Source of the DNA: Candidatus Syntropharchaeum caldarium
Lineage (GTDB): Archaea; Halobacteriota; Syntropharchaeia; Syntropharchaeales; Syntropharchaeaceae
Direction of reading: 5' to 3'
DNA length: 32,000 nt
NCBI GenBank assembly: GCA_001766815.1
Contig: LYOS01000002.1
Location: 354,577-386,576 of the forward strand
Shown here: positions 1-32,000 of the stretch, piece after piece
Position numbering within the stretch: position 1 is the stretch's first letter
How the letters are laid out: the number at the start of each line of letters is the position of its first letter
Position numbers and translations under genes: made by a program
The notes under the pieces: model-generated
Told to the model about the DNA's origin: nothing
Databases searched by the model: none
Seen by the model: only the letters and a program-made list of their open reading frames with translations

Positions 1-620
1 AGATTGTGCCTGTATTGATCCCGCAACGAAAGGGCGATCCAAAGGTCTTTGATACGGATGAACGCCCTATGGAAACGAGTGTTGAGAAGATGGCAAAACT
101 TAAACCTGCTTTCATAAAGGATGGTACTGTTACCGCGGGAAATGCATCTGGTATTAACGATGGGGCTGCCGCACTTCTGCTGACATCGAGAAAGTTTGCA
201 GAGGAAAATGGCCTGAAGATAAGGGCAACGATAAAAGGGTATGCCGCAGGTGCTGTGGATCCACAGTATATGGGACTTGGTCCAATACCTGCAACAAGAA
301 AACTCATGAATAAACTTGGGCTTACAGTCGATGATATGGATGTGATTGAGCTGAATGAGGCATTCGCGTCACAGGCTATCGCATGTATCAAAGAGCTTGG
401 ACTTCCGTTATACGGTGAGAGCGATGAGTATAATGATCCAGGATCTGAGAAAGTCAACCCATATGGATCTGGAATCTCGCTTGGACATCCGATCGGATGT
501 ACAGGTGCAAGACTTCTTGTAACGATGCTTCATGAGATGGAACGAAAAGATCTAAGGTATGGGCTTGCAACGCTCTGTATCGGTGGAGGACAGGGTATGT
601 CAATGGTGCTGGAGCGCTAA
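1..620 (+). CDS. Acetyl-CoA C-acetyltransferase (thiolase), C-terminal part. The 5' end lies outside the window.
   Basis: The ORF is open to the window edge. It carries thiolase C-terminal signatures: NEAFASQ, GSGISLGHPIGCTGARLL and CIGGGQG. Confidence 0.9.
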   Translation, partial: IVPVLIPQRKGDPKVFDTDERPMETSVEKMAKLKPAFIKDGTVTAGNASGINDGAAALLLTSRKFAEENGLKIRATIKGYAAGAVDPQYMGLGPIPATRKLMNKLGLTVDDMDVIELNEAFASQAIACIKELGLPLYGESDEYNDPGSEKVNPYGSGISLGHPIGCTGARLLVTMLHEMERKDLRYGLATLCIGGGQGMSMVLER

Positions 621-631
621 TAATAATTTTA

Positions 632-668
632 ATGTTTGCCACACGCGAGGTGGCAAACATCTTTTTTT
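632..668. terminator. Hairpin plus T-tract between convergent genes; a possible bidirectional terminator.
   Basis: A perfect 11-bp stem, ATGTTTGCCAC (632-642) pairing with GTGGCAAACAT (650-660), encloses a 7-nt loop and is followed by CTTTTTTT. An A/T run lies on the other side. It sits between the thiolase stop (620) and the cytochrome stop (688). Confidence 0.55.
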
Positions 669-687
669 CTTTGTTCGATAAAAACCG

Positions 688-1524
688 TCAGTAACTGTTT
701 GTCCAGTTGTTCTGGTATGTTGATGCTGTCACATTGCTGCCTGCGGCCGAGAAGTCAGGGATTGACCAGCTTCCAGTCTCGTTCTCTGATGCTGAGAACT
801 CAAGCACGACGTTCTTTGTCCACGAGATATTGACACCAACCCCTGTATGACATCCAATGCAGGCTTCGTTCGCATCCTCCATCATGGTAACATTCTCAAT
901 TGAATCCAGTACGAACTTCTTGTGGGCTGCTAAGCTTCCTGTATCTGATGTGTTGATCGTCAGGTTGAAGCCCCCCGCTGGTGGGATGTAATACACATCT
1001 CCAGTAGCGGCATTTGCATGGCATCGACGGCAATCCTCATTATTTGTATATGCGCCCTCGTGAGCAGGCCTGTTGTTTGGATTCTGATTTGGAGCCTGAT
1101 GGCATGACCAGCAGTTAAAGCTTGCTGCATGTATCGGGGTCACGCCAGATTTATCCCCGCTGTGGCAGTACATGCAGGGAACGGTGGATGCGGCATGAGC
1201 CTCTTTTCCAGGTGTTGAACCCGTACCATCCCCAGATGCATATGTGTAATTTGTAAAGCTCGCATTCTGGCGGTAGATGGGGAACAACCTGTGACAGTAT
1301 CCACACTCCATCCTCCCATATCCGGTCTCACCTGAGTGAGCCGAGACGAGTGAGTTCATCTCATCCGCGATATCCCCATGACACTTCTCACATGGTAGAT
1401 CATTACCGCTCACATTCAGATTATACCATGAATGTTGCCCTGAAAAGAGTGCAACTGTCTGGGGAAGCGCGAATATACCTGTCATGATAACCGCAAGCAT
1501 CAGAAGCAAATGCGTCCTCCTCAT
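688..1524 (-). CDS. Multihaem c-type cytochrome with six CxxCH motifs and an N-terminal signal/anchor.
   Basis: The haem motifs are CEKCH, CGYCH, CMYCH, CWSCH, CRRCH and CIGCH. The N-terminus is hydrophobic and there are many NxS/T sequons. I prefer the ATG at 1524, preceded by GAGGTGA, over the GTG at 1533. Confidence 0.85.
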   Translation of the reverse strand: MRRTHLLLMLAVIMTGIFALPQTVALFSGQHSWYNLNVSGNDLPCEKCHGDIADEMNSLVSAHSGETGYGRMECGYCHRLFPIYRQNASFTNYTYASGDGTGSTPGKEAHAASTVPCMYCHSGDKSGVTPIHAASFNCWSCHQAPNQNPNNRPAHEGAYTNNEDCRRCHANAATGDVYYIPPAGGFNLTINTSDTGSLAAHKKFVLDSIENVTMMEDANEACIGCHTGVGVNISWTKNVVLEFSASENETGSWSIPDFSAAGSNVTASTYQNNWTNSY

Positions 1525-1558
1525 TTTTATCACCTCTATTGAAACCTATCGAGGGGTT

Positions 1559-1572
1559 GCATATAAAAAATT
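1559..1572 (-). promoter_or_regulatory. Candidate archaeal TATA box for the downstream cytochrome gene.
   Basis: The minus strand reads AATTTTTTATATGC about 40 nt upstream of the ATG at 1524, in the 119-bp gap between the two cytochrome genes. Confidence 0.3.
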
Positions 1573-1652
1573 TGTGGACATGAACGGTGTAAAATCGAGC
1601 ATCCCTAATGATTATTGGAATAAAAAGAAAAAATTGAGAGATCAGCAGTGAT

Positions 1653-2411
1653 TCAGTAACTGTTCGTCCAGTTGTTCCTGTATGTTGATGCTGTCACATT
1701 GCTGCCTGCGGCCGAGAAGTCAGGAATTGACCAGTTCCCATACTCATTCTCTGATGCTGAGAACTCAAGCACGACGTTCTTTGTCCAGGTGATGTTGACA
1801 CCAACGCGGGTATGGCATCCGATGCAGGCTTCGTTCGCACCTTCCATCAAGGACTCGTTCATCGCATCGAGCACAAACTTGCGGTGGGCTGCTTTCTCGC
1901 CTGTATCTGTGGCGGTGGTGTTATGTCCAGGGTTCGCAGGGTCTTCTATCCCGAAGCCACCGGCTGAGATGAAGTCGGAATATCCTCCACTCCAGTGACA
2001 TTTGTCACAGTTACCACTGTATTCTGAATAACTCCAGTGGTCCCATGTATAATACGAGCCATGATAGATCTCATGATAGATCCCATGACAGTCCATACAC
2101 TCGACCGTGGATGCTGCATGTGCTTCCTCGCCAGCGGTTGAACCAGAGCCCTCGCCACTGGCATAGGTGTAATTTGAAAAACAGGTTCTGTGGCACATCG
2201 CACACGTCAGATTACGATGCGCACCATTATCGCTATCTATCATCTCATCTGCTATATCACCATGGCATTTTTCACATGGAACATCATTGGGTCCTGCTGA
2301 GAGGTCATACCAGCTGTGCTGCCCTGAAAAGAGTGCTACCGACTGCGGGAGTGCGAATATTCCTATTGTAATCACTGCAACAAGCAGTAGCGAAAGATTC
2401 TTATGATTCAT
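1653..2411 (-). CDS. Multihaem c-type cytochrome with five CxxCH motifs; a tandem paralog of 688..1524.
   Basis: The haem motifs are CEKCH, CAMCH, CMDCH, CDKCH and CIGCH. The N- and C-termini are nearly identical to the neighbouring gene. The ATG at 2411 is preceded by GGAGG. Confidence 0.85.
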   Translation of the reverse strand: MNHKNLSLLLVAVITIGIFALPQSVALFSGQHSWYDLSAGPNDVPCEKCHGDIADEMIDSDNGAHRNLTCAMCHRTCFSNYTYASGEGSGSTAGEEAHAASTVECMDCHGIYHEIYHGSYYTWDHWSYSEYSGNCDKCHWSGGYSDFISAGGFGIEDPANPGHNTTATDTGEKAAHRKFVLDAMNESLMEGANEACIGCHTRVGVNITWTKNVVLEFSASENEYGNWSIPDFSAAGSNVTASTYRNNWTNSY

Positions 2412-2635
2412 CAATAGCCTCCAATATCATTGATTTAATATTATTACCCTGTGTACCCTTAATAAATATTTCGATCGCGAAAGAATAAAAAGTCCTTTCT
2501 GCACATACAATACAGATAGATTTATCATCATCCATCTCAAGTCAAAAGAGCTGGAGTTTTTAAAACAGTTCCACCTCTGGGTAACAAAGACTTAAGAAGC
2601 TGTGTGATCTTCTCTCTATAGGAAAGGGCTGATCT

Positions 2636-3562
2636 ATGAAATTCGTTGTAACAGGAGGAGCAGGTTTTATCGGCTCGAATCTGGCAGAAGAACTTGCTGA
2701 GATGGGGGAAGTCACGATCATCGATGACCTATCATCCGGGCGACTTGAAAATATCTCTGACCTGCTCGATAAGAATAATGTGAACTTTATCAGGGAAAGT
2801 ATTGCCAATTTGACGTCTCTCAAAGCACATTTTGCGGATGCTGACTGTGTATTCCACCAGGCCGCGATAGCTTCAGTCCAGAGATCGGTAGAAGATCCAC
2901 TGCTGATCGATGAGGTGAATGCAAGGGGTACGCTGAATGTTCTGATTGCAGCGCGTGATTGTGGGGTTAAAAAAGTGATCTGCGCATCTTCATCAGCGGT
3001 TTATGGCGACAGCCCGGAACTTCCGAAGCGAGAAGATATGAGTCCCTGCCCCCTCTCTCCTTATGCTGTCTCGAAGTTAACAGGCGAATACTACTGCAAA
3101 GTCTTTTCAGAGATCTATGGGATCGATACCGTCTCCCTCAGATATTTCAATGTCTATGGTCCAAGACAGGACCCCTCTTCCGAGTATGCGGCGGTTATAC
3201 CAAAGTTTATAAAAATACTGCTCAAAAAAGAGCCGCCCGTGATATTTGGAGACGGCACGCAGACACGAGATTTTGTCTTTGTTGAGGATGTTGTTAGAGC
3301 AAATATTCTGGCGATGAAACATGGTAATGTACGGGGAGTATTCAATGTGGCAGGTGGCAAGAAAATAACGATCAATGAACTTCTGAATACGATCATGGAG
3401 GTTGTGGGTATCGAGCTGGACCCCATTCATACTGAGCCAAGAGCAGGAGATATCAAAGATTCTGTGGCTGATATATCGTTGGCTAAGAACGTGCTTGGGT
3501 ATGAGCCAGCGTTCGATCTGAAAGAGGGGTTAAGTCGAACCATAAATTGGCTCAGGGAATAA
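2636..3562 (+). CDS. NAD-dependent nucleotide-sugar epimerase/dehydratase (UDP-glucose 4-epimerase family).
   Basis: It has the Rossmann motif GGAGFIGSNL and a YxxxK-type SDR core (SPYAVSKLTGE). At 308 aa its length is typical. Confidence 0.85.
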   Translation: MKFVVTGGAGFIGSNLAEELAEMGEVTIIDDLSSGRLENISDLLDKNNVNFIRESIANLTSLKAHFADADCVFHQAAIASVQRSVEDPLLIDEVNARGTLNVLIAARDCGVKKVICASSSAVYGDSPELPKREDMSPCPLSPYAVSKLTGEYYCKVFSEIYGIDTVSLRYFNVYGPRQDPSSEYAAVIPKFIKILLKKEPPVIFGDGTQTRDFVFVEDVVRANILAMKHGNVRGVFNVAGGKKITINELLNTIMEVVGIELDPIHTEPRAGDIKDSVADISLAKNVLGYEPAFDLKEGLSRTINWLRE

Positions 3563-3564
3563 AA

Positions 3565-4654
3565 ATGCCAGAAGAAGAATCATATCTGAATGAGTCGCTT
3601 CGTAAAGTTGCGAAAGGAGGGGGAATAGTTTTTGCAGGGACGTTCATCGGGTTGTTTCTTGGATATCTCTCAAGGATGGTCATTGGAAGATGGCTTGGCA
3701 CTGCTGATTATGGCCTGATCTCACTTGGATTTGCAGGGATGTCTATCGCACTAACACTTTCTATGGTTGGATTACCCGCTGGTATAACAAGATATGTATC
3801 TTACTACAAAGGTAAAAATGATGCAGGACGGATCAAGGGCACGATAATTGGGGCCTTGCAGATAAGTCTTCCCTTGAGTCTGATCTTTGCTTTTATTTTC
3901 TTCATTGGTGCTGAGTGGATCTCAACCAATTTCTTTAACAAACCAGAACTGGCGCCTGTTTTGAAGATATTCTCGATGGCAATCCCCTTTTATGTTCTGA
4001 CTCAAAACTTCCTTTCTACAACAATCGGGCTTCAGCATATGCAGTATAGCGTTTATACAGAACATATCTTCCAGAATATCTTCAAGATAATTGCGATTGT
4101 AATCCTGCTTCTTTTGGGGTTGGTGTTTCAGGGGCAGCATGGGAATGGGTTCTTGCAATTGTGTTAATGCCATTTCTGGCTTTTTATTTCCTGGAAAAGA
4201 AAGTCTTCCCTCTTTTAAAGAGCGATATAAAAGCGGTGTCCATGAAGAAGGAGCTTTTTTTATTCTCTTTCCCGCTGGTTTTCTCTGGTATTGCGGGTAT
4301 GATCACAACATGGACTGATACACTTATGCTGGGTTATTTTTGCACGGCATCGGATGTCGGGATTTCTGATACCGCGCTTTGGAATAGAGGGGGCAGCAAT
4401 TGCAACCTCCTTTTCGCTCATATTTGGAGTGACTTTCAATTTTGGTGTTGTTTACCACCTGACTAAAGTACATCATCGGTGTTACCCTCATCTCGATGGT
4501 GATGATGCTCCCGGTTTTTCTGATTCTCTACCTGATTATACTTCTACTTGTGAAAGGGTTTGAGGAAGTGGATCTGATGATAATGCGTGCGATAGATGAA
4601 AAGCTCGGGATGAATACAGGCTGGGTAAGGAGGTTAATAGGCAGATTTTTGTAA
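3565..4654 (+). pseudogene. Polysaccharide biosynthesis flippase (Wzx/PST family) broken by at least three frameshifts.
   Basis: One continuous multi-TM protein can be read only by hopping frames near 4110-4125, near 4350-4390 and near 4465-4475. The final frame ends ...VRRLIGRFL* at 4654. Confidence 0.7.
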
Positions 4655-4669
4655 AGAGATGGATCGCTC

Positions 4670-5425
4670 TCACTTTTCACTTAGCTCTGGATTTAATCCA
4701 CCTTTGACATTCTCTTCCATGAGCTTTCCTGTGACCTCCCACAGTTCCTCAGCATCCCTGTATCCAACTGTAGAAATGCCGTATATAATCGAATTTGCTA
4801 TGAGATCCTTCTCCTCACCGGGGGCGCCGATCGGTATTGGCCTATTAATCGGTATCGCCATCTGGTTCTTGGTATAGAGGACGGTGTTATTTGCCCTATC
4901 ATAACGGTATCTCTGCCGTGCATCGAACATCAGCCCATCCTCATCCAGCCGCATGGCGGAGCCATGAACCGTGATACCACGAATCGCTGTTCTCGCAGTG
5001 TCAAAGACCTCAGTCTCGATAAGCTCTTTTGCATACTTTTCAAGATCTCGCTCCCTCGCTTCCATAAGCTCTCTTCCTGAGTAGCAGATCGTATCAACGC
5101 CGCGATAACGTGTATGATACATCCTCCCCCTGAATACAGGTGTTATTGGTGAGTGGTGAACCGAGTCTGTGAACTGGATATAACGTATCTTATCCCCGCT
5201 CTGTGCACCCGGTGTTGGCTCAATGAGATCTCTTATCGGATCTTCTATCTCTTTAAGTTCATCAAGCGGTGGATGCACCGATCTGTACTGCTCTCCAGGA
5301 TTTCTGTGTCCAAGCAGCACAACGAGGTCATCATCCGATACCTCCCTCAGGCGCCTCAGTTTCGTATCCTTATCAAGGATCATTCTTCGCCTCTCGGCAA
5401 CTCTATCTGTACCTGGATAAATCAT
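4670..5425 (-). CDS. mcrG: Methyl/alkyl-coenzyme M reductase gamma subunit.
   Basis: It is 251 aa. YPGTDRVAERRR...LLGHRNPGEQY matches the McrG N-terminal pattern. The RBS GGGAGGT is embedded in the last codons of the upstream gene. Confidence 0.9.
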   Translation of the reverse strand: MIYPGTDRVAERRRMILDKDTKLRRLREVSDDDLVVLLGHRNPGEQYRSVHPPLDELKEIEDPIRDLIEPTPGAQSGDKIRYIQFTDSVHHSPITPVFRGRMYHTRYRGVDTICYSGRELMEARERDLEKYAKELIETEVFDTARTAIRGITVHGSAMRLDEDGLMFDARQRYRYDRANNTVLYTKNQMAIPINRPIPIGAPGEEKDLIANSIIYGISTVGYRDAEELWEVTGKLMEENVKGGLNPELSEK

Positions 5426-5429
5426 CTTT

Positions 5430-7094
5430 TTACCTCCCTGGTTTTATTGGATCGCGGTCGCCCTCTGGCATGAATTCCTGCTGTGTACCACGAGCGATCT
5501 CCCTGCGCGGATATTTGAAATTAAACGGTAGTTTTGAATCTGCAAACGCCACCTTTACCACCGGGCTTAAGCACCACGCATCACCACGCGCAGCATGTGC
5601 CGAGACAATGGCTGATGCAGATGTGGCAACCGTGATGGCATTTGTGGAGTCTGAAGAGAAGTTTGGACTCTTGAATTCAGGAACAAGTCCCTCGTCAGGT
5701 ATCATAGATGCCGCAAAGGCGAGGTTGAGGTGATCGATTGAATCCTGTCCACCAAAAGACCCCCTGCCCCATGCCTCTTTCATGAGATATGCCTGTGCAT
5801 AATTGTATCCTATCATTCCCGCGAGTGAATGTCCTGTTGCAAGTCCTGAACTCAAACCAGCAAGTGTTGAGAGCATTACAACCCGCTGAGCACCTCCCCA
5901 GTGGTGTTCAAGTAGAAGCGGGTAGCGATTGTACTCCTCCATCAGGTGGAAGGTCATCTCGTGGGTGACATCCCTGATCACATCAAATGACGGTTTAGCC
6001 ATGGCAAACCCACCATATCGATCTTTTATCCAGTCTGCGATATAGTTTGTCTCCTCTTCAAGGACGTTGTTTGTATATATGACCGCGCCTGCATTGACGC
6101 CACCGATACCCCCAAGCACGTAGGAGTTTACCCACATGTGGAGATAGTAGTAGATCGAGAGTGCCATGCTCTCAACGCAGTAGCTCACAGGATCCCCCTC
6201 ATTGACCGCATCTGCCTGACAGAAGTCGCCCACGTACCCATAAGGTACTCCTACAGGCTCACCAGGTCCTCTTCCTCTGCGGGGCCATGAAGGTGTCCCA
6301 AGCAGTACATACTGCATATGCTTGGATGTCAGTGAGAAATCTGCAAGTACCGCACCGCCCCCAAGTGCGTACGCAGTTATAAATGCGAGTGTGGTCTGAT
6401 TCGCCGCCCATCGGTGGACGATACCAGCGTCAGAGATTCTGACCGCGATCGTGGGAATACGTGTGGCCTGGAAGAGGCGTTTACCAATTCCTTCTTTCAG
6501 ATCTTCTGCCTGCTTCTCAGGATACTCTTTATCTATATCGATGATATACTGGTCATCGATGTGATCTAAAAGTTCATCATTTCCGCTCATGAGCTTTACA
6601 GACGCATCTTTTGTCATCGCAGGATTTATCTCTGGCATATGTTCCTGTGCAACTGCACCACCAACAATGGTGTGGTTTGCAACCTCGAGATATCTGTTTA
6701 TTGTCTCAGGTGTTACGGTTGCTCCGATTCTGACCTCGAGCATCTTGTGTGCCATATCAAGCCCTGCTATCGCGGTTCGCTTGATATCGTCCCCAAGCTG
6801 TTGCATTGCAGCGTTGTTTATCTGGTGAAGATCTTCAGCCTCACACATCGTCTCGGTTCCAGATATGTAGTATGGTTCGATGAAACGTTGTCCCAGCGGA
6901 ACACCCATATCATCCCGATCTCCTTGATAGCCCGTGAGACCGCGTTCTTTAAGAAGCTCCTTTGCCAGCTTCACATATTCCTGCTTGCGTTTTGATTGCT
7001 TCCACCCCCCAAACTGGAAGAAGGTTGTATACTCACGTGTTGCATCGTCTTCATCAAACGTTGCCATCAAAAGATCTATTGCCTTTTTTTTCAT
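5430..7094 (-). CDS. mcrA: Methyl/alkyl-coenzyme M reductase alpha subunit; highly divergent and probably of the alkyl-CoM reductase type.
   Basis: It is 554 aa with McrA hallmarks: GGWKQS, NNAAMQQ, PRRGRGPGEPVG, WGGAQR and AHAARGDAW. The active-site stretches differ from canonical McrA (see findings). Confidence 0.9.
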   Translation of the reverse strand: MKKKAIDLLMATFDEDDATREYTTFFQFGGWKQSKRKQEYVKLAKELLKERGLTGYQGDRDDMGVPLGQRFIEPYYISGTETMCEAEDLHQINNAAMQQLGDDIKRTAIAGLDMAHKMLEVRIGATVTPETINRYLEVANHTIVGGAVAQEHMPEINPAMTKDASVKLMSGNDELLDHIDDQYIIDIDKEYPEKQAEDLKEGIGKRLFQATRIPTIAVRISDAGIVHRWAANQTTLAFITAYALGGGAVLADFSLTSKHMQYVLLGTPSWPRRGRGPGEPVGVPYGYVGDFCQADAVNEGDPVSYCVESMALSIYYYLHMWVNSYVLGGIGGVNAGAVIYTNNVLEEETNYIADWIKDRYGGFAMAKPSFDVIRDVTHEMTFHLMEEYNRYPLLLEHHWGGAQRVVMLSTLAGLSSGLATGHSLAGMIGYNYAQAYLMKEAWGRGSFGGQDSIDHLNLAFAASMIPDEGLVPEFKSPNFSSDSTNAITVATSASAIVSAHAARGDAWCLSPVVKVAFADSKLPFNFKYPRREIARGTQQEFMPEGDRDPIKPGR

Positions 7095-7099
7095 GATTT

Positions 7100-8434
7100 T
7101 TAACCCCCTATCTCCTCTGCAGCCTCTGCAATTCTTGAAAGTGGATCTTTTAAGACTGGGAGCACCTCTCTGAGCTTGAAGATATGCTTTGATGTAACTT
7201 CTGGCATGTACATCTGGGTTCCGGCATCAAGACACATCGCAGCAACAGCACATGGGATTATGAAGCCCTTTGAACCTTTGGTTACAACATGCTCCCCAGA
7301 GAAGATCCCAACCTCTCCACCGCCGTAACTATTGTGTGTCAGCCATTCAAAGAGTGTGGCAGTCCCAAGCGCCCTTCCAAAGTCAACACCAGGGAGCGAC
7401 GTTGCTAATGCAAGCAGATCACTGTAGAACTGCATCGCAGACGGTACACCCTGGGCAGACCTTGACGCTCCTGCATTCTGGATCGCTGCAGCAAGGAGCC
7501 CCGCAGATGCGTAGGCGTTCCACATCGAGGCATCGTGGGTCGAGTACATCTCATATCCTGAAGGGAGCTTCTTCTCAAGCTCGATAATACCGTCTCGAAG
7601 CGCACGTTCGGTGACATCCTCGATTATATCGAGCACTGTAGCGTTCCCATGATCGCGTACAAGCTCATACACCATGTTTTTTGCGTTTAAACCCTGATAA
7701 GCCATGCCAAGCAGGTGATAACGCTTGTAAGGGCCTATCGCAGCACCTGATTCAAATGCTGCTGCATGTTCCAGCACCGAGCTTAGTGCAACCGCATCAA
7801 AAGTGCGTCTGCCAGCCAGCGCAACGATCGTATTGACAGAAGGCGTCCTGTATGCAACACCTGCCCCCTCGATATGCATTGGGAATGAGAGGAGCGTTGA
7901 GACTGCTCCACCTGAAGGGGTAACAGTCTGCGGGAACCTGCCCATGATGGCACATTTAACCATATCAACACCATCAAATATTCCAAGATTGAACTCATCA
8001 ATGATCGCATGGGCAAGTGCTGTTGCTGGAAGCAGATACGCCTGCGTATATTCTGTCCCTGTCTCAAGCATGATCGATGGTATCTGAACGATTAGCAGGG
8101 AGTCAAGTATCTCAAGTCTTGTATCATCATCATCCGCGACTTTGAGCATCTCGCGCATCCGCTCTGCGATAGAAGCTGCATGCTCTTTGATGGGCAGATC
8201 AACCTCTCTCCCAAGAATTCTGCATTCACCACCGACAGCCATCGTGTTTCCAACGCTACCGCTCTTGAGTGAAGTTTCAAGCTTATTTAAATCGATTATG
8301 GCAGTGCGTTTAAGTGTATGTAGAATCTCCCTTATCGCACTGTTTTTATAAGGGCTTAGTGCATCATAATGAATATTTTCTGCAACAGACACACCACGAT
8401 CGTTATAAATCGTAAATCTATCGCTATCATTCAT
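7100..8434 (-). CDS. mcrB: Methyl/alkyl-coenzyme M reductase beta subunit.
   Basis: McrB-like sequence runs throughout: LGMAYQGLNA, MWNAYASAGLLAA and SKGFIIPCAVAAMCLDAGTQM. I prefer the ATG at 8434 (MNDSDRFTIYNDRG) over the TTG at 8449. Confidence 0.9.
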   Translation of the reverse strand: MNDSDRFTIYNDRGVSVAENIHYDALSPYKNSAIREILHTLKRTAIIDLNKLETSLKSGSVGNTMAVGGECRILGREVDLPIKEHAASIAERMREMLKVADDDDTRLEILDSLLIVQIPSIMLETGTEYTQAYLLPATALAHAIIDEFNLGIFDGVDMVKCAIMGRFPQTVTPSGGAVSTLLSFPMHIEGAGVAYRTPSVNTIVALAGRRTFDAVALSSVLEHAAAFESGAAIGPYKRYHLLGMAYQGLNAKNMVYELVRDHGNATVLDIIEDVTERALRDGIIELEKKLPSGYEMYSTHDASMWNAYASAGLLAAAIQNAGASRSAQGVPSAMQFYSDLLALATSLPGVDFGRALGTATLFEWLTHNSYGGGEVGIFSGEHVVTKGSKGFIIPCAVAAMCLDAGTQMYMPEVTSKHIFKLREVLPVLKDPLSRIAEAAEEIGG

Positions 8435-8456
8435 GGCATCAATGTACAATCTTTTA

Positions 8457-8472
8457 TGTTATAAGGTTTTCG
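8457..8472 (-). promoter_or_regulatory. Candidate BRE/TATA for the mcr operon.
   Basis: The minus strand reads CGAAAACCTTATAACA about 25 nt upstream of the ATG at 8434. No Shine-Dalgarno sequence lies in between, which would imply a leaderless or very short-leader transcript. Confidence 0.3.
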
Positions 8473-8512
8473 AAAAAATAGTTAGTATTAAAAGTAAAAA
8501 GGCCTGAAAAAC

Positions 8513-8647
8513 TCAAGCCTTCGATTCAAGCTCTTTTATAAGCATCTCTTTCAGGGTTTTTGCATTATCTTTTGAAAGCTCAAGCTCAACCCGACCAAGC
8601 GTAATCAGCCTCGCACCGCTCCTCGTCAGATTTACTTCTATCTCCAT
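8513..8647 (-). CDS. Small 44-aa protein, paralogous to the N-terminus of the 116-aa protein upstream. It is not in the ORF track.
   Basis: My own translation is MEIEVNLTRSGARLITLGRVELELSKDNAKTLKEMLIKELESKA*. An RBS, TAGGTG, lies 7-8 nt upstream. It aligns with MEIEVYKTARGRFLLTIGRLDIELDEEDANTLKTKLE of 8657..9007. Confidence 0.6.
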   Translation of the reverse strand: MEIEVNLTRSGARLITLGRVELELSKDNAKTLKEMLIKELESKA

Positions 8648-8656
8648 ACACAACAC

Positions 8657-9007
8657 CTACTTGATGTAACTATCCGCGATCCTGCGTGTAGCTTCAATAT
8701 CTGCCTTCATCCCGAGTTCAAGGATGTTCTTCAGCGTCGCCTTTGTGTACTCGCCTCGCATGAACTGGGTTGCAAGCCCCTTTTCTCTTGGCCACATCTC
8801 AATCTTTGCTGATGTGATCAGGACAAGCATATCTTCCCTGAAGTTTTCAAGCTCGTCCTCATCGAGTGTAAGCAGTCCTTCGAGCCAGTCTGTCATCTCA
8901 AGCTTCGTTTTGAGCGTGTTTGCGTCTTCCTCATCCAGTTCGATATCGAGACGTCCTATCGTGAGCAAAAACCTGCCACGCGCTGTTTTATAGACCTCGA
9001 TCTCCAT
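8657..9007 (-). CDS. Hypothetical 116-aa protein, acidic and predicted helical.
   Basis: An intact ORF with RBS GAGGTGG, 9 nt downstream of the ATPase gene. I do not recognise a family. Confidence 0.6.
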   Translation of the reverse strand: MEIEVYKTARGRFLLTIGRLDIELDEEDANTLKTKLEMTDWLEGLLTLDEDELENFREDMLVLITSAKIEMWPREKGLATQFMRGEYTKATLKNILELGMKADIEATRRIADSYIK

Positions 9008-9016
9008 TCTGCCACC

Positions 9017-10447
9017 TCATACATATGGTGTGAGCTTCAGCGTTGGAGATCCGTCAACAAATACAGTATCAACGTTGTAAATCCACGTCTCAGGTTTAAT
9101 TCCATAGAGCACAACAGTTCGATCGAGCGTAGTGAGTTTGAGATACTTGCTCGCCATGTCAACAAGCTCATCCCTGATGGCAAGGTTTGGTGTGACTCTC
9201 ACGATATCAACATTACCTCTCTCCTTGGTGGTCTCAATATTCACGCTAATCTCTTTTATTCCTGTACTTAACTCTCCGATCTCTTTCAGGCGGTAAGGGA
9301 ATTCAAGCATATCAGCACCGATAAAACCAATAACTGGTGATTCTTTCGAGATTTTATGCTCCCTTATTGTCCGCAGGTCATCCTTTATCGAGTTACCTTT
9401 GAGCGGCACCATATTTTCACGTGGTTCTGCTCCTTCTGGATGGATCTCAAAGACAGTCAAATTTTTTCTGTACTTATCCTCATCGACAAAAGGCCCCAGG
9501 ACCTTTCTCCATCGAGCTTCATTTCTACCACAGCATGGAAGCGCCACGACCGGATGATCATTCTGTATCGCGTTGATGAAAGTTACACCGACAATAGCCT
9601 GATAGCCCCATCCAGAGATGTCATCCCCGACCTCGAAGACGTTGAACGAACCTCGCCTGAAACCACCTCCAAGGATCTTGTCGAGATCTTCACTTCCTGA
9701 AGATACAAAATTTCCCTTATCGGGTATCGGTTTTACCTTTGTAGGCCCTGTTGGAGGTATTGACTTGATCCCAAACGGATTGAAGATCTGAAAACGCCCA
9801 TCCAGTAGTGTAAATGGGTATTTTGGTTGATCGATACGTGTCCGCCTTAACTTGGACATGTAGATCTCCCTTACACGCCTGTACTCGATCATGATATCAT
9901 TGAATACGACGATACCGTCAACAAGGTAATCAAGTGTTGTAACATCCATCGTCTCACCTGTTAGAATGAGGTTGATGTTACGTTCTCGCACAAGTTCAGT
10001 CACAAGTGCCTCAAGCCTTGCCATCTCAACCGGCTCACACTGTAGCTTTATCGCATCCCAGCTATCGATCACAACCGTGACCCCTTCCCCCATCTCACTG
10101 ATCCTTCTTGCAAGTACCTCAGGGAATGTCATTGTTCCGGTCATTGCAGACGTATATACCGTGTAATCGGTCGGGACATAGATCTTGCTCGTGTCTATAA
10201 TATTTATCGGTTCGATACACTCCTCAAGCCATGGGAAGTGTGTGTAGAGTGCTTTTGGCGAGACCCTTGTTGAAAGGTAAATCCCCTCTCCGCCTACTGC
10301 ACGAAGCAGTTCAAGTGCTAAGGAGGTTTTGCCCACACCTGGTCTCCCTTTCAAGAGGAGTGAGAAACCCCCTGGCTTTTCGATAGCTCTCAAAAGTTCT
10401 GCAGGAACGTGCGTCCTGCTCTCTTCGGCACCACTTAATTCAGCCAT
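9017..10447 (-). CDS. KaiC/RecA-superfamily P-loop ATPase (GvpD-like, two-domain).
   Basis: It has a Walker A motif, LLLKGRPGVGKTSLALELL, and a Walker B-like VVIDSWD. The length is about 476 aa. An alternative GTG start lies at 10456. Confidence 0.7.
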   Translation of the reverse strand: MAELSGAEESRTHVPAELLRAIEKPGGFSLLLKGRPGVGKTSLALELLRAVGGEGIYLSTRVSPKALYTHFPWLEECIEPINIIDTSKIYVPTDYTVYTSAMTGTMTFPEVLARRISEMGEGVTVVIDSWDAIKLQCEPVEMARLEALVTELVRERNINLILTGETMDVTTLDYLVDGIVVFNDIMIEYRRVREIYMSKLRRTRIDQPKYPFTLLDGRFQIFNPFGIKSIPPTGPTKVKPIPDKGNFVSSGSEDLDKILGGGFRRGSFNVFEVGDDISGWGYQAIVGVTFINAIQNDHPVVALPCCGRNEARWRKVLGPFVDEDKYRKNLTVFEIHPEGAEPRENMVPLKGNSIKDDLRTIREHKISKESPVIGFIGADMLEFPYRLKEIGELSTGIKEISVNIETTKERGNVDIVRVTPNLAIRDELVDMASKYLKLTTLDRTVVLYGIKPETWIYNVDTVFVDGSPTLKLTPYV

Positions 10448-10660
10448 ATTAATCACAATAGTTCATTATAGATCTTATCCTATTTAAACTTTTGTATTCT
10501 TACATCATTTTCAATTAGAATTCCGCTGAATTTTACACGATGTTACCACCGAAAGACAGAACCTCTTCATCAAAATAGAATAAGTTTATTAATGATAAAC
10601 TTTAATAATGATAATTAGGTGGATCTATGATAAATATATCTCTTGGAGGCAAGATTTAAG

Positions 10661-11332
10661 ATGATTACAGGTGAACGCAAGGATCTCGAAGAGCTGATGG
10701 AGATCGTTAAAACATACAACAGTCTCGCTGTCGTTGGATGCGATGGCTGTGTGGGGATATATCAGATAGGTGGGTTCAAAGAGGCGGAATCGCTTGCATC
10801 GCTCTTGAAGATGGGGGATAAGATCAAGAATGGTGTTGTTCAGGATGCAGAGGCATTTACCGTTATCAGGCAGTGTGATAAGGAGCTTATCGAGAAGGAA
10901 CTTGGTGGAAAACTTGATAAATTTGAGGCGATAGTCTCGACTGCATGTGGTGTCGGTGTCCAGACGATGGCAGCGGTATTCGAGGATAGGGTCGTTTATC
11001 CAGCTCTGAACACACTATTCATGGGAGCGCAGGATCGGGAAGGGGCGGAGCTTTATGAGCTGTGTAAAGGATGCGGTGACTGTGTGCTCCATTTAACAGG
11101 TGGGATCTGCCCCATGACTCGATGCGCAAAAGGACTCCTCAACGGTCCCTGTGGTGGGGCGGTTGATGGTAAGTGCGAGGTGGGCGATTACACGAATGAC
11201 TGTGCATGGGTTCTGATCTACGAAAAGTTGAAATCAATGGATCGACTCGACCTGTATACAACTTTCCGTTTACCGAGGGACAGAAGGCCGTCAATGAGCC
11301 CAAGAAAGCTTGCAGGGGGTGCAAAGTATTGA
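10661..11332 (+). CDS. metV: MetV-like protein (methylene-tetrahydrofolate reductase C-terminal-domain family, Cys-rich).
   Basis: It carries the motif GGICPMTRCAKGLLNGPCGG together with CKGCGDC. GGAGG lies 10 nt upstream of the ATG at 10661, and the TTG at 10643 overlaps that RBS. Confidence 0.75.
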   Translation: MITGERKDLEELMEIVKTYNSLAVVGCDGCVGIYQIGGFKEAESLASLLKMGDKIKNGVVQDAEAFTVIRQCDKELIEKELGGKLDKFEAIVSTACGVGVQTMAAVFEDRVVYPALNTLFMGAQDREGAELYELCKGCGDCVLHLTGGICPMTRCAKGLLNGPCGGAVDGKCEVGDYTNDCAWVLIYEKLKSMDRLDLYTTFRLPRDRRPSMSPRKLAGGAKY

Positions 11333-11352
11333 CTGAAGTTTATAGCGACTTG

Positions 11353-12252
11353 ATGAAGAAGATCAAGGAGGGCAAGTTTGTTTTTACAGGTGAGCTTGAG
11401 CCTGAGAAGACGACAGATCTCACCGAGCTTGTTGAGAGCGCCAAAAAACTTCTTGGTCACTGTGTTGCGTGCAATGTGACAGATAACCCCCAGTCAATGG
11501 CTTACATGTCAAGCCTCGTGGCATCACATATCGTCCAGCGTGATTCAGGGATGGAGTGCGTCTATCAGCTCAGGTGTTCTGATAGAAACTCGATTGCGTT
11601 AACATCAGATCTTCTGGGGGCGGGTGCACTTGGCATCAGGAACGTTCTTGCCTTAACAGGCGATCATACATCTCTGGGGGATTATCCAGGGTCGATGCCT
11701 GTCTTCGATCTTGATTCTGGGCAGCTTGTATATCTGATCAGGCGCATGGTGGATGAGGGGGTTGATCTCAATGGAAAGCCGATAGAACATCCACCCAGGT
11801 TCCACGTAGGCGTGGCTGGAAACCCAAACGCAGACCCGCTCGATTCTGAGATCTTGAAGCTCAAACGGAAGGTCGAGGCTGGGGCTGAGTTTGTCCAGAC
11901 ACAGGTCATATTCGATATTGAGATTGCAAAGACGTTCCTTAAAGAGATGGAGAAGTACAAGGTCCCGGTCTTAATCGGCATTTTCCCGCTCAAGAACTAT
12001 GGAACAGCCGATTACTTCGATAAGTATATTCCAGGCGTGCACGTGCCAAAAGATCTTCTTGCAAAGATGAAAGAGGCATCGGAGATCGGAGACAAGAAGA
12101 AGAAGATGGAGCGGTATGATGAGATAAACCTCGACTATTACGGAGATTTTGTCCATGAAATCGCACATAACACCTCTGCTGCTGGAATACATGTCATGGC
12201 GGTGGCTTATGAGCGGATAACCCCACCACTTATCGAGTGTGCGAAAATATGA
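11353..12252 (+). CDS. metF: MetF-type 5,10-methylene-tetrahydrofolate/H4MPT reductase.
   Basis: The N-terminus GKFVFTGELEPEKT matches MetF and the fold length is about 300 aa. An alternative TTG start at 11329 overlaps the metV stop (TTGA) and follows a GGGGGTG RBS. Confidence 0.8.
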   Translation: MKKIKEGKFVFTGELEPEKTTDLTELVESAKKLLGHCVACNVTDNPQSMAYMSSLVASHIVQRDSGMECVYQLRCSDRNSIALTSDLLGAGALGIRNVLALTGDHTSLGDYPGSMPVFDLDSGQLVYLIRRMVDEGVDLNGKPIEHPPRFHVGVAGNPNADPLDSEILKLKRKVEAGAEFVQTQVIFDIEIAKTFLKEMEKYKVPVLIGIFPLKNYGTADYFDKYIPGVHVPKDLLAKMKEASEIGDKKKKMERYDEINLDYYGDFVHEIAHNTSAAGIHVMAVAYERITPPLIECAKI

Positions 12253-14210
12253 GTCGGGATGAGATAAAAATCGGGGTCTATGTCTGCCACTGCGGGATAA
12301 ACATCGAGGCGACGGTTGATACTGCAAGGGTTGCTGAGTTTGCCTCTCACCTACCAGGAGTTGTTGTTGCAAGAGACTACAAGTATATGTGTTCAGATCC
12401 TGGCCAGGAACTGATCAGGGAAGATATGCGTGAGCTTGGGGTAAACAGGGTCGTTGTTGCATCCTGTTCACCCAGAATGCATGAACCAACATACAGAGCG
12501 GTACTTGCAGAGACGGGTGGGAATGAATACTGCTTCGAGATGGCAAATATCCGTGAGCAGTGCTCATGGGTTCATAAGAACAGAGAAGAAGGTACAAAGA
12601 AGGCGATGGATCTTGTAGAAGGGGCTGTTGCCAGGGCCTACCTGCTTGAACCACTTGAGCCAAGAGAGGTTGATGTAATCCCTGCGTGTCTCGTCATCGG
12701 GGGTGGTGTTTCGGGGATCTATGCCGCACTTGGTGTTGCAGAGAAGGGATTCAAGACCTATCTTGTCGAGAAGACGCCTTCGATCGGTGGACACATGGCA
12801 CAGCTTGATAAAACTTTTCCAACGCTGGACTGTTCGGCATGTATTTTAACACCCAAGATGGTCGATGCCGCAAGACACCCCAATATCGAGCTTATGACCT
12901 ACTCAGAGGTTATGGATGTCTCAGGATATGTCGGTAACTTCAACGTTACAATCCGTAAGAAGCCGAGATATATCGATATCGACCTGTGTACAGGCTGTGG
13001 GCTTTGCGGTGAGGCGTGCATCCTTTCTGGAAAGATCCCCAATGAGTTTGATATGAAAAAGGGAAAACGGGGGGCGGCATATGTTCCATTTCCACAGGCA
13101 GTGCCTTTGAAGTACACGATCGATCCTGAAAATTGCATCTTCCTGAAGAAGGGCAAGTGCGGAAAGTCACCAGCCTGTCAGGAAGCCTGTCCAAGAGATG
13201 CAATAGATTTCACGCAACGGGAAGAGATCGTTGAGATTGAAGTTGGATCGATCATCATCGCAACAGGTTATGACCTCTTTGACCCGTCCACAGAACCGCA
13301 GTATGGGTACGGACTTCCGAATGTGATAACAGGCCTTGAATTTGAGCGTCTGATCAATGCATCAGGTCCAACCGGTGGCAAGGTGCTTCTTGAGAATGGA
13401 GAGTATCCCAAAAAAGTTGTTCTGATCCAGTGTGTCGGATCAAGGGAGATCGGGGGTAGATCGTACTGTTCGCGGTTCTGCTGTATGTATACCGCAAAGC
13501 ATGCACACCTGATCGAGGAGAAGATAGAGGGTGCAGAGGTTACAGTTCTATATACTGATGTCAGAGCGTTTGGGAAAGGATTTGAGGAGTTTTACAACCG
13601 TGTCAAGTCGGAAGGAATCAACTACATCTGGCGTGATCTATATGCGTCGATCGAGGTGACACAGAACGGTGATGGCCTGAAGGTCAAAGCAGAAGGTGTT
13701 GGACCCATCGAGCTTGATGCTGATATGGTCGTGCTTGCAACCGCTGCTGTTCCATCCCGGGATGCAAAAGAGATCGGAAGCGTTCTCAAGATCCCGGAGA
13801 GTCCTGACGGCTTTTTCATGGAGTCCCATCCCAAGCTCAAGCCGATCGATACAGCATCTGATGGGATATTCCTTGCAGGCTGCTGTCAGTCACCAAAAGA
13901 CATTCCTGATTCGGTCGCACAGGCGTGTGGAGCGGCTTCCAGGGCTGCGATCTCACTCTTCAGGGGTAAGGTGCCGATCGAGGTTATCTCATCCCAGATC
14001 AATGAAGAGATCTGCTCAGGCTGCAGGATGTGTGAAGAGATCTGTGCCTATGGTGCACTTAGCTTTGACGAAGAAAAAGGTCTTATGACCGTGAATGAAG
14101 TGCTGTGCAAGGGGTGCGGTTCATGCGCTTCGACATGTCCATCAGGTGCGATTACGATGAAACACTACAAGGATGCGCAGATATTTGCGCAGATCGAGGC
14201 GGTGGTTTGA
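12249..14210 (+). CDS. hdrA: Heterodisulfide reductase subunit A (canonical architecture).
   Basis: It shows VCHCGINI, CSPRMHE, NIREQCSWVH, GGGVSG, LDCSACILTPK, an inserted 2x[4Fe-4S] ferredoxin domain, CSRFCCMY and a C-terminal 2x[4Fe-4S] domain. An ATGA overlap links it to the metF stop. Confidence 0.9.
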   Translation: MSRDEIKIGVYVCHCGINIEATVDTARVAEFASHLPGVVVARDYKYMCSDPGQELIREDMRELGVNRVVVASCSPRMHEPTYRAVLAETGGNEYCFEMANIREQCSWVHKNREEGTKKAMDLVEGAVARAYLLEPLEPREVDVIPACLVIGGGVSGIYAALGVAEKGFKTYLVEKTPSIGGHMAQLDKTFPTLDCSACILTPKMVDAARHPNIELMTYSEVMDVSGYVGNFNVTIRKKPRYIDIDLCTGCGLCGEACILSGKIPNEFDMKKGKRGAAYVPFPQAVPLKYTIDPENCIFLKKGKCGKSPACQEACPRDAIDFTQREEIVEIEVGSIIIATGYDLFDPSTEPQYGYGLPNVITGLEFERLINASGPTGGKVLLENGEYPKKVVLIQCVGSREIGGRSYCSRFCCMYTAKHAHLIEEKIEGAEVTVLYTDVRAFGKGFEEFYNRVKSEGINYIWRDLYASIEVTQNGDGLKVKAEGVGPIELDADMVVLATAAVPSRDAKEIGSVLKIPESPDGFFMESHPKLKPIDTASDGIFLAGCCQSPKDIPDSVAQACGAASRAAISLFRGKVPIEVISSQINEEICSGCRMCEEICAYGALSFDEEKGLMTVNEVLCKGCGSCASTCPSGAITMKHYKDAQIFAQIEAVV

Positions 14211-14212
14211 GG

Positions 14213-15928
14213 ATGAAGATACTTGTATTTATCTGCGGGTGCCAGGGAAAGATCGAGGAGGTGCTTGATCTCGATGCACTCTCAGCCTTCACATCCACGA
14301 TCGAGGACGTCGAGGCAGTGAAGATCGATCGATACCTCTGTGGTAAGGAGGGTCTCTCGCTCTTCAAAGAGGAGGTTATGCGTGTTAAGCCCGATCGCGT
14401 GATCATTGCTGGATGCTCTCCCCGTCTTCATGGCGAGATATTTGCAGAGGCGCTAGAAGACGCTGGTATGAATCCACACCTCAGAGAGCATGTGAACATC
14501 AGAGAACAGTGTGCATGGGCGCACTTCGATGATTTAGATGGTGCAAACCGCAAGGCAAAGAAGCTCATGGAGATGGGGATTGCAAAGGTCAGGCTCAAGC
14601 GACCGCTTGACAAGATTAATGTAGAGATGAAACCAGCAGCTCTTGTTATTGGTGGTGGTGTTTCTGGTATGGAAGCAGCTTTGGATCTTTCAAATGGTGG
14701 TTTCAAGGTTTATCTTGTTGAACGAGAAGCTGAACTTGGTGGACGAGTCAAACGATTGAGCCAGACATTTCCCACTGTTGGATGCGGCATCTGCTGTATG
14801 CATGACTGTCCTGATTGTGTACTCACACCACAGGTGGAGGAGGTCTTATCTGATGAGAATATCGAGGTCTTAACCTCCACGACCGTTGAGAAGGCGGATG
14901 GCTTTATTGGAAACTATAAAGTTAGACTCACCGGTGGCGGAGAGATCGATGTTGGAACTGTAATAATTGCAACAGGAACCAAGACTTTTGATCCGAACCG
15001 TATTCCTGAGTATAGCTATTCCTCAGCCGATGTCATAACCTCGCTTGAGCTTGAGGATCTCTATATGAAGGCACGGTCAGATGGTGGCCAGATAAAGCGC
15101 CCCTCAGATGGTAAGATCCCTGAATCCATCAACTTCATCCAGTGTGTTGGATCAAGAGGGATCAAGGGTGGAAATCCGTACTGCTCGATCGTCTGCTGTA
15201 TATATGCACTTGGCCATGCGAGGGAGTTCAAGTCCCGCTACCCGGACGCTGAAGTTACCATTCATTACATCGATCTTAGATCACCCTATCGTGGATTTGA
15301 GGAGTACTACAACGAAGCACGTGATATGGGTGTTAACTTTGTAAGAGGAGAGATTGATAAAATTGAGGAGCGAGAGGACGGTGTCTATATTATGGGCACC
15401 AATCGAGATACAAAGGAGAGATATGAGATGAAATCAGATCTCGTAGTCCTCTCAGTCGGGCAGGAACCAGCGGATAATACGCGTGAGCTTGCAAATTTGT
15501 TCAACCTTGAGCTTGATCAGGACGGATTCTTTTTAGAGAAAAACCTGCGGCTGATCGGGGAGGATACATCGGGTGTCTATGTCGCTGGCGCAGCCAATGG
15601 TCCAAGAAATATACGTTACTCTGTCGCAGACGGAAGGGTTATGGCTGAAGCTGCCATCGAGCGAATCGGTGCTGAGAGAATCCTGCTTGAGGGGGTTGTT
15701 GCCAGAATTGATCAGGACCTCTGCATCAAATGTGCGACATGTCTTGAGGTATGCCCATACGGGATTGTTGAAATTGTCCGTGAGGATGCAGAAGAGATAC
15801 GTCTCGAGGTGCTTGAGGGTGGATGCAGGGCATGCGGGATATGTGCTGCTGAGTGCCCAGCATCTGCGATACAGCTTGAGGACTTCAGGGATGATCAGAT
15901 ACTTGCTGAGGTGGAGGTTGCGATATGA
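14213..15928 (+). CDS. HdrA-like flavoprotein, a variant lacking the inserted ferredoxin domain.
   Basis: It shows ICGCQGK, CSPRLHGE, NIREQCAWAH, GGGVSG and the new Cys motif CGICCMHDCPDC, plus CSIVCCIY and a C-terminal 2x[4Fe-4S] domain. The ATG lies 2 nt after the previous stop. Confidence 0.85.
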   Translation: MKILVFICGCQGKIEEVLDLDALSAFTSTIEDVEAVKIDRYLCGKEGLSLFKEEVMRVKPDRVIIAGCSPRLHGEIFAEALEDAGMNPHLREHVNIREQCAWAHFDDLDGANRKAKKLMEMGIAKVRLKRPLDKINVEMKPAALVIGGGVSGMEAALDLSNGGFKVYLVEREAELGGRVKRLSQTFPTVGCGICCMHDCPDCVLTPQVEEVLSDENIEVLTSTTVEKADGFIGNYKVRLTGGGEIDVGTVIIATGTKTFDPNRIPEYSYSSADVITSLELEDLYMKARSDGGQIKRPSDGKIPESINFIQCVGSRGIKGGNPYCSIVCCIYALGHAREFKSRYPDAEVTIHYIDLRSPYRGFEEYYNEARDMGVNFVRGEIDKIEEREDGVYIMGTNRDTKERYEMKSDLVVLSVGQEPADNTRELANLFNLELDQDGFFLEKNLRLIGEDTSGVYVAGAANGPRNIRYSVADGRVMAEAAIERIGAERILLEGVVARIDQDLCIKCATCLEVCPYGIVEIVREDAEEIRLEVLEGGCRACGICAAECPASAIQLEDFRDDQILAEVEVAI

Positions 15929-17634
15929 TCGGCGTATTCTTGTGTGGCTGTGATGGCGAGGTATCAGAGAGGATCGAGCTTAAGTGGCTGGGCGAGGTTG
16001 CAGAGCGTGATCCAGATGTTGGGTATCTCGAGATAGATGAGCACCTCTGCAGTAAGGAGGCGGTCAGGAAGATAAGGTCGATTGTAGAGTCAAAGAACCT
16101 CGATAGGATTGTTATCGCCGGATGCTCTCCCAGAACTCATGAGAAGATCTTTGATGACCTTGCACCGATCGTTGAGTTTGCAAACATACGTGAGCAGGCT
16201 GCATGGGTCCATCCAGAGAAAGAAGAGGCAACACGGGTTGCAGCAGATATTTTACAGTCTGCAATAGTCCGTGCAAAACTGGCAGCAGAGCTTGAACCAG
16301 TCAGAGTTCCGATCGAGCCATCATGTCTCGTGATCGGTGGCGGAGTTTCAGGTATGCAGGCAGCATCAGATCTTTCTGCTCAAGGGTACAGGGTCTATCT
16401 TGTTGAGCGGGATGAGCGGCTTGGTGGACGGGTAAAGCGACTCTCAATGACCTTCCCCACCATTAGTTGTGGTTTTCCATGCAGACACGACTGTCCTGAG
16501 TGTGAACTGACGCCAAAAGAGGAAGAGCTCTATGCATCCGAGTTTGTTGAGATCTTAACATCCACAGAGGTCATGGAAGTAGAGGGCAGGATCGGGGACT
16601 ACCATGTCACGCTCAGGACTCCAGAAGGGGTGCGCGAGATAAAGGTCGGCACCGTCGTTATTGCAACAGGGACAAAAACCTATGATCCATCCAGAATTCC
16701 TGAGTATGGTTATGAGTTTGAGGATGTCATCACATCGATCGAGCTTGAGGATCTTTACATGAAGCACAGGTTCCTTGGTGGAGGTGGGGAGCTTAGAAGG
16801 CCATCTGATGATGCAATACCGAAACGAGTGGATTTCATCCAGTGTGTCGGATCAAGGGGAGAGAAAGGAGGAAATCCGTACTGCTCGATCGTCTGCTGTC
16901 TCTATGGGATCGGGCATGCACGTGCGATAAAAGAGATGCACCCAGCATGCGAGGTTTATCTCCACTTCACAAATATCCAGGCTCCATACAGGGGGTTTGA
17001 GGAGTATTACAAGGAATCCGAGTCACTCGGGGTCAACTTCGTGCGTGGTGAGGTGAAGTTAGTTGAGAAGGGTGAAGAAGGACTTGTTATAACATACGAG
17101 AATGTCGACCTGCAAAAGAGCTTTGAAGAAGCGACCGATCTTGTGGTGCTATCTGTCGGTCAGGAACCATCAGATGGAGCAAAAGAGCTTGCAGAACTCT
17201 TCTACAGAGAACTTGATCCAGATGGCTTCTTCACTGAGGTCAACCAGAAGATTGTCAGAGAGGATGCAACCGGGGTCTTTGTTGCAGGTTGTGCGCTTGG
17301 GCCCCGTAATATCCGCTATGCGGTTGCAGACGGCAAGATTGCAGCAGAGAATGCGCTGGCGCTCCTCAAAAAGGGTGAATTCGAGATGGAAGGGATAATG
17401 CCGATCGTTGATGATACAAAGTGCATCGGGTGTAATATCTGCGGAAATCTCTGCTACTTCGGGGCGATTGGTGTGACGGAGGAGATAGCAGAGGTTGTTG
17501 AGGGTAAGTGCAGAGGATGTGGGATCTGTGCTGCAGCCTGCCCTGAGAAGGCGATCACGCTCACACAGTTTGATGACGAAGAGATTACGGCTCAGATTGA
17601 GGTATTTGCCAGAGCAGGGGAGGTGTCTGGATGA
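15925..17634 (+). CDS. HdrA-like flavoprotein, the second copy of the variant type.
   Basis: It has the same architecture as 14213..15928 (LCGCDGE, CGFPCRHDCPEC, CSIVCCLY, C-terminal ferredoxin). An ATGA overlap links it to the upstream gene. Confidence 0.85.
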   Translation: MIGVFLCGCDGEVSERIELKWLGEVAERDPDVGYLEIDEHLCSKEAVRKIRSIVESKNLDRIVIAGCSPRTHEKIFDDLAPIVEFANIREQAAWVHPEKEEATRVAADILQSAIVRAKLAAELEPVRVPIEPSCLVIGGGVSGMQAASDLSAQGYRVYLVERDERLGGRVKRLSMTFPTISCGFPCRHDCPECELTPKEEELYASEFVEILTSTEVMEVEGRIGDYHVTLRTPEGVREIKVGTVVIATGTKTYDPSRIPEYGYEFEDVITSIELEDLYMKHRFLGGGGELRRPSDDAIPKRVDFIQCVGSRGEKGGNPYCSIVCCLYGIGHARAIKEMHPACEVYLHFTNIQAPYRGFEEYYKESESLGVNFVRGEVKLVEKGEEGLVITYENVDLQKSFEEATDLVVLSVGQEPSDGAKELAELFYRELDPDGFFTEVNQKIVREDATGVFVAGCALGPRNIRYAVADGKIAAENALALLKKGEFEMEGIMPIVDDTKCIGCNICGNLCYFGAIGVTEEIAEVVEGKCRGCGICAAACPEKAITLTQFDDEEITAQIEVFARAGEVSG

Positions 17635-18359
17635 AGATTCTTGTATTCTGCTGTGACTGGTGTTCCTACCCAGGTGCGGATCTTGCAGGCATCCTGAGGC
17701 TTGAATATCCACCAGAAGTCAGGATCATAAAGGTGATGTGCTCAGGCAGGGTGGATCCGATGCTCGTGCTCGATGCGTTGAGGCAGGGAATTGATGGCGT
17801 GATGGTGACAGGTTGCCATCCTGGTGAATGCCACTACGTCCACGGGAATATGGAGGCTGAGCGAAGGATTGAGCTTCTAAGATCAATATTTGAGAGATCT
17901 GGGATAAACCCCAGGCGTGTGAGGATTGAGTGGATCTCGGCATCAGAGGGTGAAAAGTTTGCAGAGGTTACACGTGCATTTAAACAGGAGATCGATGAGA
18001 TTGGACCCATCAATCAAGGTGAGATCGATGCAGCAGAAATCATCCATGATGTATTCTCATCAGAGCGGGCAAGACTTGTCCTTGGCGCTTCAAGGCGTGC
18101 GATCGAACTTGAGGGCGTTGATCCTCTCTGGTATAAAGGGGTTCTTGAGCGTACGGTGCGAGAGGAGGTTTTGCGTGAGCGGATACTCAGAGAACTGCGA
18201 AAGAGTGGTGCCCTGAGCGCACATGAACTTGCAGAACGGATCGGTGAACCAGCAAAGGAGATCTTCTGGAACTTGATCGCGATGAAACGAAGGCAGATCA
18301 TTCTTGATATGGGGATAGTAGATGATTCACTCAAGTTTGCCATACAGGAGGGTGTGTGA
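17631..18359 (+). CDS. mvhD: MvhD-like [2Fe-2S] protein with a C-terminal extension of about 110 aa (possible winged helix).
   Basis: The N-terminal part, FCCDWCSY...VMCSGRVD...VTGCHPGECHY, matches MvhD. Residues from about 128 to 242 are extra and include ILRELRKSGALSAHELAERIGEPAKEIFWNLIAMKRR. An ATGA overlap links it upstream. Confidence 0.85.
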   Translation: MKILVFCCDWCSYPGADLAGILRLEYPPEVRIIKVMCSGRVDPMLVLDALRQGIDGVMVTGCHPGECHYVHGNMEAERRIELLRSIFERSGINPRRVRIEWISASEGEKFAEVTRAFKQEIDEIGPINQGEIDAAEIIHDVFSSERARLVLGASRRAIELEGVDPLWYKGVLERTVREEVLRERILRELRKSGALSAHELAERIGEPAKEIFWNLIAMKRRQIILDMGIVDDSLKFAIQEGV

Positions 18360-20317
18360 TGAGAATCGGTGTCTATGTCTGCCACTGCGGGATCAATATC
18401 GGTGCAACCGTGGATGTTAAAAAGGTTGCTGAGTTCGCATCCCATCTCAAAGACGTTGTCATCTCCCGTGAGTACAGTTACATGTGCTCAGATCCAGGTC
18501 AGGAGCTTATAAAGAAGGATATACGGGAATTAGGACTTGACCGGGTCGTTGTTGCATCCTGTTCGCCCAGAATGCATGAGCCAACATTCAGGACCGCGGT
18601 CGCAGAGGCAGGCTTGAATCCTTATCTTTTTGAGATGGCAAACATCAGGGAGCACTGCTCATGGGTGCACGATGATCGTGAACGTGCAACCGAGAAGGCG
18701 ATGCACCTTGTTGCAGGCTCTGTCTATAAGTCAAAGCTTCTTGAACCACTCGAGCCAATGCAGGTTGGAATCACGAAGAAAGCGCTTGTCATGGGTGCAG
18801 GGATCGCTGGAATTCAGACAGCCCTTGATATCGCAGATTCAGGCTTCGAGGTCTATCTTGTTGAGCGATCGCCTTCCGTGGGTGGAAAGATGGCGCAGCT
18901 TGATAAGACGTTCCCAACGCTGGACTGCTCTGCGTGTATCCTGACACCAAAAATGGTCGATGCAGGGAGGCACCCAAATATCGAGCTCATGACATACTCA
19001 GAAGTAATTGATATCGATGGTTATGTCGGAAACTTCAAGGTCAAGATCAAGAAGAAGCCGAGATTCATCGATATCGAGAAGTGCACAGGCTGTGGTGAGT
19101 GTGCATCCCGCTGCCCGGTGGATGTTCCAAATGAGTTTGATGAAGGGATCGGAATCCGAAGTGCAATCTATATTCCATTCCCACAGGCGGTCCCCTTGAA
19201 GTACACGATCGATCGTGATAGCTGTATCCGCTGTGGGACATGCAAGAATGTCTGCAAACGTGATGCAATCGACTATGATCAGACCGAGGAGATCGTAGAA
19301 CTTGATGTAGGGGCAATCGTTGCTGCAACAGGCTATGACCTGATGGATGTGAGTTCCAGGGAGGAGTATGGCTACGGCAGGTTTGATAATGTCATAACAG
19401 GCCTGGAGTTTGAGCGGTTATGCAATGCATCAGGTCCAACCGGTGGAAAGATTCTCACAAAGGATGGTAGAGAACCCAAAGATGTTATCTTCATCCAGTG
19501 TGTCGGATCCAGGGAGATTGGGGGCAATGAATACTGTTCAAGGTTCTGCTGCATGTACACGGCAAAGCACGCACATCTTGTCGAGGACAGGATTGAAAGC
19601 GGCAAGGCGAAGGTTTTATTCACGGATGCACGGGCTTATGGCAAGGGCTTCGAAGAGTTCTATGTGCGGGTGATGGAGGAGGGTGTCGACTACTACAGGC
19701 GTGATCATGACAAACCAGTCAGTGTCACCGAAAGGGAGGATGGCAAGCTTATTGTTACAGCAACCGCGCTTGATGGCTCGCCAATTGAGCTTGAAGGGGA
19801 TATGGTCGTGCTCGCAACAGCAGCCACGGCATGTGAGGATGCGTTTGAGGTATCAAGGCTTCTAAATATCTCACGAACAGGCGATGGCTTCTTCATGGAG
19901 GCACATCCAAAATTAAGGCCGATTGATACACCATCTGATGGAATCTTCCTTGCAGGCTGTTCACAGGGACCAAAGGATATTCCTGACACGGTTGCTCAAG
20001 CTTCTGGTGCAGCTTCACAGGTTCTGAACCTGCTCGCCCAGGATTCAACGACCGGTTCACCGAGCGTATCAGAGGTAAACCAGGATATCTGCATCGGGTG
20101 TGCCACGTGCTTTGAGGTCTGTCCATACGGTGCGATCGAGATGGAGCGGCTTGAGGTTGGGTGGCGTGCAAAGACGAACGAGGTCGTATGTAAGGGCTGT
20201 GGTATCTGCGCCGGCGAATGTCCTGCACTTGCGATCAATGTGAAGCACTTTACGGATGAACAGATAATAAATAAGATTGAAGGTGTTCTTGCTGATTTGA
20301 ACGAGGTGGTAACATGA
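18359..20317 (+). CDS. hdrA: Heterodisulfide reductase subunit A (canonical architecture), a paralog of 12249..14210.
   Basis: It has the same motif set as the first hdrA, and the 5' ends are near-identical at the DNA level. The start overlaps the mvhD stop (TGATG). An alternative GTG start lies at 18356. Confidence 0.9.
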   Translation: MRIGVYVCHCGINIGATVDVKKVAEFASHLKDVVISREYSYMCSDPGQELIKKDIRELGLDRVVVASCSPRMHEPTFRTAVAEAGLNPYLFEMANIREHCSWVHDDRERATEKAMHLVAGSVYKSKLLEPLEPMQVGITKKALVMGAGIAGIQTALDIADSGFEVYLVERSPSVGGKMAQLDKTFPTLDCSACILTPKMVDAGRHPNIELMTYSEVIDIDGYVGNFKVKIKKKPRFIDIEKCTGCGECASRCPVDVPNEFDEGIGIRSAIYIPFPQAVPLKYTIDRDSCIRCGTCKNVCKRDAIDYDQTEEIVELDVGAIVAATGYDLMDVSSREEYGYGRFDNVITGLEFERLCNASGPTGGKILTKDGREPKDVIFIQCVGSREIGGNEYCSRFCCMYTAKHAHLVEDRIESGKAKVLFTDARAYGKGFEEFYVRVMEEGVDYYRRDHDKPVSVTEREDGKLIVTATALDGSPIELEGDMVVLATAATACEDAFEVSRLLNISRTGDGFFMEAHPKLRPIDTPSDGIFLAGCSQGPKDIPDTVAQASGAASQVLNLLAQDSTTGSPSVSEVNQDICIGCATCFEVCPYGAIEMERLEVGWRAKTNEVVCKGCGICAGECPALAINVKHFTDEQIINKIEGVLADLNEVVT

Positions 20318-20715
20318 GTTTTGAACCGTCAATTGTTGCCTTCTGCTGTAACTGGTGCTCTTATGCGGCAGCAGACCTGGCAGGAGTGAGTCGTATGAAA
20401 TATCCACCGAATGTGAGGATCATCCATGTTCCATGCTCTGGAAAGGTTGATCAGATCTATATCCTGAAAGCCCTTGAGATGGGGGCAGATGGGGTGCTTG
20501 TTACAGGGTGTATGGAAGGACAGTGCCATTATCTCACAGGAAACTACTACACCCGTGACCGTGTCGAGCGCCTGAAACGCGATCTTGAGAAGGTGGGGCT
20601 GGGCGGCAGGGTGGATATGTTCATGATGTCTGCTGCGATGGGGCGTGAATTTGCAGATACTGCAACGAGATTTACAGAGAAGATAAGAGAACTGGGACCG
20701 AACCCGTATAAGTAG
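20314..20715 (+). CDS. mvhD: MvhD, the standard-length 133-aa form.
   Basis: It shows FCCNWCSY...VPCSGKVD...VTGCMEGQCHY. An ATGA overlap links it to the hdrA stop. It ends in TAG. Confidence 0.9.
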   Translation: MSFEPSIVAFCCNWCSYAAADLAGVSRMKYPPNVRIIHVPCSGKVDQIYILKALEMGADGVLVTGCMEGQCHYLTGNYYTRDRVERLKRDLEKVGLGGRVDMFMMSAAMGREFADTATRFTEKIRELGPNPYK

Positions 20716-20733
20716 AGGGGGAGGTTCCGGGGG

Positions 20734-20745
20734 TTTTATTTTTTT
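20734..20745 (+). terminator. Oligo-T tract after the metV-mvhD operon.
   Basis: TTTTATTTTTTT lies 19 nt after the mvhD stop. Archaeal termination commonly uses oligo-T. Confidence 0.4.
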
Positions 20746-20748
20746 GGG

Positions 20749-21804
20749 ATGAGATCGGTGATAAGGGTTGAGAGAGTAGATATCGGAAGGTTGAAGGTGA
20801 TTTTTGGGTATAATCCAGATCACATCGCAAAGATAAAGACTGTCAGAGGCTATAGATGGCATCCTGATGGGAAATACTGGAGTGTGCCTTACTCTGAATT
20901 TGAAAGGCTCATATCAGTTTTTGGTTGTGAAAAGCTTGATATCGATCCTGTTGTATGGCTCAGCAAGCTTGAAAAGGAGCTTGCTGCAAGAAGATACAGT
21001 TCAAAGACGAAAAAAGCCTATCTTCATTACAATGAAGACTTTTTAAAGTTTTCTCGCAAAAACCCCACCGAAATATCCAATGATAATGTAAAAGATTATC
21101 TATTTCATCTGGTGGAGAAAAAAGAAGTCTCTACATCCACTTTGAATACAGCGATCAACGCATTGAAGTTTTACTATGGTGAGGTTTTGAAGCGAAGGTT
21201 TGCTTACGAGATAAAGAGGCCAAAGAAGGATAAGAAGCTTCCTGTTGTTCTGAGTCAGGAGGAGGTTTCAAGGATTATATCTTCCGTTACAAATCTCAAA
21301 CACAAACTGATTTTGATGCTTGTCTATTCTGCTGGTTTGAGGGTTAGCGAGGTTGTAACGTTGAAGCCGGAGGATATCGATGTGGAAAGGGAGCTTATCC
21401 ATGTTAAGGGAGCCAAGGGCAGAAAGGACAGATACACGATGCTTTCGGATGTGGCGATGGGGGCTCTGGAGCTGTATCTAAAGGCGTATCGACCCGAGAA
21501 ATGGCTCTTTCCCGGACAAAAATCCAGTTCCCACATCACAACGAGAACGGTGCAGAGGATATTTGAAGACGCCATCGAGAAGGCGGGGATCAAGAAGGAT
21601 GTTAGTGTTCATTCGTTAAGGCACAGCTTCGCAACACATTTACTGGAGGGCGGGACAGACCTGCGGTATATCCAGGAGCTGCTTGGGCATAAAAGTTCGA
21701 AGACGACAGAAATATATACGCATGTGAGTAAGAAAGACCTGAGTAACATAAAAAGTCCATTAGACTCTATCCTGACTCAAGAGGTAGTGGATGAAGATCG
21801 GTGA
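20749..21804 (+). CDS. Tyrosine recombinase/integrase, Xer-like, with an extra N-terminal domain of about 70 aa.
   Basis: The full catalytic set is present: R in AGLRVSE, K in VKGAKGRKDR, HSLRHSF, LGHKS and EIYTHV. The R-to-H spacing is 90 residues, which is Xer-like and not IntI-like. Confidence 0.9.
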   Translation: MRSVIRVERVDIGRLKVIFGYNPDHIAKIKTVRGYRWHPDGKYWSVPYSEFERLISVFGCEKLDIDPVVWLSKLEKELAARRYSSKTKKAYLHYNEDFLKFSRKNPTEISNDNVKDYLFHLVEKKEVSTSTLNTAINALKFYYGEVLKRRFAYEIKRPKKDKKLPVVLSQEEVSRIISSVTNLKHKLILMLVYSAGLRVSEVVTLKPEDIDVERELIHVKGAKGRKDRYTMLSDVAMGALELYLKAYRPEKWLFPGQKSSSHITTRTVQRIFEDAIEKAGIKKDVSVHSLRHSFATHLLEGGTDLRYIQELLGHKSSKTTEIYTHVSKKDLSNIKSPLDSILTQEVVDEDR

Positions 21805-21820
21805 AGTTCTGCCAGAGGGA

Positions 21821-21890
21821 GGTATATACGAAGTTTACTTCCGATATACCGCTAAATTTGAAGGATATACGACATTGATGTCGTATATAA
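21821..21890. other. Two adjacent core-type recombination-site candidates, 17 bp downstream of the integrase stop.
   Basis: Site 1 (21821-21850) reads GGTATATACGA-AGTTTACT-TCCGATATACC (11-8-11). Site 2 (21863-21890) reads GGATATACGAC-ATTGAT-GTCGTATATAA (11-6-11). All four half-sites fit GG(T/A)TATACGA. Confidence 0.6.
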
Positions 21891-21900
21891 ATGAGCAGAT

Positions 21901-21957
21901 GCGCAATTGAGGTTTTGCCCTTCGGGTTACTCACTTCGTTCGCAATTCTCAATCGCC
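21901..21957. repeat. Structured repeat A (hairpin carrying a degenerate copy of the shared core).
   Basis: GCGCAATTGAGG (21901-21912) pairs with TTCTCAATCGCC (21946-21957). The loop contains TTCGGGTTACTCAC. The right arm recurs inverted at 22080-22091 (GGCGATTGAGAA). Confidence 0.5.
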
Positions 21958-22036
21958 TTAATCCCTCACTTCATTTAACAGCAAAAAATAAGACAAGTGA
22001 TTAAAAAGAATGTGAAATTAAAACTTTACATAACGA

Positions 22037-22312
22037 AAAGGTTAAATGAAATTCTCTTATCAGAGAACTACGCTCGGGAGGCGATTGAGAACAAAACCCC
22101 AACTTCTCCGCTCCTCGCTTCGCTGCGGTGCTCGACCACGTTGCACTCTCACTCCGCTACGCTCCGTTCGGGGCGCATTACACCCGCTAACCGATTCGCT
22201 CCTTGCAGTCACTCATCCAAATTTTGCTTCGCAAAACTTCGGTTAGCTTTTTCGTTAGGCGTAATTGGGGGCAAAAAGATTCAAAGGGAACTCCCCGGTT
22301 AAGTTAATATAT
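22037..22312. repeat. ORF-less module consisting of structured repeat B, bounded by two GTTAA(A/G)T boundary motifs.
   Basis: It contains the boundaries AAAAGGTTAAATGAAAT (GTTAAAT at 22041-22047) and CCCCGGTTAAGTTAAT (GTTAAGT at 22298-22304). Other elements are the core TTCGGGGCGCATTACACCCG (22167-22186), a 9-bp inverted repeat GCTAACCGA (22187-22195) / TCGGTTAGC (22239-22247), the hairpin TTTTGC-TTC-GCAAAA, and GTTAGGC at 22254-22260. Confidence 0.55.
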
Positions 22313-22346
22313 GAGATTTAAAAACAAAAAATAGAAGGTGAAATAA

Positions 22347-22544
22347 ATGGCAAGAAAGGTGTGTGTATTGTGTGGGAAACAACACGGAATAATGCCATCT
22401 TCACCATTGGGGAAATGGCATCAATGCACAAACTGCGGACGGATATACTGCGATAGCTGTGGTGCAAAACTTAGAAGAGCAGGAACACTATCTCGTGAAC
22501 GCATATGCCCACATTGCGGAAATGAAACCACGTTGATTCCCTAA
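22347..22544 (+). CDS. Small double zinc-ribbon protein (65 aa).
   Basis: It has four CxxC pairs: CVLCG, CTNCG, CDSCG and CPHCG. The RBS AAGGTGA and a TATA-like TTAATATAT lie upstream. Confidence 0.7.
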   Translation: MARKVCVLCGKQHGIMPSSPLGKWHQCTNCGRIYCDSCGAKLRRAGTLSRERICPHCGNETTLIP

Positions 22545-22716
22545 TACGTCTTTGCCCCCCAACTCTTCGCAACCTTTTGGGTTGCTCGTCCTCGCTGTCG
22601 CTCGGATCACTTAACACGGTGTATGCGGTTCGAGTTATGCCCTCCCCCAAATGCCTCGCTACGCTCGGCACTTCGCATACACCAAAGCCGTTATATGACA
22701 TTCTGCCCCCCTCGCC
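22545..22716. repeat. Structured repeat C, a long imperfect palindrome.
   Basis: The core CTCGGATCACTTAACACGG (22601-22619) includes ACTTAAC. A perfect 10-bp stem, GGTGTATGCG (22618-22627) / CGCATACACC (22674-22683), is present. An inverted core copy, GCCGTTATATGAC, begins at 22688. Confidence 0.6.
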
Positions 22717-22762
22717 GTATCAGAAAATAAAAATATAGGAATAATTGTATGGAGGTTAAAAG

Positions 22763-23272
22763 ATGGCAACAATAAAAGATATACTCAAATCAAAGAAAAA
22801 GCCTAAAGAAATTGTTGAACTTTTGGCTGAAAAATTTAAAAGTGATGATAAAGCGATTGACGAACTTATACAATGCTTTAGAGATGGAACTACTGCTGAG
22901 AAAGGTAACTGCATGGAAGCGATAGAATATATTACCAAAGAAAGTCCAGAATTTGCCGAAGATTGCCTTGATTTCGTTATCGAGCATATCAATGATAAAA
23001 CTCCGAGGGTAAAATGGGAAGCTTGCAGAATAATTGGCAATGTTGCCCAAGAATTTCCAGATAAAGTTAAAAATGCTGTCCCAAAGCTCTTAGAAAACAC
23101 AAAAGATAAAGAAACAGTTGTAAGATAGAGTGCCGCTTTTGCTTTGACCGAGATTGCAAAAAGTAACCCAGCAATGCAAAAAGAACTTGTTCCTGAATTT
23201 AAGAAAGTACTAGAAAGAGAAGACAACAAGGGAGTGAAAAATATTTACATGAAATATCTTAAAGGTGCATGA
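22763..23272 (+). pseudogene. HEAT-repeat protein interrupted by a single in-frame TAG at 23126-23128.
   Basis: The reading frame continues through the TAG inside a HEAT motif (ETVVR-TAG-SAAFALTEIAK). It ends with an ATGA overlap onto the next gene's ATG (23269). Confidence 0.55.
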
Positions 23273-23757
23273 CTATGATAGATGATGTTAGGGATATAAT
23301 TGAAAGAGGAATTCTTTCTTTGCATGATGCTCTTCCTGAAATAAGGGAACTTGCATCCAGTGATGATTGGAGAAAACGGGAAGATGCAGCTACTGCACTG
23401 GTAGAGATCACCAAAAAGAGGAAAGATGAAGTTGTAAGTGAGATGATAATATGGGCAGAGGAAAAAGACCCCAATATTCGCAGAGTCTCAAGTGAAGGAT
23501 TGAGGGGTGTAGCGAGAAGAAATCCAGAGAAGATTTTACCAGTAATTGAAAAACTGAAAACTGACAATAGCCTTTATGTCAGAAAGTCCGTTGCTGCTCT
23601 TCTTAGGGCGATAAGCAAGAAAAATCCTGAATTTGTGGCGGATTTATGCAGAAAATGGGCAAAACTGAAAAATAAAAATACTAACTGGATAATAACACAG
23701 GGTATAAAGAAGTTATCAAAAGAGCAGCAGGAAGAATTAAAATCTTTATTAGATTAG
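23269..23757 (+). CDS. HEAT-like repeat protein (DNA alkylation repair enzyme-like).
   Basis: It shows repeated helical HEAT-type motifs (NIRRVSSEGLRGVA, LYVRKSVAALLRAI) and a C-terminal WAKLKNKNTNW. The family assignment is from pattern memory only. Confidence 0.6.
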   Translation: MTMIDDVRDIIERGILSLHDALPEIRELASSDDWRKREDAATALVEITKKRKDEVVSEMIIWAEEKDPNIRRVSSEGLRGVARRNPEKILPVIEKLKTDNSLYVRKSVAALLRAISKKNPEFVADLCRKWAKLKNKNTNWIITQGIKKLSKEQQEELKSLLD

Positions 23758-23766
23758 GTGAATAAA

Positions 23767-24654
23767 ATGGTTAATGAAATCAAAGTTAAATCAATACTAA
23801 ACAAACACAAAAAGAGGGATGATTGGTTTTTGGACGATTATTCAGTAAATCCTTATTCGGGTTGTTCTTTCAACTGTATTTACTGCTACATAAGAGGGAG
23901 TAAATATGGAGAAAATATGGCAAAGACTTTATCGGCAAAAATAAACGCCCCGGAACTTCTGGAAAAACAGCTTTCAAGAAGAGCAAAGAGAGGAGAATAT
24001 GGAATTATTGCTTTGTCATCTTCAACGGAGCCCTACATGCCAATTGAAGAAAAACTGAAGTTGACAAGAAAATTGCTTGAGATAATTCTGAAGTATAGAT
24101 TTCCTGTTGAAATTGCTACTAAATCAAAACTTGTTTTGAGGGATTTGGATTTATTAAAAGAGATCGCTAAGAATGCAATTTTGCCAGATGATTTGGAACC
24201 TAAACTGAAACATGGGGCAATTATTTCCTTTTCCATCTCAACTCTGGACGAGAAATTGGCAAAAATTCTTGAACCGGGAGCTCCTAAACCTATAGAGAGA
24301 TTGGATGCGATGAAAAGATGTAAAGAGAGGGGATTTTTTACTGGAATATGTTTTATTCCCGTTTTGCCATTTTTATCAGATTCTGAGGAACAAGTTGAGG
24401 AAACGATAAAAACTGTGAAGGAATATGGAGCAGATTTCATTTTTGTTGGTGGCTTAACTTTATTTGGTAAGGGGCCAGCGGATTGTAAGACTCTTTATTA
24501 TAAATTCTTGGAAAAATATCATCCTGAGCTTGTGCCAAAATATAAGAGTTTATACAGAATCTTTTTTGCACCATCAAAAGAATATCAAAAAGAGCTTGAA
24601 GAAAAATCAAGGAGGTTGTGTGAGAGATATGGAATTAAAAATGGGATTATCTAA
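23767..24654 (+). CDS. Radical SAM protein (SplB / DNA-repair-photolyase-like, COG1533-type).
   Basis: It has the CxxxCxxC motif NPYSGCSFNCIYCY near the N-terminus. The ATG at 23767 is preceded by AGGTG. An alternative GTG start lies at 23758. Confidence 0.75.
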   Translation: MVNEIKVKSILNKHKKRDDWFLDDYSVNPYSGCSFNCIYCYIRGSKYGENMAKTLSAKINAPELLEKQLSRRAKRGEYGIIALSSSTEPYMPIEEKLKLTRKLLEIILKYRFPVEIATKSKLVLRDLDLLKEIAKNAILPDDLEPKLKHGAIISFSISTLDEKLAKILEPGAPKPIERLDAMKRCKERGFFTGICFIPVLPFLSDSEEQVEETIKTVKEYGADFIFVGGLTLFGKGPADCKTLYYKFLEKYHPELVPKYKSLYRIFFAPSKEYQKELEEKSRRLCERYGIKNGII

Positions 24655-24803
24655 TGACGGTTTTGGGGCGGAACGCTTCGTCGCTTCGCTCCTCGCCCTC
24701 ACTTCGTTCGGGTCATATAACACGGGCTATACGGCTCACTCCGTTCGCCCAAATTTCGCCTTACGGCGAAACTTCACATATCCCCAAAACGTTAAGTGAA
24801 ATA
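24655..24803. repeat. Structured repeat D.
   Basis: It contains TTTTGGGG (24661-24668) paired with CCCCAAAA (24782-24789), and the core TTCGGGTCATATAACACGGG (24707-24726). It also has the hairpin TTCGCC-TTAC-GGCGAA and the right end CTTCACATATCCCCAAAACGTTAAGTGAAAT (GTTAAGT at 24791-24797). Confidence 0.6.
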
Positions 24804-24864
24804 CCCAAGCCCGCCTTGGGAAAGGATTTAAAAGTTGAAGCAAAACAATAAAACTGGGTACGAT

Positions 24865-25173
24865 ATGATAAAAGATATATCAGTTGATGAAATAAAAAGA
24901 ACTCTTAAAAAATATAAAAGTGAGCTAAAAGAGAAATTCGGAGTTAAAGAGATTGGTGTGTTTGGCTCCTATGTAAGAAGAGAACAGAAAAAAGGCAGTG
25001 ATATTGACATCCTCGTTGAATTTCATCCAGATACTGAGATGGACTTAATAAAATTTGTTGAACTCGAAGAATATCTATCTAAACTATTAGGAATAAAAGT
25101 TGATCTGGTAATGAAATCTGCTCTTAAACCACGGATAGGAAAGCGGATATTGAAAGAGGTAGTTTATATATGA
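24865..25173 (+). CDS. mntA: MNT-type nucleotidyltransferase (antitoxin partner of HepT).
   Basis: It has the motif GVFGSYVRREQKKGSDIDILV and is 102 aa. I prefer the ATG at 24865 over the TTG at 24835. Confidence 0.85.
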   Translation: MIKDISVDEIKRTLKKYKSELKEKFGVKEIGVFGSYVRREQKKGSDIDILVEFHPDTEMDLIKFVELEEYLSKLLGIKVDLVMKSALKPRIGKRILKEVVYI

Positions 25174-25537
25174 AAAGAGAAGCCGGCGACTTTATTGAAG
25201 ATATTATCAATGATCATATCAATGATCAATGCGATGAATAAAGCGTTAAAGTTTGTTGAGGGGATGTCTTATGAAGAGTTTGCCAAAGATGACAAAACCG
25301 TTTTTGCTGTTATTAGAGCTATTGAAATAATCGGAGAGGCTGTAAAAAAATATACCCGAAGATATAAGGAAAGAGTATCCCGAAATTCCCTGGAAGGGGA
25401 TGGCTGGGATGAGAGACAAAGTTATTCACGGGTATTTTGGAGTAGATATCAAAGTTGTGTGGGATACTGTTACAAAGAGAATTCCGGGACTTAAACCACT
25501 GGTTGAGAAGATGTTAGAAGAGCTGGAGGAGAAATAG
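25170..25537 (+). pseudogene. hepT: HepT (DUF86) RNase toxin gene, disrupted twice.
   Basis: An ATGA overlap links it to the MNT stop. An insertion of about 19 nt containing ATCAATGATCA twice (25206-25228) breaks the frame after MKREAGDFIEDII. A 7-A run (25344-25350) shifts the frame again just before IPEDIRKEYPEIPWKGMAGMRDKVIHGYF. The Rx4HxY motif is readable only in the shifted frame. Confidence 0.75.
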
Positions 25538-25540
25538 ATC

Positions 25541-25649
25541 TGACGTTAGGCAGACTCGGGCACTCTGCAGTGCTTCGCACTTGCCTTTCGGGTCATATAA
25601 CAAGCGGAATATCTGGCTTCAGATATCCACCAACCCTTAACTGAAATGC
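25541..25649. repeat. Structured repeat E.
   Basis: It contains GTTAGGC (25545-25551) and the core TTCGGGTCATATAACAAG (25587-25604). A 9-6-8 inverted site GGAATATCT-GGCTTC-AGATATCC lies at 25606-25628. The right end is CCACCAACCCTTAACTGAAATGC. Confidence 0.6.
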
Positions 25650-25716
25650 TGTGCCTGAGAAAGACAAAAAGGATGGGCAAGGAAACTTTATAGCTGGAAA
25701 GGGGTTTAACATAACT

Positions 25717-26412
25717 ATGATAAAGATCATTACCATTTGTTTACCACTACCTTATAAGTTAGGTACCGTAAATTGCTACCTCATAGAAACCGACATCGGC
25801 TATATTCTGATCGACACAGGGTGCTCAAATAAGCGCACCGAGCTTGAAAAAGAACTTGAAAGAGCGGGGTGTAAACCCGGCAATCTCAAACTCATCGTTT
25901 TAACCCATGGAGATTTTGACCACACAGGTAATGCAGCTCATCTCCGTGAAAAGTTCGGTGCAAGGATAGCGATGCATCATGATGATTCGGGAATGAGCGA
26001 ACGTGGAGACATGTTCTGGAACAGAAGAAAAGGCAATATTCTCCTTGGAATGATAGCTCGTATCCTGTTCAGATTTGGCAAAAAGGAAAGATTCAAACCA
26101 GATTTATATATTGATGAGGGATACGATCTCTCTGAATACGGACTCGATGCAAAAGTTCTTCATATTCCAGGCCACTCAAAAGGTTCAATAGGAATCCTGA
26201 CAGCCAATGGCGACCTGTTTTGCGGAGATTTGCTTGAAAATAAAGACAAACCAGTTCTCAGCTCTATTATGGACGACTTAACAACGGCAAATGCCAGTGT
26301 TGAGAAACTGAAAAGATTGGAAATAAAAACTGTTTATCTAGGGCATGGAAAGCCCTTCCCGATGGAACTGTTTATGAAACATCACCGAAAAAGGGATAAA
26401 GAGGAAAATTAA
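25717..26412 (+). CDS. MBL-fold metallo-hydrolase.
   Basis: It has VLTHGDFDHTGN and HIPGHSKGS motifs. The ATG at 25717 gives a typical N-terminus, MIKIITICLPLPY. Confidence 0.8.
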   Translation: MIKIITICLPLPYKLGTVNCYLIETDIGYILIDTGCSNKRTELEKELERAGCKPGNLKLIVLTHGDFDHTGNAAHLREKFGARIAMHHDDSGMSERGDMFWNRRKGNILLGMIARILFRFGKKERFKPDLYIDEGYDLSEYGLDAKVLHIPGHSKGSIGILTANGDLFCGDLLENKDKPVLSSIMDDLTTANASVEKLKRLEIKTVYLGHGKPFPMELFMKHHRKRDKEEN

Positions 26413-27162
26413 ATGTCTCAATTAAAACAAAATCCGCTTATTGGTGTCGAAACTGCAAATTCCAGCTGGAATTGGCTCTACAGAGTCGCAGGAGTGGCTG
26501 CCCTGATCTCATTAGTGATTATCCCGATCCAGGTCATCATCTTCATCGTCTCGCCGCCACCAACCACTGCAATCGGTTGGTTCACCCTGTTTCAAAACAA
26601 TAAGCTCCTGGGGCTCCTGGCTTTTGAACTCTTGATTATTGTCAGCAATGCTCTTGCGATTCCGATATATCTCGCATTCTACGCCGCCCTCAGACGAGTC
26701 AGTGAATCTTTCATGGCCATCGCCACGGTCATCGGCTTGGTGGGGATTGTGGCTTCCTTCGTAGCGAGACCCGCCTTCGAAATGCTTTACCTCAGCGACC
26801 AATACGCGGCTGCCACAACAGATTCGCAATCCATGTTCCTGGCAGCAGGGGAGGTTATGATTGCCATGTCCAAGGGCACTGCTTCTCATTTGAGTTACAT
26901 CTTCGCGGCCTTAGCCCCTCTGATAATCTCGGTTGTCATGCTGCGGAGCAATATCTTCAGCAAGGCAACTGCTTATATTGGAATTCTGGCAAATGTGATT
27001 GCATTGGGCTTTTACGTGCCAGAGATAGGCATCATTTTTGGAATCATTTCTGTCTGCCCGTTTTTGATGATATGGGAGATCCTGATTGCCCGAAGGTTCT
27101 TCCAGTTAGGGCGCGGTATCTCTAAAGAGGAGGCAAATCGGATTGGAGGTATGTCTCGATGA
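26413..27162 (+). CDS. Integral membrane protein (DUF4386-like; low-confidence family call).
   Basis: It is 249 aa with about 6-7 hydrophobic segments. Its start abuts the MBL stop. Confidence 0.6.
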   Translation: MSQLKQNPLIGVETANSSWNWLYRVAGVAALISLVIIPIQVIIFIVSPPPTTAIGWFTLFQNNKLLGLLAFELLIIVSNALAIPIYLAFYAALRRVSESFMAIATVIGLVGIVASFVARPAFEMLYLSDQYAAATTDSQSMFLAAGEVMIAMSKGTASHLSYIFAALAPLIISVVMLRSNIFSKATAYIGILANVIALGFYVPEIGIIFGIISVCPFLMIWEILIARRFFQLGRGISKEEANRIGGMSR

Positions 27163-27641
27163 AAGCATTGGTAATTTACGATTCGGTTTTTGGCAATACA
27201 GAGCAAATAGCCCAAGTGATTGGTAACGCGATGGGTTCCCAAGCAGAGGTCAACATACTTCGTGTGGGTAATGTGAAGCCAGAACATTTGACAGGTTTGG
27301 ACGTGCTCATCGTCGGCTCTCCTACCCGGGGATTCAAACCTACAAAAGCGATTACAAATTTTCTGAAAAGAATTCCAAAAAATGGTCTAAAAGGTGTCAA
27401 GGTAGCTGCATTTGATACCAGGTTTACAATGAGTGCTATAGAAGAATCACGCGTGTTACCATTTTTTGTAAGATTATTTGGCTATGCCGCCAAGCCGATC
27501 TCAGACAGACTCAAGAAAAAAGGGGGAGAATTGATCATCCCTCCTGAAGGGTTCTTTGTAGAAGGGGTAGAAGGTCCACTGAAAGAAGGCGAACTTGAAC
27601 GAGCTGCGGATTGGGCAAAGCAAATCATAGCAACACAATAA
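27159..27641 (+). CDS. Flavodoxin.
   Basis: It has the N-terminal FMN-phosphate loop MKALVIYDSVFGNTEQIA and VGSPTRGF. An ATGA overlap links it to the upstream gene. Confidence 0.8.
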   Translation: MKALVIYDSVFGNTEQIAQVIGNAMGSQAEVNILRVGNVKPEHLTGLDVLIVGSPTRGFKPTKAITNFLKRIPKNGLKGVKVAAFDTRFTMSAIEESRVLPFFVRLFGYAAKPISDRLKKKGGELIIPPEGFFVEGVEGPLKEGELERAADWAKQIIATQ

Positions 27642-27657
27642 ATCGCCCAACAACCGC

Positions 27658-28029
27658 ATGGAGCTGACACTCGAAGATGTTAAAGAAGTCGACCTTGAAA
27701 AGTTAGCGGATTGTTATGCAATGTTGATAGGGTTGCCAAATCATTGGGGTGGGCCTTCTCGAACTATTAGAAAGTTTATTGATAAGCTTGACAAACTTGA
27801 CTTGAAGGCGAAGTGGTTCGCTGTTTTCGATACCTATCTTGGGGGAGATTTCGAGAAGGCTGTGAAGAAAATGGAGAAGAGAATAGGCGAAAAGATTCCT
27901 AGCCTGAAGCTAATAACTTCTGGCTTATCCATAAAGGTTGAGGGAATGAAGAGTCCTGTCATAGAAGAAGAGTATCTCAGGTGCAAGGATTTCGGAAAGA
28001 AAATAGCGAATCAACTTCTGAGGTGTTAA
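27658..28029 (+). CDS. Flavodoxin-like protein lacking the N-terminal FMN-phosphate loop; a truncated paralog.
   Basis: It retains the motif LIGLPNHWGGPSRTIRKFIDKL and the C-terminal flavodoxin pattern, but has no SxxGNT loop. Confidence 0.55.
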   Translation: MELTLEDVKEVDLEKLADCYAMLIGLPNHWGGPSRTIRKFIDKLDKLDLKAKWFAVFDTYLGGDFEKAVKKMEKRIGEKIPSLKLITSGLSIKVEGMKSPVIEEEYLRCKDFGKKIANQLLRC

Positions 28030-28030
28030 A

Positions 28031-28435
28031 ATGGGAATAAAGATATATCTATATGCTCTTGGGATTTGGCTCATATTTGTTGCTGCGGGTATCTTGAACG
28101 GAGTATTTAGGGAGTCATTTATCACACCTAAGATAGGAGAACATACAGGTCACATTATCAGCACAGTCATTCTTATCTGTGTTATCTTAGCGGTGACGTA
28201 TCTATTTATCAGCAATTTGAAAATCAACTACACTAAGACAGACCTGCTTTTGATTGGTATGTTTTGGACTATATTAACCATTTTGTTTGAATTTGGCTTC
28301 GGTCACTATGTTATAGGTCATTCATGGAGTAAGTTATTTGCAGATTACAACATCCTTAAAGGGAGAGTATGGAGTCTTGTATTATTAACTACGTTCATCG
28401 CACCATTGTTAATTGGCTACATTCTGAAGAGGTAG
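28031..28435 (+). CDS. Small membrane protein (134 aa, about 4 TM segments).
   Basis: The ORF is hydrophobic and starts 1 nt after the previous stop. Confidence 0.55.
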   Translation: MGIKIYLYALGIWLIFVAAGILNGVFRESFITPKIGEHTGHIISTVILICVILAVTYLFISNLKINYTKTDLLLIGMFWTILTILFEFGFGHYVIGHSWSKLFADYNILKGRVWSLVLLTTFIAPLLIGYILKR

Positions 28436-28589
28436 GTTTGGAGAATATGAAAGTTAAAAGAGGCGGGTGTTCAATATCGCCTAACAGAACATAAAAGGTA
28501 TACGCTGTGTCTGTGGGCTAACCTAATTTCTGCCTCACAAAAACTGCTTAATATCATGGTCTTTCCAGAGATAAATCATAAAGAAAGTT

Positions 28590-29948
28590 TCACCCCCTCC
28601 TGAACGCTTCCATCGCTTCTCTAAATCTTACAACAGACTCAGGATCTGATGCAAAGTGGAGATGCATGTACGAAGCAAGTGTTCCGCCCTGGATGATCCC
28701 ATCATGTTTGCCATCGATCCCATTTCCCCGTAGCATCCTGTATGCAAACCGCAAATCTTCCGGCGGATCATGAACCGCTGTATAGTGAAACTCATGACCC
28801 AGTACACGCTTTCCTTTTGCAAATAATACTGAGTCGTTTATCGTCTCTGCAACCGTGAACTTGACGTGCCTTCCATTCATACCCGACTCAATCGGCAGGA
28901 AACCAACCCCTCTCGATCCAGCGAGTTTTTTTCCGAGATAAATTAAACCACCACACTCTGCAATTGTCGGGATTCCATCATCAAGCACTCTCTGCAGGTC
29001 TTTAAGCATACTCTCATTTCTTGAAAGCTCTTTTGCGAATACCTCAGGGTAGCCCCCTCCAATATAAAGCCCATCAAGTTGGGGAAGTCTTTTGTCACTC
29101 AGTGGGCTGAAAAATACAGGTTCACAGCCGTTTATGCGCAGAAGGTCGAGCGAATCCTCGTAATAGAAGTTGAAGGCATCGTCGTATGCAACCCCCACCC
29201 TGAAGATACCATCACCAATGCCCTCTTGCCTTAAAAAAACCACAGGGGCTTCCGTCTCTATTTCTGGAGCACTCTCTGCGATCTCAAGGATTCTGTCAAG
29301 ATCTACGTACGTCTCGATAACAGAGCGAATCCCCTCAAGCTCAATTCCTGACTCAACCATCGGAATAAGTCCAAGATGTCTGTCACAGATCTCCATCTCT
29401 TCGGATCTGGGGATTGCACCAATCACACTGACCCCTGCGAGATCCTCGACCGCGGTAACCACCTTCTTTCTGTGCTCCTCGCCGGCGATATTGTTCAGGA
29501 TTACACCTTTTATCATAACCTCACGATCAAAGGATTTAAACCCGTGAACGATCGCTGCGGCGCTCTTTGTAATACTCTTTGCATTCACGATCAGGATTAC
29601 GGGGGCTTTCAGGATCTTTGCAATATGCGCTGTGCTCCCCTCTTCCTGATGTATCGAGATCCCCTCAAATAACCCTCTTACACCTTCGATGATCGATAAA
29701 TCCTTGCTGGTGCTGTTTCGAAAGAAGATCTCTTTTATTGTCGCTGGTGTCATCAGCACACTGTCAATATTTCGAGATGAATGCCCTGTTGCCTTGCGGT
29801 GGTATCCGGGATCGATATAATCAGGTCCGACCTTATAACCCTGGACATCAAAACCACGCCCTGTCAGGGCTGACATCACGCCTGTTGTGATTGTGGTCTT
29901 CCCGACGCCGCTACCCGATCCTGCAAATATGATTCTTGGAAATTTCAT
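28590..29948 (-). CDS. cbiA: Cobyrinic acid / Ni-sirohydrochlorin a,c-diamide synthase family (CbiA/CfbB).
   Basis: It has the P-loop AGSGSGVGKTTIT, KVGPDYIDPGYH, and a C-terminal glutamine amidotransferase domain (ECGGLIYL, HEFHY). Sequence alone cannot separate CbiA from the F430 enzyme CfbB. Confidence 0.8.
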   Translation of the reverse strand: MKFPRIIFAGSGSGVGKTTITTGVMSALTGRGFDVQGYKVGPDYIDPGYHRKATGHSSRNIDSVLMTPATIKEIFFRNSTSKDLSIIEGVRGLFEGISIHQEEGSTAHIAKILKAPVILIVNAKSITKSAAAIVHGFKSFDREVMIKGVILNNIAGEEHRKKVVTAVEDLAGVSVIGAIPRSEEMEICDRHLGLIPMVESGIELEGIRSVIETYVDLDRILEIAESAPEIETEAPVVFLRQEGIGDGIFRVGVAYDDAFNFYYEDSLDLLRINGCEPVFFSPLSDKRLPQLDGLYIGGGYPEVFAKELSRNESMLKDLQRVLDDGIPTIAECGGLIYLGKKLAGSRGVGFLPIESGMNGRHVKFTVAETINDSVLFAKGKRVLGHEFHYTAVHDPPEDLRFAYRMLRGNGIDGKHDGIIQGGTLASYMHLHFASDPESVVRFREAMEAFRRG

Positions 29949-29955
29949 CTGCTTT

Positions 29956-30303
29956 TCAGCCTATATAGGTCAGATCCTCCTTCTTTTCTGCCCCTCCGTC
30001 CTCTGCATCTTTCTGTGCCACGCCAGGCACATTTATGGTACCGAACTTCCGCTCATAGTTCGCAACATTCTCTTTGAACGCCTGTAAGAAGACCTTTGCA
30101 TGATTCGGGCTGAGTTTTATCCTTGTGAGTACCTCGAAAGTTTCCTTCTCAGGTATAAAGACTCCGAAGTCGATCGTAAAGTCATGGAGGCTGTTTGAGA
30201 TCCTTGCAACATTTGAATAGATCCCTTCAAGCTTATCTTCCGATATATTGAACTTAATCGAACTGATATCTGATTTACCCTTTAGTAGTTTATTTCCCAT
30301 CAA
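29956..30303 (-). CDS. DUF3467-like small protein.
   Basis: It shows the pattern DFTIDFG...RIKLSPNHAKVFLQAFKENVANYERKFG. A 4-nt overlap links it to gatD. Confidence 0.6.
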   Translation of the reverse strand: MMGNKLLKGKSDISSIKFNISEDKLEGIYSNVARISNSLHDFTIDFGVFIPEKETFEVLTRIKLSPNHAKVFLQAFKENVANYERKFGTINVPGVAQKDAEDGGAEKKEDLTYIG

Positions 30304-31553
30304 AACCCACCTATAACATCTGTTGAATCTGTGATTTCACCAACTATATTGGTTTTCATCATATCTTTAATCTTATCTGGATCTTTTTCTCGATTCAGAA
30401 GCCACATAAGCTTTATAAGTGCAACTTCAGGAAGCATATCCTCCCCTTCAATTACACCAAGCTTGAGAAGGTCGCGGCCTGTATCATAGACCCTGTCACA
30501 TACCCTGCCATAGAGACACTGTGAGGTCATAACCACGATAACACCAGCATCAATGAGGTGTCCTATCGCATCAAACCAGGTGCTCGATGTATGACCAAGC
30601 CCTGTCCCTTCGATCACAACGCCTCTGTAACCTCGTTCCCTGTAAAAGTCGAGGATTTCTGGGTCTGCACCAGGATAGAACTTGACAAGTGCAACTCGCT
30701 CTTCTAAACCATCATAGAGTGCTAAAGCCACCTCTCCCCGTTTTGTATGTGATTCTTCTATCTCAATTTTGAGGTCTGGATAACTCACCTTTCCTATCGG
30801 ATTTACATTGATCGATCTGAACGCATCCCTGCGTGATGTGTGCATCTTTCGAACCTTGACGCCCCTGTGGATCAAACAAAGATCATCAGAGGTTGAGCCG
30901 TGCATCACACAGACAACCTCTGCAATATCTGAGGTTGCAACCTTCGCGGCGGCAAGCGCATTCATCACATTATCGCTCGATGGTCTGTCTGCACTGCGCT
31001 GTGAGCCCACGAGTACGATCGGAACAGGAGTTCGCACCATGAATGCAAGCGCAGCGGCTGTGAATCCAAGCGTATCTGTTCCATGTGTTATGATGATTCC
31101 TTCTGCACCATCTTTGATCTTCTCATAAACCCGTCTTGCAAGCTCAATCCAGTAAGAAACCTGCATATTCTCGCTCAGGATGTTGTAAACAACCTCTGCA
31201 TCGAAATTTGCGATTTTTTCAAGCTCTGGAATCGCCTGAAGGATCTCACTTGCAGTAAACTGGCTTGTAACCGCACCGGTTCTGTAGTCCACTCTGCATG
31301 CGATCGTACCGCCTGTCGAGAGGATAACAAGATTTGGAAGCGATGAGTCGCGATGATACTCATATTGCTGCGCGTTCTCAGCCTTTTCAACCTCTCGCGA
31401 CTCAAGTATCTTCACCCGGTCCTTCTTAAGACCGATATTATACCCATTTGAAAGCTTGATCACAAGATGATCAGTGGCACCTGGCAGGAGTGTACCTTCA
31501 TAGATTTTTCCTCCACGTTCCAGGCGCACCCATGATCCCTCTTCAATCTTCAT
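30300..31553 (-). CDS. gatD: Glutamyl-tRNA(Gln) amidotransferase subunit D.
   Basis: It has asparaginase-type motifs (ILSTGGTIA, ITHGTDT) after an N-terminal GatD-specific domain. It is 417 aa. Confidence 0.9.
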   Translation of the reverse strand: MKIEEGSWVRLERGGKIYEGTLLPGATDHLVIKLSNGYNIGLKKDRVKILESREVEKAENAQQYEYHRDSSLPNLVILSTGGTIACRVDYRTGAVTSQFTASEILQAIPELEKIANFDAEVVYNILSENMQVSYWIELARRVYEKIKDGAEGIIITHGTDTLGFTAAALAFMVRTPVPIVLVGSQRSADRPSSDNVMNALAAAKVATSDIAEVVCVMHGSTSDDLCLIHRGVKVRKMHTSRRDAFRSINVNPIGKVSYPDLKIEIEESHTKRGEVALALYDGLEERVALVKFYPGADPEILDFYRERGYRGVVIEGTGLGHTSSTWFDAIGHLIDAGVIVVMTSQCLYGRVCDRVYDTGRDLLKLGVIEGEDMLPEVALIKLMWLLNREKDPDKIKDMMKTNIVGEITDSTDVIGGF

Positions 31554-32000
31554 TCTCTGAGTCTCTTCCAGATTTCATCTCCCCTGGTCAATCCTTCATA
31601 TCCTCTTGCCATCATCAGTGCATCTGTTATCGCGATCATGACCATCGCCTCTGCTACAGGGTAGATTCTTGGACAGATCGTGGCATCTCGCCTTGTTATC
31701 GGCGCCAGGGTCGTCTCCTCCATCTTCCTGATATCTACCGTCTTCTGCGGAAGTGAGATCGTTGGTGTGGGTTTCACGGCAATCCTCACAACAATATCCT
31801 CTCCATTTGATATTCCGCCGGAGAAGCCGCCAGAGTTGTTCGTTCTGAACCTCACCCTTCCTTCATCGTCTATGTATGGGAGATCGTTACACTCAGATCC
31901 CTTCATCCGTGCTGCTTCAAAGCCTGCACCAACCTCAACGCCTGTAACCGCACCGATTGACATAAGCCCGTGTGCGATCGTTGCCCTGAGCTTATCAAAT
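31550..32000 (-). CDS. aroC: Chorismate synthase, C-terminal part. The 5' end lies outside the window.
   Basis: It shows NNSGGFSGGISNGEDIVVRIAVKPTPTI and RRDATICPR. The reading frame is open to the window end. Confidence 0.9.
   Translation of the reverse strand, partial: FDKLRATIAHGLMSIGAVTGVEVGAGFEAARMKGSECNDLPYIDDEGRVRFRTNNSGGFSGGISNGEDIVVRIAVKPTPTISLPQKTVDIRKMEETTLAPITRRDATICPRIYPVAEAMVMIAITDALMMARGYEGLTRGDEIWKRLRE

Follow-up and report, generated by a model that had tools for sequence, protein, structure and literature searches.

On the minus strand of a 32,000-nucleotide stretch of the Candidatus Syntrophoarchaeum caldarius genome (GCA_001766815.1, LYOS01000002.1; hereafter the window), three genes resembling mcrB, mcrA and mcrG follow one another in that order. 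The locus raises two questions: which enzyme the three genes encode, and whether their order is a peculiarity of this locus or a trait of the enzyme family to which it belongs.

Identity of the locus and layout of the operon

The product of acrA is identical at 554 of 554 positions to OFV68281.1 of Ca. Syntrophoarchaeum caldarius, and at the sequence level the operon is the same as the published set containing that protein, with no detectable difference. This set reportedly goes back to the original description of Ca. Syntrophoarchaeum by Laso-Perez and colleagues in 2016. The reductase genes of GCA_001766815.1 have been tabulated as "A // BAG // BAG // BG // BGA // C // C // D", with the two BAG operons placed on LYOS01000002.1 and LYOS01000008.1 (Shao et al. 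2022, Supplementary Data 1), and we are confident that the locus is one of the two B-A-G alkyl-coenzyme M reductase (ACR) operons of this organism. The name "mcrBAG" was given to the divergent type of Syntrophoarchaeum (Liu et al. 2020), and the arrangement is recorded for Syntrophoarchaeum in PMC7380581 and PMC9584954.

Because the sequence comes from a metagenome-assembled genome that holds several similar paralogues, and two Logan contigs both end inside the 3' end of acrB, one might suspect the B-A-G order to be an artefact of assembly or binning. We give this virtually no credence. An independent Logan contig from SRR3669912 (L081) is 100.000% identical to the window over 5472 nt (1758-7229), which covers the end of acrB, the whole of acrA and acrG and the downstream genes, and contigs of this run reproduce the A-G-flippase-epimerase context at 100% nucleotide identity. 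Moreover, acrB is about 80% identical to its orthologue throughout, with no chimeric breakpoint, and no fewer than nine further loci, from seven further assemblies, show the same order.

All three genes match the MCR families over their full length: acrB with MCR_beta_N (E 6e-47) and MCR_beta (E 4e-93), acrA with MCR_alpha_N (E 2e-100) and MCR_alpha (E 6e-29), and acrG with MCR_gamma (E 3.8e-93). These Pfam matches are far beyond chance. The start of acrB is more likely the ATG at 8434 (444 aa) than the upstream TTG, since this is where similarity to the orthologue sets in and the orthologue in Syntrophoarchaeum sp. 12019_3 (L084) is called at 444 aa. Pattern searches of the upstream region found two TATA-like motifs, CTTATA (8465-8460), 31 nt upstream of this ATG, and TTTTAA (8493-8488). 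The acrB/acrA junction reads GGGGG (7108-7104), T, TAA (7102-7100), aaatc and ATG (7094), leaving a gap of 5 nt, and the acrA/acrG junction reads GGGAGG (5438-5433), TAA (5432-5430), aaag and ATG (5425), leaving 4 nt. Since the genes are co-oriented, the gaps are this short and each upstream gene contains a Shine-Dalgarno-like motif, acrB, acrA and acrG almost certainly form one transcript with coupled translation, as judged from the sequence. These readings bear out the preliminary description, which had reported three intact and tightly coupled subunit genes with gaps of 5 and 4 nt, transcribed from the minus strand in the order beta, alpha, gamma, with the ribosome-binding site of the gamma gene in the last codons of the alpha gene.

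Features of the operon and its surroundings in the window
Feature	Position	Strand	Remark
acrB (mcrB-like beta subunit)	7100..8449	minus	ORF opening at TTG 8449, 449 aa
acrA (mcrA-like catalytic alpha subunit)	5430..7094	minus	554 aa
acrG (mcrG-like gamma subunit)	4670..5425	minus	251 aa
Shine-Dalgarno-like GGGGG	7104..7108	minus	within the final codons of acrB, 9 nt before acrA ATG 7094; putative function
Shine-Dalgarno GGGAGG	5433..5438	minus	formed by the final two sense codons of acrA, 7 nt before acrG ATG; putative function
Non-coding region upstream of acrB	8435..8512	minus	putative archaeal promoter; A+T-rich by eye
Truncated thiolase	6-620		window ORF
Multihaem cytochromes, two	688-1533, 1653-2414
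MetV/MetF	10643-12252
Four HdrA-like and two MvhD genes	12237-20715

The same description had called the operon one without mcrC or mcrD. This holds for the operon and for the window: the MCR_C and MCR_D Pfam models had no match in the 30 further window ORFs, and a six-frame tblastn search for McrD and McrC, with queries taken from five canonical operons and with an MCR_C homologue from L086, found none in the window. It does not hold for the genome, which encodes two mcrC and one mcrD at other loci (Shao et al. 2022, Supplementary Data 1). McrC and McrD would act in trans on the enzyme, from outside the acrBAG operon.

Class of the enzyme and its active site

Family thresholds, identities and phylogeny were compared for the three subunits. 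Against the NCBIfam equivalog models, the alpha subunit scores 580.6 bits (TIGR03256, cutoff 767.75) and the beta subunit 457.9 bits (TIGR03257, cutoff 516.25), both below their cutoffs, and gamma is the only subunit to pass (294.3 bits, TIGR03259, cutoff 172.1). The alpha subunit is 41-46% identical to canonical MCRs and 56-76% identical to the ACRs of Syntrophoarchaeum and Alkanophaga. In a neighbor-joining tree (100 bootstraps; distance-based, not maximum likelihood), it falls into a divergent clade of 100% bootstrap support with Syntrophoarchaeum, Alkanophaga and Archaeoglobaceae sequences, and all canonical MCRs lie outside. We refer to the Syntrophoarchaeum / Alkanophaga / Polytropus alkyl-CoM reductase clade as ACR-I. 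Trees of the other two subunits, built in the same way, are congruent with that of alpha: the gamma tree recovers the ACR clade at 100% and groups the window with its two orthologues (L001 and L084) at 100%, and the midpoint-rooted beta tree has the same set on one side of the root with 73% support. The operon is predicted to encode a divergent ACR, not an MCR of methanogen or ANME type.

Could it nevertheless be a canonical methane-metabolising MCR whose genes have merely been reordered? The full-length Pfam matches of all three subunits, the gamma subunit clearing its equivalog cutoff, and the methanogen MCRs as best solved-structure matches would fit. We consider this exceedingly improbable, and effectively refuted already, given the alpha and beta scores under their cutoffs, the low alpha identity, the clade that shuts out every canonical MCR, the replacement of bulky pocket residues described below, and a host that is a known oxidiser of multicarbon alkanes, reported to be without canonical Mcr (PMC10322722).

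The closest relatives of the window operon are found on contig03 of S. butanivorans (OFV66176.1; L001) and contig 5 of Syntrophoarchaeum sp. 12019_3 (P0002; L084). These orthologues are 80% (beta), 75-76% (alpha) and 77-78% (gamma) identical to it in amino acids, share the B-A-G order and tight spacing, and join it in a group of 100% bootstrap support in all three trees; their flanks are not syntenic with the window. More distant is the second B-A-G set of S. caldarius (P0009, L083), with orthologues on contig07 of S. butanivorans (L005) and in sp. 12019_3 (L004). These three belong to the same clade, have the B-A-G order and carry a divergent MetV/MetF module upstream, but their alpha subunits are only 56-58% identical to that of the window and their pockets differ, e.g., F443V and Val or Ile at 445. 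The Acr enzymes of Ca. Alkanophaga (L002, L003; Zehnle et al. 2023), whose hosts oxidise C5-C14 alkanes at 70 degrees C, likewise belong to this clade and are encoded as B-A-G (59-60% alpha identity); their residues differ from those of the window protein at 330, 332, 445 and 481.

The active site of the alpha subunit was mapped by alignment to M. marburgensis, whose numbering is used here and whose reference sequence was checked to be identical to 3POT_A. MCR I of that organism (PDB 3POT/5A0Y) has the same three-subunit architecture and domains, and the window alpha subunit matches 3pot_A with 478.4 bits in phmmer. The Ni axial ligand Q147 and the CoB-binding residues R225, K256, H257, R270 and R271 are all kept, as are G445, D450 and N481, and Q400 is also common to both proteins. 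Unlike MCR I, the window protein lacks the bulky F330, Y333 and Y444, which are replaced by G332, A335 and G448 (numbering of the window protein), leaving F443 as the sole one kept of the four aromatic residues that line the methyl-CoM site; in the alignment, the three canonical MCRs are identical or conservative at the three lost positions (Y444F in Methanolobus). Further substitutions are Y446Q, C452L, M480T and V482A. The loop at 239-246 has a one-residue deletion absent from MCR I (GGG-A versus AAGEAA), which has been described as an open-cleft feature of Syntrophoarchaeum ACR models (PMC9118554). Taken together, the pocket substitutions and the loop deletion are expected to make more room for C3-C4 alkyl groups in the substrate cavity. 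Published AlphaFold models exist for a sister ACR, and the solved structures searched included none of a C3/C4 ACR. Two positions set the window protein apart from its orthologues, which have Ser at 445 and Ile at 400: it has Gly at the former and Gln at the latter, and among the ACR-I proteins aligned this Gln is found in the window protein only.

Much further removed is the ethyl-CoM reductase (ECR) of Ca. Ethanoperedens thermophilum (PDB 7B1S), also a divergent MCR homologue acting on a non-methane alkane. Its operon likewise lacks mcrC and mcrD, but has the order B-G-A (Shao et al. 2022), and the window alpha subunit matches it with 349 bits, as against 478-513 bits for methanogen MCRs. 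The Ni axial ligand is Met in Ca. E. thermophilum (not universally in ethanotroph enzymes), whereas the window protein keeps Gln.

Proposed substrate and role of this paralogue

From family knowledge, the products of the operon are expected to form an (alpha-beta-gamma)2 F430 enzyme, which would convert a short-chain alkane, most likely propane or butane, and CoM-S-S-CoB into alkyl-S-CoM and HS-CoB, the first step of anaerobic alkane oxidation. That the substrate of this paralogue is a short-chain alkane we infer by analogy. The alkyl-CoM would then be turned into acyl-CoA and enter beta-oxidation, for which the window holds a thiolase, and the Wood-Ljungdahl pathway. MetF/MetV would take the place of Mer, the adjacent HdrA and MvhD may recycle electron carriers, and the multihaem cytochromes could hand electrons to a sulfate-reducing partner. 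The preliminary description had proposed an alkane- or methane-oxidising host, not a methanogen, from just such a context (multihaem cytochromes, MetF with no Mer in view, many HdrA copies and a thiolase); cytochromes, MetF, HdrA and thiolase are all found in the window, and its source proved to be the alkane oxidiser Ca. Syntrophoarchaeum caldarius.

Butane50 is an enrichment from the Guaymas Basin in which Ca. S. caldarius is the minor archaeon. At the level of the culture, both butyl-CoM and propyl-CoM are formed (PMC9118554, PMC9081873); Ca. S. caldarius accounts for about 2% of the cells and its role has been called unclear (PMC11543930). A search of the full-text literature under OFV68281 or SCAL_ locus tags returned no expression data specific to this paralogue. 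Some observations would accommodate a real ACR with a substrate other than butane (propane or another alkane), or one working mainly in the alkane-forming direction, with the four sets dividing the labour: four reductase sets are present in the genome, the culture also forms propyl-CoM and shows a measured back flux to butane, and Gln400 and Gly445 make the active site non-identical to those of the closest orthologues. On butane, the set reported as most expressed in S. butanivorans is OFV67021.1 with OFV66073.1 and OFV66072.1, not the closest orthologue of the window operon, which neither supports nor excludes any substrate. A substrate or direction of this kind appears unlikely to us, although it is the most serious competitor to the reading proposed above.

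The four paralogous sets and the minor standing of the organism in the culture would also fit an operon that is silent or decaying, a spare without any present function. The flippase gene beside the operon is frameshifted and an integrase lies nearby, so that the region seems to be in some flux. However, none of the three ORFs is disrupted, every aligned position that binds the cofactor or CoB is kept except for M480T and V482A, and the Shine-Dalgarno-like motifs and tight coupling are preserved. In two other Syntrophoarchaeum genomes, the orthologues of 75-80% identity are organised alike, which suggests purifying selection, and most MCR homologues were highly abundant by transcriptomics and proteomics (PMC9118554). 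We find it very hard to credit that the operon is such a relic.

Gene order across the reductase family

Among the 86 loci surveyed, the B-A-G order corresponds exactly to a single ACR clade of 100% bootstrap support. It is found at nine loci (L001-L007, L083 and L084), and two more (L008 and L009) have B-A. At all 71 of the 71 loci outside the ACR-I clade, G precedes A; among them are the canonical MCRs and also L021, L029, L050 and L052, of a second divergent clade, and both groups keep B-(D-C)-G-A. M. marburgensis MCR I is of this type (B-D-C-G-A), with mcrD and mcrC inside the operon, unlike the window. The one Helarchaeota locus examined has a lone mcrA with neither B nor G within 6 kb. 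ECR sequences were too distant for the homologue search and the 80-locus scan, and their gene order was taken from the table of Shao et al. (2022). The preliminary description had seen a divergent coenzyme M reductase in an order departing from the canonical one, and had staked this on an alpha subunit outside the canonical methanogen and ANME MCRs and on B-A-G not being common among canonical operons; the former is what the tree gives, and 0 of the 71 loci outside the clade have B-A-G. The order is unusual, but it is the documented norm for its enzyme clade, and the inversion of A and G relative to B-(D-C)-G-A is a trait inherited in the ACR clade, not a peculiarity of the locus.

The nearest acr set, that of S. 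butanivorans contig03, shares no flanks with the window, yet the loci of the 56-58% paralogue in the other two genomes (L004 and L005) share with it a divergent MetVF-Hdr module. At L083 there is a separate MetV-like gene, also divergent and with 35% identity to the window MetV, and therefore the MetVF modules themselves are duplicated beside acr sets. A cassette swap, with one paralogue replaced by another at a fixed position, was considered and is unnecessary in view of this gene. The window has two extra genes between acrB and metV. At L004, related multihaem cytochromes lie downstream as in the window; one of them is 87% identical to a window cytochrome and stands outside the account of MetVF duplication.

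Much of this was already known: the genome, its four reductase sets, the B-A-G order, mcrC and mcrD in trans, and the MetFV-HdrA-MvhD cluster, described in both Syntrophoarchaeum genomes (PMC9012536). What is added here is a small increment, the independent confirmation across 86 loci that B-A-G tracks one well-supported clade, and a residue-level map of the window alpha subunit, with Gly at the thioglycine position and Gln at 400, unlike its orthologues. The retrieved portions of the literature, which report BAG "in some" genomes, do not state a one-to-one match of clade and order.

Through ACRs, methanogenesis-type chemistry reaches alkanes from propane and butane upwards, and these enzymes are the basis of anaerobic hydrocarbon oxidation at seeps and vents, a significance that rests with the discovery of Ca. 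Syntrophoarchaeum in 2016 and with later surveys, not with this window. As a tentative reading, which we hold to be somewhat less probable than its opposite, the A-G inversion could be a single ancient rearrangement and a strict, tree-independent marker of one ACR clade. The clade so marked may span Syntrophoarchaeum, Alkanophaga, Archaeoglobaceae/Polytropus and several unnamed lineages, and the second divergent Syntrophoarchaeum/Alkanophaga clade, the ECRs, the one Helarchaeota locus and all canonical MCRs would lack the inversion; it may also have repeatedly travelled together with a divergently transcribed metVF module. If this is true, gene order would be usable for tracing the horizontal transfer of ACRs, and the inversion might mirror an altered order of subunit assembly, with gamma translated last.

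Operon structure and class of the reductase

The Pfam identities of the three minus-strand ORFs (all full length, E values of 6e-29 to 2e-100) establish a transcription order of beta, alpha, and gamma, i.e., acrB-acrA-acrG (B-A-G). Coordinates and subunit order agree with the preliminary description, with one small correction. Because similarity to orthologues begins at ATG 8434 and the orthologue of Syntrophoarchaeum sp. 12019_3 (L084) is called at 444 aa, this ATG is more likely the acrB start than TTG 8449. The junctions read as proposed, with gaps of 5 and 4 nt and a putative ribosome-binding site for acrG within the last codons of acrA. Between B and A, GGGGG (7108-7104) is followed by the acrB stop TAA (7102-7100), and the acrA ATG (7094) comes after 5 more bases. 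Between A and G, GGGAGG (5438-5433) makes up the final two sense codons of acrA, ahead of TAA (5432-5430), 4 bases, and the acrG ATG (5425).

Features of the acr operon and its surroundings in the window
Feature	Position	Strand	Description
acrB, beta subunit	7100-8449	-	449 aa from TTG; Pfam MCR_beta_N and MCR_beta
acrA, alpha subunit	5430-7094	-	554 aa; Pfam MCR_alpha_N and MCR_alpha
acrG, gamma subunit	4670-5425	-	251 aa; Pfam MCR_gamma
Multihaem cytochrome	688-1533	-	
Flippase gene	3547-4466	+	Polysacc_synt family; ORFs 3547-4167 and 4161-4466
Short ORF	8513-8647	-	44 aa; MEIEVNLTRSGARLITLGRVELELSKDNAKTLKEMLIKELESKA
Adjacent ORF	8657-9007	-	116 aa
KaiC/GvpD-like ATPase	9017-10456		
MetV/MetF module	10643-20715	+	
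First HdrA-like ORF	12237-14210	+	
Second HdrA-like ORF	14105-15928	+	start as listed
Tyrosine integrase	20749-21804		
Possible integrated element	20749-26000		
Probable F430-biosynthesis gene	28590-29948	-	

Neither the alpha subunit (580.6 bits; cutoff, 767.75) nor the beta subunit (457.9 bits; cutoff, 516.25) satisfied the NCBIfam equivalog model for canonical methyl-CoM reductase (MCR), while gamma scored above its cutoff. The nearest alpha subunits, from "Ca. Syntrophoarchaeum," Syntropharchaeia, and Alkanophagales, are 56-76% identical, compared with only 41-46% for canonical MCRs. The window alpha is identical (554/554) to OFV68281.1, annotated as methyl coenzyme M reductase subunit alpha of "Ca. 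Syntrophoarchaeum caldarius," and falls in the same 90%-identity cluster. An exact-protein look-up also recovered independently assembled contigs from the public runs SRR3669912 and SRR3679449 with the same alpha-gamma-flippase-epimerase context; one independent contig matches window positions 1758-7229 with 100.000% identity over 5472 nt. The window thus comes from "Ca. S. caldarius" or from a strain that cannot be told apart from it.

Gene order and phylogeny of alkyl-CoM reductases

One genome per GTDB species was scanned with a profile of alpha subunits resembling alkyl-CoM reductase (ACR), the best 80 loci were kept, and B, A, and G were placed by tblastn. Among these, all nine loci with an alpha identity of at least 51% were B-A-G (L001 to L007) or B-A (L008 and L009); they derive from S. 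butanivorans (two loci), Syntrophoarchaeum sp. 12019_3, two Alkanophaga species, an Archaeoglobaceae MAG, and three further MAGs. The L009 contig stops just behind A. In L008, a Halobacteriota tar-biofilm MAG with acrB-acrA at 7536-10586, no acrG was found in the 5.5 kb downstream. G came before A at 71 of the 71 loci with an alpha identity of 46% or less, a set that includes four truncated contigs without B or G (L028, L053, L063, and L080). Further look-ups placed B-A-G in the second S. caldarius set (L083) and the 12019_3 orthologue (L084), B-G-A followed by a cluster of MCR_C and marker proteins at the locus of protein P0058 (L086), and a lone mcrA at the Helarchaeota locus L085.

Neighbour joining of 63 alpha subunits, with Kimura distances and 100 bootstraps, resolved four groups with 100% support each. 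These are the canonical MCRs, a group of Helarchaeota and P0058, a divergent group of Syntrophoarchaeum and Alkanophaga paralogues in tight B-G-A order (L021, L052, L029, and L050), and the group of the window protein, whose closest partners there are S. butanivorans contig03 and P0002, the alpha subunit of L084 (100% bootstrap). The beta and gamma trees agree with this topology. The alpha subunit therefore falls outside the canonical group and B-A-G was found in none of the canonical operons among the best 80 loci and the look-ups, so that neither of the two outcomes that would contradict the preliminary description was observed. In the window's group, A directly follows B at every examined locus: seven of the 80 from the scan, together with L083 and L084, have full B-A-G, and two have B-A only. 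Outside the group, no surveyed locus is arranged in this way. That B-A-G order coincides cleanly, one to one, with a single well-supported ACR clade (the Syntrophoarchaeum/Alkanophaga/Polytropus clade, here ACR-I) is a modest increment of this analysis. Among the ACR-I loci surveyed, only L006 has an mcrC neighbour; upstream of its B-A-G set it carries an MCR_C homologue together with a further B-G pair (1809-4043, 7439-8341).

The operon itself has already been described, from a published genome, and its B-A-G order is on record for both the genus (Liu et al. 2020, PMC7380581) and the assembly. In the survey of 307 mcr sets by Shao et al. 2022 (PMC9584954), Supplementary Data 1 lists GCA_001766815.1 as A // BAG (LYOS01000002.1) // BAG (LYOS01000008.1) // BG // BGA // C // C // D. 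The S. butanivorans entry, A // BAG (contig 3) // BAG (contig 7) // BG // BGA (contig 7) // D, agrees exactly with the surveyed loci L001, L005, and L021. Ethanoperedens and Argoarchaeum-type genomes are tabulated as BGA // C, the Alkanophagales MAG B39-G2 as A // BAG // D, and Polytropus as A // BAG // BG // C // D. Zehnle et al. 2023 (PMC10322722) and two reviews (PMC9081873 and PMC9118554) repeat that there are four reductase copies and that MetF takes the place of Mer. The preliminary observation is thus confirmed and its interpretation supported, and everything it flagged is already in the literature.

Neighbouring genes and paralogue history

None of the 30 other window ORFs matched Pfam MCR_C or MCR_D, and six-frame tblastn with McrD and McrC from five canonical operons and the L086 MCR_C homologue found no match in the window. 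The claimed absence of mcrC and mcrD accordingly stands for the operon and the window. The genome as a whole does have these genes, with two mcrC and one mcrD tabulated at other places and an mcrC reported on contig LYOS01000002.1; McrC and McrD were shown by experiment to be able to act in trans (Shao et al. 2022, PMC9584954). The expected context genes are all present: a thiolase truncated at the edge of the window, a pair of multihaem cytochromes, MetF, and four HdrA-like genes, together with MetV and two MvhD genes. The listed coordinates of the first two HdrA-like ORFs give an overlap of 106 nt, and the second ORF probably starts further downstream than listed.

A probable F430-biosynthesis gene lies some 20 kb away from the operon; among NCBIfam models it scores best against F430_CfbB (Ni-sirohydrochlorin a,c-diamide synthase; 543.8 bits, just short of the cutoff of 560), and it passes the CobB subfamily model. 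Two ORFs together make up the flippase gene; because the independent Logan assembly L081 has the same split, the frameshift or pseudogene is genuine and no sequencing error of one assembly. Between the KaiC/GvpD-like ATPase and acrB sit two small ORFs, the shorter resembling the N terminus of the longer, which has no Pfam or NCBIfam match. A tyrosine integrase immediately follows the Hdr/MvhD cluster, and the stretch after it has a GC content of 36-40% versus ~49% and encodes a radical SAM protein of the Rv2578c type as well as a nucleotidyltransferase; this region may be an integrated element.

The orthologous sets of S. butanivorans (L001) and sp. 12019_3 (L084) have no flanking genes in common with the window, whereas the paralogue loci L004 and L005 (56-58% identity) share its divergently transcribed MetV/MetF-HdrA module. 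The tabulated multihaem cytochrome is 87% identical (amino acids) to L004 8356-9171, ~2 kb downstream of a paralogous acr set in sp. 12019_3, although the L004 reductase genes are only 56-62% identical to those of the window. MetFV-HdrA-MvhD clusters are known from both Syntrophoarchaeum genomes (Chadwick et al. 2022, PMC9012536). Several B-A-G sets have a MetV/MetF module next to them that is divergent from acrB (besides the window, L083 4-414, L004 811-2420, and L005 6894-8494), which suggests that the duplicated unit may be larger than the three reductase genes. The window MetV is 35-45% identical to those of the other modules and its MetF 51-54% (L004 and L005). A swap of paralogue cassettes was considered; however, the other S. 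caldarius B-A-G set (L083) has its own divergent MetV-like neighbour, and the simpler reading is therefore that a larger metVF-acr module was duplicated and later rearranged.

Active site and proposed function

Residues were numbered by M. marburgensis MCR I alpha, checked as identical to PDB 3POT_A (window numbering in parentheses). The window alpha keeps the axial Ni ligand Q147 (Q150), the CoB-binding R225, K256, R270, and R271, and N481. It also keeps the positions of modified residues, namely H257 (H259), R271 (R273), Q400 (Q403), G445 (G449), and D450. Eight positions are replaced (F330G, Y333A, F396W, Y444G, Y446Q, C452L, M480T, and V482A), and one residue is deleted in the loop 239-246. 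Lemaire and Wagner (PMC9118554) describe the same deletion in Syntrophoarchaeum homologues and connect it with a cleft that is open in AlphaFold models. This residue map of the paralogue is a modest increment beyond published work.

The thioglycine position 445 is Gly in the window AcrA, Ser in its closest orthologues (L001 and P0002), and Val or Ile in sister paralogues, while the neighbouring position 444 is Gly in 9/9 aligned ACR-I proteins; Gln400 occurs only in the window AcrA among aligned ACR-I members. Because positions 445 and 400 vary among close orthologues, post-translational modification may differ between them.

Butyl-CoM and propyl-CoM were detected at the culture level (PMC9081873 and PMC9118554); S. 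caldarius made up ~2% of cells in culture, and its role was called unclear (PMC11543930). From these detections and the enzyme family, we infer alkyl-CoM chemistry, in which a short-chain alkane and CoM-S-S-CoB would yield alkyl-S-CoM and HS-CoB. Operon structure and residue pattern were observed directly in this analysis, and the best-supported reading is that the three genes are co-transcribed and coupled in translation and encode an F430-dependent alkyl-CoM reductase whose substrate pocket is enlarged.

Follow-up and report, generated by a model that had tools for sequence, protein, structure and literature searches.

The MCR/ACR superfamily includes enzymes for methane, for ethane and for larger alkanes, and the question addressed here is how MCR-type enzymes take alkanes larger than ethane. 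Models of canonical MCR place the methyl group in a cavity bounded by Tyr333, Phe330 and HS-CoB; in this enzyme Asn481 contacts the CoB thiol, and Arg γ120 forms a salt bridge with the CoM sulfonate (bioRxiv 10.1101/2021.01.25.428124). The canonical operon is ordered mcrBDCGA (or BDGA) and includes the accessory genes mcrD/mcrC (PMC9081873). For divergent ACRs, reviews already report active-site substitutions and a deletion in loop 239-246. A literature search returned no biochemical data on any ACR of Syntrophoarchaeum or on any other C3+ ACR.

Candidatus Syntrophoarchaeum caldarius originates from the Butane50 culture, according to the passages of PMC9118554 and PMC9081873 that cite Laso-Perez et al. 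2016. Butyl-CoM and propyl-CoM have been detected in this culture, BES is inhibitory, methane is not used, and growth is supported by propane and butane only (PMC9118554, PMC9081873). Ca. S. caldarius is a minor member of the culture, at about 5% of its archaea, with a role described as unclear (PMC11543930). Its genome carries four ACR operons, and reviews describe most Syntrophoarchaeum MCR homologues as abundant in transcriptomes and proteomes. Activation of alkanes at several carbon positions and a back-flux to butane have both been reported (PMC11543930 and the Alkanophaga work). In Alkanophaga, high expression is limited, whatever the substrate, to the acrA encoded away from acrBG, with low levels for the two remaining Acrs.

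The acrBAG operon and its surroundings

The DNA analysed here is a stretch of 32,000 nucleotides, referred to as the window. On its minus strand, positions 5430 to 7094 form one intact ORF for a 554-aa McrA homologue, designated acrA (Pfam MCR_alpha_N 2.3e-100 and MCR_alpha 5.6e-29; PDB MCR E ~1e-153). The product is identical at 554/554 residues to GenBank OFV68281.1 (P0066), a record of Ca. Syntrophoarchaeum caldarius annotated as 'methyl coenzyme M reductase subunit alpha'. With zero differences the two are the same gene, and the product is the alpha subunit of one of the four published ACR operons of Ca. S. caldarius. An independent assembly of run SRR3669912 is 100% identical in DNA over 5,472 bp, with flanking genes alike. 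The gene, the organism and the general fact of active-site substitutions in Syntrophoarchaeum ACRs are already published. The accession OFV68281 is absent from the searchable literature text (figures may carry it), and a full-text search with ACR terms found no paper giving the 330/333 substitutions residue by residue; the residue-level map presented here is added detail, not discovery.

Directly adjoining acrA on the same strand are acrB (7100 to 8434), encoding a 444-aa mcrB-like beta subunit (Pfam MCR_beta_N and MCR_beta; PDB 5a8k_B 4.7e-126), and acrG (4670 to 5425), encoding a 251-aa mcrG-like gamma subunit (Pfam MCR_gamma 3.8e-93; PDB 1e6v_C 1e-84). The acrB start was placed at the ATG at 8434 from the sequence and from relatives, which begin MND, rather than at the TTG at 8449 where the mechanical ORF begins. 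The order is B-A-G, with spacers of 3-5 nt and no ORFs in between, a layout common to the operons of four relatives. Neither the ORF list nor a Pfam search placed mcrC or mcrD in acrBAG, and an mcrBDCGA (or BDGA) arrangement of the canonical type is not found at this locus. Upstream of acrB (8455 to 8522, minus strand), a terminator-like hairpin (8522 to 8498) with a T-run is followed by an A/T-rich, TATA-like stretch, which suggests that acrBAG may be a separate transcription unit. A sigma-70 promoter scan, which does not apply to archaea, gave no enrichment.

A KaiC/GvpD-like ATPase and small ORFs upstream of acrB were considered as parts of the operon and rejected, as they are not kept beside it in relatives. 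Divergent from acrBAG, the plus strand carries metV-metF, four HdrA-like genes and mvhD (10643 to 20317), and in Ca. S. butanivorans the related operon (58% identical) lies beside a matching metVF/HdrA/mvhD neighbourhood. Further pathway genes within the window are a thiolase, two multihaem cytochromes and, at 28590 to 29948 on the minus strand, a CfbB-like Ni-sirohydrochlorin a,c-diamide synthase of F430 biosynthesis recognized with NCBIfam (NF033195 543.8 bits, just below the cut-off of 560; cobB subfamily 534 bits, above the cut-off of 261). No tRNA genes or Rfam matches were found within the window.

Clade placement and active-site residues

The closest relatives of the alpha subunit are a Syntrophoarchaeum sp. 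protein (76% identity), proteins of Alkanophagales/Alkanophaga (59%), a paralogue of S. butanivorans (58%) and a second paralogue of S. caldarius itself (56%); the remaining matches, all canonical MCRs among them, show 39-46% identity. In a neighbour-joining tree the protein falls within a divergent ACR clade of Syntrophoarchaeum and Alkanophaga, apart from 33 canonical sequences. Membership of the MCR/ACR superfamily is evident from the alpha domains, the McrA fold (TM 0.95-0.96), the adjacent beta and gamma genes and the ligand residues, and membership of the ACR clade from the phylogenetic placement and the loop 239-246 deletion. Against the NCBIfam equivalog models (TIGR03256/TIGR03257) both alpha (580.6 against 767.75 bits) and beta (457.9 against 516.25 bits) score under the cut-off; gamma (TIGR03259) reaches 294.3 bits, above its cut-off of 172.1.

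An earlier note on this DNA, aligned by eye, had claimed five active-site substitutions (F330 to G, Y333 to A, Y444 to G, Y446 to Q and C452 to L) with G445 and D450 kept, relative to M. marburgensis McrA; the numbering used here is that of M. marburgensis MCR I. Motif 1, GGIGGVNAGAVIYTNN (aa 328-343, 6066 to 6113, minus strand), contains G332 in place of F330 (6099 to 6101) and A335 in place of Y333 (6090 to 6092). Motif 2, SFGGQDSIDHLN (aa 446-457, 5724 to 5759, minus strand), contains G448, Q450 and L456 in place of Y444, Y446 and C452, and retains F443 (F447), G445 (G449) and D450 (D454). In the HMMER pairwise alignment to MCR II of M. marburgensis (5a8r_A, E = 9.8e-153), both motifs are gap-free and GGIGGVNAGAVIYTNN is paired with GGVGFTQYATAAYTDD and RGSFGGQDSIDHLN with RLGFYGYDLQDQCG. 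The motif columns of a MAFFT alignment of 64 sequences agree with HMMER, and a Foldseek superposition of the AlphaFold2 alpha model on 1mro_A / 5a8k_A is nearly collinear (554 columns, TM 0.96, rmsd 1.8 Å). All five substitutions and both retained residues are confirmed by these three alignments, in which the register holds and no Phe or Tyr equivalent falls at a substituted position. The offsets of +2 to +4 read by eye match those computed (+3 at Q147, +2 from H257 to Y333, +3 at Q400 and +4 over 443-482), and the anchors KH, PRRGRG, GGAQR and AHAARGD are all present. The note's coordinates for motif 1 were exact; its motif 2 had been extended to 5774, which adds the preceding AWGRG.

Among the canonical McrA sequences of the alignment, position 330 is Phe and 333 is Tyr in 33/33, and 444 is Tyr or Phe in 33/33; with such invariance the substitutions are not a matter of chance. 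Within the divergent clade, all 21 members carry Gly at 444 and none (0/21) has an aromatic residue at 330 or 333, a recurrence that argues for selection and not decay. Gln400 is confined to the window protein, the other 20 members having I/V/M/H. Gly445 is kept in 5/21 and Asn481 in 3/21, the window protein included, with A/S/I/V in several and P/S in most, respectively.

Further changes lie just upstream of motif 1, where L320 is V322 and M324 is V326 (6117 to 6131, minus strand, HMMER alignment), and at 5637 to 5645 (minus strand), where M480 is T484, V482 is A486 and N481 is kept as N485. The bulky residues round the methyl/CoB-arm site are mostly gone (L320V, M324V, F330G, Y333A, Y444G, Y446Q, M480T and V482A). 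Side-chain volumes sum to about -566 Å3 over these eight shrinking alpha positions and +58 Å3 for C452L, a figure that is bookkeeping and not a pocket volume. Other changes increase size: in the beta active-site loop FEWLTHNSY (7325 to 7351, minus strand), F361 is replaced by W364 (F362 by L365, with H364 and Y367 kept as H367 and Y370), and in the gamma motif YSGR (5072 to 5083, minus strand) Tyr115, three residues before the retained Arg118 (= Arg γ120), stands where solved MCRs have Leu. Of the canonical aromatic ring (Phe330, Tyr333, Phe443, Tyr/Phe444, Phe β361 and Tyr β367), only Phe443 and Tyr β367 stay; Gly, Ala, Gly and Trp take the other four places, in that order. The AlphaFold2 alpha monomer, modelled without F430 or coenzymes, is unreliable at residues 448-452, where pLDDT stays under 50.

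The coenzyme- and cofactor-binding residues that are kept comprise Gln147, the axial Ni ligand (Gln150, 6645 to 6647), Lys256/His257 and Arg270/Arg271 (K258-H259 and R272-R273, 6276 to 6320), Asn481, β His364 and Tyr367 (CoM) and γ Arg120; the alpha positions are read on the minus strand, with the first three from HMMER and MAFFT. Gln403, equivalent to Gln α400 and the 2-methylglutamine position, is also kept (5886 to 5888, minus strand, MAFFT alignment). The K258-H259 and R272-R273 equivalents form the CoB phosphate clamp and include the methyl-His and methyl-Arg positions. Tyr α333 and Tyr α444 are not conserved. Besides lining the cavity, Tyr333 of canonical MCR makes a hydrogen bond to CoM, so that its loss could affect catalysis, a point against a functional ACR with an emptied site. 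Across 45 diverse McrA sequences 46 columns are invariant, cofactor ligands among them. At 6351 to 6371 (minus strand), HMMER and MAFFT place a one-residue gap, YAL-GGGA against the canonical YKLCAGEA, within loop 239-246. This deletion occurs in some ACRs of Syntrophoarchaeum, Methanoliparia and Helarchaeota, and it gives rise, in AF2 models published for other ACRs, to a cleft reaching the CoM site (PMC9118554).

Proposed function and alternative readings

We consider it likely, at a probability of roughly three in four, that the acrA product, which has the full McrA fold, is part of a functional ACR with an active site emptied for a multi-carbon alkyl group. F430, CoM and CoB would be used with MCR-like radical chemistry in the oxidative direction, alkane and CoM-S-S-CoB yielding alkyl-S-CoM and HS-CoB. 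The emptied pocket together with the cleft could make room for an alkyl group of C3-C4 or another multi-carbon length, and β Trp364 and γ Tyr115 may re-pack the opposite side of the site. That the enzyme acts on a multi-carbon alkane is probable. The narrower proposal that the small residues are what creates the room is judged somewhat more favourably than its opposite; positions 330 and 333 would be the right ones to change, since Tyr333 and Phe330 bound the canonical methyl cavity together with HS-CoB. The earlier note had expected an enzyme for alkyl groups larger than methyl because bulky aromatics give way to Gly or Ala. Its expectation of an ACR-type enzyme is borne out by identity, clade and the sub-equivalog scores, and the butyl- and propyl-CoM of the culture make an oxidiser of multi-carbon alkanes the probable host; the reasoning from residue size is weakened by some changes that enlarge and by ECR (7B1S), which keeps the aromatics, so that small residues are not how the only characterised ACR handles a larger substrate. 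Also counting against the preferred reading are the small share and unclear role of Ca. S. caldarius in the culture, the probably low expression of the Alkanophaga relatives and the poor model confidence at 448-452.

The opposite view, that this is an ordinary methane MCR and its substitutions an artefact of alignment by eye, could draw on the best PDB matches, which are canonical (E ~1e-153, against 3.7e-103 for the ethane enzyme). It is refuted by the three independent computed alignments, which leave the motifs gap-free in the register read by eye, and by the canonical invariance at 330 and 333; the missing mcrC and mcrD and a culture that does not use methane also stand against it. Relaxed constraint in a decaying or catalytically impaired paralogue might likewise have removed Tyr333, Tyr444 and Cys452, and the loss of a CoM-contacting Tyr, the sub-cut-off alpha and beta scores and the low model confidence at 448-452 would fit. 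Such decay is nevertheless very improbable given three intact, tightly packed ORFs, the 46 invariant columns, substitutions that recur in 21/21 clade members of several genera, an operon order conserved in relatives and the abundance of most Syntrophoarchaeum homologues noted in reviews.

A functional spare paralogue serving another substrate or direction (for instance another hydrocarbon, sub-terminal activation only or alkane formation) is unlikely but has more in its favour. Specificity between multi-carbon substrates would then be what the substitutions adjust, and not simply space beyond methyl. Four paralogous operons are present per genome, and the pocket differs between copies, GGVNAGA and FGGQD in the window protein against GGPNTFA and VGVGD in the second S. 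caldarius copy; the pattern at Gln400, Gly445 and Asn481 sets the protein apart. In Alkanophaga a single Acr is highly expressed on any substrate, and the relatives of the window operon in that genus, with adjacent B-A-G genes, are by this layout probably among the low-expressed sets. Several activated carbon positions and the back-flux to butane point the same way. Against it, the culture is supported by propane and butane only, and the sequence indicates no particular alternative substrate. Quite unlikely, too, is a distinct ACR type with its own substrate or regio-specificity (propane against butane, 1- against 2-alkyl-CoM), canonical modifications and an unmodified or differently modified F430. 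This idea arises from Gln400 being unique in the clade and Gly445 and Asn481 being rarely kept, yet with a ring among the most emptied; if true, it would explain why four operons are kept in Syntrophoarchaeum. The residue map of the OFV68281.1 operon (alpha, beta and gamma) offers concrete positions for mutagenesis and modelling.

Comparison with solved and related enzymes

The MCR-type entries of the PDB copy searched are all methane enzymes except for one ethane enzyme, and none is a C3+ ACR. The ethane enzyme, ECR of Ca. Ethanoperedens thermophilum (7B1S/7B2C), resembles the window protein in fold (TM 0.93-0.94; Foldseek 581-596 columns, 34-35% identity), in its three-subunit family and in the replacement of Tyr446 and Cys452; the sequence match to 7b1s covers only residues 84-552 of the query, in two stretches (3.7e-103). 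In ECR (7B1S) position 330 is Trp and the aromatics Tyr333, Phe443 and Tyr444 remain, whereas the window protein has Gly/Ala/Gly at 330/333/444. The ECR alpha subunit is longer, at 595 aa, and insertions in alpha, beta and gamma form a 33 Å tunnel for ethane; Met is the lower axial Ni ligand (7b1s; also P0097). The window protein has 554 aa, lacks the insertions and has Gln150, and features of the ethyl-CoM-reductase type are not found in it. The Met ligand, found in Ethanoperedens, is not universal among ethane oxidisers. A 603-aa match (P0063) considered as ethane-type was dropped, its best PDB matches being canonical MCRs; the ECR-like representative is P0097. As ECR keeps the aromatic ring that the window enzyme has lost, it is a poor template for the C3+ class.

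The weakest PDB match is the ANME-1 MCR (3SQG; 5.4e-100, 33% identity). ANME-1 is a sister lineage within the class Syntrophoarchaeia, both having metF in place of mer, and its MCR is a methane enzyme in which Val at 400 accommodates methylthio-F430. M. marburgensis MCR I/II (5A0Y, 1HBN, 5A8R) are 42-44% identical to the window protein, with a collinear fold (rmsd 1.8-1.9 Å). Besides the coenzyme-binding residues listed above (Gln147, Lys256/His257, Arg270/271, Asn481, β His364/Tyr367 and γ Arg120), Gln400, Phe443, Gly445 and Asp450 are kept as in these enzymes. The differences are the eight shrinking positions, C452L, β F361W/F362L, the one-residue loop deletion, the order BAG instead of BDCGA and the sub-cut-off NCBIfam equivalog scores.

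The sister ACRs are MCW7076082.1 of Syntrophoarchaeum sp. (76%), the MDF2955404.1 / MDF2957193.1 cluster of Ca. Alkanophaga (59%), OFV65745.1 of Ca. S. butanivorans (58%) and OFV67100.1 of Ca. S. caldarius (56%), with 552-555 aa and B-A-G order. They share with the window enzyme the non-aromatic residues at 330/333, Gly444, the loop deletion, β F362L with Tyr367, and the γ Leu to Tyr change before Arg120. The window enzyme differs from them in Gln400 (theirs I/V/M/H), in Gly445 (several A/S/I/V) and in Asn481 (most P/S).

The acr operon and the identity of its enzyme

The alpha subunit is encoded by an open reading frame of 554 residues (acrA, 5430..7094, minus strand) that carries the Pfam MCR alpha N- and C-terminal domains and contains the stretch 5724..6113. 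This gene is preceded by that of the beta subunit (acrB, 7100..8434 or 8449, minus strand, 444 or 449 residues, Pfam MCR beta) and followed by that of the gamma subunit (acrG, 4670..5425, minus strand, 251 residues, Pfam MCR gamma), and the three MCR families are matched with E-values of 1e-29 to 1e-100. The gene order B-A-G, without mcrC or mcrD, is common to four relatives. The mechanically assigned start of acrB, a TTG at 8449, is probably wrong to judge from the sequence, because the relatives begin at MND. Directly upstream of the acrB ATG at 8434 are a terminator-like hairpin with a T-run and then an A/T-rich, TATA-like stretch (8455..8522, minus strand).

The alpha subunit is identical over 554/554 residues to GenBank OFV68281.1, an entry from Candidatus Syntrophoarchaeum caldarius (contig of 410,801 bp) that carries the annotation methyl coenzyme M reductase subunit alpha, and positions 1758..7229 share 100% DNA identity with an independent assembly of run SRR3669912. 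The next closest relative is from Syntrophoarchaeum sp. (76%), followed by alpha subunits of Syntropharchaeia and Alkanophagales/Alkanophaga (61-59%), OFV65745.1 of Ca. S. butanivorans (58%) and a second Ca. S. caldarius paralogue, OFV67100.1 (56%); the other matches, all canonical MCRs among them, reach only 39-46%. In a neighbour-joining tree the protein falls inside a divergent clade of 21 members, well apart from the canonical MCRs. Against the NCBI equivalog models of true McrA and of true McrB, the alpha and beta subunits both score under the cut-off (580.6 versus 767.75 bits for alpha, 457.9 versus 516.25 for beta). The interpretation offered in the earlier note is partly supported as a whole; within it, the assignment as an alkyl-coenzyme M reductase (ACR) is supported, and the tie between the substitutions and substrate size is one that we infer.

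Alignment register and active-site residues

Both peptides singled out by the earlier note are present in the alpha subunit. GGIGGVNAGAVIYTNN occupies residues 328-343 (6066..6113) and SFGGQDSIDHLN residues 446-457 (5724..5759); the span proposed for the latter begins correctly at 5724, but its upper bound of 5774 takes in the preceding AWGRG. A phmmer search against all PDB chains matched canonical MCRs at E ~1e-153, and its alignment to 5a8r_A is gap-free around both motifs, pairing GGIGGVNAGAVIYTNN with GGVGFTQYATAAYTDD and RGSFGGQDSIDHLN with RLGFYGYDLQDQCG. When 64 full-length homologues are aligned with MAFFT, identical residues fall in identical columns, and the alpha subunit as modelled by AlphaFold2 (mean pLDDT 85, pTM 0.90) superposes on solved McrA chains essentially collinearly (TM 0.95-0.96, rmsd 1.8-1.9 A, ~554 columns). 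The register drawn by eye, with offsets of +2 to +4 relative to Methanothermobacter marburgensis numbering, is thus borne out by three agreeing computed alignments, which also recover the replacements read from it (F330G and Y333A; Y444G, Y446Q and C452L, with Gly445 and Asp450 kept).

The full set of alpha changes relative to M. marburgensis MCR I is L320V, M324V, F330G, Y333A, Y444G, Y446Q, C452L, M480T and V482A. Gln147, Lys256/His257, Arg270/271 (R271 corresponding to R273 here), Gln400, Phe443, Gly445, Asp450 and Asn481 are retained. Positions 330 and 333 do not vary among 33 canonical sequences, and 444 is Tyr or Phe in 33/33, so the departures are real rather than noise. The remodelling is not uniformly toward small residues, since the beta loop reads FEWLTHNSY versus FSFFSHSIY in canonical MCR (Phe361 to Trp and Phe362 to Leu, with His364 and Tyr367 kept) and in gamma, which retains Arg120 as partner of the CoM sulfonate, Tyr replaces Leu three positions before this Arg. 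These beta and gamma features recur in 4/4 relatives examined.

Throughout the 21-member clade position 444 is Gly (21/21), and positions 330 and 333 are never aromatic (0/21). Gly445 is kept in 5/21 members and Asn481 in 3/21, the window protein included in both cases. Gln400, the 2-methylglutamine position (Gln403, 5886..5888), is kept only in the window protein, the other 20 members having I, V, M or H. Frequent substitution of this glutamine in ACRs has been described, and, of the Ca. S. caldarius homologues, a 2022 review named only OFV68676.1 as retaining it (PMC9118554). Lemaire and Wagner aligned the residues holding F430, CoM and CoB across ACRs, reported that the homologues from Syntrophoarchaeum and Methanoliparia carry more substitutions than the methane enzymes do, and described a single-residue deletion in loop 239-246 which, in other ACRs modelled with AlphaFold2, leaves a cleft leading to the CoM site (PMC9118554). 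The window protein has this deletion as well (YAL-GGGA versus YKLCAGEA). Both the gene and the phenomenon in general are thus already known.

Genomic neighbourhood

Ca. S. butanivorans and Ca. S. caldarius originate from the thermophilic Butane50 enrichment and each carries four divergent sets of MCR homologues; the culture forms butyl-CoM and propyl-CoM from the respective alkanes, and methane, ethane, pentane and hexane are not among its substrates (PMC9118554, PMC9081873). Ca. S. caldarius makes up ~5% of the archaea in that culture, where its role was termed unclear (PMC11543930). The gene context fits this physiology. The window contains a thiolase fragment and a CfbB-like Ni-sirohydrochlorin a,c-diamide synthase of F430 biosynthesis (28590..29948, minus strand; 543.8 bits, just below the cut-off of 560). 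Also encoded are GatD (30300..31553) and a KaiC/GvpD-like ATPase (9017..10456). Divergent from the KaiC-like gene and the acr operon, metV-metF are followed by four HdrA-like genes (two HdrA2-like by score) and MvhD/FlpD (10643..20317, plus strand); in Ca. S. butanivorans, metV-metF-hdrA-mvhD lie directly alongside a related acr operon. Two neighbouring multihaem cytochrome c genes (688..2414, minus strand) are in keeping with transfer of electrons to a partner bacterium. From their sequence they look like paralogues, since 92 bp at 793..884 match ~1758..1849 in the second gene with 89% identity, the latter position being taken from the mapping of the independent assembly.

Between the KaiC/GvpD-like ATPase and acrB are tandem small ORFs with similar N-termini (8500..9007, minus strand), one of 116 residues at 8657..9007 starting MEIEVYKTARGRFLLTIGRLDIELDEEDANTLKTKL and one of 44 residues from 8647 starting MEIEVNLTRSGARLITLGRVELELSKDNAKTLKEML. 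Neither matched Pfam, and they are absent beside the acr operon in the relatives examined. A Wzx-like polysaccharide-biosynthesis gene (Polysacc_synt; 3547..4466, plus strand) is broken up into overlapping ORFs at 3547..4167 and 4161..4466; this is probably a real frameshift or a pseudogene, because the independent assembly shows the identical split. Beyond a tyrosine integrase gene (20749..21804, plus strand), G+C falls to 0.39 between 22 and 26 kb, versus ~0.47-0.50 elsewhere, and 20749..26000 may be an integrated element; a search of the window for tRNA genes found none.

The substrate site compared with known enzymes

In canonical MCR the channel around the CoB arm is lined by Phe a330, Tyr a333, Phe a443, Phe b361 and Tyr b367. 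A published model places the methyl of methyl-CoM in a pocket between Tyr333, Phe330 and HS-CoB (bioRxiv 10.1101/2021.01.25.428124). The best explanation is that the window enzyme would perform the same F430/CoM/CoB chemistry, presumably in the alkane-activating direction, at a substrate site that would be widened and supplied with a cleft, because the residues anchoring cofactor and coenzymes are still in place, whereas Tyr333 has become Ala and Phe330 Gly. In the AlphaFold2 monomer model pLDDT falls below 50 only at residues 448-452 (5739..5753), equivalent to the Tyr444-Leu448 thioglycine loop, which in the complex contacts CoM and other subunits. The residue map could be used for experiments on ACRs of C3 and longer alkanes, a group without a solved structure.

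In the sister genus Alkanophaga strong expression is seen only for the Acr whose acrA stands apart from acrBG (PMC10322722); by analogy, the window-type operon is probably the counterpart of the low-expressed Alkanophaga sets, because its B-A-G genes adjoin. The link that the earlier note draws between small residues and larger alkyl groups is tempered by ethyl-CoM reductase (ECR; PDB 7B1S), the one non-methane enzyme with a solved structure, which owes its wider chamber and tunnel to insertions and modified residues (literature including PMC9118554). The window protein lacks these insertions (554 versus 595 residues), and whereas ECR has Trp330 and keeps all of Tyr333, Phe443 and Tyr444, the window protein has Gly330, Ala333, Phe443 and Gly444.

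Follow-up and report, generated by a model that had tools for sequence, protein, structure and literature searches.

Ca. Syntrophoarchaeum caldarius is a butane-oxidising archaeon. In other archaea, methyl-H4MPT and methylene-H4MPT are interconverted by Mer, the F420-dependent methylene-H4MPT reductase. Mer is a single-subunit protein of the luciferase-like family which uses F420 directly, without Fe-S clusters or Hdr partners. Syntrophoarchaeum lacks mer and contains metF (PMC10322722; PMC9012536). The 32,000-nucleotide stretch of contig LYOS01000002.1 analysed here (the window) carries on its plus strand, at positions 10661-20715, eight genes in the order metV, metF, hdrA, hdrA', hdrA', mvhD, hdrA, mvhD, the products of which are unrelated to Mer and presumably serve the same metabolic step. 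That MetFV, HdrA and MvhD are associated in Syntrophoarchaeum is already published: Chadwick et al. 2022 found MetFV-HdrA-MvhD clusters in both Ca. Syntrophoarchaeum genomes and suggested that electrons could directly enter a bifurcation/confurcation reaction (PMC9012536). The literature context given in the initial annotation, namely MetF as proposed substitute for Mer in ANME-1 and Syntrophoarchaeum as well as the MetFV-HdrABC-MvhD association of Moorella, agrees with published work (PMC9012536; PMC10322722; PMC9430772). New here are the gene-for-gene conservation of the operon, the FrhB-bearing loci of Methanophagales type, the distinction of two HdrA classes and the contrast with metVF loci that bear hdrCB.

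According to the ORF listing and a junction script, the seven operon junctions all consist of overlaps or of gaps no longer than 2 nt, so that the tight coupling described initially is real and every junction coordinate was reproduced. ATGA overlaps lie at 12249-12252 (metF/hdrA1), 15925-15928, 17631-17634 and 20314-20317, a TGATG at 18357-18361 joins mvhD1 to hdrA4, and a 2-nt gap at 14211-14212 separates hdrA1 from hdrA2. The metV/metF junction, which had been overlooked, is a 4-nt TTGA overlap formed by the TTG start of metF at 11329 and the metV stop codon TGA at 11330-11332. Overlaps of -4 also occur in other same-strand gene pairs of the window. Upstream of metV, the divergent AT-rich region contains a TATA-like TTTAAA at 10483 and, some 10 nt ahead of the metV ATG, a GGAGG; it is the presumed promoter region (Table 1). 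On the other side, the oligo-T tract is a presumed archaeal terminator: it holds the sole run of seven T within or adjoining the operon, while T5 runs number four in the 10-kb coding stretch (0.4 per kb versus 1.25 per kb in the whole window), and similarity to Syntrophoarchaeum sp. 12019_3 stops at 20725. With both boundaries inside the window, no partner gene is expected just outside as part of the same operon, a case which the initial annotation had named as one that would weaken its interpretation. Tight junctions are an ordinary operon feature, and their packing, although real, is not unusual by itself; what raises the pattern above chance is the gene order kept across lineages. The best explanation is that the eight genes form one transcription unit.

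Table 1 Features of the MetFV-HdrA-MvhD operon and its flanks (positions in the window)
Feature	Positions	Strand	Length (aa)	Description	Support
KaiC/GvpD-like gene	9017..10456	-		P-loop ATPase; operon neighbour, not counted as subunit	PF07088 + PF06745
Intergenic region	10457..10660	.		Divergent, AT-rich, between KaiC/GvpD-like ATPase gene (-) and metV	Sequence read
metV	10661..11332	+	223	Cys-rich small subunit of MetVF-type methylene-tetrahydropterin reductase	PF12225, E 9.5e-33
metF	11329..12252	+	307 or 299	Flavin TIM-barrel catalytic subunit, methylenetetrahydrofolate-reductase family	PF02219, E 2.6e-36
hdrA1	12249..14210	+	653	Canonical full-length HdrA	phmmer vs 5ODC chain A, E 1.5e-233; 58% identity
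hdrA2	14213..15928	+	571	Short HdrA class	phmmer vs 5ODC chain A, E 6.5e-120
hdrA3	15925..17634	+	569	Second short-class HdrA; Cys insert CGFPCRHDCPEC; Gly at 409	52% identity to hdrA2
mvhD1	17631..18359	+	242	MvhD/FlpD [2Fe-2S] domain	PF02662, E 6.9e-54
hdrA4	18359..20317	+	652	Second canonical full-length HdrA, from ATG 18359	Alternative start GTG 18356
mvhD2	20314..20715	+	133	Plain MvhD, final operon gene	PF02662, E 3.9e-51
Oligo-T tract TTTTATTTTTTT	20734..20745	+		19 nt past mvhD2 stop codon	

Pfam matches at strong E-values confirmed the identities of the eight genes. MetV shares 89% identity with its S. butanivorans orthologue and 54-55% with Methanophagales-type orthologues; a solved homologue was not found in the PDB. 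MetF falls into an archaeal MetF clade and is 89%, 67% and 64% identical to the proteins from S. butanivorans, Methanophagales and Bathyarchaeia, respectively. It comprises 307 residues from TTG 11329 or 299 from the NCBI-annotated ATG 11353; the 8-residue peptide added by the TTG start is kept in ANME-1 and Bathyarchaeia, where it starts with ATG.

The HdrA proteins were compared at 29 tabulated positions (27 Cys plus E356/K409) with HdrA from M. thermolithotrophicus (PDB 5ODC chain A); E356 and K409 are residues which the literature ties to flavin-based bifurcation (PMC12054007). All four contain Pyr_redox/FAD and Fer4 domains (Pfam) and all four keep the HA3 cluster ligands; otherwise they divide into two full-length and two shorter proteins, as proposed initially, and ligand and domain make-up bear this split out. 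HdrA1 retains 29/29 positions, among them C194/C197, the HA3 ligands and E356/K409, and possesses the N-terminal cluster domain as well as both ferredoxin domains, inserted and C-terminal. HdrA4, 63% identical to HdrA1, likewise has all cluster ligands and E356/K409, and within the operon only these two combine the ferredoxin-insert domain with the K409 bifurcation signature. HdrA2 lacks the inserted ferredoxin domain, carries at the C194/C197 site a Cys insert of eight residues (CGICCMHDCPDC) and shows Gly instead of K409, while N-terminal, HA3 and C-terminal ferredoxin ligands are retained. This protein is 100% identical to the NCBI Ca. S. caldarius entry, and its class features recur in orthologues and about 100 database relatives. 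For HdrA3, every related locus gives its collinear third hdrA as top match.

MvhD1 aligns to 5ODC chain D (E 3.4e-45) with matching cluster Cys motifs and bears a winged-helix-like C-terminal extension of about 115 residues, which is kept in seven orthologues and matches HTH_24 (2.4e-6) in the ANME-1 orthologue. MvhD2 is 96% identical to its S. butanivorans and 75% to its Methanophagales orthologue. Compared with the HdrABC-MvhAGD complex of methanogens (PDB 5ODC), HdrA1 and HdrA4 share 58% identity with the HdrA subunit and have all its Fe-S ligands as well as E356/K409, and both MvhDs align over the full length of chain D; in contrast, the operon has MetFV instead of HdrBC and the MvhAG hydrogenase, two additional short-class HdrAs and the extended MvhD1.

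Conservation across archaea had been suggested earlier as a check. Three further Syntrophoarchaeales contigs (S. butanivorans, a Syntropharchaeia MAG and Syntrophoarchaeum sp. 12019_3) keep all eight genes in identical order. Three Methanophagales-type loci show the same complete order with one addition, an FrhB/FdhB-like gene for an F420 subunit that follows hdrA1 and precedes hdrA2, and a fourth such contig (L100) is collinear up to its end within hdrA2. The best match of each protein sits at the collinear position, and the metVF-hdrA1 link is present in 8/8 Syntrophoarchaeales and Methanophagales-type loci. Chadwick et al. 2022 reported ANME-1 genomes with metFV unlinked from hdrA and none with metF beside hdrA (PMC9012536), whereas the Methanophagales-type loci found here show exactly this adjacency. 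The FrhB-like subunit in these relatives from methane-oxidising archaea points to the missing redox partner of the operon. Hence, the initial statement of an unknown second partner can be narrowed towards F420. In the Syntrophoarchaeum operons themselves, no F420, NAD(P) or other third-substrate module was detected, and the best 120 matches to the FrhB of the ANME-1 cluster included no orthologue from a named Syntrophoarchaeum.

The absence of hdrBC and mvhAG from the window, as claimed initially, was verified in two ways: Pfam detected no CCG/HdrB, NiFe-hydrogenase or FrhB domains in any other ORF of the window, and a CCG-motif regex gave 0 matches in all its frames while recovering the positive control in L090. 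In-cluster hdrBC was likewise not found in any of the eight Syntrophoarchaeales and Methanophagales loci (seven by CCG motif; L100, which ends within hdrA2, by tblastn), nor in the roughly 10 kb flanking them on each side, as far as these are sequenced. Since two other archaeal metVF loci (L114, L131) do carry hdrC-hdrB inside a metVF-hdrA-mvhD cluster, the missing hdrBC is a real lineage trait of these clusters.

We favor, with moderate confidence, a reading in which MetFV-(HdrA)4-(MvhD)2 acts as a flavin-based confurcating or bifurcating methyl/methylene-H4MPT oxidoreductase in place of Mer; its partners would be ferredoxin and probably F420. The operon products would most likely form a soluble multi-flavin, multi-Fe-S complex, MetFV-(HdrA1,2,3,4)-(MvhD1,2). 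MetF, with MetV as Fe-S wire, would oxidise methyl-H4MPT to methylene-H4MPT, and MetFV would replace HdrBC of the classical heterodisulfide reductase as the higher-potential substrate arm. HdrA1 and HdrA4 may be the confurcating or bifurcating flavoproteins that trade electrons with ferredoxin, because they retain the bifurcating-FAD signature and the ferredoxin-docking insert. HdrA2 and HdrA3, having Gly409 and no insert, are probably non-bifurcating and would break the symmetry of the HdrA dimer and relay electrons, while the two MvhDs would bridge to the third partner. Similar ANME-1 clusters of the HdrA-FrhB-HdrA-MvhD type also combine MvhD with several HdrA paralogues of unequal domain content, lack HdrBC and share FrhB with the Methanophagales orthologue of the operon; their core is proposed to be an HdrA heterodimer with broken symmetry (PMC9012536). 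In those clusters, however, the N-terminal domain and Cys197 are lost in a complementary manner (PMC9012536), whereas all four HdrAs here keep both and differ in ferredoxin insert and K409. As the FrhB-like subunit is encoded in place in the collinear Methanophagales operon, the overall reaction is likely methyl-H4MPT + reduced ferredoxin + 2 F420 -> methylene-H4MPT + oxidised ferredoxin + 2 F420H2, or the reverse; Syntrophoarchaeum might obtain the F420 module in trans or use a different carrier instead. The donor potential of methyl-H4MPT is about -320 mV. With -500 mV for ferredoxin and -340 mV for F420 (PMC11543930), we infer a driving force of about +70 mV for both donors together against F420. 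The simple oxidation of methyl-H4MPT with F420 that Mer catalyses is close to isoenergetic, so the need for confurcation is not obvious, and the lack of a third-substrate module in the Syntrophoarchaeum operons likewise speaks against this reading.

Alternatively, though this seems unlikely, the operon could encode part of a dispersed Moorella-type enzyme, a conventional HdrABC-type complex with unlinked BC genes, in which HdrBC (perhaps also FrhB) from elsewhere in the genome links the methyl/methylene-pterin step with a disulfide, either CoM-S-S-CoB or a different one. Alkane oxidisers must regenerate the heterodisulfide for Acr, and HdrBC could still dock, given that HA3, which leads to HdrC in 5ODC, is kept in every HdrA. 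Partners in trans are conceivable since S. butanivorans reportedly encodes HdrABC and FrhB at other sites of its genome (PMC11543930), and the in-cluster hdrC-hdrB of L114 and L131 offers a precedent. In these lineages, however, the cluster has gained extra HdrAs rather than hdrBC, and the ANME-1 version already encodes three substrate modules (MetF, FrhB and ferredoxin inserts). The Hdr-type MTHFR of the acetogens Moorella thermoacetica and Sporomusa ovata (HdrCBA-MvhD-MetVF) resembles the operon in that MetV and MetF are encoded together with HdrA and MvhD as a single unit; its HdrA has no inserted ferredoxin domain, as in HdrA2 and HdrA3, and the enzyme is proposed to be flavin-based bifurcating with an unidentified second partner (PMC9430772). 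In contrast to it, the operon has neither HdrB nor HdrC, four separate HdrA genes of two classes (two of them canonical methanogen-type with ferredoxin insert) and two MvhDs instead of one fused multi-domain HdrA, no GltD/NAD(P)H domain, and an archaeal host which runs the pathway oxidatively, probably with H4MPT.

A similarly doubtful proposal is that one operon serves two functions, MetFV alone being a ferredoxin-dependent methylene-pterin reductase/dehydrogenase as in Clostridium ljungdahlii, and the HdrA4-MvhD2 set a separate, co-regulated module, e.g. a ferredoxin:F420 or other carrier oxidoreductase. The MetV-MetF heterodimer core without NAD(P)H use is shared with the C. ljungdahlii enzyme and the Sporomusa MetVF core; acetogen MetVF by itself shows activity with reduced ferredoxin, and in Sporomusa it was purified without accompanying Hdr proteins (PMC9430772). 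Most archaeal metVF loci have no neighbouring hdrA, which together with the unlinked ANME-1 metFV indicates that MetFV can work unlinked from Hdr genes, and HdrA-FrhB-HdrA-MvhD clusters without metVF exist in ANME-1 genomes. Here, by contrast, translational coupling joins the core to six more redox proteins, beginning with the metF/hdrA1 overlap, and the invariant metVF-hdrA1 link is complemented by independent lineages in which HdrA-MvhD is fused to or beside metVF (L090, L114, L120, L123, L131, L132). In addition, pull-downs in Sporomusa revealed physical contact of MetVF with HdrA and MvhD (PMC9430772).

Finally, it is highly improbable that MetFV has an anabolic role, with tetrahydrofolate in C1 biosynthesis as known from Methanosarcinaceae, rather than one in catabolic methyl oxidation: the pterin used cannot be read from MetF family membership alone, but MetF groups with ANME-1 and uncultured archaea instead of with Methanosarcinaceae, and the former clade lacks accompanying H4F genes (PMC9012536), folD, folP, glyA and purN were not found in the window, mer is missing (PMC10322722), related metVF genes adjoin the H4MPT-specific mtd in Bathyarchaeia and several metagenome loci, and four HdrAs would scarcely be required for biosynthesis.

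Methanophagales-type loci have orthologues (44-48% identity) of the KaiC/GvpD-like ATPase gene, which lies upstream of the operon here, next to their cluster, and S. butanivorans also has a homologue.

The operon metV-metF-hdrA1-hdrA2-hdrA3-mvhD1-hdrA4-mvhD2 is made up of eight consecutive ORFs in the ORF listing, and Pfam and PDB sequence searches bore out all gene identities proposed by the initial annotation. MetF (PF02219) and MetV (PF12225) are encoded side by side, and four HdrAs and two MvhDs lie within the same metVF unit. The tight coupling described earlier was likewise reproduced with a junction script, which returned the ATGA overlaps at 12249-12252, 15925-15928, 17631-17634 and 20314-20317, the TGATG overlap at 18357-18361 and the 2-nt gap at 14211-14212. 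The metV/metF junction overlaps as well (TTGA), with the TTG start codon of metF at 11329 lying over the metV stop codon. In the NCBI record, MetF starts at ATG 11353 (299 aa). Yet, the 8-residue peptide upstream of this ATG is conserved across phyla, and the peptide LTEVYSDLM read from TTG 11329 is kept in the MetF of Bathyarchaeia and of the ANME-1 type, with ATG as its first codon there. Owing to this conserved N-terminus, TTG 11329 rather than ATG 11353 is most likely the true metF start. Shine-Dalgarno-like purine-rich stretches are found ahead of most operon starts. Tight junctions also occur at other gene pairs of the window and are ordinary in operons; the significance of the operon lies in its gene content and conservation, not in its overlaps.

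Positions of the operon, its neighbours and further features in the window
Feature	Position	Strand	Remark
Thiolase gene, 3' part	6-620	+	
Two multihaem c-type cytochromes	688-2414	-	
Polysacc_synt ORF 1	3547-4167	+	overlaps ORF 2
Polysacc_synt ORF 2	4161-4466	+	
mcrB-mcrA-mcrG	4670-8449	-	no mcrC/mcrD between
Small ORF, no Pfam match	8657-9007	-	beside operon
KaiC/GvpD-like P-loop ATPase	9017-10456	-	beside operon
metV to mvhD2	10661-20715	+	
metF	11329-12252	+	
mvhD1	17631-18359	+	
mvhD2	20314-20715	+	
Oligo-T tract	20734-20745		
Tyrosine integrase	20749-21804		directly after oligo-T tract; Pfam
Nucleotidyltransferase/HepT-like toxin-antitoxin pair	24835-25494		

Both ends of the operon are located inside the window. 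On the 5' side, an AT-rich region of 204 bp separates it from the divergent KaiC/GvpD-like ATPase gene, while on the 3' side the oligo-T tract TTTTATTTTTTT is found 19 nt past the mvhD2 stop codon. T runs were counted as terminator signal, and the bacterial promoter/terminator scanner does not model archaeal signals; only four T5 runs occur in the 10-kb coding stretch (0.4 per kb), compared with 1.25 per kb window-wide. The absence of hdrBC and hydrogenase genes claimed by the initial annotation holds for the whole window: no ORF matches the CCG/HdrB domain (PF02754), NiFe hydrogenase (PF00374, PF01058) or FrhB, and no HdrC-like ORF is present. A CCG-motif regex, positive in its control, was negative in all six frames of the window and in the seven related loci scanned, which are likewise free of HdrC-like ORFs. 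Partner genes just outside the window within the same operon, which would have made it a conventional complex, can hence be dismissed, since the operon boundaries lie in the window and none of these families was matched. An assembly or window-edge artefact is ruled out by the internal position of both operon ends and by the agreement of seven more contigs. Additionally, PF00296, the luciferase-like F420-dependent fold of Mer, has no match in the operon or elsewhere in the window.

That the lack of hdrBC is meaningful is shown by related loci in which these genes do occur. A metagenome scan with MetF yielded 41 loci. The archaeal metVF pairs among them are for the most part solitary or placed beside mtd and NfnB-like genes, and several are joined to HdrA and MvhD in other layouts. 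Locus L114 (3666-10234) encodes a fused HdrA-HdrA-MvhD, HdrC, HdrB, MetV and MetF, and the Asgard-like locus L131 (329-14456) contains hdrC, hdrB, hdrA, mvhD, a fused hdrAA-mvhD, metV and metF, followed by a DUF7347-HdrA-MvhD fusion and a hydrogenase small subunit. Both gave positive results in the HdrBC test applied to the window, and their hdrC-hdrB genes demonstrate that a Moorella-like layout exists in the archaeal MetF clade. In a third locus, L090 (5848-10906), the fused HdrA-HdrA-MvhD gene lies immediately 5' of metVF without BC genes. The fused proteins of these three archaeal metagenome or MAG loci comprise about 1150 aa. The layout of Syntrophoarchaeales and Methanophagales is a distinct BC-less variant. 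Alternatively, HdrBC and FrhB partners may act in trans, as the S. butanivorans genome is reported to carry HdrABC and FrhB genes at other sites (PMC11543930).

As for the conservation check proposed in the initial annotation, the BC-less variant recurs in Syntrophoarchaeales and in Methanophagales-type loci. Its eight-gene order is kept in three further Syntrophoarchaeales contigs, namely S. butanivorans LYOR01000002.1, a Syntropharchaeia MAG contig (mvhD1 being present though uncalled) and Syntrophoarchaeum sp. 12019_3. The latter was the one useful match of a genome-collection scan with HdrA2, the rest being unrelated bacteria found via a generic ferredoxin peptide pattern. Three longer loci, from the 'Methanophagales archaeon' MAG GCA_014859735.1, from GCA_025464345.1 and from a JGI metagenome contig, display the same order with one added gene between hdrA1 and hdrA2, the product of which is FrhB/FdhB-like and 337-353 aa long (PF04422 and PF04432). 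A fourth contig, cut off within hdrA2 (L100), starts alike, and contigs of matching length in the MetF, HdrA2 and FrhB match lists suggest that further ones exist. In reciprocal comparison, the best match of each window protein in these loci is the collinear gene. Hence, the layout of four HdrAs and two MvhDs is either ancestral to both groups or has moved as a block.

In Frh, Fdh, Fpo and Fsr, it is a subunit of the FrhB family that reacts with F420. The ANME-1 version of the cluster thus encodes predicted modules for three substrates: MetF for the pterin, FrhB for F420 and the HdrA1/HdrA4 inserts for ferredoxin. A triad of this kind is typical of flavin-based bifurcating enzymes, and it is attained here without HdrBC. 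The initial annotation had named no second redox partner; the Syntrophoarchaeum operon encodes no F420 module, but F420 and ferredoxin are now candidates by way of the ANME-1 orthologue. No Syntrophoarchaeum orthologue of the ANME-1 cluster FrhB is named among its best 120 matches, most of which are nameless, so that this carries little weight. In Bathyarchaeia and several metagenome contigs, metVF adjoins mtd, the gene of the F420-dependent methylene-H4MPT dehydrogenase, and a convergent pair of NfnAB/GltD-like genes (L006/L007 8342-13199; L098; L099; L117; L127). For this MetF clade, such a neighbourhood speaks in favour of a role linked to H4MPT; in the lineages concerned, it is also a hint of an NAD(P)-linked partner.

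The four HdrAs were aligned with HdrA of M. thermolithotrophicus, the reference being rebuilt from an earlier PDB-search alignment. HdrA1 and HdrA4 are 63% identical to each other and 58% identical to the reference each. Both contain all Cys ligands of the six [4Fe-4S] clusters, inserted ferredoxin domain included, as well as E356 and K409, which are tied to the bifurcating FAD in the literature (PMC12054007). Only these two combine the features of a canonical bifurcating HdrA of the 5ODC type. In contrast, HdrA2 and HdrA3 (mutual identity 52%; about 37-38% to HdrA1/HdrA4) are entirely without the inserted ferredoxin domain (reference residues ~237-315) and carry Gly at position 409, while an 8-residue insert converts C194-x2-C197 to C-x3-C-x3-C-x2-C. 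Ligands of the N-terminal, HA3 and C-terminal ferredoxin parts are retained. Every collinear orthologue shows these features, and so do about 100 archaeal and bacterial relatives in the databases, among them Thermoplasmata and Methanomassiliicoccales-labelled proteins. HdrA1 and HdrA4 are true HdrAs of the canonical kind, and the short class to which HdrA2 and HdrA3 belong is widespread. All four possess a single TrxR domain and give no GltD/Fer4_20 match. Recent tandem duplication is ruled out by the identities within and between the two pairs and by the separate Methanophagales orthologue of each paralogue. The HdrA1 of S. caldarius and that of S. butanivorans share a widened second cluster motif in the inserted domain (window 13100-13200, residues ~297-320), C-x7-C-x5-C-x3-C instead of C-x2-C-x2-C-x3-C, with HdrA4 displaying the classical spacing.

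Both MvhDs keep motifs aligning to the cluster-binding Cys residues of 5ODC chain D. MvhD1 carries a conserved additional C-terminal stretch of about 115 residues (~128-242), which MvhD2 lacks and which is also found in L131. Based on Pfam matches, namely a weak winged-helix signal and an HTH_24 match of the ANME-1 orthologue, this extension could possibly be a winged helix; a single-sequence AlphaFold2 model of MvhD1 was unusable (mean pLDDT 48.8).

In its functional working, the putative complex most resembles the Hdr-type MTHFR of the acetogens Moorella and Sporomusa, the defining HdrBC of which is, however, absent from the operon. Moorella HdrA is moreover a fused protein with multiple TrxR domains and an NAD(P)H-binding GltD insert, which is missing here, while the HdrAs of acetogen Hdr-type MTHFR, like HdrA2 and HdrA3, lack the inserted ferredoxin domain (PMC9430772). 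Compared with the HdrABC-MvhAGD heterodisulfide reductase, both HdrBC and the MvhAG hydrogenase are absent. The tandem HdrAs of Chadwick et al. exhibit complementary loss of the N-terminal domain and Cys197, an asymmetry differing from the present one (PMC9012536). The relation to Mer would be one of function only, its fold having no counterpart in the operon.

Syntrophoarchaeum and ANME-1 lack mer and have metF instead (PMC10322722, PMC9012536), and the methyl/methylene-H4MPT step and its electron fate in these archaea are an acknowledged question (Chadwick et al. 2022; PMC9012536). The same authors reported MetFV-HdrA-MvhD clusters in both Ca. Syntrophoarchaeum genomes and suggested that MetF may complex with HdrA paralogues, passing electrons directly into bifurcation or confurcation. 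Both the core association and the idea had thus appeared in print before, within the space of a few sentences and without the anatomy; the literature search returned no paper dissecting the cluster, giving its biochemistry or describing the ANME-1 metVF-hdrA-frhB cluster, and a survey from 2025 covering 1,152 HdrA sequences makes no mention of MetF. What the FrhB-containing orthologue adds to this known association is a predicted reaction that can be tested.

In the proposed mechanism, MetF, wired by MetV, would act on the methyl/methylene-pterin couple. H4MPT is the probable pterin, because mer is missing from the host and H4F genes are missing from the clade (PMC9012536), and because relatives lie beside mtd. 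HdrA1 and HdrA4 would be the bifurcating flavoproteins exchanging electrons with ferredoxin, HdrA2 and HdrA3 the non-bifurcating members of asymmetric HdrA pairs, and the MvhDs would connect to a third partner, in ANME-1 presumably F420 through FrhB. The redox value of methyl-H4MPT is about -320 mV. Values of -500 mV and -340 mV are given for reduced ferredoxin and F420, respectively (PMC11543930). In the oxidative direction, in which these organisms run the pathway, methyl-H4MPT plus reduced ferredoxin could bring about the reduction of two F420, leaving a surplus of ~70 mV. The proposal is weakened in that Mer-type chemistry runs without ferredoxin help and that the Syntrophoarchaeum operon is devoid of an F420 module. 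Tentatively, and with rather less than even confidence, we propose that MetFV has taken the place of HdrBC on a hetero-oligomeric core built from two HdrAs of the canonical type and two without the insert, forming an uncharacterised confurcating class that reduces F420 with methyl-H4MPT and reduced ferredoxin, via FrhB in ANME-1 and via a trans partner or another carrier in Syntrophoarchaeum, and that serves as Mer replacement and ferredoxin re-oxidation route.

If true, this would provide the long-sought functional replacement of Mer together with ferredoxin re-oxidation in methane- and alkane-oxidising Syntrophoarchaeia. For the Mer-less step, no genetic handle is more concrete than this operon. 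The cluster ties MetFV to bifurcation-type flavoproteins and genetically excludes HdrBC, and the candidate partners named by the ANME-1 orthologue give a hitherto loose idea the form of a defined reaction, which could be assayed in enrichment cultures already available. It would also extend the acetogen Hdr-type MTHFR to a simpler, BC-less archaeal form that is maybe easier to tackle structurally.

The host assignment agrees with the gene products, HdrA2 being 100% identical to a Candidatus Syntrophoarchaeum caldarius protein and MetF matching OFV68287.1. The mcrBAG set, probably an alkyl-CoM reductase, fits a butane-oxidising archaeon together with the two multihaem cytochromes and the thiolase fragment. 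The KaiC/GvpD-like ATPase (44-48% identity) and the small ORF adjoin the metV operon in Syntrophoarchaeum and Methanophagales-type loci (counterparts in L008 at 271-1656 and 3504-4013, in L009 and in L093) and may be regulators or assembly factors. Compared with 12019_3 (window 8510-20725 versus 4295-16513 of its contig L010), the eight operon proteins are 98-99.6% identical, but the ATPase only 80% and the small ORF 83%. Such a mosaic of identities suggests that recombination took place or that the operon was recently exchanged between strains. Homology to 12019_3 ends at 20725 and weakly resumes at 21717, so that the integrase gene represents an insertion (20726-21716); no sizeable ORF lies downstream of the operon in 12019_3, and S. 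butanivorans carries a DDE transposase at the position of the integrase. Scans of the window for tRNAs and Rfam families gave no match, leaving no evident tRNA target, and a repeat search around the integrase gave no convincing att-like repeats. The two Polysacc_synt ORFs each match part of this flippase family and are probably one frameshifted gene, i.e. a pseudogene or a sequencing error. Finally, the stretch 23000-25500 has a GC content of 36-37% versus ~48% elsewhere, holds HEAT-repeat proteins, a radical SAM protein and the toxin-antitoxin pair, and may, given the nearby integrase, belong to a region that is mobile or of foreign origin.

Follow-up and report, generated by a model that had tools for sequence, protein, structure and literature searches.

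The low-GC accessory block at 20749-28589 between mvhD and cfbB of the archaeon Candidatus Syntrophoarchaeum is a partly decayed, integron-like gene-cassette array headed by a Xer-type tyrosine recombinase; the recombinase and the attC-like sites, which are inferred to act in folded form, differ from those of classical integrons, and relatives of the system occur in many archaea and bacteria. No description of it was found in the searchable literature. All coordinates refer to the + strand of the window, the whole stretch of 32,000 nucleotides that was analysed (contig LYOS01000002.1, positions 354,577 to 386,576).

The accessory block and its boundaries

The initial annotation had described an island of about 7.8 kb with an intact tyrosine recombinase at its head, AT-rich cargo and three decayed genes, and this observation was borne out. 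Searches with Pfam and NCBIfam recovered the genes as described: the recombinase (20749-21804), a Zn ribbon (22347-22544), two HEAT proteins (22763-23272 and 23269-23757), radical SAM (23758-24654), MNT (24835-25173), HepT (25170-25537), MBL (25651-26412), DUF4386 (26413-27162), a flavodoxin (27159-27641), a flavodoxin fragment (27658-28029) and a membrane protein (28031-28435). The block is flanked by hdrA/mvhD on the left and, on the right, by a cbiA-like gene that is better named CfbB (544 bits against the NF033195 cut-off of 560), followed by GatD and AroC. Among 2.1-kb windows of the flanks the minimum GC was 43.1% and the mean 47.9%, whereas cassettes 2 and 3 (see below) have 36.5% and 37.3% GC; the tetranucleotide distance to the flanks was 0.047-0.049, against a flank maximum of 0.021. 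All three decayed genes were confirmed: HEAT1 has an in-frame TAG at 23126 (intact homologues are 171-173 aa), HepT is spread over three frames with the RX4HXY motif out of frame, and the second flavodoxin lacks about 30 N-terminal residues.

As the initial annotation had noted, neither a tRNA nor a direct repeat of the flanks was found, and the three site-like fragments that it had placed at the right edge are present at 28453, 28479-28485 and 28497-28505. Its suspicion about these fragments was correct, because GCCTAAC at 28479-28485 turned out to be the inverse core of a half recombination site. The true right boundary, however, is not 28560 but the G|TT at 28587-28589, which abuts the cfbB stop codon (TCA, 28590-28592). 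Both edges differ in close relatives: L001, which is 98.4% identical, diverges at 28586 and has a PQQ-repeat gene next to cfbB, lacking there the distal 1.27 kb of the block, and L081, a 98%-identical strain, diverges at 20725 and keeps an internally deleted recombinase at the same locus; no simple empty site was seen. Both junctions are reproduced in independent Logan assemblies of run SRR3669912, the left one in contig L169 (100% identical over 20683-22792) and the right one in contig L257.

The recombinase and its attI-like site

The recombinase (20749-21804, 351 aa, intact) comprises an N-terminal HARP-like domain (aa 1-67, nt 20749-20950), a SAM-like core-binding domain and a catalytic domain; it matches PF00589 and PF13495, and its catalytic residues are invariant in alignment A1. 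It scored 253 bits with the XerA equivalog NF040815 (cut-off 220) but only 237 bits with the IntI model TIGR02249 (cut-off 265), the latter match being split in two stretches. The IntI-specific insert (I2) is absent: in the alignment with VchIntIA (2A3V), 27 aa of the query face 69 aa of IntI. For the N-terminal domain, HARP and XPB damage-recognition-domain folds were the top hits (Pfam; Foldseek with AF2 models), but the structural matches are weak (E = 0.05-0.4) and some array-linked recombinases lack the HARP-like domain, so its role is uncertain. Homologues share 60-87% identity across Archaea and Bacteria, and the internal deletion in L081 shows that the gene is dispensable.

Directly 3' of the gene lies an attI-like site (21821-21895), consisting of palindrome 1 (21821-21850), a spacer GCTAAATTTGAA, palindrome 2 (21865-21888) and the sequence AAATGAG, with the expected crossover after 21895; the crossover TT found in homologues is here replaced by CA. 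The same architecture lies 3' of the recombinase in the related loci L141, L094, L100, L107, L108, L082 (from the cultured Thermodesulforhabdus norvegica) and L086, always ending ..AG|TTA... An ORF-less stretch follows (21896-22056) that seems to hold decayed site remnants, namely an L''-like arm GCGCAATTGAGG (21901-21912) with a partner near 21945-21956 and a minimal R''/R' pair (22022-22056), but these were read directly from the sequence and the evidence is weak (10.3 bits, E = 3.2 with the covariance model).

attC-like sites and cassettes in the window

The initial annotation missed that the GC-rich intergenic spacers are structured, attC-like sites of about 100 nt that divide the block into co-oriented cassettes, and that an attI-like site follows the recombinase. 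A covariance model of these sites (R1) found three strong sites and one truncated site in the window, all on the + strand, all between gene modules and none outside the block. Site 0 (22169-22269; 46.7 bits, E = 1.7e-8) has a G|TT crossover at 22254|22255 (GTTAGGC), and its L stem folds. Site A (22603-22705; 76.4 bits, E = 2.9e-15) has the R'' box TCACTTAAC (22607-22615), the crossover G at 22690 and the R' box GTTATATGAC, and site B (24709-24806; 75.6 bits, E = 4.5e-15) has its crossover G at 24791 and the R' box GTTAAGTGA. A degenerate region (25538-25651) holds a GTTAGGC core (25545), a hairpin-1-like GTGCTTCGCAC and then the truncated site C (25589-25651; 15 bits, E = 0.27), in which the internal 46 model positions are missing, the internal junction is lost and the crossover G is mutated to C at 25636; site C shares a 16-nt 5' end with site B. 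At 28476-28500 a half site, ATCGCCTAAC-A-GAACATAAAAGG, was read against the consensus of alignment A2; it consists of R'' plus L'' only and is not significant by the model, but its R'' complements the GTTAGGCG after site 0.

Cassette 1 (22255-22690), bounded by the G|TT of site 0 and of site A, carries the zinc-ribbon protein, for which Pfam gave only weak zinc-ribbon hits. Cassette 2 (22691-24791) carries the HEAT1 pseudogene, HEAT2/AlkD-like and a radical SAM 'DNA repair photolyase'-like protein, and its start, TTATATGAC, is 10/10 complementary to R'' GTCATATAAC of its own 3' site B. The same cassette with its site occurs at 93.7% nt identity in Methanoperedenaceae GB50 (L251), inside a three-site array, and at 81.7% in Caldisericia (L253), next to an attI-like palindrome, and radical SAM homologues reach 80-97% aa identity across at least 10 archaeal and bacterial phyla. 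Cassette 3 (24792-25636) carries an MNT antitoxin-type nucleotidyltransferase (PF01909) and a HepT toxin pseudogene (PF01934) with at least 2 frameshifts. Block 4 (25637-28587; 42.7% GC) comprises five tightly packed genes (MBL hydrolase, DUF4386 membrane protein, flavodoxin, flavodoxin fragment and membrane protein), but its status as a cassette is inferred because no intact 3' site is present.

Sites and cassettes in related loci

The sites carry integron-type cores (..TAAC / G|TTA..), and their stems covary: in a 20-site alignment 84.5% of cells pair, against 23-43% when partners are slid, 18 of 28 pairs show compensatory changes, and 0 of 500 shuffles reached the observed value. Among related loci (563 kb), 42 of 42 model hits lie on the recombinase strand (p = 2e-13), and 36 lie downstream and 3 upstream of the recombinase, a density of 2.37 against 0.12 per 10 kb (p = 3e-12). 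However, only 17 of 33 metagenome loci with at least 1.5 kb downstream of the recombinase have a site detectable with R1. In one population, L084/L085 differ from the otherwise 99.9% identical L086/L087 by a single 574-nt cassette inserted exactly at ..AACTTG|TT.. of attI, and this cassette starts with TTGTATGC, which is complementary to its own R'' GCATACAAC. More generally, R' of a site is 8.6/10 complementary to R'' of the next site, against 6.0/10 within the same site, cassette starts complement the inverse core of their own 3' site, and in L150 and L132 every joint, attI included, was fully complementary by direct reading. In the window, two of the three joints between the recognised sites break this neighbour rule and no R' can be read at attI. 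The cargo of the family is typical of integron cassettes (MazF toxin-antitoxin pair, restriction-modification, GNAT, Cass2 (PF14526), bleomycin/glyoxalase and MNT/HepT).

Interpretation and alternative explanations

We consider it very likely that the block is a chromosomal integron-like gene-capture platform. In this view, the attI-like site, with two imperfect palindromes of TATATACGA-type arms around a CCAAAT-like spacer ending in ..AG|TT.., would receive circular cassettes by strand exchange at G|TT; each cassette carries an imperfect palindrome of about 95-145 nt with outer R''/R' boxes, a long covarying L stem with a 1-nt by 4-5-nt asymmetric bulge, and a conserved three-way junction with a CGCCCAAAT loop. 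Cassettes would be lost or reshuffled by recombination between sites, so that cargo accretes in one orientation. The anatomy, the structural covariation, the strand and position bias of the sites, a natural single-cassette insertion exactly at G|TT, the neighbour rule and the same cassette with its site in unrelated genomes are established by our sequence comparisons, whereas it is only inferred that the adjacent recombinase is the catalyst, that the site acts as folded single-stranded DNA, and that the HARP-like domain reads the branched or bulged DNA in place of the IntI I2 helix. The copy in the window is decaying and sedentary, its attI crossover being mutated, site C and the last site degenerate and three cargo genes pseudogenes.

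The interpretation in the initial annotation, an integrated or accreted mobile region, is partly supported: the block is accessory, compositionally foreign, recombinase-headed, placed between core operons and variable between close relatives, and the phrase 'accreted mobile region' is apt, but the entry of a classical genomic island, prophage remnant or integrative element as one unit through its tyrosine integrase is not supported and appears unlikely. The block shows no tRNA target and no attL/attR duplication, GC differs between modules (36.5%, 37.3%, 42.7%, 46.6%), structured sites sit at every module boundary, the homologous recombinase heads cassette arrays elsewhere with single-cassette polymorphism, and L081 keeps a deleted recombinase at the same locus. 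A chimera of assembly or binning, which might be suspected because contigs of relatives break at both edges, is very improbable given the independent contigs across both junctions and the diverged remnant in L081.

A canonical integron of the IntI/attC type, as reported in archaeal MAGs including ANME-1 (Ghaly 2022; PMC9668308), would be compatible with the RYYYAAC / GTTRRRY cores and the G|TT crossover, with an attI immediately downstream of the integrase as described there for archaeal integrons, and with VchIntIA as the best PDB sequence hit, yet we regard it as unlikely because of the missing insert and the low TIGR02249 score. Furthermore, a proxy model (R2) built from 9 validated archaeal attCs detected attC_aadA1 in a class 1 control (42.5 bits) but none of the window sites and none of the sites that R1 finds in 8 related arrays, and R1 did not detect the canonical attCs, although it cannot be excluded that IntegronFinder itself detects some of these sites or that a canonical IntI acts on them in trans. 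None of four site motifs (three CCCAAAT-type loop motifs and GCCTAACAG) occurred in the part of the supplement of that study that could be searched as text. The gene might also be the host's XerA chromosome-dimer resolvase, with unrelated REP/MITE-like or RNA elements as spacers and the accessory genes merely as neighbours, since it passes the XerA model and aligns contiguously to XerA structures. This is most doubtful in view of its deletion in L081, its 60-87% identity across domains, the sites that are strand- and position-locked to the recombinase, the cassette insertion at G|TT and the neighbour rule; a search of Rfam gave no match.

Comparison with known recombination systems

Integrons, both bacterial and archaeal (PMC9668308), likewise combine a tyrosine recombinase next to an attI with co-oriented cassettes that each end in an imperfect palindrome with RYYYAAC / GTTRRRY cores, a crossover at G|TT, cassette starts that belong to their own site, covarying stems that imply a folded site, cargo of the same kind (toxin-antitoxin pairs, restriction-modification, GNAT, Cass2) and cassettes shared across domains. 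Here, however, the recombinase has no I2 insert, carries 1-3 N-terminal HARP-like domains and is co-oriented with the cassettes, with attI 3' of the gene, and the sites have a 1 x 4-5 nt bulge instead of the symmetric unpaired central spacer, 10-12-bp L stems and the conserved three-way junction with a CGCCCAAAT loop; the proxy model of canonical attC and the model of these sites do not detect each other's sites. The best fold matches for the N-terminal 65 aa, the HARP domain of SMARCAL1 (4O66) and the damage-recognition domain of archaeal XPB (5TNU, 2FWR, 6P4F), both recognise forked or distorted DNA, but the matches are weak (TM about 0.5), no helicase is attached and the function here is inferred only.

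XerA/dif, which acts in archaeal chromosome dimer resolution (PDB 4A8E, 5HXY), shares the core fold and the length of the catalytic region, and the attI arms are short, AT-rich inverted repeats like dif, but the recombinase described here has an extra N-terminal domain, is dispensable, has been transferred horizontally across domains and is followed by cassette arrays. IMEX elements such as CTXphi, integrated by XerCD from a folded single-stranded attP hairpin (PMC3442271), provide a precedent that an I2-less Xer recombinase can exchange one strand pair between folded ssDNA and a double-stranded site, yet they borrow the host XerCD and dif, carry whole phage genomes and have no dedicated recombinase, no attI and no tandem cassette array. 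The pdif modules of Acinetobacter plasmids are mentioned in PMC9771954. They are small accessory modules, including toxin-antitoxin pairs, that are bounded by Xer-type sites and found in varied contexts, but pdif sites are 28-bp double-stranded XerC/D sites in alternating orientation, with no folded site of about 100 nt, no attI and no dedicated recombinase.

Composition of the locus and its variation in relatives

The gene content of 20749-28435 is as described in the initial annotation, whose core observation of a foreign, recombinase-headed accessory block is confirmed. The left flank holds a metF-like gene followed, within 11206-20715, by four tandem hdrA-like genes (12237-14210, 14105-15928, 15925-17634 and 18356-20317) and two mvhD/FlpD-like genes (17631-18359 and 20314-20715), with two of the hdrA copies sharing about 75% nt identity in places, whereas the right flank holds cfbB (called cbiA in the initial annotation), gatD and aroC. 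GC content falls to 36.5-37.3% in 22691-25636, against a minimum of 43.1% in any 2.1-kb flank window, and the tetranucleotide distance is more than twice the flank maximum. Three genes are decayed. HEAT1 has an in-frame TAG (23126-23128, between ETVVR and SAAFAL), which is its only defect (unless it is read through, for example as pyrrolysine); HepT has at least two frameshifts and is spread over three frames, so that its RX4HXY motif is not in frame, although its partner MNT is intact; and the second flavodoxin is N-terminally truncated. A near-tandem duplication, ATCAATGATCAT/ATCAATGATCAA (25205-25230), lies at the first frame change of the HepT pseudogene. Independent Logan contigs reproduce both junctions, and the right edge, placed at 28560 in the initial annotation, is better placed at G↓TT (28587-28589; the arrow marks the crossover here and below).

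Comparison with relatives, which had been named beforehand as a check, showed that the locus is variable. A MAG contig of Ca. Syntrophoarchaeum sp. (L001), 98.4% identical over 28586-32000, loses homology 4 nt beyond the cfbB stop and continues into an AT-rich stretch of 330 nt and a PQQ/beta-propeller repeat gene instead of the array (L001 11364-12632); the switch falls at the same GTT, and the contig ends there. A second relative (L081), 98.1% identical over the hdr operon, diverges 10 nt after the mvhD stop and keeps only the first ~35 nt and the last ~70 nt of a roughly 80%-identical recombinase gene, plus the start of the site that follows it. The recombinase is therefore dispensable, but no clean empty site was seen. 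A scan of genome contigs with CfbB returned L001 as the only close relative, the rest being distant CbiA homologues, which precluded a wider synteny comparison. The reading of the block as an integrated or accreted mobile region was supported only in part: 'accreted' is apt, but integration as a unit is not supported, because a tRNA scan found no tRNA gene and a search for flank repeats found no repeat joining the two edges, as would be expected of the attL/attR of an integrative island or prophage.

The intergenic spacers as attC-like sites

The GC-rich spacers between the gene modules share motifs, and the key to their identity came from a 64%-identical recombinase homologue (P0077). Four metagenome contigs of that homologue are 99.9% identical, except that two of them carry a 574-nt single-gene insert about 95 nt 3' of the recombinase stop (e.g., L084 relative to L086). 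The empty site reads ..GGATATAACTTGTT↓ATGATAGG, and the filled site reads ..AACTTG↓TTGTATGC..[ORF]..GCATACAAC-AGCGACTATGCGG....CGCATAGTCGCGAACG↓TTATGATAGG. The crossover lies in G↓TT, and the first bases of the cassette (TTGTATGC) complement the inverse core (GCATACAAC) of the palindrome at its own 3' end, which is the logic of attI x attC integron recombination. The window spacers are homologous to that palindrome. In L085 (11878-15158), compared with L084, a 3.3-kb insert carrying a DDE transposase, a transglutaminase-like gene and two small ORFs lies inside an otherwise identical array.

Profile searches over 88 fetched loci gave about 25 sites, 20 of which were aligned. The consensus is ..CGYYTAAC-A-[L'' 10-12 nt]-GGCT..[hairpin 1]..CTTCGCCCAAAT-[hairpin 2]-ACTTC-[L']-xAAAC-GTTARRCGxAAT, and thus contains the R'' (RYYYAAC) and R' (GTTRRRY) cores of the imperfect palindromes of integrons. 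For a structure with R, L, hairpin-1-closing and hairpin-2 helices, 84.5% of cells pair, against 23-43% when partners are slid; 18 of 28 pairs show compensatory changes (8 of 10 in L, 6 of 7 in hairpin 2), and no shuffle in 500 reaches the observed value. Single-sequence DNA folds of intact sites reproduce the R and L stems, with a 1-nt bulge against a 5-nt bulge. A covariance model of these sites (R1), run over the whole window with filters off, gave 46.7 bits at 22169-22269, 76.4 bits at 22603-22705, 75.6 bits at 24709-24806 and 15 bits at 25589-25651, the last being a truncated copy with its junction deleted and the crossover G changed to C; outside the island there was only a 14-bit match of chance level. 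By direct reading, 28476-28500 is a 5' half site (ATCGCCTAAC-A-GAACATAAAAGG), whereas 25486-25551, considered as a further site overlapping the hepT 3' end, was rejected because its arms do not pair. A search of Rfam over the island gave no family, and a bacterial promoter/terminator scan, not suited to archaea, was at chance level. Mechanical ORFs of 65-101 aa (21997-22302 and 24654-24851), with translations rich in LRS..SLRSG, run straight through the structured sites, and ORFs of the same kind appear in the related loci L144, L093 and L141; they are likely to be annotated as hypothetical proteins in genomes that carry these arrays.

Association of the sites with the recombinase

The recombinase (20749-21804) is encoded next to the array, which begins at 21821, and the same arrangement holds in at least 17 related loci. 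Over 563 kb of loci searched on both strands, all 42 R1 hits at E ≤ 0.1 are on the recombinase strand (p = 2e-13), and in the 80 metagenome loci 36 hits lie downstream and 3 upstream, although more upstream sequence was searched (p = 3e-12). Arrays of 3-4 sites follow the gene in the related loci L141, L144, L093, L150 and L132. In locus L096, however, two sites (3836-3939 and 7814-7915) lie upstream of the recombinase (8001-9146) and one (11834-11928) downstream, so that the recombinase gene sits inside an array, with an MNT/HepT pair further upstream (about 670-1195). Of the 80 metagenome contigs (L089-L168), 47 end less than 1.5 kb after the recombinase gene and 43 begin less than 1.5 kb before it, which is expected if assemblies break at a conserved multi-copy recombinase gene next to variable cassettes.

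An attI-like architecture lies 3' of the gene in about a dozen loci from different hosts, with two imperfect palindromes of TATATACGA-type arms, a CCAAAxTGG spacer, then AAC(G/A)AG↓TTAxxCGAAAT. The window has every part of this architecture at 21821-21895, but reads ..AAATGAG↓CAGATGCG where the others read AG↓TTA, the crossover TT being replaced by CA (21896-21897). A CCAAAT-type motif is conserved both between the two attI palindromes and in the unpaired junction of the cassette sites (CGCCCAAAT; alignment columns 50-58), and may be a common binding site. The first bases of a cassette derive from its own site, since R' after site i is 8.6/10 complementary to R'' of site i+1, against 6.0/10 to its own R'', and by direct reading every joint of L150 and L132, attI included, is fully complementary. 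In the window this rule holds 10/10 for cassette 2 and fails at two other joints; the R' after site B (24709-24806) complements the R'' of site A (22603-22705) instead, which points tentatively to past reshuffling.

Cassette mobility and cargo

The three-gene cassette 2 (HEAT-HEAT-radical SAM) recurs with its 3' site in the complete chromosome of Methanoperedenaceae archaeon GB50 (L251), with 93.7% nt identity over window 22749-24802; this copy sits inside a three-site array, and no recombinase lies within 8 kb. Upstream of it (L251 6303-6490), a small Zn-ribbon ORF is followed by GTTATATGACATTCCGCCCC, the same junction sequence as after site A in the window, and a MazE-like gene is then inserted before the cassette, so that the array is partly syntenic between two archaeal orders. 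The cassette also recurs in Caldisericia bacteria (L253) at 81.7% nt identity, where the site is decayed and an attI-like palindrome (GAATATACGAAATACTTCTTCTATAC; 6880-6960) lies upstream without a recombinase gene, which suggests a platform that lost its recombinase. The radical SAM protein is 100% identical to one named Ca. S. caldarius and has homologues of 80-97% identity in Thermoplasmatales, Asgard, Bathyarchaeia, Dehalococcoidia, Acidobacteria, Patescibacteria and others, whereas the island proteins other than those of cassette 2 showed no close copies in the fetched loci. Exact-sequence look-ups returned no match for the recombinase, radical SAM, MBL, Zn ribbon and the protein P0271, probably because gene callers chose other start codons. 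Cargo in related arrays is typical of integron cassettes: a MazF toxin-antitoxin pair, methylase plus HNH, GNAT, Cass2, glyoxalase/bleomycin and pentapeptide.

The recombinase and its predicted N-terminal domain

The recombinase has 351 aa with all catalytic residues conserved, and a fold search ranks VchIntIA and XerA together. The conserved N-terminal ~65 residues (..YNP..K.K...G.RW....K.W..P) gave a weak Pfam HARP hit and, as a separate model (pLDDT 70.6), best fold matches to the SMARCAL1 HARP domain and the damage-recognition domain of archaeal XPB (E = 0.05-0.4), matches that are weak but concordant. Distant array-linked relatives carry one to three such domains, or none, and the HARP-like domain also occurs as 5-8 tandem copies in very long proteins of unknown type (P0139, 1431 aa; P0159, 2151 aa; P0235, 1187 aa). 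A phmmer search with the N-domain alone gave 712 representatives, mostly fragments or tandem repeats in long proteins, which is not a usable census of the family because members collapse at 50% clustering. A scan of viral contigs hit mostly generic Xer-like phage integrases that align only from residue ~70 and lack the N-domain, and these are not of this family. Homologues of the recombinase share 60-87% identity across Syntropharchaeales, ANME-1, Methanotrichaceae, Thermoplasmatota and the bacterium Thermodesulforhabdus norvegica.

Interpretation and implications

The island is an integron-like cassette platform of a variant class, sedentary and decaying in this genome. That it works like an integron is strongly supported by the sites, the insertion at G↓TT and the recurrence of a cassette with its site, whereas catalysis by the adjacent recombinase, the single-stranded nature of the substrate and the role of the HARP-like domain are inferred. 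It is about as likely as not that the window exposes a domain-spanning and so far undescribed class of integrons, in which cassettes would be captured by an I2-less, Xer-like recombinase carrying HARP-like structure-specific DNA-binding domain(s), with attC sites that fold into a conserved three-way junction. Such a class would move cassettes such as HEAT-HEAT-radical SAM between Archaea and Bacteria, may account for part of the 'integrase-less' attC clusters, and would be either the Xer-like ancestor state of integrons or an independent invention of the same strategy.

Integron integrases are thought to have gained single-stranded attC recombination by acquiring the I2 helix (PMC7790495, PMC4792948), and a natural cassette system with integron cores and the G↓TT crossover but no I2 helix bears directly on that view. 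It makes the origin of integrons from Xer recombinases experimentally testable, and one host, T. norvegica, exists as a sequenced isolate. The system also shows a concrete route for gene flow between Archaea and Bacteria, the same cassette with its site being found in Syntrophoarchaeum, Methanoperedenaceae and Caldisericia, and suggests that standard integron screens may undercount integrons in anaerobic archaea and uncultured bacteria. For the alkane-oxidising Syntrophoarchaeum itself, the locus is a hot spot of accessory-gene turnover beside core energy-metabolism and F430 genes.

Comparison with Xer recombinases and canonical integrons

By sequence the protein passes the NCBIfam XerA equivalog (NF040815, 253.3 bits against a cut-off of 220), and its alignment to XerA is contiguous. 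It does not behave as the conserved, vertically inherited core gene expected of chromosome dimer resolution, however, because it is internally deleted in L081 and shares 68% identity with the homologue of the bacterium Thermodesulforhabdus and 60-87% across phyla. The IntI-specific additional domain (the I2 helix around patch III) is absent: against VchIntIA (2A3V) the alignment splits, query residues 234-260 (27 aa) facing IntI residues 171-239 (69 aa), and the IntI model TIGR02249 scores 237 bits, below its cut-off of 265. Membership in the IntI-type integron family thus fails on the defining insert and, by proxy, on the attC geometry.

Ghaly et al. (PMC9668308) report archaeal integrons, with six IntIs that carry the additional domain and canonical attCs. 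RNAalifold on nine full-length canonical attCs recovered only the R stem, because MAFFT misaligned the variable loops, and a proxy model (R2) was therefore built from their nine experimentally validated attCs with the loops trimmed. R2 detects attC_aadA1 in a class 1 integron control (42.5 bits), but none of the window sites and none of the sites in eight related arrays, and R1 in turn does not detect the canonical attCs. Literature searches found no description of such a system, although an overlap with already counted elements, including the two 'complete' archaeal integrons of Ghaly et al., remains possible; Smyshlyaev et al. only note that the insert is 'not fully conserved' in their integron-like subgroup (PMC8138268). 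The geometry differs in that canonical sites have a symmetric 5 x 6-nt unpaired central spacer, whereas these sites have a 1 x 4-5-nt bulge, longer L stems and a conserved junction.

Follow-up and report, generated by a model that had tools for sequence, protein, structure and literature searches.

The window analysed here—the whole 32-kb stretch of DNA—carries on its forward strand a tyrosine recombinase gene (20749..21804), which encodes a protein of 351 amino acids, ends in a TGA stop codon at 21802-21804 and is followed by two palindromes and a run of small genes. Its upstream neighbours are HdrA-like flavoproteins and two MvhD/FlpD genes, while CobQ-like and GatD genes lie downstream on the other strand; as these flanking genes are archaeal core genes, the setting is an archaeal chromosome. 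GC content falls from ~0.50 to 0.35–0.40 directly past the recombinase gene and across the following array, and between 22.3 and 25.5 kb lie small genes, all on the forward strand and separated by related intergenic repeats. GC skew in the window tracks gene strand. Scanning the window against Rfam at gathering thresholds gave zero matches, a tRNA/tmRNA scan detected none, and the window ORFs that were scanned included no viral or conjugation genes.

Palindrome 1 (21821..21850, forward strand) is an inverted repeat with an 11-8-11 layout, GGTATATACGA-AGTTTACT-TCCGATATACC, that begins at the 17th base after the integrase stop codon and is preceded by a leader, CCAGAGGGA (21812..21820), which is conserved as (C)AGAGGG or (T)AGGG in most aligned loci. 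Palindrome 2 (21863..21890, same strand) is an 11-6-11 inverted repeat, GGATATACGAC-ATTGAT-GTCGTATATAA. The 12 bases between them form a linker, GCTAAATTTGAA (21851..21862), with a C(C/T)AAAT motif that is conserved in the alignments described below (A5 and A4) and is also found inside attC-like sites. The arms are complementary at 9/11 positions in either palindrome, and palindrome 2 holds a perfect 9-nt inverted repeat (21865-21888). A preliminary description of this DNA, which regarded the palindromes as two dif-like core sites, was exact in their coordinates, sequences and arm matches; its half-site consensus, GG(T/A)TATACGA, was right and also fits the L arms of the attC-like sites. When folded as a single strand, positions 21815-21895 (81 nt) form two hairpins at −13.3 kcal/mol, compared with −4.6 ± 1.75 kcal/mol for 200 shuffles of the same stretch (z = −4.96; 0/200 as good). 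We found the paired palindrome motif in comparable form nowhere else in the 32-kb window.

The recombinase, which we call the platform integrase, contains the Pfam domains Phage_int_SAM_4 and Phage_integrase. It scores above the cutoff of the NCBIfam model XerA_Arch (NF040815; 253 bits against 220) and below those of the integron-integrase models TIGR02249 (237 bits against 265, with the alignment split into two stretches) and PRK15417 (176 bits against 435), as well as that of the NCBIfam XerS model (81 bits against 267). In a Foldseek search, the integron integrase VchIntIA (2a3v) and archaeal XerA (5hxy/4a8e) tied as top matches, with XerH more distant, and the same two proteins are nearest to the integrase by sequence. 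When aligned with VchIntIA, integrase residues 233-261 stand opposite chain residues 170-240, with ~40 residues absent; the IntI-specific insertion, an additional domain near patch III, is absent from the integrase, and no insertion occurs at that position in its homologues. Across 30 homologues, R198, K223, H314 and Y323 do not vary, and H288 and R291 are almost invariant; we take these six to be the catalytic residues. Judged from its sequence, the integrase is thus Xer/IntI-like and without the IntI-specific insertion.

In place of that insertion, the protein carries an extra N-terminal domain of ~68 residues (20749..20952, forward strand) with a fold resembling HARP and XPB damage-recognition domains. 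A profile built from 25 N-termini found a single match in the PDB, the HARP domain of SMARCAL1 (4o66; E = 9e-4), and the Pfam HARP family weakly matched the domain in 8/30 members. An AF2 model of the domain (pLDDT 89) retrieved an archaeal XPB N-terminal domain and 4o66 as its top Foldseek matches (TM ~0.6, E = 0.009–0.02). Residues 1-68 therefore resemble the SMARCAL1 HARP domain by both profile and fold, and the archaeal XPB damage-recognition domain (DRD) by fold, with weak scores. HARP and XPB damage-recognition domains recognise forked or distorted DNA; we know of no fusion of a HARP-like domain to a tyrosine recombinase. The domain is duplicated in one homologue. Short-form relatives that do without it have attC-like sites of the same class, so the domain cannot be essential.

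Homologues of the integrase were collected by scanning genome and metagenome contigs; the figures that follow hold among the matches listed, a set that under-samples the closest relatives. This is a very large family: among 8,000 scored candidates, at least 7,991 matched at E <= 1e-20. It is common in Bacteroidetes, and identity across the domain divide reaches 68% to a protein from Thermodesulforhabdus norvegica and 64% to one from a Thermodesulfobacterium MAG. The closest relative among the matches listed (locus L161) is a near-identical, stop-interrupted gene from a Candidatus Syntropharchaeales MAG. We took the sequence 3′ of the stop codon from 160 homologues among these matches. Most of the closer ones have the same plan there, as do some others down to ~43% identity, from archaea and bacteria alike; among them are members from Bacteroidia, from Spirochaetota and from one Chryseobacterium plasmid, NZ_CP041688.1, which bears the system in a cultured host, Chryseobacterium sp. 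SNU WT5. One contig (L089) has two integrase copies, each with its own site, as does another (L115).

As only 15 loci were recovered when two strict palindromes plus GTT were searched for automatically, we curated an alignment by hand (A5) that covers 25 attI regions, from the window and 24 other loci, mostly on metagenome contigs. The shared plan runs from the leader (C)AGAGGG through palindrome 1, a CCAAAT linker, palindrome 2 and 5–6 nt (e.g. GAACGA) to GTTRRRY and GAAAT. In the arms, 81% of cells pair and 14/21 pairs are altered on both sides (8/12 in palindrome 1 and 6/9 in palindrome 2, across the 25 loci); none of 500 shuffles matched this, and controls slid along the alignment were at most 49% paired. 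A site has one palindrome in L162, two in most loci and three in L083 and L106, with spacers of 3 to 8 nt among homologues, and the last palindrome always stands 2–6 nt, usually 5–6, from the GTT that is present in 24/24 aligned relatives. Read from these sequences, the attI-like site is made up of one to three palindromes of the half-site GG(T/A)TATA(C/A)CGAA, then 5–6 nt and an R box, GTTRRRY, with GAAAT. The half-site motif recurs as the L arms of the attC-like sites and, inverted, as their R box, and the R box of the attI-like site is itself an inverted, diverged copy of the half-site (TTCG..TA).

Hairpins immediately 3′ of a stop codon could serve a purely regulatory purpose: terminating or attenuating transcription of the integrase gene, acting as an operator or driving the cassettes as a promoter. 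Their TATATA(A) strings resemble archaeal TATA boxes, and a dual role is conceivable. However, a terminator and promoter scan made no terminator-like call and nothing was called at the palindromes; the same arms are kept in bacteria and archaea, whose transcription machineries differ; the arms have the motif that, in attC-like sites, forms the L arms and, in inverted form, the R box; and loci differ in how many palindromes they have, yet the last one keeps its distance from the GTT junction. We therefore consider an exclusively regulatory function highly unlikely.

The crossover was placed from homology breakpoints and from the cassette-boundary rule set out below. In three loci with attI regions that are 93–98% identical, the likeness runs as far as G|TTAGGCGA, past which identity is 0.57–0.62, against 0.58 ± 0.02 for shuffled sequence; this fall to the shuffled background at one point means that different DNA has been joined there. 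The 5–6 nt preceding GTT are specific to attI, whereas the three bases after GTTA go with the downstream cassette, so exchange is placed within GTTA, in agreement with the G|TT of integrons. Crossover is accordingly predicted at G|TT, where the centre meets the right arm of a core that, in the register of A5, would occupy 21879..21907 on the forward strand: left arm TGTCGTATATA (21879-21889), centre AATGAG (21890-21895) and right arm CAGATGCGCAAT (21896-21907), the last being degenerate in the window. The right arm of palindrome 2 would thus serve at the same time as the core’s left arm; an 11-6-11 core in this register reads GTTCGGATATG-AAGGAG-TTAGGCGAAAT. In L161, GAT paired with ATC replaces GTT/AAC.

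This placement bears on the preliminary description, which saw an 11-6-11 core in palindrome 2. The geometry holds, but the register was wrong: the predicted core lies one arm further to the right, and neither palindrome is itself the crossover core. Among the identities proposed there, that of an attI-like site gains from the position of the palindromes between a recombinase gene and a cassette array, and from related loci that join different cassettes just 3′ of palindrome 2. An archaeal Xer/dif module was another suggestion; in its plainest form, the recombinase would be the host’s chromosome-dimer resolvase and one palindrome its dif site. This reading has in its favour the score above the XerA_Arch cutoff, the XerA structures among the top fold matches and the 11-6-11 geometry of palindrome 2, and some single-recombinase Xer systems do encode the enzyme beside its site. 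Yet L089 and L115 each carry two integrase-plus-site units and a plasmid carries one, identity of 64–68% across domains speaks against vertical inheritance, the protein bears an extra HARP-like domain, the palindromes vary in spacing (3–8 nt) and number (1–3), and the site precedes variable cassettes bounded by attC-like sites. Taken together, these observations make a dif site exceedingly improbable.

The repeats between the small genes were used to seed nhmmer, which on iteration collected 29 sites from 15 sources; 26 attC-like sites, mostly on metagenome contigs, were curated by hand into an alignment (A4). Each runs R″ (xxxTAAC), A(C/G), L″ (10 nt), a variable stretch that includes CCCAAAT and a small hairpin, ACTT, L′ (10 nt), 5–6 nt, R′ (GTTRRRY) and then GAAAT, over a length of roughly 60–140 nt, ~95 nt being typical. 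The TAAC/GTTA ends are conserved in the 26 aligned sites, which thus have the R″-L″...L′-R′ arrangement. The L″/L′ helix is gapless and lacks extrahelical bases, is 92% paired and has 7/10 pairs altered on both sides, while slid controls were at most 42% paired.

A covariance model of these sites (R1), whose E-values are rough, found five window sites, which all lie on the forward strand between 21966 and 25651, and no further site. In 1.32 Mb of related loci it found 53 sites (the weaker matches, with E of 1e-4 to 1e-2, may include false positives), of which 47 share the strand of the integrase gene, with 46 of the 47 downstream of its stop codon. The other 6/53 are upstream and divergent, and belong to CPR/DPANN loci (Patescibacteria, Peregrinibacteria and an archaeon); integrases with such upstream, divergent sites are without the N-terminal domain, and one of these loci, L047, has an attI-like GAGTTGTACGAAAT upstream, as in classical integrons.

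The first of the window’s five sites, e′ (21966..22056), is degenerate (R1 15.4 bits, E = 0.1): only the boxes R″ ATTTAAC and R′ GTTAAAT survive, and no ORF flanks it. Site a (22168..22269; 62.9 bits, E = 1e-12), which nhmmer also found, has R″ GCATTAC, L″ GCTAACCGA, L′ TCGGTTAGC and R′ GTTAGGC, and is followed by a cassette ORF for a 65-aa zinc-ribbon protein (22347..22544), taken from the ORF list and a domain scan. Site b (22602..22705; 79.5 bits, E = 1.5e-16), with R″ ACTTAAC, L″ GGTGTATGCG, L′ CGCATACACC and R′ GTTATAT, precedes a cassette (22763..24654) of HEAT/AlkD-like ORFs, the first of them cut by a stop codon at 23126-23128, and a radical-SAM gene. That cassette is closed by site c (24708..24806; 76.3 bits, E = 8e-16), whose R″, ATATAAC, complements the TTATAT that opens its cassette after site b, and whose R′ is GTTAAGT. 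There follow an MNT nucleotidyltransferase and a truncated HepT toxin, together a toxin–antitoxin pair (24835..25494), and, as the last of the array, the short site d (25588..25651; 27.4 bits, E = 2e-4), with R″ ATATAAC, an L stem of GGAATATCTG and CAGATATCC, and R′ CTTAACT. All these sites and cassette genes are on the forward strand. In sites b, c and d, the bottom strand folds more stably than the top strand.

Published archaeal attCs offered a direct comparison. A model built from six of the nine published sites, with a hand-set structure, gave no match at E <= 1 in 1.38 Mb (the window and 164 loci), and once the filters were disabled, its highest-scoring overlap with any site of the window reached 7.9 bits (E = 7). 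RNAalifold recovered only the R stem from all nine, in an alignment that was poor in the middle. Canonical attC identity, which we had considered for the window repeats, was dropped after this comparison and the null model search.

Cassettes and sites are tied together by a boundary rule, which we examined in a hand-curated table of 23 junctions, mostly on metagenome contigs. At 16/23 junctions, the outer three nucleotides of R″ fully complement the RRY at the start of the site’s own cassette, and R″ is complementary to the R′ now in place after the site at 5/23; no permutation among 20,000 did as well. This is the expectation if each cassette is an excisable circle, with attC folding by pairing of R″ with R′ and of L″ with L′. 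In the window, the rule is obeyed at 1/5 junctions, from b to c alone.

The position of the integrase at the edge of the low-GC block (22.3–28.5 kb) might instead mark a conventional attachment site of attL or attP type, from which the enzyme would excise the whole block as a single virus, plasmid or island; an attP-like site was also entertained in the preliminary description. That identity is at odds with a window that has no tRNA gene and in which core-like boxes are seen five times over 3.7 kb. A lone second copy of the core that would delimit one element is absent; rather, repeats come after each one to three genes and conform to the cassette rule, and the ORFs scanned include no viral or conjugation genes. 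Integration of one large element strikes us as very improbable.

We conclude that the palindromes are very probably the upstream, integrase-docking part of the primary attachment (attI-like) site of an integron-like gene-cassette platform, a conclusion drawn from sequence comparison. The platform would be laid out on one strand in the order integrase gene, attI-like site and cassette array. An Xer-type 11-6-11 core would be formed by the last palindrome’s right arm together with the 6-nt centre and the R box, and circular cassettes, each closed by an attC-like site, would enter it at G|TT. A folded single-strand attC would mimic the double-stranded attI core through an L stem, an R stem that ACTTC/GAAAT lengthens to ~12 bp and, between them, an asymmetric bulge with 2 nt facing 5–6 nt, and its 3′ strand would read arm, spacer and GTTRRRY in the order of the double-stranded attI core. 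Two integrase monomers would presumably act per partner, with strand exchange at G|TT as in integrons.

DR1 and DR2 of attI1 are accessory integrase sites, and by analogy with them the palindromic half-sites may bind, recruit or position further integrase. Palindrome 1 would then be a putative accessory integrase-binding module of the attI-like site. Arranged head to head, the upstream palindromes do not make a crossover core, so any such role is speculative. The IntI-specific domain of VchIntIA (2a3v) reads the extrahelical bases of folded attC, and IntI is regarded as dependent on it for work on such folded sites. Extrahelical bases are missing from the L stem here, and the IntI domain that reads such bases is missing too. 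The HARP-like N-terminal domain may help to recognise structured DNA in place of that domain.

Would the attC-like sites react as folded single strands? The proposed mechanism has them do so. The same anatomy could also serve a purely double-stranded chemistry, with Xer-like exchange between L′-6-R′ cores and no folded intermediate, as in IMEX elements and Acinetobacter pdif modules, in which discrete gene modules lie between Xer-type sites and can form arrays. L′-spacer-R′ and the attI core are collinear and 11-6-11-like, the integrase lacks the IntI domain that reads extrahelical bases, and the L stems have no such bases to be read, all of which such a chemistry would accommodate. It would not, however, require L″ to covary with an L′ at least 60 nt away, or R″ to be complementary to the first bases of its own cassette; L″/L′ covariation and the match between R″ and the cassette start are what a folded hairpin in an excised cassette predicts. 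Exchange between double-stranded sites alone is therefore unlikely. IMEX and pdif modules also depend on host XerC/D and double-stranded sites, whereas the platform has a dedicated, linked integrase and long hairpin-forming repeats with long-range covariation.

The copy of the platform in the window shows signs of wear. Its R box is GCAGATG (21895-21901), with the expected G at 21895 followed by CA where 24/24 aligned relatives have TT; the first 360 nt past the attI-like site hold only the degenerate sites e′ and a, and no ORF; only the junction from b to c obeys the boundary rule; and the AlkD-like and HepT genes are broken, while the integrase ORF is intact and keeps the residues taken to be catalytic. 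From these features, the window copy is probably a sedentary, decaying or inactive platform despite its intact integrase ORF.

Classical integrons (IntI1/attI1/attC and VchIntIA) likewise place a recombinase gene beside a primary site, followed by co-oriented cassettes. They share with the platform the R″-L″...L′-R′ order with RYYYAAC and GTTRRRY ends, a cassette start that complements its own R″ and, should the palindromes bind integrase, extra integrase sites upstream of the attI core. Their crossover at the G|TT of GTTRRRY is predicted for the platform family as well, though the window copy has lost the GTT. In contrast to theirs, the integrase in the window has no IntI insertion, falls below both NCBI integron-integrase models and has the HARP-like N-terminus instead. 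The attI-like site lies downstream of the integrase gene and in the same orientation, unlike that of class 1 integrons, and the accessory sites, which are direct repeats in classical integrons, are palindromes here. Compared with classical attC, the attC-like sites have a clean 10-bp L stem free of extrahelical bases, conserved CCCAAAT and ACTTC, and a bulge of 2 against 5–6 nt. The platform is thus, as far as its predicted parts reveal, integron-like in its working, yet it has neither the IntI domain nor a canonical attC.

Single-recombinase systems differ in other respects. Archaeal XerA (Pyrococcus abyssi and Thermoplasma acidophilum; 4a8e, 5hxy) has a catalytic and core-binding region of the same length and fold, and the core predicted here is 11-6-11 as in XerA/dif; the platform departs from XerA/dif in its extra N-terminal domain, multiple copies, plasmid copy, apparently horizontal distribution and cassette arrays. 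In XerS/difSL and XerH/difH the recombinase is likewise encoded beside its site, but these systems, unlike the platform, have one site per chromosome and no cassettes.

Our search of the literature for this integrase clade or for a palindromic attI found no description, only one report of archaeal integrons (Ghaly et al., 2022, Sci Adv; PMC9668308) and general papers on integrons. The integrons in that report come from archaeal MAGs, ANME-1 and Syntropharchaeia among them; a putative attI directly follows intI, and the six IntIs are described as carrying the IntI-specific domain and the attCs as canonical (its Data S9). Both sets have archaeal MAG hosts, and the platform is set apart by the published description of the IntIs and by the null result with the attC model, rather than by comparison of IntI or attI sequences; it might be partly identical to an archaeal integron already reported there (PMC9668308).

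More broadly, these platforms may constitute a separate, cross-domain integron lineage, with an Xer-like integrase that lacks the IntI domain and is often fused to a HARP/DRD-like domain, a palindromic attI, and attC without extrahelical bases. Its spread would take in Archaea, CPR/DPANN, Bacteroidota, Spirochaetota and Thermodesulfobacteriota. We offer this lineage, spread included, as a tentative proposal and stop just short of favouring it. Both the definition of integrons and the searches for them rely on the IntI-specific domain and a single attC model, and IntegronFinder 2.0 reported next to none in Bacteroidetes and not one in complete genomes of archaea. The NCBI integron-integrase models and the archaeal-attC model miss the family described here, and current integron-finding tools probably do so too.

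As the window copy looks decayed, the biological consequence for this locus is modest, and the copy cannot by itself show activity. The wider reading, if true, would mean that the IntI-specific domain is dispensable or replaceable for integron-type cassette capture, and that cassette capture is far commoner than surveys show, also across the divide between archaea and bacteria. It would also lay open to direct study the step from an Xer-type double-stranded core to a folded integron-type site, because both substrates are visibly collinear here, and the plasmid copy in Chryseobacterium sp. SNU WT5, a cultured host, makes the system experimentally tractable.

Immediately upstream of the 351-aa integrase, the window carries four genes for HdrA-like FAD/FeS flavoproteins (657, 607, 569 and 653 aa) in a single run at 12237-20715, with two MvhD/FlpD genes (17631-18359 and 20314-20715) set among them, and the integrase starts 33 nt past the end of the last gene in this run. 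Downstream, beyond the last attC-like site, lie five further co-oriented genes (encoding an MBL-fold protein, a DUF4386 protein, a flavodoxin and two unknowns; 25651-28435), alongside which we detected no more attC-like sites; a second stretch of low GC content occurs at 27.5-28.5 kb.

Within the array, the attC-like sites a, b and c are each preceded by a GC-rich stretch of 50-110 nt, running from stop codon to R'' box (22060-22167, 22548-22601 and 24655-24707, respectively) and dense in repeats of the CGCTTCG/CTCCTCGC type. At site c, ACGGTTTTGGGG (24658-24669) is complementary to CCCCAAAACGT, which immediately precedes R'. Most of the other loci lack such GC-rich repeat stretches. Two of the cassette genes appear to be broken. 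The HEAT/AlkD-like ORF (22763-23260) contains an in-frame TAG (23126-23128), beyond which coding sequence of similar appearance continues, and is probably a pseudogene. The HepT toxin ORF (25195-25494) looks frameshifted or truncated, because its match to the profile (120 positions) is confined to positions 1-47; the gene for its partner, MNT (24835-25173), is intact.

A relative from Ca. Syntropharchaeales (locus L161, GCA_054799455.1, 2500-2812) carries a version of the 3′ end of the integrase and of the attI-like region. In this 3′ part the integrase sequence is nearly the same as that of the window, but with an in-frame TAG. Relative to the window, the palindromes of L161 show compensating changes in their inner arms (GAAG...CTTC in L161 versus GAAC...GTTC in the window), and the L161 junction has GAT/ATC in place of GTT/AAC. 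Two other contigs each encode two integrases of the family: on L089 (stops at 4186 and 8158) each copy is followed by its own attI-like site and then attC, while on L115 (stops at 949 and 3957) a clear attI-like layout is found at the first copy only.

Domain architecture and array orientation vary across the homologues. In P0109 (498 aa), the HARP-like N-terminal domain is doubled in tandem, an arrangement that recalls SMARCAL1, whose HARP domains are also paired. Short-form integrases that lack this domain (L047, at 5200-6440, L038 and L070), from Patescibacteria, Peregrinibacteria and an archaeon, are associated with the same attC class as the long-form loci, and their arrays lie upstream of the integrase gene and divergent from it, as in the classical integron layout.

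More distantly related homologues from proteobacteria and clostridia (35-47% identity; L057, L061, L071, L075-L079 and the plasmid match H10) have no attI-like site after the integrase; an apparent IS91-family transposase lies 3′ of it, in agreement with the H10 annotation. These represent the same recombinase superfamily put to a different use. A full-length homologue (42% identity) is encoded on a 66-kb plasmid of a cultured isolate, Chryseobacterium sp. SNU WT5 (L164; NZ_CP041688.1, 10035-23033), where it is followed by a palindrome, then by ATATAAACAAG and TTGGGAAAAAT, which abut at the predicted crossover, and then by small co-oriented genes, with a single, weak attC-like match at 8353-8500 of the locus. 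This plasmid system is a possible experimental model.

Follow-up and report, generated by a model that had tools for sequence, protein, structure and literature searches.

Integrons, with their integrase IntI and their attI and attC sites, are also known from archaea, where attI immediately follows the integrase gene, as it does in the locus described here (Ghaly et al. 2022, PMC9668308). Insertion-less relatives of IntI have already been seen at the protein level, as the 'Integron-like' subgroup of simple tyrosine recombinases, without a description of their sites, cassettes or function (Smyshlyaev et al. 2021, PMC8138268). Also close are archaeal XerA and its dif site, which serve chromosome-dimer resolution, and IMEX, namely phages, plasmids or islands that rely on the host's XerC/D and have no recombinase at the site.

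We analysed a stretch of 32,000 nucleotides from Candidatus Syntropharchaeum caldarium (the window), in which gene modules and structured repeats follow a tyrosine recombinase gene (Table 1). The locus is likely to be a chromosomal platform for gene cassettes, integron-like in the way it works but of a separate lineage; we found no description of this system in the literature. According to an initial annotation, a recombinase without the IntI insertion would drive an array of integron-like, or IMEX-like, type. This reading is supported, in that the recombinase fails the integrase model, the repeats covary and are tied to the recombinase family, and the cassette ends obey a circle rule at G|TT.

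Table 1. Features of the recombinase locus, with positions in the window.
Feature	Position	Strand	Evidence and details
Tyrosine recombinase gene, intact	20749..21804	+	351 aa, points into array; domains: N-terminal, putatively HARP/XPB-DRD-like (aa 1-~70), SAM-like core-binding, catalytic
attI-like palindrome 1	21821..21850	+	GGTATATACGAAGT-TT-ACTTCCGATATACC; folds as hairpin
attI-like palindrome 2	21863..21890	+	GGATATACGACAT-TG-ATGTCGTATATAA; alignment A8 and fold
attI crossover-box position	21895..21901	+	GCAGATG; alignment A8, columns 81-87
ORF-less cassette remnants	21902..22297	+	Model match B and reading of sequence
Decayed attC in remnants			R'' TCATTTAAC, 21971-21979, pairs 9/9 with R' GTTAAATGA (22041)
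attC-like site B	22170-22265	+	59.6 bits, E = 1.3e-15; R'' TTAC; L box GCTAACCGA/TCGGTTAGC; R' GTTAGGC at 22254
Remnant after site B			42-nt stretch up to GTTAAGT at 22298
Cassette C	22298..22690	+	ORF and attC-like site C
Zinc-ribbon ORF, 65 aa	22347-22544		Pfam zinc-ribbon matches
attC-like site C	22604-22701	+	82.3 bits; R'' TCACTTAAC 22607-22615; L'' GGTGTATGCG 22618-22627; L' CGCATACACC 22674-22683; R' GTTATAT at 22690
Cassette D	22690..24791	+	Three ORFs (Pfam) and attC-like site D
HEAT-repeat ORF	22763-23272		In-frame TAG
HEAT/AlkD-like ORF	23269-23757		
Radical-SAM ORF	23758-24654		
attC-like site D	24710-24802	+	82.0 bits; R'' TCATATAAC at 24713-24721; R' GTTAAGT at 24791
Cassette E	24791..25647	+	MNT, HepT pseudogene, minimal attC-like site E
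MNT nucleotidyltransferase	24835-25173		Pfam NTP_transf_2
HepT pseudogene	25170-25537		Pfam HepT; frameshifts
attC-like site E	25590-25647	+	33.7 bits, E = 9e-8; R'' 25593-25601; L'' GGAATATCTG 25606-25615; L' CAGATATCC 25620-25628; degenerate R' CTTAACT at 25636; variable loop deleted
Five co-oriented accessory genes	25651..28435	+	Low G+C (0.36-0.50); MBL-fold hydrolase, DUF4386, flavodoxin, two of unknown function (Pfam); no attC-like site

The recombinase matches Phage_int_SAM_4 and Phage_integrase in Pfam, passes the NCBIfam model XerA_Arch (253 bits, cut-off 220) and fails integrase_gron (TIGR02249; 237, cut-off 265), and, whether it is compared with the PDB by sequence or by fold, VchIntIA and XerA obtain similar scores. 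As initially claimed, its gene is directed at the array, and alignment bears out both the R-to-H spacing of 90 and the lack of the IntI insertion: R198 and H288 are 90 residues apart here and in all 120 homologues, and residues 234–260 (27 aa) stand against residues 171–239 (69 aa) of VchIntIA. The insertion is missing from 120/120 homologues and from every locus. The catalytic residues R198, K223, H288, R291, H314 and Y323 are kept (homologue alignment A1), and archaeal members of the family are 60–70% identical to those of bacteria such as Thermodesulforhabdus and Thermodesulfobacterium. A profile of the N-terminal domain matched the HARP domain of SMARCAL1 (4o66; E = 5e-4) and its fold resembles those of the XPB N-terminal domain and HARP (E = 0.02–0.03), weak scores that suggest a HARP-like identity.

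The repeats are present where they had been reported. A covariance model based on 12 repeats of this kind found exactly four sites in the window, all on the plus strand and all inside the array, as well as sites beside homologous recombinases; the next-best match in the window had E = 0.036, and a weak, collapsed match lies at 22023–22052 (E = 0.37). The near-identical core reported for D and E was borne out (TTCGGGTCATATAACA, at 24707 in D and 25587 in E), and a related copy stands at 22601 (family D3). Of the proposed boundaries, GTTAAAT (22041) and GTTAAGT (22298 and 24791) are all present, but GTTATAT at 22690, the true right boundary of repeat C, had been overlooked, and E ends in CTTAACT rather than in a GTT-type box. 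The inverted arms fold in C (GGTGTATGCG/CGCATACACC) and E (GGAATATCTG/CAGATATCC), whereas the stem of D is imperfect. The R boxes of C and D fit RYYYAAC/GTTRRRY, and the R'' box of B is TTAC, not TAAC. No Rfam family matches the repeats. A proxy model derived from six archaeal attCs that are published as substrates of IntI1 found nothing in the window (best E = 0.44, outside the array), nor in the 1.16 Mb that flank related recombinases; the repeats are therefore not canonical attCs, which the initial annotation had not foreseen, nor had it foreseen that the array of the window is partly decayed.

Directly 3' of the recombinase stop codon, a position kept in eight homologous loci, stands the first of the two attI-like palindromes. 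Both are conserved among these loci (alignment A8), with spacers that vary from 0 to 6 nt, and the second resembles an L''/L' box pair without the variable loop. In the eight loci attI is then followed by GTTnnnn. Because the window has GCAGATG where relatives have GTTAGGC, GTTATAT or GTTGTCC, its crossover box is probably mutated.

In cassette D, the 5' boundary GTTATATGAC is the reverse complement of GTCATATAAC (10/10; the own-end score is 10, the background 6.7 ± 1.5), and the reconstructed circular junction folds into an R stem and an outer stem. The 5' boundary of cassette C, GTTAAGT, is the reverse complement of its R'' (7/7), but its outer arm pairs with 22262–22280, upstream of the assumed boundary, which counts against the cassette reading. 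Cassette E scores 6 and breaks the end rule. No attC-like site was found in 25651..28435 with the covariance model and filters off. These genes may be old cassettes that have fused, or else DNA of the host, and it is uncertain that they are part of the array. An orphan R''-like sequence, ATCGCCTAAC, occurs at 28476–28485. With an intact recombinase, an attI box that is probably mutated, decayed end cassettes and two pseudogenes, the locus is probably an old, largely frozen array.

The same system is widespread in archaea and bacteria. Scanning the 1.16 Mb that surround 92 homologous recombinase loci with the repeat model gave 28 matches in 17 distinct loci, which share a common layout of recombinase, attI, G|TT boundary, cassettes and attC-like repeat. 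At 17/17 loci the sites lie either downstream of the recombinase gene on its own strand or upstream of it on the other strand, an invariance with a chance probability of 0.5^17 (about 8e-6, by our own arithmetic). A second sample, 80 metagenome loci fetched by repeat pattern alone, contained 140 model sites in co-oriented arrays: multi-site loci were co-oriented in 34/35, at a median spacing of 1261 bp and with up to 10 sites in 9.8 kb. The longest ORF was on the attC strand in 65 of 68 cassettes. A recombinase is visible in only 6 of the 80 loci, most of the others being too short; some long loci have a single site and no recombinase within several kb. Cassettes carry restriction–modification systems, HicAB, ParE, PIN, MazF, MNT/HepT and GmrSD, a content typical of chromosomal integrons. 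Content varies at a fixed platform: L082 and L087/L088 have one and the same platform downstream of dapA, where L082 has a cassette and L087 has none. The empty attI of L087 ends in GTTGTCCGAAATT, which also follows the last attC of L085, and close variants follow the last attC of L001 (GTTGTCCGACAG) and L089 (GTAGTCCGAAATT). Homologous cassettes in different arrays amounted to one pair, and neither a circular junction nor the same cassette at two positions was seen directly.

The cassette ends follow a rule: read as its reverse complement, the 5' end of a cassette corresponds to the left arm of the 3' repeat that the cassette itself carries and not to that of the neighbouring repeat. For 18 cassettes the mean own-end score was 12.1, compared with 6.7 ± 1.5 for non-own pairs (reached by 0/20000 permutations), and physically adjacent R' boxes scored at background. 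The rule was replicated in 58 metagenome cassettes drawn from the repeat pattern alone, in which all four variable core bases matched in 27 cassettes, against 5.4% of non-own pairs, and the total end-complementarity score was reached by 0/5000 permutations. Complementarity extends to 18 nt or more (L047, L001 and L017), and the rule is broken by cassette E of the window and cassette 2 of L089. Judged from these sequences, the rule would be the trace left by cassettes that are excised as circles and inserted at GTT.

Among 137 distinct sites, compensatory changes occur in eight of nine L-box pairs, with 93.8% of cells paired, and in 5/5 pairs of the inner hairpin; pair counts in alignment A7 lean towards structure because A7 was fitted to the model. 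When the partner was slid by one to three columns, pairing dropped to 21–52% of cells. Such covariation proves a potential to pair rather than a single-stranded substrate, as a cruciform or a role at the RNA level would give an equal signal. When the circular junction of cassette 2 of L085 was reconstructed, its fold (z = -5.8) contained the predicted elements: outer stem, R stem, L stem and inner hairpin. Of the pairing with extrahelical bases that the initial annotation had proposed to look for in the repeats, the stems pair and show compensatory changes, but the extrahelical bases are absent.

We hypothesize that the adjacent recombinase binds the double-palindrome attI just past its own stop codon, and the R and L boxes of the attC-like sites of about 100 nt that end each cassette. 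Strand exchange would take place at the conserved GTT, the predicted cleavage point, so that cassettes would be released as circles and would insert again at attI or another attC. Within a circle, the 5' end of the cassette (GTTA-NNN-GAAAT...) would pair with the left arm of the attC of the same cassette (...NNN-TAAC), and the L box (G-NN-TAT-NN-G / C-NN-ATA-NN-C) and inner hairpin would complete a site that may fold as a single strand. Polarity could come from a constant asymmetric internal loop (about 1 nt versus 5 nt). The recombinase lacks the IntI insertion, the reader of extrahelical bases, and the clean L stems would be in keeping with this; it instead has an N-terminal, putatively HARP/XPB-DRD-like domain, a type of domain that binds branched DNA.

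Xer enzymes are able to act on folded single-strand hairpins, as is known from CTX-phi, and an array of independent dif-carrying elements, stacked at a chromosomal dif by a housekeeping XerA, would also suit the XerA_Arch score and the half-sites GGATATAC, which we take to recall archaeal dif arms. We nevertheless consider this very unlikely. The recombinase gene lies directly on the site in every locus and encodes an extra N-terminal domain, the palindrome spacers do not follow the fixed 11-6-11 of dif, and viral contigs held a single repeat match. Bacteria such as Thermodesulforhabdus and Thermodesulfobacterium are expected to own XerC/D, and the identity between domains is not what vertical inheritance of a housekeeping Xer would be expected to give. 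The integron-like reading is the better fit because the recombinase is linked to the site and moves with it across domains, and because the units are small gene cassettes (0.3–4 kb) without replication, phage or mobility genes. A true IntI on standard attC sites, merely divergent in an archaeon, is highly improbable: VchIntIA ranks first in the PDB in both the sequence and the fold comparison, the R boxes of C and D have the consensus form and published archaeal integrons have attI directly downstream of intI (Ghaly et al. 2022), but the missing insertion, the TIGR02249 score and the silence of the proxy attC model speak against it, as do another L box sequence, the absence of extrahelical bases and a far longer R stem.

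Ordinary MITE- or REP-like intergenic repeats, terminators or RNA elements with no relation to the recombinase would likewise be intergenic, G+C-rich, structured and 3' of ORFs, and the long metagenome loci with a lone site would suit them; given the invariant placement at 17/17 loci, the lack of further matches in the window, the absence of any Rfam match, and cassette-end complementarity that they leave without explanation, they are scarcely credible here. Nor do we see more than a minimal chance for small transposons that insert serially beside a hairpin target by means of an enzyme encoded elsewhere. Their terminal inverted repeats (GTTA...GAAAT / ATTTC...TAAC) are formally what complementarity of up to about 20 nt on one strand amounts to, but as a rule cassettes contain no transposase, and target-site duplications were not seen. 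L box and inner hairpin differ from unit to unit and are therefore not duplicated target sequence. The first unit abuts the attI palindrome, and behind the last attC of L085 stands the R' sequence with which the empty attI of L087 terminates (L001 and L089 have close variants of it), both of which are predictions of reciprocal site-specific exchange at GTT.

On this reading, an archaeal chromosome would have a gene-capture platform built like an integron from a different recombinase and a different type of folded site. As in integrons, a tyrosine recombinase adjoins attI, small co-oriented cassettes each carry an imperfect-palindrome site in the order R''-L''...L'-R', the R box reads ..TAAC / GTTA.. 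with the boundary at GTT, the 5' end of the cassette is complementary to its own R'', and the cargo is rich in toxin–antitoxin and restriction or defence genes. Unlike integrons, the recombinase has no IntI-specific insertion, falls below the TIGR02249 cut-off and has the extra HARP/XPB-like domain; the L box is G-NN-TAT-NN-G without extrahelical bases, the central loop is asymmetric, R''/R' complementarity covers 10–30 nt and often spans a G+C-rich inserted hairpin, attI is made up of two palindromes that resemble L boxes, and the proxy model of canonical archaeal attCs misses the sites. With archaeal XerA (PDB 4a8e, 5hxy) the recombinase shares collinear catalytic and core-binding domains without large indels, a pass in the XerA_Arch model and A/T-rich half-sites of the GATATA type, whereas the added domain, the fusion of gene and site with cassettes after it, the passage across the domain boundary at 60–70% identity and the variable spacers, in place of a fixed 28-bp dif, set it apart. 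IMEX such as CTX-phi resemble it in the Xer-type enzyme, the hairpin-forming site and the tandem stacking at a single chromosomal site; here, in contrast, the recombinase is dedicated and linked to its site, and the units are bare gene cassettes.

The covariance model built from 12 aligned repeats of the window and related loci has a consensus of an R stem, a 12-pair L stem and a 5-pair inner hairpin. Run with filters off, it locates four sites across the 32 kb, B to E, all on the plus strand (see the table), and the next best match has E = 0.036. The structured repeats named by the initial annotation are present at these positions, and the model matches only inside the array. No further attC was found in 25.65–28.6 kb by the model or by reading of the sequence, in which an orphan R''-like ATCGCCTAAC has neither L box nor partner. 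Rfam and tRNA scans of the window gave no match, so the repeats are not a known RNA family and the locus is not a tRNA-targeting island.

Features of the window and of related loci (L numbers); the last four rows compare the two ends of single cassettes
Feature	Position	Strand	Remarks
MetF/HdrA-like/MvhD cluster	11206–20715		last MvhD-like gene stops at 20715
Tyrosine recombinase, 351 aa	20749–21804	+	first gene of the lower-G+C block
N-terminal domain of the recombinase	20749–20955	+	residues 1 to ~70
Site B	22170–22265	+	59.6 bits
Site C	22604–22701	+	82.3 bits
Site D	24710–24802	+	82.0 bits
Site E	25590–25647	+	33.7 bits; variable loop deleted
First HEAT-repeat ORF, cassette D	22763–23272	+	in-frame TAG at 23126–23128
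HepT gene	25170–25537	+	12-nt tandem duplication (TATCAATGATCA) at 25205
Five genes after site E	25651–28435	+	no attC-like site
Orphan R''-like ATCGCCTAAC	28476–28485		near the end of the five-gene block
CobB/CobQ-like gene	28590–29948		convergent
GatD gene	30300–31553	−
G+C-rich module	window 25548–25592; L089 ~17905–17955; L001 ~9455–9500		forms its own small hairpins
L081 cassette			5' boundary GTTAGGCGAC; R'' arm GTCGCCTAAC; match 10/10
L085 cassette 1			5' boundary GTTATATGAC; R'' arm GTCATATAAC; match 10/10
L001 cassette 1			5' boundary GTTAGGCGT plus TCGGGGGCAAAGAA; R'' arm ACGCCTAAC plus TTCTTTGCCCCCGA; match complete
L047 cassette 1			outer stem against outer stem; match 18/18

The array lies in a lower-G+C block between the last MvhD-like gene and the CobB/CobQ-like gene, and every gene from the recombinase to 28435 is co-oriented with the recombinase. 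The modules between the sites are, in order, ORF-less remnants, a zinc-ribbon gene, two HEAT-repeat genes with a radical-SAM gene, and an MNT/HepT toxin–antitoxin pair. An MBL-fold gene, a DUF4386 gene, a flavodoxin gene and two genes of unknown function make up the low-G+C block of five after site E, which could be host DNA or a cassette that fused long ago. GatD and the MetF/HdrA-like/MvhD cluster identify the host as archaeal; the closest named relative of the recombinase, at 84% identity, is from a Candidatus Syntropharchaeales metagenome-assembled genome (MAG). In this operon, directly 5' of the platform, four HdrA-like genes come after a gene for a MetF-like methylenetetrahydrofolate reductase, and MvhD/FlpD genes follow the third and the fourth of them. 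This gene order is typical of archaea that oxidise alkanes or methane.

The sites have the R''-L''...L'-R' architecture, with RYYYAAC and GTTRRRY boxes and conserved pairing (alignments A2 and A7, and pair counts). Pairing in the L stem reaches 93.8% across 137 distinct sites. Compensatory changes occur at 8 of 9 L-stem pairs and at 5 of 5 in the inner hairpin, and pairing falls to 21–52% when the stem partners are slid; this alignment was fitted to the model, and a hand-made alignment of 12 sequences gives the same pattern. One unpaired A between TAAC and the L stem is constant, about five unpaired bases (AAAAC or GGAAC) separate the L stem from C-GTT, and total length is 60–147 nt (median 98). 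Several sites from different organisms carry a conserved G+C-rich module (GGCACTCTGCAG-TGCTTCGCA-CTTGCC..) between the outer stem and R''. Folded in their linear genomic context, the repeats give modest z-scores (−1.4 to −3.5), and it takes covariation and reconstructed circular junctions to bring out the structure. The junction of L085 cassette 2 (z = −5.8) forms the outer, R and L stems and the inner hairpin; in that of window cassette D the R stem and the outer stem form. For recombination of a folded attC bottom strand, as in integrons, what is shown here is limited to pairing potential and covariation.

An integron cassette is excised at G|TT and re-inserted, its 5' end carrying a TTRRRY that pairs with its own R'', and the R' adjoining an attC is part of the next cassette. 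The same holds here: the complementarity of a cassette's own 5' end to its own R'' is the footprint of a circular cassette, as in integrons. Over 18 cassettes the own-end score has a mean of 12.1, against 6.7 ± 1.5 for non-own pairs (0 of 20,000 permutations as high), and the score against the physically adjacent R' is at background. Window cassette D (each cassette is named after its own repeat) follows the rule at 10/10, cassette C follows it in the 7-nt core only, with an overall end score of 7 that equals background, and cassette E breaks it. The predicted circle junctions would read ...ATATCCCCAAAACG|TTATATGACATTCTGCC for cassette D and ...ACACCAAAGCCG|TTAAGTTAATATATG for cassette C. The outer left arm of cassette C, TCTTTGCCCCCCAA (22545–22560), pairs with 22262–22280, which lies 3' of GTTAGGCGTAAT at 22254 and not of GTTAAGT at 22298, the boundary that matches the R'' of C. 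The 42 nt between these two GTT boxes could be a remnant mini-cassette or the product of a secondary-site event.

The rule was replicated in metagenomes. A pattern describing the repeat alone retrieved at least 120 stretches, and in the 80 loci fetched the covariance model finds 140 sites. More than one site is present in 35 of these loci, co-oriented in 34, with a median spacing of 1,261 bp; the densest array has 10 sites on one 9.8-kb contig. The end rule holds on 58 metagenome cassettes: all four variable core bases are matched in 27 of them versus 5.4% of non-own pairs, and the total score is higher than in any of 5,000 permutations. The longest ORF is on the attC strand in 65 of 68 cassettes. 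Sampled cassette products include PIN, MazF, ParE, MNT/HepT, HicB, DUF4258/DUF2283, a DNA methylase and GmrSD. An all-against-all comparison of 70 cassettes gave one pair, 75% identical, in different arrays, which is too few for an argument from mobility.

Homologues that are 60–87% identical to the recombinase occur in Syntropharchaeales, ANME-1, Thermoplasmatota, Methanotrichaceae and the bacterium Thermodesulforhabdus norvegica, and among the matches listed, members at 37–64% identity come from Thermodesulfobacterium, Spirochaetota, Ignavibacteriota, Bacteroidota, Patescibacteria and DPANN archaea. The matches listed from the scan of the genome collection were mostly bacterial homologues at 37–52% identity from outside the lineage of the window, and the closer loci came from exact-protein look-ups. 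Ten loci with close homologues were looked up, and in those read the recombinase stop is followed by two palindromes split by CCAAAaTGGAA and then GTTnnnn; this attI-like site, with GTTnnnn after it, is conserved in 8 loci (alignment A8). Further 3' lie accessory genes in the same orientation, with homologues of the window's repeats between them; among these genes are those for AccI, AlwI, Bpu10I and Eco57I-type restriction–modification systems, HicAB, ParE and SnoaL. Contigs of related loci often end within 1–3 kb of the recombinase. Many stop inside or just past the platform (L081–L084, L092 and many metagenome loci retrieved by the pattern); the repeats evidently break short-read assemblies, and arrays are therefore likely to be under-represented in MAGs.

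The initial annotation had proposed a covariance model of the repeats as a check; run on the window and on related loci, it confines the sites to the array and ties them to recombinase loci. In 1.16 Mb around 92 recombinase loci there are 28 sites in 17 distinct loci, and each of the 28 lies either 3' of the recombinase on its own strand or 5' of it on the other strand (17 of 17 loci; by simple arithmetic, a chance of 0.5^17). In the window and in close relatives the recombinase is transcribed towards the array. Loci of Patescibacteria, Peregrinibacteria and some archaea (L047, L038, L070 and L172) have the array upstream of, and divergent from, the recombinase gene, which is the classical integron layout.

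Occupied and empty platforms can be compared in L082 and L087/L088, which share an upstream gene order ending in dapA, then the recombinase. After attI, L082 has GTTAGGC, a cassette and an attC; in L087/L088 the covariance model finds no attC, and attI ends in GTTGTCCGAAATT. The same GTTGTCCGAAATT at the end of the empty attI in L087 is found 3' of the last attC in L085, with close variants in L001 (GTTGTCCGACAG) and L089 (GTAGTCCGAAATT). Insertion at GTT predicts this recurrence of the empty-attI R' after the terminal attC. The platforms thus have attI beside the integrase gene and cassettes inserted at G|TT, and we infer the exact bond that is cleaved.

The window array looks old, although its recombinase is intact. 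Its attI box reads GCAGATG, the first units have no ORF and their sites are decayed, the R'' of site B reads TTAC, and site E has a CTT for R' and has lost its loop. The first HEAT-repeat ORF of cassette D contains a single in-frame TAG and reads on for 47 more codons, making it either a nonsense pseudogene or a gene with a read-through or recoded stop. At least two frameshifts spread HepT across three reading frames, and its partner MNT looks intact. The one contig found from another strain of the window organism, L092, is 96% identical over the upstream 6.2 kb and ends at the platform, which occupies the same chromosomal spot in both. There (6241–6421, equivalent to window 20715 onward) the recombinase gene is reduced to its last ~25 codons (ending in ..SLDSILSREVVDEDR and a stop), followed by an attI-like stretch.

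The recombinase has SAM-like core-binding and catalytic domains. It passes the NCBIfam XerA_Arch equivalog model (253.3 bits against a cut-off of 220) and fails the integron-integrase model TIGR02249 (237.2 bits against a cut-off of 265, with the match in two pieces). Among solved structures, VchIntIA (2a3v) and archaeal XerA (4a8e and 5hxy) score nearly equally by sequence and fold, and bacterial XerD scores far lower. Residues 234–260 (27 aa) stand opposite residues 171–239 of VchIntIA (69 aa), which leaves out the IntI-specific insertion around patch III. The spacing from R to H is 90 residues, as the initial annotation had it; among the 120 closest homologues it is 89–91 in the 113 that show both motifs, and 87–96 in the recombinases of the fetched loci. 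The claim of a missing insertion is thus correct for the family as far as measured.

All family members have ~70 extra N-terminal residues. A profile of these matches the SMARCAL1 HARP domain 4o66 (E = 5e-4), and in the structural model (pLDDT 92.5) the nearest folds are HARP and the N-terminal domain of archaeal XPB, its damage-recognition domain (TM about 0.52–0.57, E = 0.02–0.03). A HARP/XPB-like identity is probable but not certain. HARP and XPB damage-recognition domains are structure-specific DNA-binding domains. The domain is widespread (3,868 cluster representatives at E ≤ 1e-3), and in other proteins of 300–790 aa (P0121–P0270), with an architecture unrelated to that of the recombinases, it occurs in three or four tandem copies.

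We lean towards reading these loci as a sister lineage of integrons in Archaea and Bacteria, spanning Syntropharchaeales and ANME-type archaea, Thermoplasmatota, Methanotrichaceae, DPANN, Thermodesulfobacteriota, Bacteroidota, Spirochaetota and Patescibacteria. Its integrase would never have gained the IntI insertion and may use a HARP/XPB-like structure-specific DNA-binding domain on folded attCs that have no extrahelical bases. It would represent either the ancestral integron state, intermediate between Xer and IntI, or a second, independent origin of cassette capture, with a large reservoir of mobile defence and toxin–antitoxin cassettes exchanged between domains, hidden because the platforms are invisible to IntI-based detection. 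Current definitions of integrons, and searches for them, depend on the IntI-specific insertion and canonical attC models; if another recombinase lineage handles cassettes in the same way through differently built sites, such surveys miss part of the cassette platforms, above all in archaea. How integrons arose from Xer-like enzymes would become testable against a living intermediate or parallel, as would the need for the IntI insertion in folded-DNA recombination, on an enzyme without this insertion but with another accessory domain. Near-identical platforms in archaea and bacteria would offer a concrete cross-domain route for restriction, toxin–antitoxin and other defence genes. Cultured carriers (T. 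norvegica, Flavobacterium aciduliphilum DSM 25663, Seonamhaeicola aphaedonensis CECT 8487 and Algibacter onchidii) make experiments feasible.

A MITE or other dispersed repeat was considered and rejected: the model matches only the array in the window, the geometry is fixed in 17 of 17 recombinase loci, and 34 of 35 metagenome arrays are co-oriented. The recombinase resembles archaeal XerA in sequence, but not in architecture or site linkage, and probably not in inheritance. XerA is a two-domain protein of ~280 aa that resolves dimers at a single 28-bp dif (11-6-11), whereas the enzyme here has 70 aa more, its palindromes have spacers of 0–6 nt in place of a fixed one, and cassettes follow the site. 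Archaeal and bacterial recombinases are 60–70% identical, which argues against a housekeeping, vertically inherited, one-per-genome Xer. The IMEX alternative of the initial annotation, in which phages, plasmids or islands use the host Xer and bring no recombinase to the site, is disfavoured by a dedicated recombinase gene that abuts the site in every locus and by bare cassettes with accessory genes only; a single match was found in viral contigs.

The integron-like reading of the array fared better, given the cassette-end rule, the linkage to the recombinase and the conserved attI. The resemblance of the sites to attC held for the boxes and GTT boundaries, but not for the canonical attC: a proxy for IntegronFinder's model, made from six published archaeal attCs recombined by IntI1 (Data S9 of PMC9668308), matched nothing in the window and nothing across the related loci (1.16 Mb). 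Compared with canonical attCs, the sites here differ in L-box consensus and loop geometry, have no extrahelical bases, and have a much longer R''/R' complementarity, often broken by a G+C-rich hairpin; the absence of extrahelical bases fits that of the IntI insertion, which reads them. Ghaly et al. 2022 (PMC9668308) described integrons of archaea whose integrases have the IntI domain and whose attCs are canonical; they found only six IntIs against 539 attCs in archaea and excluded three 'IntIs with partial IntI-specific domain', which could belong to the present family. Smyshlyaev et al. (PMC8138268) report incomplete conservation of the insertion in an 'integron-like' subgroup. Our search of full-text literature, which covers work outside subscription-only journals, found no description of these sites, arrays or N-terminal domain. 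An attI next to the integrase gene, cassettes at G|TT and the own-end rule are common to integrons and the system here, whereas the IntI insertion, a passing TIGR02249 score and canonical attCs, as far as the proxy model detects them, have no counterpart in it. The system is integron-like in its working, yet fails the protein and attC membership tests by which integrons are defined.
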